Below, one piece after another: positions 1 to 32,000 of a DNA stretch of 32,000 nt (position 1 is the first letter of the stretch; each line of letters opens with the position of its first letter). A model generated the notes under the pieces. The model made no database searches. It worked only from the letters and a program-made list of their open reading frames with translations, and was not told where the DNA came from. The position numbers and the translations under genes are program-made. Origin of the DNA: an uncultured Nitrososphaerota archaeon. Its GTDB lineage: Archaea > Korarchaeota > Korarchaeia > Korarchaeales > Korarchaeaceae. The stretch covers positions 18,943 to 50,942 of the forward strand of contig CAYZRF010000014.1 of NCBI GenBank assembly GCA_964480775.1, written 5' to 3'.

Positions 1-238
1 TATCGCAATACAGGACTGAGTTCTCCTACTAGCCTTAATTGTCCCTTCCCTAAAGCCTTTGCAGTTTGGGCACCCACAGTTCCACTGTGGAAAGCCACCA
101 AGAGCAGCTGAACCAAGGATTATTATCCTCATTTGCCTTCAATGGGCTCACAGGATATTAGTTAAAAACCAATTTTAGGGTCCAAAAAGCAGATACTAAA
201 GTCTCTTCCCAGATAAAGACCAGCTTGGTTACTTCCTA

Positions 239-1294
239 TTATAGGGAAAGCGCCTCTATCTCCGCCTCTTTTGCTTTCTTTTCTTCTGTCTCTTCTTTCT
301 CAAGCAAAGGCCTTACTTTCTCAACGAATTCGCGATACCTGTTCCTTACGGTTACTTCAGTAACGGAGACGGCCTGTGCTAGCTCCCTCTGGGTTCTGTG
401 TATCCCCTCTTCCTGGGTAGCAAGATAAACTGCTCCAGCAGCCGTTCCAGCGGGCTCCCTTCCTAGGGTAACGCCTACCTCCCTAGCTATTCTTAATATC
501 CTTATCGACTTCATAACAATTGATTGAGGGAGCTTTAGCTTCGAAACAATCCTCGAAACGTATATCTCCGGTTTAGGTGGTGGTATTCTCACATCAAGCT
601 TCCTGAAGAGGAACCTAAAGCTTCTGCCCACCTCTTTCTCCGAAAGTTCGAAGAATGAAGCTATCTCCTGTAAGAACCTCGGAACCTCCGTCCTACGGCA
701 GGCTGCATAGATTACGGCTGCGACCATGGCATCCATGCTCCTTCCTTTAACTAGGCCAGCAGAAGAAGCCAACCTGTACAGTTTTGCAGCGTCCTCAACT
801 GTATGAGACGGCAGGTCTAAGCGCTCTGCTATTGCTCTTATCTTGAACAATGCAGGCATGACTCTTTTTTCCTTCCTACTCCTGACGTGCTTTTTAGTCC
901 TTCTAAGGATCCTAATGGATCTTCCGCTAAGACCCTTAGAGTATGCGATTTTTGTGTCCAGCCCATATGCTGTTCTGGTAGGAGATACCGGTGCTCCAGA
1001 CCTAGCCCTTTCCATAAATTCCTCGGTACTAAAAGCTCTCCAATCCTTTCCCTCTAGGAAAAGGCCCTTGGCCAAAACTAGACCACACTCAGAGCAGACA
1101 AGCTCTCCGCTCTCCTCGTCCACGATGATCTTGTTGCTACCGCACCTTGAACATATTCTCTTCCTCTCCACGATGTAGTGAGGATCATCGCCGCTTCTCT
1201 CATACTTAGAGCTGCGTTTGATCTCGTTTAGAGAGGATTCCGATTCAGACAAAAAGTACAACTCCCAGAAAACTATCCCAATATAAGGTAACAA
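239..1294 (-). CDS. tfb: Transcription initiation factor TFB (archaeal TFIIB homologue)
   Basis: N-terminal Zn-ribbon CSRCGS...CSECG is followed by two cyclin-fold repeats (GRSMDAMVAAVIYAACR; GREPAGTAAGAVYLA) and a charged tail. The track start at 1294 is a TTG. A TATA-like TTTAAATA at 1301-1308 (- strand) suggests the true start is an in-frame TTG near 1261/1252. Confidence 0.9.
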   Translation of the reverse strand: MLPYIGIVFWELYFLSESESSLNEIKRSSKYERSGDDPHYIVERKRICSRCGSNKIIVDEESGELVCSECGLVLAKGLFLEGKDWRAFSTEEFMERARSGAPVSPTRTAYGLDTKIAYSKGLSGRSIRILRRTKKHVRSRKEKRVMPALFKIRAIAERLDLPSHTVEDAAKLYRLASSAGLVKGRSMDAMVAAVIYAACRRTEVPRFLQEIASFFELSEKEVGRSFRFLFRKLDVRIPPPKPEIYVSRIVSKLKLPQSIVMKSIRILRIAREVGVTLGREPAGTAAGAVYLATQEEGIHRTQRELAQAVSVTEVTVRNRYREFVEKVRPLLEKEETEEKKAKEAEIEALSL

Positions 1295-1300
1295 AGGGGG

Positions 1301-1308
1301 TATTTAAA
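1301..1308 (-). promoter_or_regulatory. TATA-box-like element upstream of tfb
   Basis: TTTAAATA reads on the - strand in the 100-bp gap between the McrB-like gene end and tfb. Confidence 0.4.
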
Positions 1309-1396
1309 TGAAATAACAAACGAGGAACATGAGTTCTACGAGCCTAAAGATTTAGCTAAAGGCGTTAATAAATGAGAAAAGCGATGTGCGTCGTTA

Positions 1397-3043
1397 TTAA
1401 TAATACTCCCTGAAGATGTCCCTAAGCACCGTTTCCAGCTTCTCATCGATGAGACCCCTGCTATCCAAAAGACGCCTTAAACTGTCGAACTGGCTCTTTG
1501 TGATGTCTCCAAGCTGAGGCAAAAGCTCCATCTTGAAAGCCCCTGAGACCAACATGATCGTGTCGTCAATTCCCTGAGATCTAAGTGAGCCAATTATAGA
1601 GGCTGCCTGCAGCAGTGTACCGGTGCCGATGGGCCTCCTCACAATACCTCTTATGTCCCTAACGAGCTCATTAAGCTCCTGAACAGCCTCCCTCAGCACT
1701 TCGTCCTCAAGGATGGCAGTTTTTATTGCAAAGCTCATGGCTTTGTCTTTCTCTCTCTCAAGGCATTTCCTACTCGATGGAGGCTCTATGAAGACGTGTG
1801 AGAAGCACCTAAGAAGCGCAAACCCCATTGAGCTTAGGCCTGATCTATCAAAGGTGTTCATAGTTCCCACTATTCTGAAGTCCCTTGGCAGTTTCAGATG
1901 ATCTGGATCCTCAGCCTGATGCAAACCATCTTTCAGGATATCCAGTATCTCTCTGGCCTCCTTCACCATATCCTTGAGTTCAGGCTCCTCTGATAAATAC
2001 AGGTAAGAGTACGCTTCCTCTATCAGGCTTTTAGGAAGCACCCTTTCATCAGGTACCCCTGAGAAGATTGTTACGAGATCCCCAAAAACTCCATATATGT
2101 CTGCTCTGTTGAACTCCTCAATCACGAGCAGTACTCCTCTGCCTTCCTTCTTCTTTTTGATGTGATTTGCCAGGGCTCTTAGTAAGAAGCCCGGCTTCCA
2201 AAGGGTCCGGCCTCCAACAGAACGTGGACCACCTATCACGTCCTTCCTAGTCCATTCAGAGGTTGCCGTGAGCAATATCGTCTCGAAGTTGAGCGCATCG
2301 GCAACCGCTTTAGCCAAGGAGGTCTTTCCACAACCAGGTGGGCCAACCAGAAGGAGATGCCTGCCAGAGTCAAAGGCAGCGACGACCTCTTCAAGGATTC
2401 CCTTGTCAAAAATCAGGTCTCTTCTTGACACGGCTTCTTCCAAGTTCCTCGGATCCAGAAACAGGATCTCCCAGGTGGGCTCAGCGACAAGCGGAATAGT
2501 CTCTATTTTAGTGGCTTTTGTTATGATCTCCTCGATTATCCTTTTTGCTGCCTTGGATCCAACTCTCATGAAACCTCTTGGAGCAAACTTCTCCTTGTAG
2601 CCAGCTTTAACGTTGAAATCACTTCTGGGCATGTTAAGAACACAAATGTCGTTGAGAAAGAAAAGCAGGCTCCAGGTTTTACCGTCCTTGTCCTTTCCCC
2701 AAACTTTTAGGGCTATTTCCTCATTTTCTAATTTGAAAGCTACCTGCGCAGAACACACATATCGGTTATCGTAGTAAAAGACTACGTAATCCCCTTCTTT
2801 GAGCGATTTCCAAGCCTCCTTCAACTCCTGCTTTAGACCCCACATCTTTACCTTTCTATCCGGATAGAGATGCTCGAGTATCCTCTTCTCCTCTTCCTTA
2901 AGGAGGTCTGCAATATTATCGATAGAGACTAAGTTTTCAAAGCTTGTTAACGCACTCGCCTCTTCTAAGGTGCTAACAGAAATGACGCTTTTGTTGATGC
3001 GTTCTTTTGATCCTGTTGCTATGAAAACCTGCTTCTGGACCAT
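1397..3043 (-). CDS. McrB-family AAA+ GTPase with N-terminal EVE/PUA-like (modified-base reader-like) domain; no McrC partner nearby
   Basis: Walker A is GPPGCGKT. McrB-type signatures present: EEFNRADIYGVFGDL, GTMNTFDRS and ALLRCFSHVFIEPP. The N-terminal roughly 170 aa carry MWGLKQELKEAWKSLKEGDYVVFYYD, which aligns without gaps to the N-domain of the 18892-20055 protein. Confidence 0.7.
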   Translation of the reverse strand: MVQKQVFIATGSKERINKSVISVSTLEEASALTSFENLVSIDNIADLLKEEEKRILEHLYPDRKVKMWGLKQELKEAWKSLKEGDYVVFYYDNRYVCSAQVAFKLENEEIALKVWGKDKDGKTWSLLFFLNDICVLNMPRSDFNVKAGYKEKFAPRGFMRVGSKAAKRIIEEIITKATKIETIPLVAEPTWEILFLDPRNLEEAVSRRDLIFDKGILEEVVAAFDSGRHLLLVGPPGCGKTSLAKAVADALNFETILLTATSEWTRKDVIGGPRSVGGRTLWKPGFLLRALANHIKKKKEGRGVLLVIEEFNRADIYGVFGDLVTIFSGVPDERVLPKSLIEEAYSYLYLSEEPELKDMVKEAREILDILKDGLHQAEDPDHLKLPRDFRIVGTMNTFDRSGLSSMGFALLRCFSHVFIEPPSSRKCLEREKDKAMSFAIKTAILEDEVLREAVQELNELVRDIRGIVRRPIGTGTLLQAASIIGSLRSQGIDDTIMLVSGAFKMELLPQLGDITKSQFDSLRRLLDSRGLIDEKLETVLRDIFREYY

Positions 3044-3188
3044 CTACACACCTATGAGATGTAACCTATGTGTTTTGAATTTTTCAAAATACTAAAAACA
3101 TTGTTGTTAAAGGATTTTCCTTTATTAGGGTTCAGGAGTTAATTAGTAAGAACACCACTGACTTGGCCTCTGATTCACTCAAGATGCA

Positions 3189-4214
3189 CTAGAAATTGCC
3201 TTTAAGAAGGCTGAGAATCCTTTGTTCTGCCCTAAACATTGGATGACTGGATGTATTCTTGTGAAGCTCGTCAAAAGAGGGATAGCCAACTTGGCGTTCC
3301 ATCGCCCACTCTCGCGCGAACTCTCCACTCAATATTTCGTTCACTACGCCTTCAACGACCTTCTTCAGCTTGTCCCTAAACAAGTTGCTCCTCGAAAGCT
3401 GTCCGTACTGGCTTGTGGTAGAGTGTAACCTCATCTGCTCATAAAAGCCCATCTCGCATGCAGACTTCCATATCTCGATAATCTCTCCTGAGGCATAGAG
3501 TTCAAGCACCTCTATCTCTGGCCTGACACCCGCCTGTACAGCTTTTTCAAAGGCTAAAGTCAAAATTGCAATAAATGCAGCACCAACTACCTGCTCTGAG
3601 ATAAGATCGCTTACAGTTTCCTCCTTAAAAGATGACTTAAAAGCCCCAGCACGTGTGAAGCCCAGTGCTTTTGCAAGAGCCAGAGAAATGTCCCATGCCA
3701 TGCCGTTCGAGTCCTGACCAACACCGACCAATGCGGGAGCACCGCTTCCTTCCTGAAATAGCTCCCTCACACCCCTGCCTATCATCCTCGGGGCTACTAA
3801 GACGACATTCACGTTTTCAGGTGGCTTTATGAAACCAAACGTGATGTTGTAGCCGCTTGCAAAGCACAGAGTCTTCCCAGATCTTAGCTGTCCATGAATA
3901 TCAGAGTAATAAACTGCAGGCATTACCTCATCAGGGATGAGAAGACATATCACATCGGCGTTTGCAGCTGCTTCACCTATAGGATGGACTTCAAAGCCGT
4001 CTTCGATGGCCTTTTTCCAGTACTTGTCCTTAATATTGCCAACGATTACATTTAACCCACTGTCCCTCATATTTAGGGACCATGCCCTTCCTTGATTTCC
4101 ATAACCTATGATTCCTATCACCTTGTCCCCTAAAATTGAGAGATCTGCGTCCTCGTCGAAGTAAACCTTTACGGATCCAACCATCTTCATTTTAACCGAT
4201 GACAAATCTGACAA
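3189..4214 (-). CDS. ilvC: Ketol-acid reductoisomerase (class I KARI)
   Basis: Rossmann motif GIIGYGNQGRAWSLNMRDSG, length typical of class I, conserved C-terminal knotted-domain stretch (HSTTSQYG). The start may be one of the internal Met codons (MKMVGS). Confidence 0.9.
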   Translation of the reverse strand: MSDLSSVKMKMVGSVKVYFDEDADLSILGDKVIGIIGYGNQGRAWSLNMRDSGLNVIVGNIKDKYWKKAIEDGFEVHPIGEAAANADVICLLIPDEVMPAVYYSDIHGQLRSGKTLCFASGYNITFGFIKPPENVNVVLVAPRMIGRGVRELFQEGSGAPALVGVGQDSNGMAWDISLALAKALGFTRAGAFKSSFKEETVSDLISEQVVGAAFIAILTLAFEKAVQAGVRPEIEVLELYASGEIIEIWKSACEMGFYEQMRLHSTTSQYGQLSRSNLFRDKLKKVVEGVVNEILSGEFAREWAMERQVGYPSFDELHKNTSSHPMFRAEQRILSLLKGNF

Positions 4215-4323
4215 CAGAATTTAATCTCTGTCCTCCTTTTTCTTTTAATAGCTGAAGCCAGAAAGGTCAAATAAGTCTTTTCGACCGAGTTCGCTTAGCA
4301 GACCAGGGTAATGCTTTAAGTAT

Positions 4324-4331
4324 GTATAAAG
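4324..4331 (+). promoter_or_regulatory. TATA-like box for the vapBC-1 operon (leaderless start likely at ATG 4354)
   Basis: GTATAAAG lies about 24 nt upstream of ATG 4354 (MGTVTIKVDDELK). Confidence 0.35.
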
Positions 4332-4341
4332 TGTAATTACT

Positions 4342-4578
4342 TTGGTAATGATCATGGGTACTGTTACGATTAAAGTCGATGATGAGCTAAAGAGAAAGAT
4401 GAAGACTGTCGAGATCAACTGGTCTGAGTATCTAAGAGAGGCAATTAGACAGAGGATTGAGTTGGAGGAAAGAAAGCATGCTGCTGAGAAGCTGTTAGAG
4501 AGCTTAAAGGGAAAGAAGCATGCTACCCCCCGAGGCTTCATAAACAAGACAATTAGGGAGATGAGAGAAGCCCATTGA
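4342..4578 (+). CDS. vapB: VapB-type antitoxin (small DNA-binding protein upstream of the PIN toxin)
   Basis: About 75 aa and charged. The motif VTIKVDDELKRKMK..INWSEYLREAIRQRI recurs in the paralogue at 9729-9953. It overlaps the downstream PIN gene by 4 nt. Confidence 0.6.
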   Translation: MVMIMGTVTIKVDDELKRKMKTVEINWSEYLREAIRQRIELEERKHAAEKLLESLKGKKHATPRGFINKTIREMREAH

Positions 4579-5018
4579 AGGTTTACGTAGTAGATGCATC
4601 GGTTGCATCTAGGTTCTTACTGGTTGAAGAATTTTCTGATAAAGCCAGCTTGGTCTTAGAGGATTTCCTCTCTGGAACCATAGATCTGAAAGCCCCCGAA
4701 TTAGTGGTTTACGAGGTGGGCAATACACTATGGAAAGCAGTCAAGCAAGGGTTCATTGGCATTGAAGAGGCTATTCAGAATTTTTCCTACTTTCTTAAGC
4801 TTAGAATAGGGTCCGTTAGGTTAGATGAAGAAGGCCATAAAGCGATCCTTGAGTGGAGCATTAAGAATAAGGCGACGTACTATGACAGCGCGTATGTGTT
4901 GTGTTCAAAGATATTAGAGGCAACTCTATTGACAGCAGACGAAATTTTGTATAAGAAAGCTCGAAAAGAGGTTTCAACCATGCACTTGAAAGACTATCGA
5001 GCCTTATCTAAGAGATAA
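4575..5018 (+). CDS. vapC: PIN-domain ribonuclease toxin VapC
   Basis: The four acidic PIN positions are visible: VVDASV, VYEVGN, YYDSAY and LLTADE. Length is about 147 aa and the gene is coupled to the upstream antitoxin. Confidence 0.8.
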   Translation: MKVYVVDASVASRFLLVEEFSDKASLVLEDFLSGTIDLKAPELVVYEVGNTLWKAVKQGFIGIEEAIQNFSYFLKLRIGSVRLDEEGHKAILEWSIKNKATYYDSAYVLCSKILEATLLTADEILYKKARKEVSTMHLKDYRALSKR

Positions 5019-5036
5019 AGTCTTTTTGTAGAGGTA

Positions 5037-5486
5037 TCAGGTTCTTTTTACCTCCTTTCTTTTCTCTCCTAAGATCTCTGATTCATAATATTTCTTTAAC
5101 CTCTTATATTCTGCGCCGCCGCCTTCTTCCAAAACAGCTATACCGTCCTTTATCATAGATTTGTTAATGAATATTTTGTTTTCAAAGGTAAATAGCCGTA
5201 AACTGTTCTGCTTTCCACCGATTTGATAGTGGCGTCTATCCTAAGGAAGACTCCTTTTTTGCACGTATTTTCTTAAATACTCGATCGCTCGGTTTTCGTC
5301 AACTACTTTTAACCCCGTATCCAATTCTACCTCGTCTGGAGCTATATCCTCATAACTTTGTGGATACGCACCTTTTTGGGTATGAGCTTATTGATTCCCT
5401 TGGCCCTTGGTTCACAATATCACACCTTTTGCCAATCGAAAGATAATGCTCTTTTCATTTATTCTTATTTCCTGTGTATAATCCAT
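5037..5486 (-). pseudogene. Decayed gene of unknown family (two frame changes plus an in-frame TAG)
   Basis: The - strand reads MDYTQEIRINEKSIIFRLAKGVIL*, then a shifted ..DIVNQGPRESISSYPK.., then a shifted AHTQKGAYPQSYEDIAPDEVELDTGLKVVDENRAIEYLRKYVQKRSLP. An in-frame TAG follows at 5241-5243, then DRRHYQIGGKQNSLRLFTFENKIFINKSMIKDGIAVLEEGGGAEYKRLKKYYESEIL. The pieces are collinear and protein-like, but none is a complete ORF. Confidence 0.4.
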
Positions 5487-5792
5487 TTCAGCTTATTTTT
5501 TACAGCCCATTGCTAAAAATTTACTATTTCAATTCATAAAGAACTGTCACTTTTTCGACGTTTACTGACCTTAAACAGAACTTCTTAATTTGAACGACTA
5601 TGTAACAGCCTAAGATGGCCCAAACATGAAGTTGTCTGCTTACTATCATCTTAGTCTAAGGACATAAAATCCAGAGGATTCAAGACCAATATATGCAGCC
5701 ACAGGAGCATAATGGGTTTATTATAAAACAGGGGATATGGAAATAATGCCCCATCATGTTATCCTGCTGATAGCCATCCCAACTTATGGATT

Positions 5793-6671
5793 TTGAAGGT
5801 TGGATGCCCGATGATTAGAAGGGAGGGAAAGGTTTTCGGCTTTTTCTCTGCTCCGGGGGGAGTAGGAAAAACGACCATTGCCCTGCTCTTGGGATGGCTC
5901 CTTAGAAAAGGAGGAAAGAAAGTTCTTCTCGTTGATATGGATCCAAGCAGCGCCCTCTCGCTGACGGTAATGAGAGAGATGGCGAGCTTAATCATATATG
6001 AAAAGAGAGAGCTCACCCTCTCTCATATCTTCAGGAGAGTTATGGAGGATAAGCAACACATAAGTTTGGAGGATTATCTTGTGTCAAAGGCCTTTCCTCC
6101 GGGCGAAGACCTTGAACTCGACATACTAACGTCTGACCTCAACCTCACCAAGGTTGTGGACTCACTATGGTTCAGCCAAAGAGCAAGAGGCGAGATCCTA
6201 CTTAAAGAGCTACTTGACGTCTTAGGAGTGAGGAAAGGCTATGAGTGTACCATAATCGACTCAATCCCCTTCTACGATAGAAAATACGTTGTTATGGTCA
6301 TTCAAGGAGCGGATAAGTGCATAATTCCGCTAAGGCCTTCCATAATTGATGTCTACAGGACGGAAATGATGCTTAAGGAGTTACCGAAAATATTAGACAT
6401 GAAAAAGGAAGAGTTAGTCTCAAAAATTGGCCTAGTATTCAACATGGTAAGGCGGGGAAGCAAACAAACGAGGTACATGAAAATGTACCTACACTTCTTT
6501 AGGAACAGAATTTCCCCAGACCTAAAGGTTTTTTCCTCGTATATTCCCCTAAAGGTTTCTTTCAGTAGAATAGGGACCGAGGAAGAGACTCCATTTGATA
6601 GAGAGGATGTTAGACGGGAGTTCTCCGGATTCTTTTCGGAGTTCTTAAACTGGGCAGGCTTAGAGAGCTAA
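5793..6671 (+). CDS. ParA/MinD-family (SIMIBI) P-loop ATPase, atypical Walker A
   Basis: Motifs FFSAPGGVGKTTIALLLG, LLVDMDP and IIDSIPF. The probable true start is ATG 5811 (MIRREGK). The signature Lys of KGGxGKT is replaced by Pro. Confidence 0.75.
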   Translation: MKVGCPMIRREGKVFGFFSAPGGVGKTTIALLLGWLLRKGGKKVLLVDMDPSSALSLTVMREMASLIIYEKRELTLSHIFRRVMEDKQHISLEDYLVSKAFPPGEDLELDILTSDLNLTKVVDSLWFSQRARGEILLKELLDVLGVRKGYECTIIDSIPFYDRKYVVMVIQGADKCIIPLRPSIIDVYRTEMMLKELPKILDMKKEELVSKIGLVFNMVRRGSKQTRYMKMYLHFFRNRISPDLKVFSSYIPLKVSFSRIGTEEETPFDREDVRREFSGFFSEFLNWAGLES

Positions 6672-6724
6672 ATTTTGATCAAAATTTCCACAGCCAAATT
6701 ATTGGCGGGCGTGTAACTTACCTT

Positions 6725-6967
6725 TCAACCACCTTTAATATTGCAGGATCCCAGTACCTTTTTCTTTAGTACTAGGCGAAAAACACCTTGCGGGCAGTGT
6801 TCAACACAAAGACCGCATCCTATGCATTTTTCCTGATCAACTTCGACGTGGTGGCCCTCAATATCTTCATATATTGAGATTGCGCGCGCATAGCACCTCA
6901 TAAGGCAAATTCCGCAGTCCTCACATCTATCAGCCCTGTACGGTTCCGACATTATAAACGAGGGCAT
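6725..6967 (-). CDS. 2x[4Fe-4S] ferredoxin
   Basis: Two cluster motifs: CEDCGICLMRC and CIGCGLCVEHCP. Length 80 aa. Confidence 0.85.
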   Translation of the reverse strand: MPSFIMSEPYRADRCEDCGICLMRCYARAISIYEDIEGHHVEVDQEKCIGCGLCVEHCPQGVFRLVLKKKVLGSCNIKGG

Positions 6968-7354
6968 GTTTACGCTCCTGATCTAGCCAGATCCTATGTT
7001 CTTGCCTTGGATAATGAAAAGGCAGTGAATAAGGCATATAACGTGGCCCAAAGGGAGATCCTAACCCTGAAGGAGTATGTAGAATCGATATGTGAGGTTT
7101 TAGGAGCTGAGTTCAAGCCTGTTTTTGTGTCTAGTGAATTAGCCGAGAAATGTATAGGTTATGGGCCTCCTCACTTCAGGCGCAAGGTCCTAATACCTGA
7201 GATAGGAAGAGCTGAGACAGAATTGGGATTTACGAGTACTCCTTTTAAGAAGTGGTTGGAGAAAACCGTTAGGTGGTTTGTCGAAGAATATAAAGGTCCG
7301 GATTCGGCCCAATACGATAGGAGATCGTTGGAGGTTAAGTTTTCTCGAACTTAG
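6962..7354 (+). pseudogene. 3' fragment (C-terminal third, about 130 codons) of an NAD-dependent epimerase paralogue
   Basis: It is collinear with 11903-12290 of the intact gene, with 84 of the first 100 aligned nt identical by hand count and no gaps. The protein DNEKAVNKAYNVAQREILTLKEYVESICEVLG matches DNEKSVNKAYNIAQREILTLKEYVQSICEVLG. The Rossmann and YxxxK parts are absent. Confidence 0.8.
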
Positions 7355-7470
7355 CAGAATAAGCTCATCTCTTAGCGAGATTATTCTCTTTTGTATCAAC
7401 CTCCAGAACGCGGAAAATTTGAAAAAGGTTCAGATGTTGAGATCCAAAGATTAGAGTTTGCAAATCGGAT

Positions 7471-7893
7471 TCAATGGGTTTTAACGTATTTTCTTATGTA
7501 TGTCACGAACTCTTCAAGATCGTCCAATCTCTCCCTAATGAACTTACACATCAGATCAACGTCTATTTCGTTATATTGATGAACTAAGATGTTCCTGAAC
7601 CCTGCCATGGGTGCTATCCTTTTTGCGAAATCCTTTGGGATTATGCCCGCCTTTCCCAAAGTAAGAAAAACGCCCTTATACTCCTCTGGTCTGGGCAAGT
7701 TCTCTTCAGCAATTATCATTTCTCCAATGTCTAAAGCAGCCTCAATAGCAACATGTAGATTTCTTTCTAAGGCGCTCTTTAGCTCATAGTTATTTTCCAC
7801 CTCTATAGGTTTGACGTTTGCTTTGGACCTGAGATAAGCAAGGGCTCTCTCTAGCAGCGCTATCTTCCTGGCTATCTTCTCAGAGAAATACAT
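7471..7893 (-). CDS. hepT: HEPN (DUF86) toxin of a HEPN/MNT pair
   Basis: The Rx4H motif is present (FRNILVHQY). Length 140 aa, lying 4 nt downstream of the nucleotidyltransferase gene. Confidence 0.8.
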   Translation of the reverse strand: MYFSEKIARKIALLERALAYLRSKANVKPIEVENNYELKSALERNLHVAIEAALDIGEMIIAEENLPRPEEYKGVFLTLGKAGIIPKDFAKRIAPMAGFRNILVHQYNEIDVDLMCKFIRERLDDLEEFVTYIRKYVKTH

Positions 7894-7897
7894 GTTA

Positions 7898-8272
7898 TCA
7901 CCTAGACAAAATGGCTTTGGCCCACCTTAGATCGTAAAACCTCCTATCATGGTAGAGCTTGAGAGTCATGTAAACAAACTCTTTTAACGCATTTTCGTCT
8001 CTAATAAACAGAGGTTTTCCCCTTATCACCTCGAAAGCCAAGCTTGGAGAGGCTTCATTTAAGAGCACCATATCGACCTTAATTCCTGGCTCAAGCTCGC
8101 TTGCAAGCTCTATGATTTTTTCAATCATCTCGTCTCTTGACAAGGACTTATCAAGATACACGCCTATATCAATATCACTTAGCTTCGATGCCTTTTCCCT
8201 CGCAGCCGATCCAAAGATGTAGGCAAAGAGCACTTCCTCCTTTGACGATAAAAGCTTGATGACCCTCTCCAT
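7898..8272 (-). CDS. mntA: Minimal nucleotidyltransferase (MNT) antitoxin
   Basis: The GSxxR...DxD motif is present (FGSAAREKASKLSDIDIGV). Length 124 aa. Confidence 0.8.
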   Translation of the reverse strand: MERVIKLLSSKEEVLFAYIFGSAAREKASKLSDIDIGVYLDKSLSRDEMIEKIIELASELEPGIKVDMVLLNEASPSLAFEVIRGKPLFIRDENALKEFVYMTLKLYHDRRFYDLRWAKAILSR

Positions 8273-8303
8273 TTCCCAAATATTCCACAGAACACTTTAA
8301 TAT

Positions 8304-8825
8304 ATGTTACATTTTAAGGGAAAGTTGAATGGTCCTATGAGTATGGAACTTGAATTAGTACCTGTCACCAAAGACGAGGAAGAAAAGATCTCAACGTTCA
8401 TAAGACTTGGAAGGGACTACTTTAAAGATTTGGATTTTGAAGAACGTGAAAGATTTCTTCAGAGCATTCTATCAAGGCTAGGAGAGCCTGACCGCTGGTT
8501 GTTTCTTTTGAAGTATAAAAATGAGTACGTGGGCCTTGGACACGTGAAGATAGATAAGAGCGAGCGGCCGGGCTGGGGTTTTATCCTAGAATTCTATATC
8601 GTACCGTCAAAACGAAGAATGGGACTGGGGCGTGGATTCTTTAGCCTCATCGCAGACATGCTACAGTCTAAAGGGGTTAAGGATATTTGGTTACTTGCAA
8701 CAGAGGCCATACCATTCTGGCGCTCACTTGGGTTTAGATTGACTGGAGAAATAGACAAAGAAACCGGTCAGATGATTCTAACGAAATCGCTGAGATTTTC
8801 CGATAACGCTTCGTTAGAAAGTTAA
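8304..8825 (+). CDS. GNAT-family N-acetyltransferase
   Basis: Acetyl-CoA loop RRMGLGRGFF (R/Q-x-x-G-x-G) with typical length. The start is probably the internal Met (MSMELELV). Confidence 0.75.
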   Translation: MLHFKGKLNGPMSMELELVPVTKDEEEKISTFIRLGRDYFKDLDFEERERFLQSILSRLGEPDRWLFLLKYKNEYVGLGHVKIDKSERPGWGFILEFYIVPSKRRMGLGRGFFSLIADMLQSKGVKDIWLLATEAIPFWRSLGFRLTGEIDKETGQMILTKSLRFSDNASLES

Positions 8826-9006
8826 CCATTTAGCTCACGAGCTCTGGACGGTCTTTACTTGCTATGAAGATAACCTCCTACTTGCTTCATTCTTATGGAA
8901 AAAGAACAGATGGATTCTTTTCCTGATTTTTCTGCTTAGATGTTTTCCTTCCCTCACTCCTCATTGCCCCTACCTAGAAGCTGCTTCCTACTCTCCTATT
9001 TACAAA

Positions 9007-9294
9007 TCACATTCTAAATTTTTTCATCTCTCCAAATCTATTTTTAACCAGAGAGCCCAGCTCACTAACCGCTTCCTCAGCATCTGGCCCCTCAGCGGTA
9101 ATAACGATGGTGTGACCGCATTCCGCATGCAGAGACAGGACCTTATTAAGGTTCTTAGCGTCTGCTTTTTCCCCATCCTTTTGGACGATGATGTGTGATT
9201 TGAACTTCCTTGCAGTCTCCACAAATAAGGATGCTGGCCTACCACTTAGCCCAAGTTCGTTCATGAGTTTAACTGCGGTTCTTATCCTTGTCAT
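9007..9294 (-). CDS. HPr-like (PTS phosphocarrier fold) protein lacking His15 and Ser46 equivalents
   Basis: It aligns along its full length with the HPr consensus. GLSGRPASLFVETARKF matches GLHTRPAAQFVKEAKGF, DAKNLNKV matches SAKSLFKL, and ITAEGPDAEEAV matches ISAEGEDEQKAV. Confidence 0.7.
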   Translation of the reverse strand: MTRIRTAVKLMNELGLSGRPASLFVETARKFKSHIIVQKDGEKADAKNLNKVLSLHAECGHTIVITAEGPDAEEAVSELGSLVKNRFGEMKKFRM

Positions 9295-9683
9295 TCTTAC
9301 CCTCTTTCTGTTATCAGGCCTACTCTCCTATTTAACTTCCCATTTCAGTAGGATAGAGAATGAGAAGGGAGGTCCTTTCGATAATAAAGATATTAGACTG
9401 GAGCTCTCTTGCTTTTTTGTAGTTCTTAGATCGGGCTTGTTTAGGAAAATAAATGTCCCAAAAAAAGGCGCTCTTTTGGTGGCGATTTCAGGTAATTTCC
9501 CTCAGCTTTTCCTCGATAATCCCTCTTAAACACGTTTAGACACTTTGACTAGTTCTTCATTCTCGCTCGTACATTCTGGTTATTCCAGCTACAAATCCTA
9601 TGTCTGACATCTATTAAGTATACGATCTTTTCTTTTTGTCGAGTTGATATGTGATATGATCCTATAATCCACCAAACGCTGAG

Positions 9684-9953
9684 ATGGTTGACTACAAATT
9701 TATATACATTTCATATGTTTACAAACATGTGAAGTCCAAGACAACTGTTTACAGCATAAGGATTCCAGCGGAGTTAAGGAAGCTGATGGATAGCGTTGAC
9801 GTAAATTGGCAGGAAGAAATAAGGAAGACCATAGAACAGCGTCTGAGGAAAGAGATTAGAAAGAAAATGTTGAAGGACGCAAGAGAACTAAGGGAGAGGA
9901 CCAAGAGAATAAGCTCAGCAGAACTGATAAGGGCGGACAGAGATGCGAGATAA
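9684..9953 (+). CDS. vapB: VapB-type antitoxin (probable true start GTG 9729)
   Basis: SIRIPAELRKLMDSVDVNWQEEIRKTIEQRL parallels TIKVDDELKRKMKTVEINWSEYLREAIRQRI of the 4342 gene. It overlaps the downstream PIN gene. Confidence 0.6.
   Translation: MVDYKFIYISYVYKHVKSKTTVYSIRIPAELRKLMDSVDVNWQEEIRKTIEQRLRKEIRKKMLKDARELRERTKRISSAELIRADRDAR
9699..9706 (+). promoter_or_regulatory. TATA box for vapBC-2 (leaderless GTG start at 9729)
   Basis: TTTATATA lies 23-30 nt upstream of the in-frame GTG at 9729 (VKSKTTVYSIRIPAELRK). The longer track ORF would translate the TATA box itself. Confidence 0.45.
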
Positions 9954-10356
9954 AGCCGTACTTGATACCGGCATCATATCAGCGCTGTTCTTCAAGGAGG
10001 AGATATCAGAGGAGGCCGAGAAAATAGTTGAGACGTACGAAGATTTGATAACCGTAGATCTAGCGATTCCAGAGTTAACTAATGTAGCATGGAAGAGAGT
10101 TCAATTCTTTAAAGAGCCTAAGGAAACGATAGAGGTTAACCTCAGGAAAGGAATTGAGTTCATAGTAAGGGCATGTAATGTAATTAGCTCATTCGAAATG
10201 TACGAGAAAGCTTTCGAAATAGCAATTAGGATGGAGATTACAGTGTATGATGCGTTATTCCTTGCTGCCGCAGAAAAAGAAGGTGCTGACTTCATTACTT
10301 CAGATGGCAAACTGGTTGAGAAGTTGAAAGGGCTAGATTTCGTTAAGTTGGTGTAA
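9943..10356 (+). CDS. vapC: PIN-domain toxin VapC
   Basis: Acidic PIN positions AVLDTGI, IPELTN, VYDALFLAAA and FITSD. Length 137 aa. Confidence 0.8.
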   Translation: MRDKAVLDTGIISALFFKEEISEEAEKIVETYEDLITVDLAIPELTNVAWKRVQFFKEPKETIEVNLRKGIEFIVRACNVISSFEMYEKAFEIAIRMEITVYDALFLAAAEKEGADFITSDGKLVEKLKGLDFVKLV

Positions 10357-10381
10357 CTCTCTTGGTTTCTCTTGGTAGCCT

Positions 10382-10471
10382 CATACTATACAGCTACGGT
10401 TGAAAGAGAAAGTTCGAGCAGAGGTACCAACCTTACACATGAGGGACTATCGGGCTTTATCTATGAAGTGA
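10382..10471 (+). pseudogene. Orphan 3' tail of a different vapC (homologous to the end of 4575-5018)
   Basis: The open frame HTIQLRLKEKVRAEVPTLHMRDYRALSMK* matches ..YKKARKEVSTMHLKDYRALSKR*. The last 16 residues share 10 identities, and nucleotide similarity is visible (aagaaagctcgaaaagaggtttcaacc versus gagaaagttcgagcagaggtaccaacc). Confidence 0.6.
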
Positions 10472-10495
10472 GGGTTTGGCCAAAAATGCGTGCGC

Positions 10496-11206
10496 CTAGC
10501 ACTGAAGGCTTTCAACTCCAGTGGCCTTGAAGAAGTTATCCAGCAGATTGTATGCTAAAGAAGCCATTATCTTTTCCCTAGTCCTATATTCGTGAATAAC
10601 TTGGTCTCTGATTTTGTTCACCAACTTCAATTCATCTGAATACTCTTCAAGCCACCTCTCAAGTTGTTCTAAAGTGATTTCCAGATGAAATTGAAGGCCC
10701 AAGATGTTTTGGAATCTAAAGGCTTGGTTCTTGCAATCTTCTCCCTCAACCAAAAGCCTCGCCTGCCTAGGTACGTCAAAGGTGTCTGCATGCCAATGAA
10801 ATACAGGAAAAACTGTTGGGAAGCTCGCAAAGAATGGATCCTCTTCCCCTTGGGGGGTAAGTTTTACTTCATAGCCCCCGATTTCAGCTAGAGGATTTCT
10901 CCTGACTGCTGCTCCCAGAAGATGTGCTAACAATTGGGCTCCAAAGCAAATGCCAAGACAGGGCTTGTTGAATTCAATGACTTCTTCGATGTACCTGCTC
11001 TCCTTTATCAGAAAATCGTGTTTGTGAATCTCATTTACCGAAATAGGGGTGCCTCCGATGAAAAACGCATCATACTCTTCTAGTGGTGGAAAAGAGCTGG
11101 ATTTGTATGCATGTAAGATATCGTAGTCAATTCTGCGATCGATTAGATATCGTTCATATAGGCCAATTCCCTCTATTTCACAATTCTGAATGACTAAGAC
11201 CTTCAC
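10496..11206 (-). CDS. Class-I glutamine amidotransferase (GuaA-N/GATase1-like)
   Basis: Nucleophile elbow LGICFGAQLLA and His/Glu in LQFHLE. Length 236 aa. Confidence 0.85.
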   Translation of the reverse strand: MKVLVIQNCEIEGIGLYERYLIDRRIDYDILHAYKSSSFPPLEEYDAFFIGGTPISVNEIHKHDFLIKESRYIEEVIEFNKPCLGICFGAQLLAHLLGAAVRRNPLAEIGGYEVKLTPQGEEDPFFASFPTVFPVFHWHADTFDVPRQARLLVEGEDCKNQAFRFQNILGLQFHLEITLEQLERWLEEYSDELKLVNKIRDQVIHEYRTREKIMASLAYNLLDNFFKATGVESLQC

Positions 11207-11300
11207 ATCTCAGTTTGGCCCATTAAAGATTTAAATCCTATTCATCATGCAAGGTAGAACTAGCTTAGGTTTTTGATTTACCTGATAATATGGGGTTGAG

Positions 11301-12323
11301 ATGAAGCTCCTTGTTATAGGGGGGACAAGGTTCTTCGGAAAGCTCATTGTGGAAAACCTACTTAGCGAGGGATTTGATGTCTCGATTTTCACGAGAGGAA
11401 ACATAAACCCCCAGTTCTCGAGATCTGTGAGATATATTAAGGGCAACAGAAGGGATTATCCCTCGTTCATAAGCAAGGTAGGAAAATATGAATTTGATGT
11501 GGTAATAGACAACATCGCGTACAACGGCAGAGATGTTAGGAGTGCAGTCCAAGCATTTAGGGGAAAAATTTCGAGGTACGTGTTGACGAGTTCTACGACT
11601 GTTTACAGGGTGATGAAGTACACCAACCCCGTCAGAGAGGAGGATGCGAGAATTGGCTCGCCTCCAGAAGTGGAGAGGGAAACAAAGGAGCTTCATCAAT
11701 ACAGCTTGGGGAAGAGAGAAGCGGAGGAGGTACTTTTCAGGATTACTGATGAGAATGAGTTCCCGCTCACGATAATCAGGCCTCCAGTGGTGCAGGGAGA
11801 AGGGGATCCTTCGCTAAGGGAGTACTTCTGGATCCAGAGAGTGATGGATGGAGGGCCCGTTCTCATTCCTGATGGAGGTCTGTATCCATTTAGGCATGTT
11901 TACGCTTCTGATCTGGCTAAAACATATGTTTTAGCCTTAGATAATGAAAAATCGGTAAATAAAGCATATAACATAGCCCAAAGGGAGATCCTAACTCTAA
12001 AAGAGTATGTGCAATCGATTTGTGAGGTTCTGGGGGTTGAATTTAGACCTGTTTACGTGCCTAGCGAGTTAGCTGAGAGGGGTATAGGTTACAAGCCTCC
12101 CTATTTCAGGCGCCAGGTTTTGATACCGAATACGAGCAGGGCTGAAGCAGAACTGGGATTTAGAAGCATACCTTTTGCGAAATGGCTAGGAAAGATGGTA
12201 AGATGGTATATTGAAGAGTATAGGGGTCCAGATTCCCCTAGATATGACAAAAGAGGGTTAGAGATAAAGCTCTCTGAGATTTGGCAGAAGAAGAAATTAG
12301 AAATCAAATCTCCGCTTTCTTAA
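11301..12323 (+). CDS. NAD-dependent epimerase/dehydratase (extended SDR)
   Basis: N-terminal GGTRFFG Rossmann motif and catalytic YxxxK (YSLGK). Length 340 aa. Confidence 0.85.
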   Translation: MKLLVIGGTRFFGKLIVENLLSEGFDVSIFTRGNINPQFSRSVRYIKGNRRDYPSFISKVGKYEFDVVIDNIAYNGRDVRSAVQAFRGKISRYVLTSSTTVYRVMKYTNPVREEDARIGSPPEVERETKELHQYSLGKREAEEVLFRITDENEFPLTIIRPPVVQGEGDPSLREYFWIQRVMDGGPVLIPDGGLYPFRHVYASDLAKTYVLALDNEKSVNKAYNIAQREILTLKEYVQSICEVLGVEFRPVYVPSELAERGIGYKPPYFRRQVLIPNTSRAEAELGFRSIPFAKWLGKMVRWYIEEYRGPDSPRYDKRGLEIKLSEIWQKKKLEIKSPLS

Positions 12324-12352
12324 TTAAAATAAGTCGTTAGAAGAGAATAGAA

Positions 12353-12496
12353 ATGTTAAAGGCTATGGGCACCGACATTCATTTTATCCTAGGAAAAAGA
12401 AGAGATCCGACCTTCCTTCTAAGCATTATTCTGTGTGGAATAATTCTGGCTGTAATGTTTTACATTAACTTCCGGCTTTTCAATGTTTTATGGTGA
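12353..12496 (+). CDS. Possible 47-aa single-pass membrane peptide
   Basis: The ATG..TGA ORF MLKAMGTDIHFILGKRRDPTFLLSIILCGIILAVMFYINFRLFNVLW has one hydrophobic helix. It falls below the ORF-track size cutoff, and I saw no other support. Confidence 0.25.
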   Translation: MLKAMGTDIHFILGKRRDPTFLLSIILCGIILAVMFYINFRLFNVLW

Positions 12497-12581
12497 TTTT
12501 AAGACAAGAAAGTCGTTTTTATATACCCCCTTCCTTTGCTGTTATTCGTGTCTGATGTTCTAGAAGACTGATAAGCAAAGC

Positions 12582-12589
12582 TTTAAATA
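12582..12589 (+). promoter_or_regulatory. TATA box for the RHH/PIN operon (leaderless ATG 12613)
   Basis: TTTAAATA lies 24-31 nt upstream of ATG 12613. Confidence 0.45.
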
Positions 12590-12612
12590 AAGTTAGCTGT
12601 AAATCCACATCA

Positions 12613-12849
12613 ATGGAGGAGCGTATAAAGACTAGTTTTGTATTGCCAAAAAGCCTATACATTGAGCTAAAGAAGAGAGCGATTGAGGAAGGTAGAACTG
12701 TTAGAGAAGTTCTCATTGATGCGATTCTGAATTACCTCAGTTCAAAGGGCTCAAGCAGGGAGAGATTGGTAAAGCTCATTCTTTCCGAGGTTCCAGGTGC
12801 TGGACCAGATGACTTGAAGGAGTACGATTACAGTGACTTAGGTGAGTAG
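12613..12849 (+). CDS. Ribbon-helix-helix (CopG-like) antitoxin
   Basis: TSFVLPKSLYIELKKRAIEEGRTVREVLIDAILNYL shows the classic RHH beta-strand plus two-helix pattern. It overlaps the downstream PIN gene by 8 nt. Confidence 0.7.
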   Translation: MEERIKTSFVLPKSLYIELKKRAIEEGRTVREVLIDAILNYLSSKGSSRERLVKLILSEVPGAGPDDLKEYDYSDLGE

Positions 12850-13327
12850 ATTGTGTGCCATGGTCGATACCGAACTATGGAGTATAGCCAAGAAGAAGCC
12901 ATTAGAAGAACGCTTCTCATCGAAAGAAGAGTTCGAAAAAGCGATGAAAATGCACTTAAAGGCAAGAGAATTCTTTTCCAATGAGTTCCCTAGTTTGAGG
13001 GTTTACATGTCTAATCATCAGCTTGCAGAGATATTTCACGTTTTAGCCCTAAGAGGGCTAAGGGTTCCTTTCGAAGAGGCTCTTCGAATAGTTATGGGGA
13101 TTATGGAGGACAACTCGATAGTAAAAGTTCCTGTTAATATTGAAGATGTTAGTAAAGCCTTAAAGGAGAGCGTAGAGACAGGCATCCATGTTTGGGATTT
13201 TCTGTGCTTTTTACCAGTGAAAGATTTTGTTGATACAATCTATTCGGCTGATTCCCATTTCAAGGTGATTGGAAAGAGACACGGGGTCAAGGTTATAAAC
13301 CCTCTCCAATATTGGCTTGAGATCTAA
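12842..13327 (+). CDS. PIN-domain toxin (VapC-like, divergent)
   Basis: Acidic positions AMVDTELW, LAEIFHV, HVWDFLCF and IYSADSHF. It is coupled to the RHH gene. Confidence 0.65.
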   Translation: MSRLCAMVDTELWSIAKKKPLEERFSSKEEFEKAMKMHLKAREFFSNEFPSLRVYMSNHQLAEIFHVLALRGLRVPFEEALRIVMGIMEDNSIVKVPVNIEDVSKALKESVETGIHVWDFLCFLPVKDFVDTIYSADSHFKVIGKRHGVKVINPLQYWLEI

Positions 13328-13664
13328 ATGAATTCAAAGGAAACATTGAATAAGAGTCATCCAATCTCCCATTTTAATTTTGTAAGTTTTAGAAAGCGGG
13401 GAAAGGGCGGTTTTGTAACATGCGCCTGACACCATCTAGATAAGCTTCTCAAAATTTCTTATGCCCTAACACCGTTTGATAGCAAGTATTCATGTACAAA
13501 TAACACAAAGCTAAATTTGGAGATGGGTTGGATTGCACAAATTTGCTAAGTTTTTATTTTCTAATTAATTGCATTAACAGTGCAATGAAGAAAGGGAAGA
13601 GTAAGATCTACAAAACTGACATTCGGAAACTTTACAAACTTCTGGTTAAGAAATCCGTCTTTCT

Positions 13665-14177
13665 TTACTTCTCAGCCTTAAGCTCAGAATACATTCTCAA
13701 AACAGTTTCGGAGATCTTTACTCCCAAGTCAGTCAGGTAGAATCTGCCCTGTTGTTCTGCAAGCCATCCATCAGCAAGCAGCTCTTTAATCAACCTGTTC
13801 TTTCTAAGCTTTATCCCCGTCTTTGGATCTGTTGCTCCAGCTTTTAGCATCTCAGCCAGGAGGATATCCCTCTCATCTGGTTCTGGGAAGAAGTTTTGCC
13901 TGACATATCTCAGCCTTTCCTCCAAAGACATTCCTTCGAGTCTTTTTCTCGTCCCTATTTTCCACTCCCTTCCCTCTCTCCAGATATCAATTACGACCAC
14001 TTTTTCATCCAACTTCTTCTGAACCTCTTCAATAAGTTGAGCTGCTTTAAGGATTGTCTGCCAACTTGCTTGAATTCCCGCCTTCTTTAGATCGCTAGGA
14101 GTCATAACTCCGTTGGTTGGCAGTTTCTCTAGAACCATTGTGATTACATCTGATAAAGAGATCCTGCTTCTGCCCAT
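13665..14177 (-). CDS. Hypothetical protein, probable winged-helix DNA-binding protein
   Basis: The C-terminal LIKELLADGWLAEQQGRFYLTDLG has the pattern of a wHTH recognition helix plus wing. No catalytic motifs seen. Confidence 0.4.
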   Translation of the reverse strand: MGRSRISLSDVITMVLEKLPTNGVMTPSDLKKAGIQASWQTILKAAQLIEEVQKKLDEKVVVIDIWREGREWKIGTRKRLEGMSLEERLRYVRQNFFPEPDERDILLAEMLKAGATDPKTGIKLRKNRLIKELLADGWLAEQQGRFYLTDLGVKISETVLRMYSELKAEK

Positions 14178-14198
14178 ACTTGGTCTATTTGACTATAG

Positions 14199-14244
14199 TT
14201 AACAATTATTTAAATATAGTTGTATAACTTTCAGTTATTGTTAA
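14199..14244. promoter_or_regulatory. Inverted repeat TTAACAAT(30 nt)ATTGTTAA bracketing a TATA-like TTTAAATA upstream of the 13665-14177 gene
   Basis: TTAACAAT at 14199-14206 and its exact reverse complement at 14237-14244. TATAGTT occurs twice between them. The start codon at 14177 lies about 30 nt away. Confidence 0.35.
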
Positions 14245-14436
14245 AAGCAACCTTTTGCATCTAGCAGTTTTTTGTCATAGTACTCAAGTACCAGGGATAA
14301 GCGATTAATGAACTGCTTTCCTTGTCTTCCTATACATTCAATTGCTTTAGATACATTACATTGCTTGTATCGTATATTGTTCCATTACAGTATATTGTTA
14401 TTATTCCTAGTCATATATATGATAACCTTGCTTCCA

Positions 14437-14459
14437 ATATATTCATATATTCTATATTC
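14437..14459. repeat. Short tandem repeat ATATATTC ATATATTC TATATTC
   Basis: Read directly at 14437-14459. The nearby direct repeat GTATATTGTT occurs at 14372-14381 and 14390-14399, each preceded by CATTACA. Confidence 0.6.
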
Positions 14460-14563
14460 TCTTCATGATATTAGCTAGCAATGGGAAAAATTTATTAATC
14501 ATGGTTGCTTTCTGGTGGAGATGCCTTAGGGCATTGAGTAAAATCGTTGGGAGGTGAGAAAAT

Positions 14564-14992
14564 ATGAAGTCGGAGGTGTTGAGGTATTTTGAGAATGAGA
14601 TATTGAAGTTTATCTCAATATTGATAAAGATGACCTACCCTTCGGAGAATTTGGATGGGATACTAGAGGAATTGCCTTCAAAAGTGGTTCAGTTTGAGGA
14701 ATTTTTGGAGTTAAATCCCGAAAAGATTGTTGTTCTGTTTTTGCTTGCCAAAACCGATTTAATTCTGCTTATTTCCTTAAAAGGAAGCGAGATTTATCTT
14801 AGTTCTGTTATAATTAGATATGCAGAAGAAGGGGAGTTAACGTATACGGAGAGAGCGTATTCACTCTACGAATTCTTTGAAGAGGAGATTGGGCCAAAGT
14901 TGAATTCAGAGATAGTCCTATCGACTATGATCTTGGTAGAAGATCACCTTACCATCAAAACGGTGAATGGATTACCTGACTACCGGTGGTAA
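14564..14992 (+). CDS. Hypothetical protein (142 aa), first gene of a two-gene operon
   Basis: A strong Shine-Dalgarno-like GGAGGTGA sits 7 nt upstream of the ATG. I recognised no family. Confidence 0.5.
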   Translation: MKSEVLRYFENEILKFISILIKMTYPSENLDGILEELPSKVVQFEEFLELNPEKIVVLFLLAKTDLILLISLKGSEIYLSSVIIRYAEEGELTYTERAYSLYEFFEEEIGPKLNSEIVLSTMILVEDHLTIKTVNGLPDYRW

Positions 14993-14993
14993 A

Positions 14994-15263
14994 ATGCATC
15001 ACCAGCTACAAGAATACGAAATAGAGGTGCTAAGAAGGATATATCTTAAAGACATCATAGGCAAAGAGTATAGACCCATAGAACTTGTTGAGAGAATTAT
15101 AAAGTGGAATGAAATCTCCTCTAAGTTTAGAATAAGGAAAGGATTCAAGAGGGTAGCGAAGAGGTTAGTAGGTTTGGGATATCTATCCAATCACGATAAA
15201 AGCATGAGCGTTATTTCTATCACTAAGAAAGGCGTTTTGTTAGTTGAAAGTCTAGAAGGATGA
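14994..15263 (+). CDS. Small winged-helix protein (probable start ATG 14994, 1 nt after the upstream stop)
   Basis: RVAKRLVGLGYLSNHDKSMSVISITKKGVLLVESL shows a MarR/wHTH-like recognition helix plus wing. The track ORF 14967 is in the same frame. Confidence 0.45.
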   Translation: MHHQLQEYEIEVLRRIYLKDIIGKEYRPIELVERIIKWNEISSKFRIRKGFKRVAKRLVGLGYLSNHDKSMSVISITKKGVLLVESLEG

Positions 15264-16268
15264 TTAAGAACCTTTTCTCAATTGGAGAAACTTCTTTACG
15301 TTCTTTATTTGTTCTTCATTAAGCTTTTTCATCATTTCTATTATGATTTCATCCTTGCCATAATGGAATTTCTTATGGCACGTTGGGCATACAACAACGA
15401 TGTTGTCAAGGCTATCCAATCCACCATATTCTAAAGGGAGCAGGTGGTGTATCTCGGAATACCTTCCTCCATCGTATCTCTCAAATGTCTGTCCACAAAT
15501 CTGACAGACATCATTGTATTTTTCCTTTAATAGAGCTCTTAACGTCATGTTTCGTTTGTAATACGTTGTTCTTCTCGCAACGCGTTCTGGCACTTTCTCT
15601 CTGAACTCCTTTAACCTCTCCTCAATTATCTTGATCTTAAGTTCTTTTGGAATTCCACCTATCTCTCTTAGAATCTGTTTTCTCCTTTCCTCAACTAATT
15701 CCTGCTCTTCGCTTTCATCTAGAGAGTAGTAAGGTAGTGGTTCACCTACATATTTTACACAAGCCTTGTTGAGAAGTTCTAGCAATTCTTCGGGACATTT
15801 GGTGAGGTACTTGCCCTGTGCGAGTACAAGTCTATTATCGTAGAATAGATCATCATATCTTCTAAGCATTCTCCTGAAATCAATGATAAATTCTTCATCT
15901 CTTAGAACGGCGACTATGGGTATTTCATTACTTAGTTCCTGGAAGTTTATAAGAGAAATAAAAAATCCTTTTGGTTTCTTTCCTGCTTTGACGAATTTGT
16001 TGTACCAGTGAGTATTTGGAGGCATCATAAATTCTTCATAGGATTTTTCGACTATTGATACGCCTACTATCTTAAATTTTTCTTTACTCGTTCTGGATTC
16101 TCTAGTAATATGAATAATTTTATCTCCTTCCCTTACTTTTCTCATGTTATAGTAAATGTCCTTGCCGTCAACACTGCTTTGTGGAGACCATAGGGAATGT
16201 CCTAACCCATATTTTTCATCAATGTCTTCTCCTCTGCCCTTGAAATAGGTCTTTTCAATCCACCACAT
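15264..16268 (-). CDS. HNH endonuclease with N-terminal beta-barrel reader-like domain (COG3183/McrA-like type IV restriction candidate)
   Basis: C-terminal HNH motif CQICGQTF..SEIHHLLPLEYGGLDSLDNIVVVCPTCHKKFH. The N-terminal LWSPQSSVDGKDIYYNMRKVREGDKIIHI resembles EVE/PUA-type modules fused to restriction nucleases. Confidence 0.75.
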   Translation of the reverse strand: MWWIEKTYFKGRGEDIDEKYGLGHSLWSPQSSVDGKDIYYNMRKVREGDKIIHITRESRTSKEKFKIVGVSIVEKSYEEFMMPPNTHWYNKFVKAGKKPKGFFISLINFQELSNEIPIVAVLRDEEFIIDFRRMLRRYDDLFYDNRLVLAQGKYLTKCPEELLELLNKACVKYVGEPLPYYSLDESEEQELVEERRKQILREIGGIPKELKIKIIEERLKEFREKVPERVARRTTYYKRNMTLRALLKEKYNDVCQICGQTFERYDGGRYSEIHHLLPLEYGGLDSLDNIVVVCPTCHKKFHYGKDEIIIEMMKKLNEEQIKNVKKFLQLRKGS

Positions 16269-16378
16269 TTTGGATACCTCGTTTTGAAGCTAAACGATTA
16301 ATGCTCATAGATCTGTGAATCGATTTCATAAAAACTTCTGCAAAGGTATGGGTGTCTTTACTAAGGACTTCATCACTG

Positions 16379-16386
16379 ATTTTAAG
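16379..16386 (+). promoter_or_regulatory. TATA-like box upstream of the MazG gene
   Basis: ATTTTAAG lies 23-30 nt upstream of ATG 16409. Confidence 0.3.
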
Positions 16387-16405
16387 GAATTAGAAACAAA
16401 GGTCG

Positions 16406-16756
16406 TTGATGGATCTAGAAATCACTTTTGAGGAAGCTAAAAGACTTGTGGCCAAGTTTAGGGATGAAAGGGAATGGTTGAAATATCACACGCCTAAGAA
16501 TTTGGCTGAATCCATAGTAATAGAGACGGCTGAGCTTTTAGAGCTTTTTCAATGGAAAACGGAGGAGGAATGTTTAGAGTACGGAAAAAGTGCAGAAGGT
16601 AGGAAAAGAATAGCTGAAGAGCTTGCAGATGTGGTGATATATGCACTTTCCTTAGCTGATGTACTGGAAATAGATTTAGGTCTCGCTGTCTTGGAGAAAC
16701 TTGAAGAAGATAAGAAAAAGTATCCTACAGAGAAGTTTAGGGGGAAATATGCCTAG
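16406..16756 (+). CDS. MazG-type (all-alpha) nucleoside-triphosphate pyrophosphohydrolase
   Basis: FRDEREWLKYHTPKNLAESIVIETAELLELFQWK and ELADVVIYALSLADVLEIDL give the EExxE/ExxD metal-binding helix pattern of small MazG/dCTPase-like enzymes. The ATG is at 16409. Confidence 0.8.
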   Translation: MMDLEITFEEAKRLVAKFRDEREWLKYHTPKNLAESIVIETAELLELFQWKTEEECLEYGKSAEGRKRIAEELADVVIYALSLADVLEIDLGLAVLEKLEEDKKKYPTEKFRGKYA

Positions 16757-17801
16757 CTTTAACCTCAGAGGGCAACATATGCTTGTGGATTGTTCCTTCA
16801 TGAATTGATGCAATTACTTGCCTAGCTAGTGCCTTATCCATGCCTCCAAATTCTTCAAAGTTGTTTGAGTCTGTTTCAAATTTTACAGATGTGCCCTCTA
16901 ACAAAGCCAAGACGTTCTCAACGAAGTAAACATCATACTCATTGAAGTTCATCTTATTCTCCTCTTCGTCAATTATCCAAACCCCAATATCTGGATATCT
17001 CCTCACTTTAGAAGCGTGATTTATACCTAAAACTGGAACGACTTCAATATTCTCGTTTCTTAAGGCCCAAAGTTTTGCAAAGCCATCACATTGCCAGTAA
17101 AACATTTCTGAGCTCGCACCGGTAAGCCACGCAAACTGTTTAGGATTTACACCTTTAAATGAGACTTCAAACCGTATCTTTATGTCTTTAAGATCACGAA
17201 GCGTATTCAAATTTATCTCAGAGCCAGGTTTTCCTATTGCGATGCCGTTTGTTTGAATAATAATCTCAAGATTTGTCAAAGTTTTTACGAAATATTCGAC
17301 CTCTTGCTCGACAACTCTTTGACATACTGAGAGTAGCTTTTCGCGATTATTTAGAGTTTTAAGAACCTCGTTGAGATGCTGCCATTGTAAAGTAGGCTCA
17401 TTTCCGGTAATTCTAAGACTTTTAAAATCTTTCCATCTTTTTCTGATCCAATCATCGTTTCTAAGAGTTTTCAATCTGCAAAATAGATCGGCTATGACTT
17501 GCTCCGGAGTTTTGCGTATGCTACGGCCTTTTTTTATGTTATAGGCCCAACAAAACTTACAATTCAAGTTACACCCCTTGAAATCTAAGACTAGCTCTGG
17601 ATAATTCGTCCTGAACCTAGTTCCGCAAAGAGCTACGCACCTGTGTTCTTTATGAACCTCACAACTCCAACAGGGGTCGCGTCCCCATCCACCCCAGCAC
17701 TTTCTACTATGCCACCGATTATCCCACTGCATATCTGAGTATATGCCTATTGTCATGAAATTGCTCACCGCGAATGATTTGCAATATCCAAATATTTTCA
17801 A
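16737..17801 (-). CDS. Radical-SAM enzyme with extra N-terminal Cys cluster (TYW1/Taw1-like layout)
   Basis: CX3CX2C motif CNLNCKFCW, preceded by CWGGWGRDPCWSCEVHKEHRC. Also ITGNEPTLQ and IIQTNG. The start may be the internal MTIG at 17756. Confidence 0.75.
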   Translation of the reverse strand: MKIFGYCKSFAVSNFMTIGIYSDMQWDNRWHSRKCWGGWGRDPCWSCEVHKEHRCVALCGTRFRTNYPELVLDFKGCNLNCKFCWAYNIKKGRSIRKTPEQVIADLFCRLKTLRNDDWIRKRWKDFKSLRITGNEPTLQWQHLNEVLKTLNNREKLLSVCQRVVEQEVEYFVKTLTNLEIIIQTNGIAIGKPGSEINLNTLRDLKDIKIRFEVSFKGVNPKQFAWLTGASSEMFYWQCDGFAKLWALRNENIEVVPVLGINHASKVRRYPDIGVWIIDEEENKMNFNEYDVYFVENVLALLEGTSVKFETDSNNFEEFGGMDKALARQVIASIHEGTIHKHMLPSEVKARHISP

Positions 17802-17818
17802 GTTTTCAAGATTAGTTA

Positions 17819-18709
17819 TTGAGAGATCAGATGGCAGATATATTTCAGAGAATTGAGATTAGAGAGGATTCTGATTCTTTTTTAGCAAGGATAATTATTG
17901 CAGGTGAATGGGAGGGCAATTTGGAAAAAGCAAAAGAACTCTTTGAAAGAGTCTATGAAACATGGCCAAGTAGTCACAAAGTCAAATTTCTCATTACGTG
18001 TGGTGGTTATGTTCAGTTTGACTGGCCCTCATCAATATCAAGAGAGGATATTGGAGACAACATAAATCCAAGAAAAGAAATTGTTGATCTATTGGTTAAG
18101 GAAGCTGAAAAATGCGCCCAATATGTTTTAGATGATAGTGTAGCTGAGAAATACAGTGAAATTACTGATTACATTACGCTAGGTATAGATTCATTCAAGG
18201 AAAAGATATCAACGACCCAGAATTACATAAGCCAACTTCATATTGAGCTGGTGTTTCTGATTGATCTAAAAAACAACAAGTTCTACTGGACGGGGAAATC
18301 TTACCCAACGCCTGGTCAACAAAGAGGGTTAGTTAGAATTTCCGATCTAAAAACGCATTTCTTCAACCTAGATGTCGGAAAGGTCATGATTCTGGGATGT
18401 CATGACTTAACGATTTTCAATCCCAGATCAAAGAATGCAAGAGGGTGGAAAGAAAGGGTAAACAGAGAATTTAGGGAGTTGGCTATGGAGGAAAAGCCAG
18501 AAATCGTATTACAGCATCCTCATACAACTGATTCTGTACTAACTTGGGCTGCAGCTTGGAAAGGCTTAGTGAGAGAAGTTCCATCGGTAAGGGTATATGC
18601 TAGCGCAGGAAAATACTACAGGCCCGAGGGTGTGCGTTCCAGACTAAATGACGTCCTTGAGAAGACGGAACGTGGCAACGCTTTGGATTTCATTGTTTGG
18701 ATGAAATGA
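17819..18709 (+). CDS. Hypothetical protein (296 aa), divergent partner of the radical-SAM gene
   Basis: Long ORF with protein-like composition and no overlap with other coding. I recognised no confident family; local strings are ILGCHDLTIFNP and LQHPHTTD. Confidence 0.5.
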   Translation: MRDQMADIFQRIEIREDSDSFLARIIIAGEWEGNLEKAKELFERVYETWPSSHKVKFLITCGGYVQFDWPSSISREDIGDNINPRKEIVDLLVKEAEKCAQYVLDDSVAEKYSEITDYITLGIDSFKEKISTTQNYISQLHIELVFLIDLKNNKFYWTGKSYPTPGQQRGLVRISDLKTHFFNLDVGKVMILGCHDLTIFNPRSKNARGWKERVNREFRELAMEEKPEIVLQHPHTTDSVLTWAAAWKGLVREVPSVRVYASAGKYYRPEGVRSRLNDVLEKTERGNALDFIVWMK

Positions 18710-18891
18710 ACTGTTACGAGCTTAATACCGGATTATGGAACCAATATTACTTTTATCCTAGCATCTATCTCACAAGCGTTCTTTAGTTAGGAAGCAAACG
18801 GGAACGATCCAAGCTTTTGTTTTAATTATAAAAAAGATTATATGAATTCAAATAAGACACTGCTCAGAGCCTAATGACCTAATGTTTAGAC

Positions 18892-20055
18892 TTGGGGGTG
18901 GGATTCCTGACAGAATTGGGCGCAATAATAAATGTAGCATCTTTCCGCCGAAATCCTCATCTAAAAACTCTATTTCAAAGAGGTCTTTGGGGCTTTTCTG
19001 AGCGGTATAGAAAAAGATGGAAGTTATTGAGCAAAGGAACAAGAGTTCTCTTTTACGGGGATAAGGGAATTAGAATAGCGGGCATGGTAGAAAGTACGGT
19101 AGAAAATCGTGAACCTGTTGATGAATGGGTTAAGGATCCAATGGGCTACCCCTACCAAGCTATCTTCAGCTTACTCAACAAAAATGTAGAGAGTGTGAAA
19201 CCAATATGGAGAGTCGAGTTAGTGGAGAAGTTTGGCATTCCATTGGCCAAACAAGGGTTTAGAGGGACTGGATTAGTGTTGTTTGGTGATGTCAACAAAG
19301 AGGGTATTACATATCCAATTGAGAAATTTAATGAAATATGGAGCGAATTCTTGAGAAGGAATGACCTTAAGCCCTCTGACAGAGTTGAAGAGTTAAAGGA
19401 GGTTCACCCTCCTTCAAAAATAGAAGAATATGTGAGTCACGCAAGAGAACTGTTACGAAAATATCCTGATATGAGCGAAGCGACCACTATTTCCGCCCTA
19501 ATAGACCCTCTATTGGAGCTGCTAGGATGGAATACGAGGAATCCGGATGAGGTTCAAAGAGAATTCAAAGTTAGGGGGCGCAAGGGGTTTGAACATGTGG
19601 ATATGGCTCTCATGATCGATGGAAAACCTCACGTCTTCATAGAAGTAAAATCTTCAGGTAGTCTGCTTGAAGAAGGGGATGAAATACAAGTAACAAGCTA
19701 TGCCTTCAATAGTGGAGTAGATTGGTGTGTTCTAACGAATGGTCGTGAGATAAGAGTTTATGACATCACGGGAGGAAAAAGCCTACGAGAAAAATTGTTG
19801 TTCACAGCAAGCATAGATGAGTACATAGAAAATTTTGACAAGATAATGCTTCTTTCAAAAGAAAGCGTTAAGCTAGGAAGATTGCGTGAGTGGAGTCTGA
19901 GAAGATTGACTTTAGAAAAAATTATCAACTATATTGAGCAGAAGGAACAAGAAATCGTCGAGGAACTTCTTAGATCTGATGGGAGGTTAAGTAAAGAGGC
20001 TGTCAGAGGGGTCCTTAGGACAATCATCGACCATTGTAGGAAAATAGAAATGTAG
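18892..20055 (+). CDS. EVE/PUA-like N-domain fused to an HsdR-N/Mrr-type PD-(D/E)xK nuclease domain
   Basis: The C-terminal half has LIDPLLELLGW..GFEHVDMALMIDGKPHVFIEVKSSG..QVTSYAF..WCVLTNGREIRVYD, the type I R-subunit N-terminal nuclease pattern. The N-terminal LWGFSERYRKRWKLLSKGTRVLFYGD resembles the McrB-like N-domain. The start codon is non-ATG (TTG/GTG) and uncertain. Confidence 0.7.
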   Translation: MGVGFLTELGAIINVASFRRNPHLKTLFQRGLWGFSERYRKRWKLLSKGTRVLFYGDKGIRIAGMVESTVENREPVDEWVKDPMGYPYQAIFSLLNKNVESVKPIWRVELVEKFGIPLAKQGFRGTGLVLFGDVNKEGITYPIEKFNEIWSEFLRRNDLKPSDRVEELKEVHPPSKIEEYVSHARELLRKYPDMSEATTISALIDPLLELLGWNTRNPDEVQREFKVRGRKGFEHVDMALMIDGKPHVFIEVKSSGSLLEEGDEIQVTSYAFNSGVDWCVLTNGREIRVYDITGGKSLREKLLFTASIDEYIENFDKIMLLSKESVKLGRLREWSLRRLTLEKIINYIEQKEQEIVEELLRSDGRLSKEAVRGVLRTIIDHCRKIEM

Positions 20056-20220
20056 GATCCATTCATTCCTTAGGATATCATTCCATGGATAATGAAATGT
20101 CTACGATTAACCCAAAAGAGGGCTGTTTTTCTTGGATAGTAAAGGTCTTTCCATCTCTACTAATATTGAGAGAAAGCTAAGGAAGAGTGAGAAACCACAT
20201 ATCTCAACTCTCCTTTTAAC

Positions 20221-20403
20221 TTAAATTGTCTTTGTAAACCCTCTAATAAAGGACGAAACAAGCTTAGATAGGATTTTCCTTTTTGAGGAGATGGCCGCTA
20301 TTGCGCACATTAACAAAGGTTCTTCTCCAGGACCCCCGCTCTCATCCACATATATTATGCATTTTTTCTTTCTAGTGTTTAACTCTGTAGGCTTATGACT
20401 CAA
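20221..20403 (-). pseudogene. Probable N-terminal remnant of a DUF3800-like gene
   Basis: CIIYVDESGGPGEEPLLMCAIAA resembles the YIDESG N-terminus of DUF3800 proteins. The ORF stops after 60 codons, and the downstream 165 bp carry no continuation in any frame. Confidence 0.3.
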
Positions 20404-20546
20404 GTTAGAGTCTCCTTAAGCCAGCTCATATATTCTGGTCTAGTAAATCTATATAGAACGTCCCTTCTAATCCTCTCTCTGGTTATGAGGTTTTCCTCCG
20501 TTCCCTTTTGACATTCTAGTTATCCATGGGCTCAGAGGGAACTTAT

Positions 20547-20711
20547 TTATTCTAAATACTTTTGATACCATCCAAAGTCCTGTCTCCATTGATGTTTGCT
20601 TCTTTCAGCCCATATTCTGAAGGCTTCTCGTTCATGCATTTCAAACTCCTTAGAAGTGCAGTTATCGACCTTGTAGAAGTGCTCAACAAGATCCTTCCTT
20701 AATGAATTCAT
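20547..20711 (-). CDS. Possible 54-aa protein
   Basis: The ATG..TAA ORF is MNSLRKDLVEHFYKVDNCTSKEFEMHEREAFRIWAERSKHQWRQDFGWYQKYLE. Its composition is protein-like and it is below the track cutoff. No family recognised. Confidence 0.25.
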   Translation of the reverse strand: MNSLRKDLVEHFYKVDNCTSKEFEMHEREAFRIWAERSKHQWRQDFGWYQKYLE

Positions 20712-20806
20712 GTGCTCTTTGAGATAGGCTTATTTTGAAATAATGGTTGATTAAATCGTTCTAACCTACTGAGGGATTTTATTTTTTATTAACACTATGA
20801 AAATAG

Positions 20807-21793
20807 ATGAGCTTATCTCACAGAAACTACAAATGGATAAAAAATAAGCTGGATAATCTTCAGAAAATTTCAGAGGAATTAGTAGAAATCTGTAGAAAGG
20901 TTAGATGTCCCGGAGTTAATGATCCTGCCAAGTGCAATCCAGCTCACGAATGGACTGCTATAAAGCTCCTTTTCATTGCTGGATACGTTCCGACCTATAC
21001 CTCAATCATAGCAAATCGATATGTGGCTAAAGGAAATCCCATGTACTACATAGACTTATTCGCCGGCTGTGGGCTTAACAGGATAGAGGAAGACTTCACC
21101 TTTCCAGGATCTCCTTTGATAGCAGCAGCTTTCGCAAGAAGTCCTTTCACTAAGATAATTGCCGTAGAGAAGAGGAGAGATTTAGTGAAGGCCTTAAGAA
21201 TGCGGCTAAATAAGGTGCTTCCCTCAGGAGATTATGTAGTGTATAGAGGAGATTGCAATGAGATTGTGGAAAGAATAGAGGAAAGGTTGAGTAGGAAGAA
21301 GGGCCATTATTTGATGTTTGTTGATCCCTTTGGATTCGAGATCAATTGGAAAACTATGGAAGCACTCCTAAAGTATCCTGGAGATGTTATAGTACTTTTT
21401 CAAGCTAGAGAAGCCATTAGGAATCTCAACAAGGCTGAAAAAAGCAGGTTGAAAGCCTTCTTTGGTGAAGAGGAGCTAAATTTTGAAAACGAGGAGGAGA
21501 TGCTAAGGCATTATTCAGATAAGCTGAAAAGAGTTGGAACTATAGGAGTTAGAAGGGAGATAGTCATTCCAGTAAAGATAGCTCTAATGAAAGGTATTCA
21601 TTACTACCTGATCTTTGCCACCAGGAGGACGAGAGAGGGAAGCCCATGGATAAGATGCATCCACAGCCTAAAGGAGAAGTTGGAAAAAGCTCGACCTCAC
21701 TACGTTAAGGTTGCAATCGGGGCACTTAAGGGAAATGTAAAGGATCTTGAGGAGTTCTTTGAAGAAGATGCAAATCTCACAAAATACCTTTAG
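20807..21793 (+). CDS. TcmP-like (three-Cys-motif partner protein) methyltransferase-fold protein
   Basis: HEWTAIKLLFIAGYVPTYTSII..YYIDLFAGCGLN matches the remembered TcmP pattern WT..KL....Y...Yt.I....y.D.FAG.G. MFVDPFGFE is a DPPY-like motif IV as in RlmJ-type enzymes. Confidence 0.6.
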   Translation: MSLSHRNYKWIKNKLDNLQKISEELVEICRKVRCPGVNDPAKCNPAHEWTAIKLLFIAGYVPTYTSIIANRYVAKGNPMYYIDLFAGCGLNRIEEDFTFPGSPLIAAAFARSPFTKIIAVEKRRDLVKALRMRLNKVLPSGDYVVYRGDCNEIVERIEERLSRKKGHYLMFVDPFGFEINWKTMEALLKYPGDVIVLFQAREAIRNLNKAEKSRLKAFFGEEELNFENEEEMLRHYSDKLKRVGTIGVRREIVIPVKIALMKGIHYYLIFATRRTREGSPWIRCIHSLKEKLEKARPHYVKVAIGALKGNVKDLEEFFEEDANLTKYL

Positions 21794-22773
21794 GGAATAC
21801 AGTTACACCTGACTCCTTTCCAGTCTGGAGCTTTTCCAGGATTATAAAGAAGTTCTAGTTTCTCCATCTGCATCCATAGGTTCAAGGTCTCCTTACACAA
21901 AGCCAAATCACCTTTGAAGTCATGAGCTCTGATCTCCTTCAGAACATGTTGATACATATCTTTCCTTAACTCAGCGTTCATTTTAAGTCCCCATCCTGTC
22001 TTCTCTCCTCCTCTCAAGTAATCAACCCACTTCCTGTCCTTTGCGTACTTTATCGTCTTCCATAAGCCTCTTAACGTTCCAAGAGTTATCCTTGTAGGAT
22101 TCAGCTCATATCCTTCGAAAATCTCAGATACTAAAGAGGAATACTCTTCCCTCCATCCTGGGACAGGGATCATGGGATCTAGCCTAAGTCTGAGTTCAAA
22201 TCCTGCTTCTTGGACGAGTTTTGCTGCTTTCATCCTTTCTTCAGGAGGAGGCGTCCCTCTCTCATACAGCTTTGCTGGTAGAGAAGCATTCAGGGAGAAG
22301 CTAACCACTAGGCTTCTCTTGTCTCCTTTCCACTCAAATAAGGGACCGATGTGCTTAACTCCTCCCTTAGTAACGAAAAGGAATTTGTGTCCAGGATGCC
22401 TTGAGATAGATTCTGAGATTACATCCAGAAGAATTCTTGTCCACTCTATGATCGCTAAACTATCAGAAAGTTCTCCGGTGTTAAGCATTACTTTCAGACT
22501 TTTGGAGTCAGCCCAAGTTAAGAAATCTTCAAGCTCGTTTCTAAGCCCTTCAACATTCTTTATTCTAGGACTCTTATTCCCGAAGAAGGTACCTTGCAAA
22601 TAACAATAGGAACAACCGAATGGGCATCCGTTAGCCCATTTTAGTTCGAAGAAATGTGGACAAACTATATCCTCTGGGGTTTTGGAGAAGTAAACGATAT
22701 ATCTTGATTTCATCCATTTAAGTGGAACGAGCATTGGCTTAAGTTCAATTTCATCCTTCTGATTCATGATCAC
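21790..22773 (-). CDS. Spore-photoproduct-lyase-family radical-SAM enzyme (COG1533-like)
   Basis: ANGCPFGCSYCYLQGT matches SPL GCxxxCxYCYLQ. NTGELSDSLAI matches SPL GTGEFTDSLAL. ITLGTLR is also present. Length 327 aa. Confidence 0.75.
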   Translation of the reverse strand: MIMNQKDEIELKPMLVPLKWMKSRYIVYFSKTPEDIVCPHFFELKWANGCPFGCSYCYLQGTFFGNKSPRIKNVEGLRNELEDFLTWADSKSLKVMLNTGELSDSLAIIEWTRILLDVISESISRHPGHKFLFVTKGGVKHIGPLFEWKGDKRSLVVSFSLNASLPAKLYERGTPPPEERMKAAKLVQEAGFELRLRLDPMIPVPGWREEYSSLVSEIFEGYELNPTRITLGTLRGLWKTIKYAKDRKWVDYLRGGEKTGWGLKMNAELRKDMYQHVLKEIRAHDFKGDLALCKETLNLWMQMEKLELLYNPGKAPDWKGVRCNCIP

Positions 22774-22868
22774 ATTACCTCTCTTCTGCTTAAATATTAA
22801 GTCTATCTGGGAAAAGTTTTTCGATCTTTTTCTTCAAAAAAGATGCCTAACAGATTTAGGTAAGTTAG

Positions 22869-23204
22869 AATCAAAAACTCACCAAAATAAGGGGCTATAC
22901 AAGAAGTTATAGAGATCTTTCCGGAGGAGAACGAACTGAGATAGCCCTCGCTTATCGAATAGGCCTTGGAAATGCCATATACGAAGCAAGAACTGGCAGA
23001 CCAATGGAGCTAATAATCTTAGATGAGCCCACGGAAAACCTTGGAAATGAAGAAGAGGATCCTGCAATAGAGAGGCTTGCTCAGATGCCAGCGAACCTTA
23101 AAGTAAGACAAGTTATTGTAATAACTCATGATCAGACCTTTGCCAGATACGCAGAACACGTTATTCAAGTACGGAATGTGGATGAGAGGTCTCAAATAAG
23201 TTAA
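22869..23204 (+). pseudogene. C-terminal remnant of a Rad50/SbcC/SMC-type ABC ATPase
   Basis: An open frame without a start reads LSGGERTEIALAYRIGLGNAI (signature motif), LIILDEPTENLG (Walker B/D-loop) and VIVITHD (H-loop). The Walker A and coiled-coil parts are absent, and TAG at 22866-22868 closes the frame upstream. Confidence 0.7.
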
Positions 23205-23324
23205 TGATGTCTCTACAATAATCCTTTCGAAAAAGTGTGTATTGCTTGCAATTTCTCGTCGATGATCGATTTTGAGTGAAAAGGATTAAGTCAAAAACAT
23301 ATTGTGGAGATGGGGTGAATTAGA

Positions 23325-24209
23325 TTGAGTTTGGCTGAGAAGCTTTCTAGATTTAGTATTTGTTACAAAATGTCGCACATTATTTATGTCAAGAGTATAG
23401 GGCTACCGGATGATTTCAACAGAATAAGGAGAGATCCTCTATCAGCGATGTTCTATTTTACTGTCTTTTGTCACGAAAGAGCGGGAACTAATCCAAATTT
23501 TCAGAAATATCATCGTGTTTCAATAAGAAGAGCTCTGATTAAGAGTAAAGAACACGTAGATGGCACAAGCTTTTCATCCGCTTTAAAAAGTAAGGAATTC
23601 CCAGAAAAAGTCTGGAAAGAATTTAGATCCCTTGTAAAACAGGCAGGATCCAAACCAAATGCTAAGATAACGATAGGGCCTGTGTACTTTATTCTTAAGG
23701 AAATGCAAGGAGAGAAAGAACCAAACATAATAAGACTCTTAGAGAAGAAGGGAATCGTTGGTGCACACGAGTTTCTTAGGAAGATCCAAGGAATTGGAGA
23801 TAAGGTGAGCGCTCTTATTTTAAGAGATTTTCAATCATTTCTAAGTCTATGGCAAGTTCCGAAAGAAGAAAGGTGGAGGCTTCAGCCAGTAGATAGATGG
23901 GTTAGAAGGTTTTCAGAATTATGTTGGCCCAACGAATTCTCGGCCTACAATAAAAGGGCCAAAGGTAGTCAAATGGCGTTGCTAATTGTAGAGTGCTGCG
24001 AGAATGAGAAAATTAACCCAATATCATTTAATCAGGGTGCATGGTTTGTTGGTAACCGTTACACCGAGCTGTGCAAATTTCATGGGATAAGTGAGGAGGA
24101 GAGTCTTAATTTGGAAGAGTGTATAATGAAATTTAACGAAGAATGGGTAGCATCTGCCATTAAAAAGTTCGGAGAATTGAAGGAAAAAGGTGAAATCTTT
24201 ACTTTATAA
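23325..24209 (+). CDS. HhH-GPD-superfamily DNA glycosylase-like protein
   Basis: FLRKIQGIGDKVSALILRDF is a helix-hairpin-helix with Lys at the EndoIII K120-like position. LQPVDRWVRRF follows about 30 aa later, resembling VDTHVxR with the catalytic Asp. The start may be ATG 23370. Confidence 0.55.
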   Translation: MSLAEKLSRFSICYKMSHIIYVKSIGLPDDFNRIRRDPLSAMFYFTVFCHERAGTNPNFQKYHRVSIRRALIKSKEHVDGTSFSSALKSKEFPEKVWKEFRSLVKQAGSKPNAKITIGPVYFILKEMQGEKEPNIIRLLEKKGIVGAHEFLRKIQGIGDKVSALILRDFQSFLSLWQVPKEERWRLQPVDRWVRRFSELCWPNEFSAYNKRAKGSQMALLIVECCENEKINPISFNQGAWFVGNRYTELCKFHGISEEESLNLEECIMKFNEEWVASAIKKFGELKEKGEIFTL

Positions 24210-24558
24210 CAAGCGTAAACTCCATTGCTTCTTAATACTTATTACTATGTTTCTTCAAACAAAGTTGGAATGATTGAGGAGATGATGCAAGCTAAGGTAG
24301 GAGAAAATCCAGCTGAGGCCATATTGAAGCCCATTCGTGCATTCTACAAGAGCTTTAAGGAAATGAAAAAGAACGTTCCCTGATTATATTTCACTAAACC
24401 TTATTTCGTGATGGCTTTCTTTAATTGTAGATGATTTCGATTATCCTGCATGGGAAATAATACAAATACTTTCAATCTCCTTAAAATCTTGTTTCCTTGT
24501 TATTTACTCCTTTCTATCCATCCTTGAAACTTTCTGTTATAGGGACTTATCGAATTGT

Positions 24559-24906
24559 TCAGCAATATTTTGCACATACTCTTTGACGTTTTTTATATCT
24601 CTCCAGTTGCTCCCAGCTACTCCCTCTAGCTTGAGGTTGACAGATTGTAGTAAAAGGAATCCTAAGTCTCTGTAAGCTTGGGGCAATAATCCTCCCTATC
24701 CCTTTGCCAATAACCAAGGTATGTCTTGGTTCCAATTCTGCAATCACCCTCGATAGATGGTTATCCCAACACATCTTGATTATCTTCTTCTTTTCTGAGC
24801 TTCTAATGCTGCTTCCATAAAGACCAACTATGCTAGCATCTAATAACCAAATTCCCCTCTCCTGAATTTTCTGTAAAACATCGACCTTGTTCTTGAGTTT
24901 TTGCAT
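24559..24906 (-). CDS. Hypothetical protein (115 aa), possibly 5'-truncated by a frameshift in an A7 run
   Basis: The ORF is protein-like. An upstream 21-codon ORF (ATG 24968, MTISDASLWDYEKNISCIKK) joins it if one A is added to the A7 tract at 24908-24914. There is weak UDG-fold-like spacing (GIWLLDASIV .. TLVIGKGIG .. CQPQARGS). Confidence 0.4.
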   Translation of the reverse strand: MQKLKNKVDVLQKIQERGIWLLDASIVGLYGSSIRSSEKKKIIKMCWDNHLSRVIAELEPRHTLVIGKGIGRIIAPSLQRLRIPFTTICQPQARGSSWEQLERYKKRQRVCAKYC

Positions 24907-25080
24907 ATTTTTTTAATGCAGGATATATTCTTTTCGTAGTCCCACAAAGAAGCATCAGAAATAGTCATGAAAATCAAACTTTGATTATTTGTCAATTGTA
25001 GAAATGGGAAAGCTAAAATATTTATGGGAGAAAGATTGATAGAAAGAGGTAGTTTATGAAAAAAAGAGGAATGGAATAAG

Positions 25081-25785
25081 ATGAAGAAGGAAGATATTTT
25101 GAGAATTATAGATGTTCTTAGCGAAGTTGTAAAAGCCCCTTATCAAGTCTTACAAAGCCTAGTCAGCTATCAGTATAGGTTCGTGAAGCTTCCCGAAGTA
25201 TTACATAGTAATGATAATCCACCTATAGAAATTAGAGAGAAAGCCGAAGTAATCCCAATTGATCAATATCTTGGGTTATACGAACCAGAAAAAACAAAAA
25301 TCACAATATTCAATAAGGGTATCGAGAGAGCAAGCAGAATTATTAATTGTAAACCAGAAGTTTTAAAACAGATAGTAAAGTTACATGAGTGGTCTCACGC
25401 TCTAATTCATATTGGCTTTGAGGAGACTCAGAGCGTCGATGTAGTAAGGATGTTAAGCGACGAAAAATATTGGAAGGAATGGCTGAGGAATTCTACTCAG
25501 ATTTACCTTTCAATTGATAAAAGGCTACACGAGCATCTTGCACAGCTACTTACCTATTACTCTCTCAATACGATTCTTAAAAATGCAAGATGTGCTGAGG
25601 CAAAGAGAATTATTAATTGCATTATAAATACTTTCTTGGAGTTAAATAAGCGCCAACCGCCCGAGTATAAAGTGGATAATTATTTCAATGTGCCTCAGAG
25701 CAGAGTTATCAAAAGTATTAGTTTGCTGAAGAAAGGGTGGATTAAAGGAGTATTTGAAGCGTGGAGCACGGTAATAAAATGGTGA
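25081..25785 (+). CDS. HExxH protein, ImmA/IrrE-like metallopeptidase candidate
   Basis: KLHEWSHALIH contains the HExxH motif and is preceded by LGLYEPEKTKITIFNKG, similar to the ImmA/IrrE layout. Length 234 aa. Confidence 0.45.
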   Translation: MKKEDILRIIDVLSEVVKAPYQVLQSLVSYQYRFVKLPEVLHSNDNPPIEIREKAEVIPIDQYLGLYEPEKTKITIFNKGIERASRIINCKPEVLKQIVKLHEWSHALIHIGFEETQSVDVVRMLSDEKYWKEWLRNSTQIYLSIDKRLHEHLAQLLTYYSLNTILKNARCAEAKRIINCIINTFLELNKRQPPEYKVDNYFNVPQSRVIKSISLLKKGWIKGVFEAWSTVIKW

Positions 25786-25960
25786 ATCATGTTCTAATGT
25801 TAAAAAACTCAAGATATATTGCATTCTTTGTAGCGTGCTAATGGCCACCTAGTTATTTTTGTCAGACAAAAGATTGTCCATTTTTGTTACAAGTTAAGTT
25901 TGTAATTACTAAGTTTGTTTTCATGACATGAACCAGATTTGGAAGAGTTACAAATAGTTT

Positions 25961-27574
25961 TTAGTGGATACGTCTAATTTTACGTATTATGGCTTTTGTT
26001 TTTTGTATTTTAGCCAGATCATCTTTTGGTAATATAGAATGTTCAAGTAGAACTTTATCGACAATCTCGCTAACTTTATCGAAAGCGCGGTTTCTTAGAA
26101 GATTATTCAAGTTTTCCCATAAGCAGGCTAACTCCGATACAATGATATCTGATGATGGAGACACAACATTCAATACTAAAATTCTGGAAGAATCGCTTGG
26201 TTCAAGTTTTAAGCAGCCACCACCATATGGACGACCTTCGATTTCGGAGGAAAGCTGGCTTACCGAAGAGTAAAAAGAGACAATAAGCGCTTTTACTTCC
26301 TTTTCTGCTAGGTGTCTTTTTAGGAAAACCTGATGAATAGTATTTGTACTTGTTGCTCTCGCCGTATCTAAAACCAGCTTAGGAGAGTTGTGATTTATAT
26401 AAGTCAAAAACATATCTGGAACAGTTATGTCAAGAGAGAACCACCTCTTCCTTCTATTTGAATGATATCTCTTGTTAATACCTCTTGACAAGCCAATCTT
26501 CAAATATTCTTTCAAACCATCTGAATCAATATGCGTGTCTGGATGAATGTTGAGAATATAACATTTTGTCCAATTAGTTAGATCTCTTCTCCAATCTTCC
26601 TTGGAATATACAAGTCCTGTGAGAGAAGCATTTCTAGAAACACATGGATACAGATATTTTTTCTCTATTCCAAATTCTTCTCGTTCTTTCTCTGATAATA
26701 CAAAGAAATTATTGCAACCAGTCACTACACCGATACGAGTCTCAGCAAAATTTCTTAGAGGCAAAAATTCTTTGATTCTTCTTAATATAGCAAAAACATG
26801 TTTATCGATAGCTATATGATGCCATTTCTTATTGTTCTCTCCTATAATCGTTTTATTTCTTCCGTCGGTTTCTACAACATGCAGCGAAAGAATAGCTGGT
26901 CCCTTGCATTTTTGAGAAGTAATGACCAATATAGGCGAAATTTTCGTTCCTTCGAACAAATAGTCAGAGAAAAGATAGATGTCTATATTTCGGTATTCGT
27001 CAGCTAAGAGTGTCCTAATTTTCTCTCCATAAGAAGAGAATAAGAACTCTCTAGGAAGAATGAATCCCATAGTACCATTCTCTTCCAATAGAAGGTGACA
27101 TTTTAACATAAAATAAGCCCAAGATGATGCTTTAAGACTTATATAAGCGGTTTTTCCAAACTGTTCAATTAGCAAGTTTTGCCATGTTCTTTTCAACCTA
27201 CCTAATAGGTGATGCCTTATGAATGGTGGATTTGCTAATATCATATTAAAAGAACCGAGTCTATCTGGTTGGATTCTTATGAAGTCCTCTTTAATAAAGA
27301 GACATTTCTTAGGATCAATTATTCTTGTAATCCGCTTTCTGGCCTTCTCTAGCGCTCTTTTGGAGATATCTATACATACTACGTTGGTGTGTTCGCTTAT
27401 TTTACTGGCTCTAAGATAAGCACATACAAGAGTTCCGTTACCAACCGCAGGATCTAATACTCGGCCATACGGATGTTTATCGTTTGAATGATGAGCCTTT
27501 AAAGCTTTTGATACAAGCATTTGCGCTAAGGAAGCGGGTGTCTCAAATCTTCCATGAAGTTTGTTTAAGTTCAT
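25961..27574 (-). CDS. N6-adenine DNA methyltransferase (gamma class, Eco57I/TaqI-like with C-terminal target-recognition domain); DrmMI-like
   Basis: Motif I VLDPAVGNGTL, motif IV ILANPPFIRHH, N-terminal FETPASLAQMLV. The start overlaps the upstream stop (ATGA at 27571-27574). Confidence 0.85.
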   Translation of the reverse strand: MNLNKLHGRFETPASLAQMLVSKALKAHHSNDKHPYGRVLDPAVGNGTLVCAYLRASKISEHTNVVCIDISKRALEKARKRITRIIDPKKCLFIKEDFIRIQPDRLGSFNMILANPPFIRHHLLGRLKRTWQNLLIEQFGKTAYISLKASSWAYFMLKCHLLLEENGTMGFILPREFLFSSYGEKIRTLLADEYRNIDIYLFSDYLFEGTKISPILVITSQKCKGPAILSLHVVETDGRNKTIIGENNKKWHHIAIDKHVFAILRRIKEFLPLRNFAETRIGVVTGCNNFFVLSEKEREEFGIEKKYLYPCVSRNASLTGLVYSKEDWRRDLTNWTKCYILNIHPDTHIDSDGLKEYLKIGLSRGINKRYHSNRRKRWFSLDITVPDMFLTYINHNSPKLVLDTARATSTNTIHQVFLKRHLAEKEVKALIVSFYSSVSQLSSEIEGRPYGGGCLKLEPSDSSRILVLNVVSPSSDIIVSELACLWENLNNLLRNRAFDKVSEIVDKVLLEHSILPKDDLAKIQKTKAIIRKIRRIH

Positions 27575-30120
27575 TTTTGTTCCTCTTCTAAAAGGGGTAC
27601 TGCTATAGCAAAGTGTCTTTCGAAATCAGAGATTAATTTATAGACTTCTGCTTTGTTTCTGTGTATAGATAAAACCTCTATGTTTTCATAAAGACCTCCA
27701 AAAGTTAGATTTGGAGAACCTACAATAGCTACTCTGTCATCAACTATGTAAATTTTTGCGTGAATGAATTTTTCACTTAAGAATCTAACTTCTAGCAATC
27801 CAGGATTTGCATTGATCAATTGTAAAAGAGCAGAACGAAGTTCTCTGCTAAGCTTCTTAGACCTAGAGATCAATAAACGCACCCTTACATCGCGACGTAA
27901 TGCATCCCTTGTTATGTCCTTTAGGATCTCAGTGTTCAAAAAAGGAGTACAGATTCTGACTATTTGGTTCGCGGAACTAATGTTTTTATGGACAATCTCT
28001 CCCACACTAGTTTTCATTTTACTTTCAACTTCTTTCTCATCAAGGATTGCTTCTAAGAAATTTTCAGCCAGCCTTCTACTAAGAAGGAATACTTGATCAT
28101 ACGGCTGCATGTCGCAGCCCCTTTCTAGTCTTATACAAGCAACGCAACCGTCCCAGCAAAACGGTATTTCATGGTCAATAAGAGTAATAATCTCTACCCC
28201 AATGGGAGGATATGATTCTCCTCTTGACTCTCTATACATCTTTTCTTTCTCTTGACGTAAGATCTTGTCTTTGTCGATGAGTAATCGAACAAATTCTAAA
28301 GGAAGATTTATCCCAACTAAAGATGAAAATGCCATATTTAGCTCCTTGAGACGTTTTCTAAATGCAATTTGAGCCTCAAGGATTTTTCTTATGGAAGGCA
28401 TAGTTTCCATTGTTTTTACATGATCCGCCCAAAGAGACAAGCAAGTATTTTCCCCGTGTTTGTCCTTGAGCCTCCGTAGCATCTCAGTGAAAAGTCTTTT
28501 CATAGACATTTTACCCTCCTCTCTTTCTTCTTCAAAAGACTCAGCTACTCCCATCCCCCCATCAGAATCTTCAGTTATTAAGAGAGAAACTTCATCTTCT
28601 CTCAGCGTTACATATTCCGCTGTTCCCCTATCTCTTTTGAGAGAGGTGAAGGTTGAAATTAGATCTAATTCAGTAACTCCATATCGTTTGCATAATACAA
28701 GTTTAAGTAAATGAGAAAGAGTGTGAAGCAAGACATCTATACAAAAATCGATGAATTTTCCTTCTGTAATCATATCTTTTTTTATAAATCCTTCAGGATG
28801 ATTAAATAACTGAATGAGTTGGTTAAGATCTTCTTTTATACTAGGTGAAATACTTATTGCGGCGGTGGGATCTGCTAACCCTAGTAATAGAAGAGCGATT
28901 CTATCCAAGTCATATCTAGGGCCATATCTAAAACGAGGCCGCTCATAAATGTAATATTTTAACAGCAAGGGCTTTAGCACATCTCTTCGGGAAAACAAAA
29001 GGCCTGTTATCAATCTACGTACTTCGTTTTTATTGAAGATTAATTCAAGACCATGGCCTTCAAGAATCCTATATCCAGGACCTTCGTCTAGGAAGAATGG
29101 CCTAGAATAAGTTGTACCAAAGAGCGTTTTTAACTCCAATTGAACACCATAAACCCCTCTTACGAGGGTGGTGTTATCTCTTAGAACAAGAGTAACATTC
29201 TTTGTGGATTCTTTCTTTCCAATTTCACCAGAAGGAGATACCAATGTTCTTATCAGACTTCTTGATTTGTATAGCCGATATATAGAATCCATGGGTTTTG
29301 GAAAATTTAATCCTCCCATATTAAAATCACATATACTATTTGAATCTTTCCATGCTCGTTTTGCCCAATTTGACCCCAGAATTATCAAATCCCCCGTTAC
29401 ATGCACGCCCCCGCCAAAGGTATTCCTCTCTCTGTATTCTGAAGGAATGTTTGGATCAAATAACATAACTGACAAAATTCTTCCTTCTTGAGATATTCCT
29501 TTTACCTTAGCAGATAGGGCTCTTAAAAAGATAGTAAAACCAGCAAATTCATTTTCTTTTTCTCCTAGCTCTCTTGCAGCAACAGTAAACAGATCGTCTA
29601 TTAGATATACTTTCATAGCTCCTGGTAGGAAAATCCTTGTAAAACTCCCTAACATAGGATGAGGTAACTCTATCGAAAATAGAAAGGCACCATTGACTTG
29701 CCATGAATCAAAATAATTGCATAACAGAGACCCTTTAGAACCAAACCTACCTATTGAGGCATTGATTTTATATAGCTCGCTCTCTATTTGAGAATTGAAG
29801 GAAATCCCTTCTCTTGGATTTCTAAAAGGACTTATAATCAAACCTTGTTTGAATTTTCCTGGAACAAAGAAGAATCCTTGTTGATGACTTTGAACTCGTT
29901 GAGGCAAAAAACCTAAAGGAGGAAAAGAACTCAGAACAGAAGTAATACTCTTGATTTTACTAGCTAGAGGGTTTCCTCTTTCCAAAAACGAGACCTCTAT
30001 CTGAGGAATGTTTTTATCTGTTAAAGCAGGATCAGGAGCTCTGGATGCAGGAATTAGGTGCTTTAAAATAATAAATAAGTTCAAATATTTTCTTTTTCTG
30101 CTTCTCGAGACGCTGCTCAT
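27571..30120 (-). CDS. DUF1998 (MrfA-type Zn-binding, DrmB-like) fused to a C-terminal PLD/HKD nuclease domain (DrmC-like)
   Basis: LLHTLSHLLK and FCWDGCVACIRLERGC..LLSRRLAENFL form the DUF1998 pattern (about 28113-28735). FIHAKIYIVDDRVAIVGSPNLT is the HxK(x4)D..GSxN motif (about 27700-27775). Confidence 0.75.
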   Translation of the reverse strand: MSSVSRSRKRKYLNLFIILKHLIPASRAPDPALTDKNIPQIEVSFLERGNPLASKIKSITSVLSSFPPLGFLPQRVQSHQQGFFFVPGKFKQGLIISPFRNPREGISFNSQIESELYKINASIGRFGSKGSLLCNYFDSWQVNGAFLFSIELPHPMLGSFTRIFLPGAMKVYLIDDLFTVAARELGEKENEFAGFTIFLRALSAKVKGISQEGRILSVMLFDPNIPSEYRERNTFGGGVHVTGDLIILGSNWAKRAWKDSNSICDFNMGGLNFPKPMDSIYRLYKSRSLIRTLVSPSGEIGKKESTKNVTLVLRDNTTLVRGVYGVQLELKTLFGTTYSRPFFLDEGPGYRILEGHGLELIFNKNEVRRLITGLLFSRRDVLKPLLLKYYIYERPRFRYGPRYDLDRIALLLLGLADPTAAISISPSIKEDLNQLIQLFNHPEGFIKKDMITEGKFIDFCIDVLLHTLSHLLKLVLCKRYGVTELDLISTFTSLKRDRGTAEYVTLREDEVSLLITEDSDGGMGVAESFEEEREEGKMSMKRLFTEMLRRLKDKHGENTCLSLWADHVKTMETMPSIRKILEAQIAFRKRLKELNMAFSSLVGINLPLEFVRLLIDKDKILRQEKEKMYRESRGESYPPIGVEIITLIDHEIPFCWDGCVACIRLERGCDMQPYDQVFLLSRRLAENFLEAILDEKEVESKMKTSVGEIVHKNISSANQIVRICTPFLNTEILKDITRDALRRDVRVRLLISRSKKLSRELRSALLQLINANPGLLEVRFLSEKFIHAKIYIVDDRVAIVGSPNLTFGGLYENIEVLSIHRNKAEVYKLISDFERHFAIAVPLLEEEQK

Positions 30121-32000
30121 TTATCCACCTCCCCATTCTTTGAGTAATTCGGCTAAAGCTAAAACACCTGATTTTCTAGAAGCATCACAGAAAATTTGGA
30201 TTAGATCTCTCATTTTATCTGAAAATTCTTCACATTGCTTTATATCAAATCTATTTAACTCGTCTAAGAAAACCTTAAACGGTTGTTTAATTTCATCCAA
30301 GATGTCCCTGATCTCTTTGACCGATTTCTTATCTTCGCTTGAAGTTTCATGAACAAAAGTTACTATGCCAAGCCCAACTTTCGGAATAGTGCGGTTTCTT
30401 CCAATTCCAAGCAGATATTTGTTCATTTCTCCTACAATTATTCCAATGAGGTTATTTAGATAATCTGTTATATTACAAATCTCCGACAGATCTTCTGGTA
30501 AATCAGGGTATAAGTCTTCTCTAGCTGCTGCCGTGATACGAATTAAGTGCGATCTTGCTTTTATGCATTTAGAAGAGAGTTCTTCGGCTGTTTGACTAAC
30601 GTCACTTAATTGAATGTTTAGATTTTCTAGAGTTCTCTCAAGTAGGTGTTCGTATTTTTCATTAGATAAGATCTCTATGAGATCTCTTGATGCGCTGGCG
30701 AGTTCATTTAATTTGCGAGGCATTTGAGCTAAGAAATCTCCAGCGATTCCGGGGCGAACAAGATCAATTCGCCTAGGTCTGGATATTATCGGAAGAACCT
30801 CCTCTTCAAATTTATTTATAGCATTATCTAGATCTCGAATAAAATCATCTAAGTAGGAGTCAACTTCCTGAGGGTTGATATCTAGAATTTTACTAACTTT
30901 AACGAGGATCTGAGGCTTTCTATCTACGATGTTTGCTCTTAATTCTTCAATTTCCTCGACAATTGACCTTATACGGTCCAAAATGCTTCTGAAAGATCTC
31001 CTTTTTCCTATCAATCTCGCACATGTAAATATTCCTTCTGATGCTAACAGATCAAGCGATGCAAAAATTACGGACCATCTTTTGACTCTTGCATTCTTAC
31101 TTGCAACAAAAGGTGTCCGGTGCTTTGTGAGAAATTCTTCAAAGTGTTTTCCATACGCATACCATAAGTCATTTGGATTATTGGTAAGAACGAGAATTCC
31201 CATGGCTACTCTGAGAGATCTCTTGCTTCTTCCAGCCCTTCCAACTCTTTGTTTATAGTTTTCTCCAGCCATTGGTGGACGATATTGCACTACCACTGAG
31301 ATATCTCCTATGTCTATTCCTAATTCTAAAGTAGATGTAGAAATAGCACCTATAGATTCATTTTTTAGCTTCTCTTCAACTTTGTAACGATAAATTTTAT
31401 CTAGATCAGCGTTATGAAAGAGTAATGATTCTGCTCCTTGATCTCGTAGCTTTTGTACTATTTTACGATCTATAATTTTTTCATAAATGGAATATCCTTC
31501 GTGGAGATACGAATTTCTATTTCCAAGTATGGATATTGTCTTTTTAGCCTCTTCCATCGAAAAGCTAGAGATTTCTCTCATAACAAGAGGAATAGCTAAT
31601 GGAAGCCATGAGTATGATGCTTGGAACAAATTTTCTTCTATTGAGTATCTCGATTTGCAAAGTATTGCTGGAGAAAGATGCCTCTCCTGTTCTCCTAAGT
31701 CATGTCTCTTAAATATAGTATTGGTAACGAGATTCCAGTATCTTTGAGTTCCTAACACGCTATCTACAAAACAAAGAAATTTTCTTTGAGTAGAGAGGGC
31801 CCAGACTGACAAACAAAGTAATACCTGCTGAAGTAACCAATCTCCACGATAATTTGGGTTTGGAGCTAAAAGAAGGTGTAATACTATTCTTGTGCCCTCT
31901 ATCTGATCATCTAGCTGATAATAGGGACGGAAATAAGTATTACCAGCTATTTTGGAGGACAAGAGGATGTTAACAAATTTAATAGGATCTCCCATGGTAG
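30121..32000 (-). CDS. Superfamily-2 helicase, C-terminal part (DrmA-like); 5' end lies outside the window
   Basis: The RecA2 domain shows RKFLCFVDS, TSTLELGIDIGD and motif VI YKQRVGRAGR (about 31230-31255). No Walker A or DEAH motif appears in the 624 aa shown, and the frame is open to the window edge. The stop abuts the start of the next gene (30120/30121). Confidence 0.75.
   Translation of the reverse strand, partial: TMGDPIKFVNILLSSKIAGNTYFRPYYQLDDQIEGTRIVLHLLLAPNPNYRGDWLLQQVLLCLSVWALSTQRKFLCFVDSVLGTQRYWNLVTNTIFKRHDLGEQERHLSPAILCKSRYSIEENLFQASYSWLPLAIPLVMREISSFSMEEAKKTISILGNRNSYLHEGYSIYEKIIDRKIVQKLRDQGAESLLFHNADLDKIYRYKVEEKLKNESIGAISTSTLELGIDIGDISVVVQYRPPMAGENYKQRVGRAGRSKRSLRVAMGILVLTNNPNDLWYAYGKHFEEFLTKHRTPFVASKNARVKRWSVIFASLDLLASEGIFTCARLIGKRRSFRSILDRIRSIVEEIEELRANIVDRKPQILVKVSKILDINPQEVDSYLDDFIRDLDNAINKFEEEVLPIISRPRRIDLVRPGIAGDFLAQMPRKLNELASASRDLIEILSNEKYEHLLERTLENLNIQLSDVSQTAEELSSKCIKARSHLIRITAAAREDLYPDLPEDLSEICNITDYLNNLIGIIVGEMNKYLLGIGRNRTIPKVGLGIVTFVHETSSEDKKSVKEIRDILDEIKQPFKVFLDELNRFDIKQCEEFSDKMRDLIQIFCDASRKSGVLALAELLKEWGGG

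Follow-up and report, generated by a model that had tools for sequence, protein, structure and literature searches.

Why does an archaeal genome place a gene for a TcmP-like protein tail to tail with a gene for a radical-SAM protein resembling spore photoproduct lyase (SPL), and what could the two products do together? The original prediction for this locus, which lies in a 32,000-nucleotide stretch of DNA (the window, meaning the whole stretch analyzed), was that the usual DUF5131 partner of TcmP had been replaced by a DNA-acting radical-SAM enzyme, and that the pair formed a DNA base modification or repair-like module. The two ORFs, of 328 and 327 aa, are present exactly as given when the sequence is read directly, as are all of the motifs that were quoted for them (HEWTAIKLL...YYIDLFAGCG, FVDPFG, GCPFGCSYCYLQGT, NTGELSDSLA, and RITLGTLRG). 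The features on which the analysis below draws are these:

~20777-20791, plus strand: AT-rich stretch TTTATTTTTTATTAA before the TcmP start, comparable to TTAATATTTAAG (sequence reading)
20807..21793, plus strand: TcmP-like gene, 328 aa, ATG start
21044..21073, plus strand: TcmP motif I, YYIDLFAGCG, residues 80-89, putative SAM-binding glycine loop
21317..21334, plus strand: TcmP motif-IV-like loop, FVDPFG, residues 171-176, with D173/P174 conserved and the canonical DPPY/F absent
21790..21793, no strand: TTAG, overlapping stops of both convergent genes (read from the sequence)
21790..22773, minus strand: SPL-like radical-SAM gene, 327 aa from a GTG at 22773
21799..21807, minus strand: C-terminal CNC, C323/N324/C325, which together with C38 and C293 supplies four further invariant Cys
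22603..22626, minus strand: CPFGCSYC, the CX3CX2C radical-SAM [4Fe-4S] motif, C50/C54/C57 (direct reading)
22774..22815, minus strand: region upstream of the SPL-like gene, with the AT-rich TATA-like box TTAATATTTAAG and a GAGAGGT Shine-Dalgarno-like element (sequence reading)

The overlap of the two stop codons, which had also been noted, was confirmed by direct reading: TAG at 21791-21793 on the plus strand and TAA, the complement of 21790-21792, have two bases in common. For the SPL-like gene, the ATG at 22767 is the likelier start and gives a protein of 325 aa, which is the version listed in a public collection as protein P0001. The AT-rich stretches found 5' of both genes suggest that each of these convergent genes may have a promoter of its own. 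The same convergent layout occurs in eight of the adjacent pairs in our set of loci (seven loci besides this one), with gaps of -5 to +13 nt.

The 328-aa protein proved to be the TcmP family member that it had been taken for, scoring 103.1 bits on TIGR04474 against a cut-off of 53 (E 2.3e-29), with residues 48-276 aligned to profile positions 1-250 of 263; the three-Cys neighbor that belongs to a TcmP is present as well, the convergent gene carrying CPFGCSYC. Among the PADLOC models, which have no curated cut-offs, the protein matched PDC-M41A (71.6 and 66.2 bits) and PDC-M30A (34.5 bits). In its AlphaFold model (pLDDT 89.5), residues 1-31 form an additional long helix at the N-terminus. A Foldseek search with this model returned 189 PDB matches at E<=1e-3, headed by 2oo3 (DUF519; E 5.9e-7), and the best 50 of these 189 were all class-I SAM-dependent methyltransferases or putative or methyltransferase-like proteins. 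TcmP is accordingly modeled as a class-I SAM-methyltransferase fold, predicted to be closest to RlmJ/DUF519. The residues that characterize this Rossmann-like class-I fold, D83, G87, and G89 of motif I (DxxxGxG) and the acidic residue E121 closing beta-2, are conserved in 21-22 of 24 SPL-partnered TcmPs, and alignment A2 shows no variation at Y81, D83, G87, or G89. Also invariant in that alignment are D173 and P174, which are kept in 22-23 of the 24 SPL-partnered proteins; motifs I and II are thus conserved throughout, as is the DP of motif IV.

RlmJ/DUF519 (the 23S rRNA m6A2030 methyltransferase; PDB 6qdx, 2oo3) is the nearest fold and the sole solved relative of TcmP detectable by sequence, with a weak profile E of 0.005. 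The two have in common an N-terminal helix with a conserved Lys, a motif I of the form Y-[IL]-D-x-x-A-G-x-G (YLDTHAGAG of RlmJ aligning with the TcmP motif), GSPLIA, and the motif-IV Asp-Pro. However, the TM score is only 0.44-0.52, and where RlmJ has DPPY, TcmP has DP-x; HMMER sets FvDP of TcmP against liDPpY of RlmJ, the position after DP being variable. With this E value and no DPPY, we rejected RlmJ/DUF519 membership for TcmP, which resembles the family only. Unlike RlmJ, TcmP is not a housekeeping gene and is always partnered by a three-Cys radical-SAM-type protein. Lacking the aromatic of DPPY/F, TcmP may be a binder of SAM or of a base that carries out no methylation.

The convergent gene had been described as a genuine CX3CX2C radical-SAM enzyme of the spore-photoproduct-lyase family. 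Its place in the SPL family as defined by Pfam stood: the product matches PF20903 (SPL; 58.9 bits against a cut-off of 27, residues 45-219) and PF04055 (Radical_SAM; 29.5 bits, exactly at the cut-off), and its model (pLDDT 92.4) has SPL 4fhc as its top Foldseek PDB match (E 1.4e-13, TM 0.64), with further matches to PFL-AE and LipA structures. Judged by this model, SPL appears to be by far the nearest solved structure. The cluster cysteines C50, C54, and C57 are present in 118 of 120 homologs, the remaining two having gaps. CPFGCSYC aligns with CMGHCHYCY of SPL, and CSYCYLQ with CHYCYLQ, and the tyrosines that flank the third cluster Cys in the SPL radical relay have counterparts in Y56, within the motif (Y in 107 of 118 homologs, otherwise W), and Y58, right after it (Y in 110 of 118, otherwise F). 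Four other cysteines, C38 and C293 (118 of 120 homologs) and C323 and C325 (117 of 120; gaps in the others), would form a putative second metal site; the C-terminal coil has a pLDDT of about 89 in the model.

The word genuine, however, was an overstatement. The protein falls far below the cut-offs of TIGR04070 (SplB equivalog; 69.6 bits against 400) and TIGR03886 (39.5 bits against 437.55), and the position of the catalytic H-donor Cys of SPL (C141 in B. subtilis, C140 in G. thermodenitrificans) is taken by E101, a Glu in 120 of 120 homologs, within an invariant NxGE motif (GGE-like) whose full form is NxGExxDS. SplB (TIGR04070; PDB 4fhc), a DNA-acting enzyme, shares with the SPL-like protein the radical-SAM TIM-barrel core, CxxxCxYCYLQ, and an [FY]ExGTxxxxxR motif, at about 30% identity over residues 44-223, and the hhalign match to B. 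velezensis SplB (99.2%) covers this core only; the N- and C-terminal thirds are unrelated and unaligned, and SplB differs further in the four extra Cys and the invariant Glu. The gene neighborhoods differ too: splB pairs with splA, whereas the SPL-like gene pairs with TcmP, in mobile or defense contexts of non-spore-formers, and no splA-like neighbor was found at the window locus, unlike the B. velezensis locus. Read from its sequence, the radical-SAM partner is predicted not to be a true spore photoproduct lyase.

When we collected genome loci in which the radical-SAM protein closely resembles that of the window, 26 of the 36 had TcmP either immediately beside it or fused to it, or 26 of the 31 with enough flank, five being too short. 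It was also adjacent in all four viral loci (IMG/VR). The pairing is beyond chance. In five loci with ample flank around the SPL-like gene no TcmP was detectable. At three loci (L016, L019, L026) a single ORF encodes both proteins, TcmP forming the N-terminal part and the SPL-like domain the C-terminal part, and such fusions are also found in 4 of 150 cluster representatives. All-against-all BLAST of the neighbors at the 36 loci revealed no conserved third gene. The distances of the two partners co-vary weakly (Mantel r 0.23, reached by 27 of 5000 permutations), and because this mirror-tree signal is weak we did not use it as evidence of interaction. The SPL-like family, which at 50% identity and E<=1e-30 comprises some 100 clusters as a minimum, is patchily distributed across many archaeal and bacterial phyla, without conserved synteny, and occurs on viral contigs.

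Two groups were set aside and left out of the pairing counts: the low-scoring 'SPL' loci L050-L080, which encode proteins of about 270-330 aa of other COG1533-type families and belong neither to SplB nor to the SPL-like family, and an Omnitrophota clade of 440-480 aa proteins without TcmP. Cultured phages and plasmids yielded no full-length SPL-like protein; what they gave were partial matches to true splB and, in a tblastn search of 50,697 phage records with the window SPL-like protein, two weak, unannotated matches on faecal phage contigs. A Geobacter-type TcmP had no phage match; the BFVD fold search brought up viral radical-SAM proteins of a generic kind only, and none of its top matches was annotated as Gp37/Gp68.

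That DUF5131 is the usual partner of TcmP, exchanged here for another protein, was borne out by seven single look-ups, a small and non-random sample: the TcmP relatives P0206, P0160, and P0145 adjoin PF07505 proteins, and the partner of P0128 matches both PF07505 and Radical_SAM. The exchange is real, but it is one between homologous families and is widespread rather than specific to the window; hhalign between the SPL-like and DUF5131 families (92%, E 5e-7) indicates remote homology, and both lie within Megacluster-5 of RadicalSAM.org (PMC9477430). The TcmP and DUF5131 (Gp37/Gp68, PF07505) pairs, in which TcmP is the 'three-Cys-motif partner protein' of TIGR04474 and which PADLOC lists as candidates PDC-M30 and PDC-M41, resemble ours in having the same TcmP family next to an N-terminal three-Cys protein, and their layouts, co-directional or convergent with overlapping stops, span the same range as those of the SPL-like pairs. 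In contrast, DUF5131 partners are mostly about 250 aa with Cx6Cx2C, and SPL-like partners about 325 aa with CX3CX2C, four extra Cys, and CNC. The window TcmP is of the A-component type of PDC-M30/M41, but the B component is not matched: on PDC-M30B and PDC-M41B, true DUF5131 partners reach 328-362 bits, and the window SPL-like protein has no PF07505 or PADLOC match. The best reading of the pair is as a variant of the candidate PADLOC systems PDC-M30/M41. The TIGR04474 description may already name radical-SAM partners.

The key new evidence on function is the fusion of the SPL-like domain to DNA-targeting modules. In 14 of 150 cluster representatives it is fused to a ParB/Noc/Spo0J N-domain with an HTH (the ParB-type part matching Noc, PDB 7ng0, at E 1.9e-44; precomputed Pfam ParB_N+SPL), and in P0242 to a type-I S subunit (HsdS; PDB 3okg, E 1e-33; Pfam Methylase_S+SPL). 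TcmP is still next door in both fusion cases examined (L096, E 1.6e-36; L098, E 1.6e-28), the L096 operon also encoding an HSDR_N+N6_Mtase+Eco57I enzyme, and three-gene ParB-SPL-TcmP operons were found at L012 and at the viral locus L084. Of the DNA base modification originally predicted, the DNA substrate is strongly supported by the ParB and HsdS fusions, whereas the modification of a base is something we infer. ParB-like activators are required by a phage thymine dioxygenase on dsDNA (PMC13229309), and in the 5mYOX176/ParB176 dioxygenases and the ParB-linked phage DNA methyltransferases a ParB module is coupled to a post-replicative enzyme that modifies dsDNA bases (PMC13229309), a coupling with parallels in the ParB-SPL-like fusions and in the ParB-SPL-TcmP operons. 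However, 5mYOX176 is an Fe(II)/2-oxoglutarate dioxygenase and the SPL-like protein is a radical-SAM protein, and unlike the ParB176-dependent systems the window copy lacks a ParB module.

The window, archaeal by its TFIIB gene, is the defense island that it was said to be, or a mobile one: its GC content falls, and it carries genes for restriction-modification, HNH and PLD/helicase proteins, and toxin-antitoxin systems. The glycosylase that was thought to accompany the pair found no support: Pfam, NCBIfam, PADLOC, PHROG, and PDB sequences all gave no match for the ORF at 23325-24209, and no such gene lies beside the pair in other loci. The five neighbors of the pair in the window and its second radical-SAM gene have no homolog in any fetched locus. 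Elsewhere the commonest neighbors are DNA methyltransferases, ResIII, Type ISP proteins, and integrases, with restriction-modification and abortive-infection genes also among them, and the viral contigs carry capsid genes together with N6_N4 methyltransferases, ParB_N, and Nmad3.

We see about an even chance that the pair constitutes two subunits of one mobile, SAM-dependent DNA-modifying module, for which we infer a physical complex, a DNA substrate, a chemistry, and a biological role. The SPL-like subunit would be the radical-SAM catalyst and TcmP its obligate methyltransferase-fold partner. The [4Fe-4S] cluster at CX3CX2C would cleave SAM to give a 5'-deoxyadenosyl radical, which, as happens in spore photoproduct lyase, would take an H atom from the DNA nucleotide that the barrel holds, while TcmP would take a second SAM and present or pre-methylate the target base. 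The product would be a non-canonical base, possibly serving as a self-mark or as an anti-restriction mark in restriction-modification-like conflicts. The obligate pairing, the targeting fusions, the folds and motifs, the genomic contexts, and the phage precedents count for this proposal. Against it count the action of RlmJ, the nearest characterized relative of TcmP, on rRNA; the lack of any neighbor common to the window and other loci; the window copy having neither a ParB nor an HsdS module; the DPPY/F aromatic missing from TcmP; the weak co-variation; the five amply flanked loci with an SPL-like gene and no detectable TcmP; and the absence from cultured phages and plasmids. The sole experimental precedent for the proposed chemistry is gp53 of phage M6 (PMC8989533), a radical-SAM enzyme resembling SPL whose action remodels a base of the DNA. 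The resemblance to the proposed module lies in a base modification put in place or remodeled on the DNA itself and in a mobile genome as the source of the gene, but the sequence similarity of gp53 to the window SPL-like protein is undetectable (tblastn, phage records), and gp53 works with a PLP decarboxylase in a 5-hmdU pathway, without TcmP. The original prediction called the function of such a module undescribed; our literature search found no paper on the pair, and nothing on TcmP or DUF5131 function, tests of PDC-M30/M41, or SPL-like enzymes in defense.

The pair could instead act against viruses or plasmids as an effector, with the radical-SAM subunit, targeted by TcmP, ParB, or HsdS, using radical chemistry to damage or irreversibly alter invading DNA, as a restriction-like variant of PDC-M30/M41. 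The matches of TcmP to PDC-M41A/PDC-M30A and of DUF5131 partners to PDC-M41B/PDC-M30B point this way, as do the defense island in the window and the restriction-modification and abortive-infection neighbors elsewhere, and with no conserved nuclease beside it the pair would need to bring an effector of its own. We nevertheless consider this unlikely: the PDC systems are candidates only, the pair is also present on viral contigs beside DNA methyltransferases and ParB, a modification role better fits the L096 operon, which already has a nuclease-methyltransferase enzyme, and uncontrolled DNA damage needs an immunity function, of which none is conserved. An RNA substrate (rRNA or tRNA) is less probable again. 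TcmP would then be a 23S rRNA N6-adenine enzyme in the manner of RlmJ, and the radical-SAM subunit a counterpart of RlmN/Cfr or MiaB; TcmP is indeed nearest to RlmJ and DUF519 by both sequence profile and fold, and characterized radical-SAM modifiers of nucleic acids act mostly on RNA. The ParB/Noc and HsdS fusions argue for DNA, however, as do the patchy distribution over archaeal and bacterial phyla without conserved synteny, the dominance of restriction-modification and mobile-element genes in the contexts, and SPL, a DNA enzyme, as the nearest structure.

SPL as the best match by sequence and structure, with the CxYCYLQ tyrosines of its radical relay retained, also brings up a lyase for DNA repair that would undo a lesion directly, be it spore-photoproduct-like or of another kind, with TcmP as an accessory. 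This is highly improbable given a score of 69.6 bits against the 400-bit equivalog cut-off, Glu in place of the H-donor Cys in every homolog, terminal thirds that cannot be aligned with SplB, and no splA-like neighbor such as that of the Bacillus locus. The gene is, besides, sporadic, situated in an island and on viral contigs, and the HsdS fusion implies that what is recognized is a sequence rather than a lesion. Slimmest of all is the chance that the product of the pair is, as with viperin, a small molecule such as a modified free nucleotide, with no polymer substrate. Radical-SAM defense enzymes that act on free nucleotides do exist in the prokaryotic viperins, and Ophion OpnA, for which this is the proposed mode of action, counts as a precedent (bioRxiv 10.1101/2025.09.30.679545). 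Yet the similarity to viperin is that of the radical-SAM core and nothing more, the fusions are with DNA-binding or specificity modules and none with nucleotide kinases or transferases, and the SPL-type and RlmJ-type folds are both polymer-acting.

A broader form of the DNA-modifying module, which we put forward tentatively and with more doubt than belief, is a new two-component radical-SAM class that would lay down a sequence-specific, novel base mark, e.g., a radical C-methylation or other carbon-centered adduct on a flipped base. Its targeting modules (TcmP alone, ParB, or HsdS) would be interchangeable, the mark would supply the 'M' arm in systems akin to restriction-modification, in archaea and bacteria as well as in the viruses of both, and by extension the far larger group of TcmP-DUF5131 pairs would carry out related chemistry.

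To our knowledge, radical-SAM enzymes have an established activity on DNA in only two cases, the repair of the spore photoproduct and the isomerase gp53 of phage M6 (PMC8989533). The SPL-like family, wired as it is to DNA-recognition modules and restriction-modification operons, would be a natural place to seek new DNA base chemistry, new sequence-targeted DNA-modifying tools, and epigenetic marks, likewise new, of a kind misread by the sequencing pipelines now in use. The pair also provides a testable functional handle on TcmP and DUF5131, large 'dark' families that are listed as defense candidates. Starting points for biochemistry are the thermophilic archaeal copies, that of the window included, and the natural single-chain fusions. 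The nearest relatives are 85% and 82% identical, and the longest Logan contig of each is 2473 bp, presumably the same one.

The window encodes two intact convergent ORFs, as the original prediction had described, and every motif it quoted for them is present in the sequence, as is the overlap of their stop codons within a single TTAG.

The TcmP/SPL-like pair in the window
20807-21793, + strand: TcmP ORF, 328 aa, ATG start, intact
21790-22773, - strand: SPL-like radical-SAM ORF, 327 aa from a GTG start, intact
21790-21793: overlapping stops, TAG at 21791-21793 and TAA on the complement of 21790-21792, both inside TTAG, with two bases in common

In the SPL-like ORF, an ATG at 22767, two codons downstream of the GTG, yields the 325-aa form deposited in the public protein collection (P0001). 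The 328-aa protein was confirmed as TcmP by the TIGR04474 HMM (103.1 bits; cut-off 53). Placement of its partner in the spore photoproduct lyase (SPL) family held at the level of the broad model PF20903 (58.9 bits; cut-off 27) but not at that of the equivalog SPL (SplB) model (69.6 bits; cut-off 400). The same protein scored 29.5 bits with PF04055 (Radical_SAM), equal to the cut-off, and neither member of the pair matched PF07505, the HMM for DUF5131, the usual TcmP partner.

The AlphaFold model of the SPL-like protein (pLDDT 92.4) has as its best PDB match the SPL of G. thermodenitrificans, with an E-value of 1.4e-13 and a TM-score of 0.64, which leads the generic radical-SAM enzymes that follow by seven orders of magnitude. 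Profile alignment covers the core only, pairing residues 44-223 with SplB residues 85-257 at ~30% identity. The window protein and its close relatives, the SPL-like family, share with SPL the CxxxCxYCYLQ motif, including both tyrosines, and an [FY]ExGTxxxxxR motif. In contrast, the hydrogen-donor cysteine of SPL aligns with E101 of the family, a Glu in 120/120 homologues that lies inside an NxGExxDS motif resembling the ordinary radical-SAM GGE motif. Four additional cysteines are invariant in the family (C38, C293, C323, and C325) and likely form a second metal site, while an invariant Trp-Gly (W261, G262) marks the tip of a predicted β-hairpin with strands 257-259 and 262-264. Several long homologues carry intein-like inserts of ~290-360 aa between the N- and C-terminal parts of the SPL-like domain (P0258, P0260, P0294, and P0311), and another, P0252, has a ~440-aa N-terminal LAGLIDADG-like region ahead of it; these are probably inteins or homing endonucleases. 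Rv2578c-family radical-SAM proteins likewise include intein-containing members.

TcmP was modeled (pLDDT 89.5) with a class-I SAM-methyltransferase fold that matches 2oo3, a protein of the DUF519/RlmJ family, better than any other PDB entry (E 5.9e-7); RlmJ and 2oo3 are also the only solved relatives detectable by sequence (E 0.005-0.05). In the TcmP/RlmJ alignment, YIDLFAGxG corresponds to YLDTHAGAG, GSPLIA to GSPLIA, and FVDP to LIDPPY, although TcmP does not conserve the DPPY aromatic. Since motif I (D83, G87, and G89), the acidic E121 after β2, and D173-P174 are conserved in SPL-partnered TcmPs, SAM binding by TcmP appears likely. TcmP has diverged far more rapidly than its partner (25% versus 45% mean pairwise identity), and the distance matrices of the two proteins correlate weakly (r 0.23).

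A word index returned 839 homologues of the SPL-like protein, and an exhaustive phmmer search gave 1444 cluster representatives at E<=1e-3, with 102 of them at E<=1e-30. We fetched 80 genome loci (the best 80 of 132 confirmed matches, one genome per species), called their ORFs ourselves, and scanned all of them with one HMM for the homologues of each protein, so that TcmP calls beyond the window depend on a model trained on relatives of the window's own TcmP. Taking >180 bits as a judgement-based boundary for close family members left 36 loci, including the window.

Layout of TcmP and the SPL-like gene at the 36 loci
8/36: convergent, gap -5 to +13 nt, like the window
8/36: same strand, TcmP upstream
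7/36: same strand, TcmP downstream
3/36: single fused ORF
5/36: flank too short to judge
5/36: ample flank yet no TcmP

In the three fused ORFs (loci L016, L019, and L026), TcmP forms the N-terminus and the SPL-like domain the C-terminus. TcmP also adjoins the SPL-like gene in 4/4 IMG/VR viral loci, three of which (L081-L083; for example, L081 6794-10072) carry two SPL-like paralogues in tandem and then TcmP in convergent orientation. Hosts of the fetched loci span archaea (Methanomethylicota, Thermococci, Thermoplasmata, Asgard archaea, and Bathyarchaeota) and bacteria (Chloroflexota, Zixibacteria, Planctomycetota, Desulfobacterota, and Bacillota). Comparison of neighbours across the 36 loci identified no further gene conserved around the pair; the commonest immediate neighbours are DNA methyltransferases, ResIII, Type ISP enzymes, and integrases. 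The SPL-like gene is not a fixed-position housekeeping gene, which answers an objection that the original prediction had itself raised. Elsewhere, two SPL-like paralogues are convergent (locus L001, 676-2708), or TcmP lies between the SPL-like gene and another radical-SAM gene with weak likeness to DUF5131 (locus L091, 1649-5001); variants with two radical-SAM genes suggest hetero-oligomeric or two-step chemistry.

The reverse survey took seven hand-picked TcmP relatives and read off their partners.

Partners of seven TcmP relatives
P0206, P0160, P0145: PF07505 (DUF5131)
P0128: matches both PF07505 and Radical_SAM
P0126: Radical_SAM protein
P0125: SPL protein
P0129: an SPL protein and another radical-SAM protein flank it

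The proposed replacement of DUF5131 by an SPL-type partner is thus real in these seven look-ups, but it exchanges relatives: comparison of SPL-like family and DUF5131 partner profiles gave 92% probability (E 5e-7) and brought together the three-Cys motif and the LTK strand. DUF5131 and SPL are both assigned to RadicalSAM.org Megacluster-5 (PMC9477430). The DUF5131 partners scored 328-362 bits against PADLOC PDC-M30B/PDC-M41B and TcmP matched the A components, so the TcmP/DUF5131 pair already stands in that catalogue as an untested candidate for defence; the window pair is a variant outside the reach of the PADLOC B models. The curated TIGR04474 description may already name radical-SAM partners.

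Domain fusions in the SPL-like family supply new evidence for DNA as the substrate. Among its 150 best cluster representatives, 29 are at least 450 aa long; four of these are TcmP-SPL fusions. In fourteen, a ParB/Noc/Spo0J N-domain with an HTH is attached to one or the other end of the SPL-like domain; these keep the GERRxRA box, have Noc (7ng0, E 1.9e-44) as best PDB match, and carry precomputed Pfam ParB_N and SPL assignments. In one (P0242), the fusion partner is an entire type-I specificity subunit (PDB 3okg, E 1e-33; Pfam Methylase_S and SPL). TcmP is the next gene in both readable fusion classes (E 1.6e-36 at locus L096; E 1.6e-28 at L098). The L096 operon (1461-8519; also found at L097) encodes, in this order, RadC, a 627-aa HSDR_N_2+N6_Mtase+Eco57I protein, a 312-aa ORF, the 802-aa HsdS-SPL-like fusion, and a 365-aa TcmP, and is a restriction-modification-type operon with a radical-SAM domain on its specificity subunit. 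It would be a good place to begin experiments. The operon is flanked by AbiEii and MNT/HEPN genes, and its fusion protein occurs on 19 contigs of the collection. ParB-SPL-TcmP three-gene operons occur at L012 and viral locus L084, and the products of ORFs beside the pair on the four viral contigs include capsid and cement proteins, two N6_N4 methyltransferases, ParB_N, Nmad3, and ASCH. The window copy carries neither a ParB nor an HsdS module, and its description as DNA-targeted therefore rests on family membership; its SPL-like protein is 41% identical to the HsdS fusion. A further SPL-like fusion, P0332, has ~200 N-terminal residues with a CHCxxxxxCHR-type motif that appear reminiscent of DUF488.

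TcmP and the SPL-like protein form a conserved two-protein unit that is repeatedly fused, and the family shows recurrent physical linkage to DNA-binding or specificity modules and restriction-modification operons. We consider the chances about even that the pair is a two-protein DNA-modifying complex making a non-canonical base mark. The two proteins would assemble on DNA, where the radical-SAM subunit would generate a 5'-deoxyadenosyl radical and abstract a hydrogen from a flipped nucleotide; TcmP might contribute base presentation, a second SAM, or both, and the product would be a non-canonical base, used to mark self DNA or to resist restriction. There is experimental precedent in phage M6, whose SPL-like radical-SAM enzyme gp53 rearranges a glycinyl-thymine on DNA (PMC8989533), and in a phage thymine dioxygenase that acts on dsDNA and has ParB-like activators (PMC13229309).

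The pair fits best as a variant within a class so far defined by computation alone, TcmP plus a three-Cys partner (PADLOC PDC-M30/M41). That it is a DNA-damaging defence effector we regard as unlikely. Modification of RNA is less probable still. The radical-SAM core is most like that of the one DNA-repair radical-SAM enzyme, minus the repair cysteine, and lesion repair by the pair seems very improbable; synthesis of a small-molecule product ranks marginally lower again. Our literature search yielded no study of what TcmP, DUF5131, or the SPL-like family does. What is new with respect to the proposed DNA-modifying complex is a radical-SAM component plugged into ParB and HsdS DNA-targeting modules, and the system is widespread, unexplained, directly testable, and could reveal new DNA chemistry.

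TFIIB, encoded at 239-1294, marks the window as archaeal. Across 1-4 kb, where the housekeeping genes lie (TFIIB, AAA ATPase, and ketol-acid reductoisomerase), GC content is ~46%; it is 35-41% from ~13 kb through the window end, a fall consistent with a horizontally acquired island. The low-GC part holds genes for an HNH protein, another radical-SAM protein, a protein with an HSDR_N nuclease domain, the TcmP/SPL-like pair, and an Eco57I-type N6 methyltransferase, after which come a large PLD-nuclease protein and a helicase. Two toxin features lie upstream of it, at the island edge.

7471-8272: HepT/MNT toxin genes
9943-10356: PIN toxin gene

With restriction, nuclease, and methyltransferase genes in this low-GC stretch and toxin genes at its edge, "defence or mobile island" is a fair label, and the predicted location of the pair in a defence island is supported by gene content and the GC fall. 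The supposed glycosylase-like neighbour did not fare as well: the 294-aa ORF at 23325-24209 (+) had zero Pfam, NCBIfam, PADLOC, PHROG, or PDB-sequence matches, only its motifs GIGDKVSALILRD and PVDRWVRR recall HhH-GPD enzymes, and it is not kept beside the pair at other loci.

About 750 bp upstream of TcmP, a 387-aa protein (18892-20055, +) comprises an N-terminal domain of ~190 aa and a C-terminal HSDR_N/type-IIG-like PD-(D/E)XK nuclease half (PF04313, 46.9 bits; PADLOC REase_MTase_IIG, 56.6 bits). It might act in restriction alongside the pair or read modified DNA; no homologue lies beside the pair in the other fetched loci. The second radical-SAM gene (16737-17801, -; 354 aa; PF04055, 38 bits) is unrelated to the SPL-like gene, and its product has weak similarity to viperin, NrdG, and pVip. 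It is divergent from a 296-aa ORF without a family match (17819-18709, +) and adjoins the weakly IscB-like HNH protein (15264-16268, -); together these genes may form another small defence module. At the far end, an operon at 25961-31995 (-) encodes a 537-aa Eco57I/N6 DNA methyltransferase, an 849-aa protein, and a helicase that runs off the end of the window. The 849-aa protein had no Pfam match at E<=0.01 in its first ~700 residues, and its C-terminal PLD nuclease domain is weakly similar to DrmC and DpdK; the operon is DISARM-, Dpd-, or type ISP-like.
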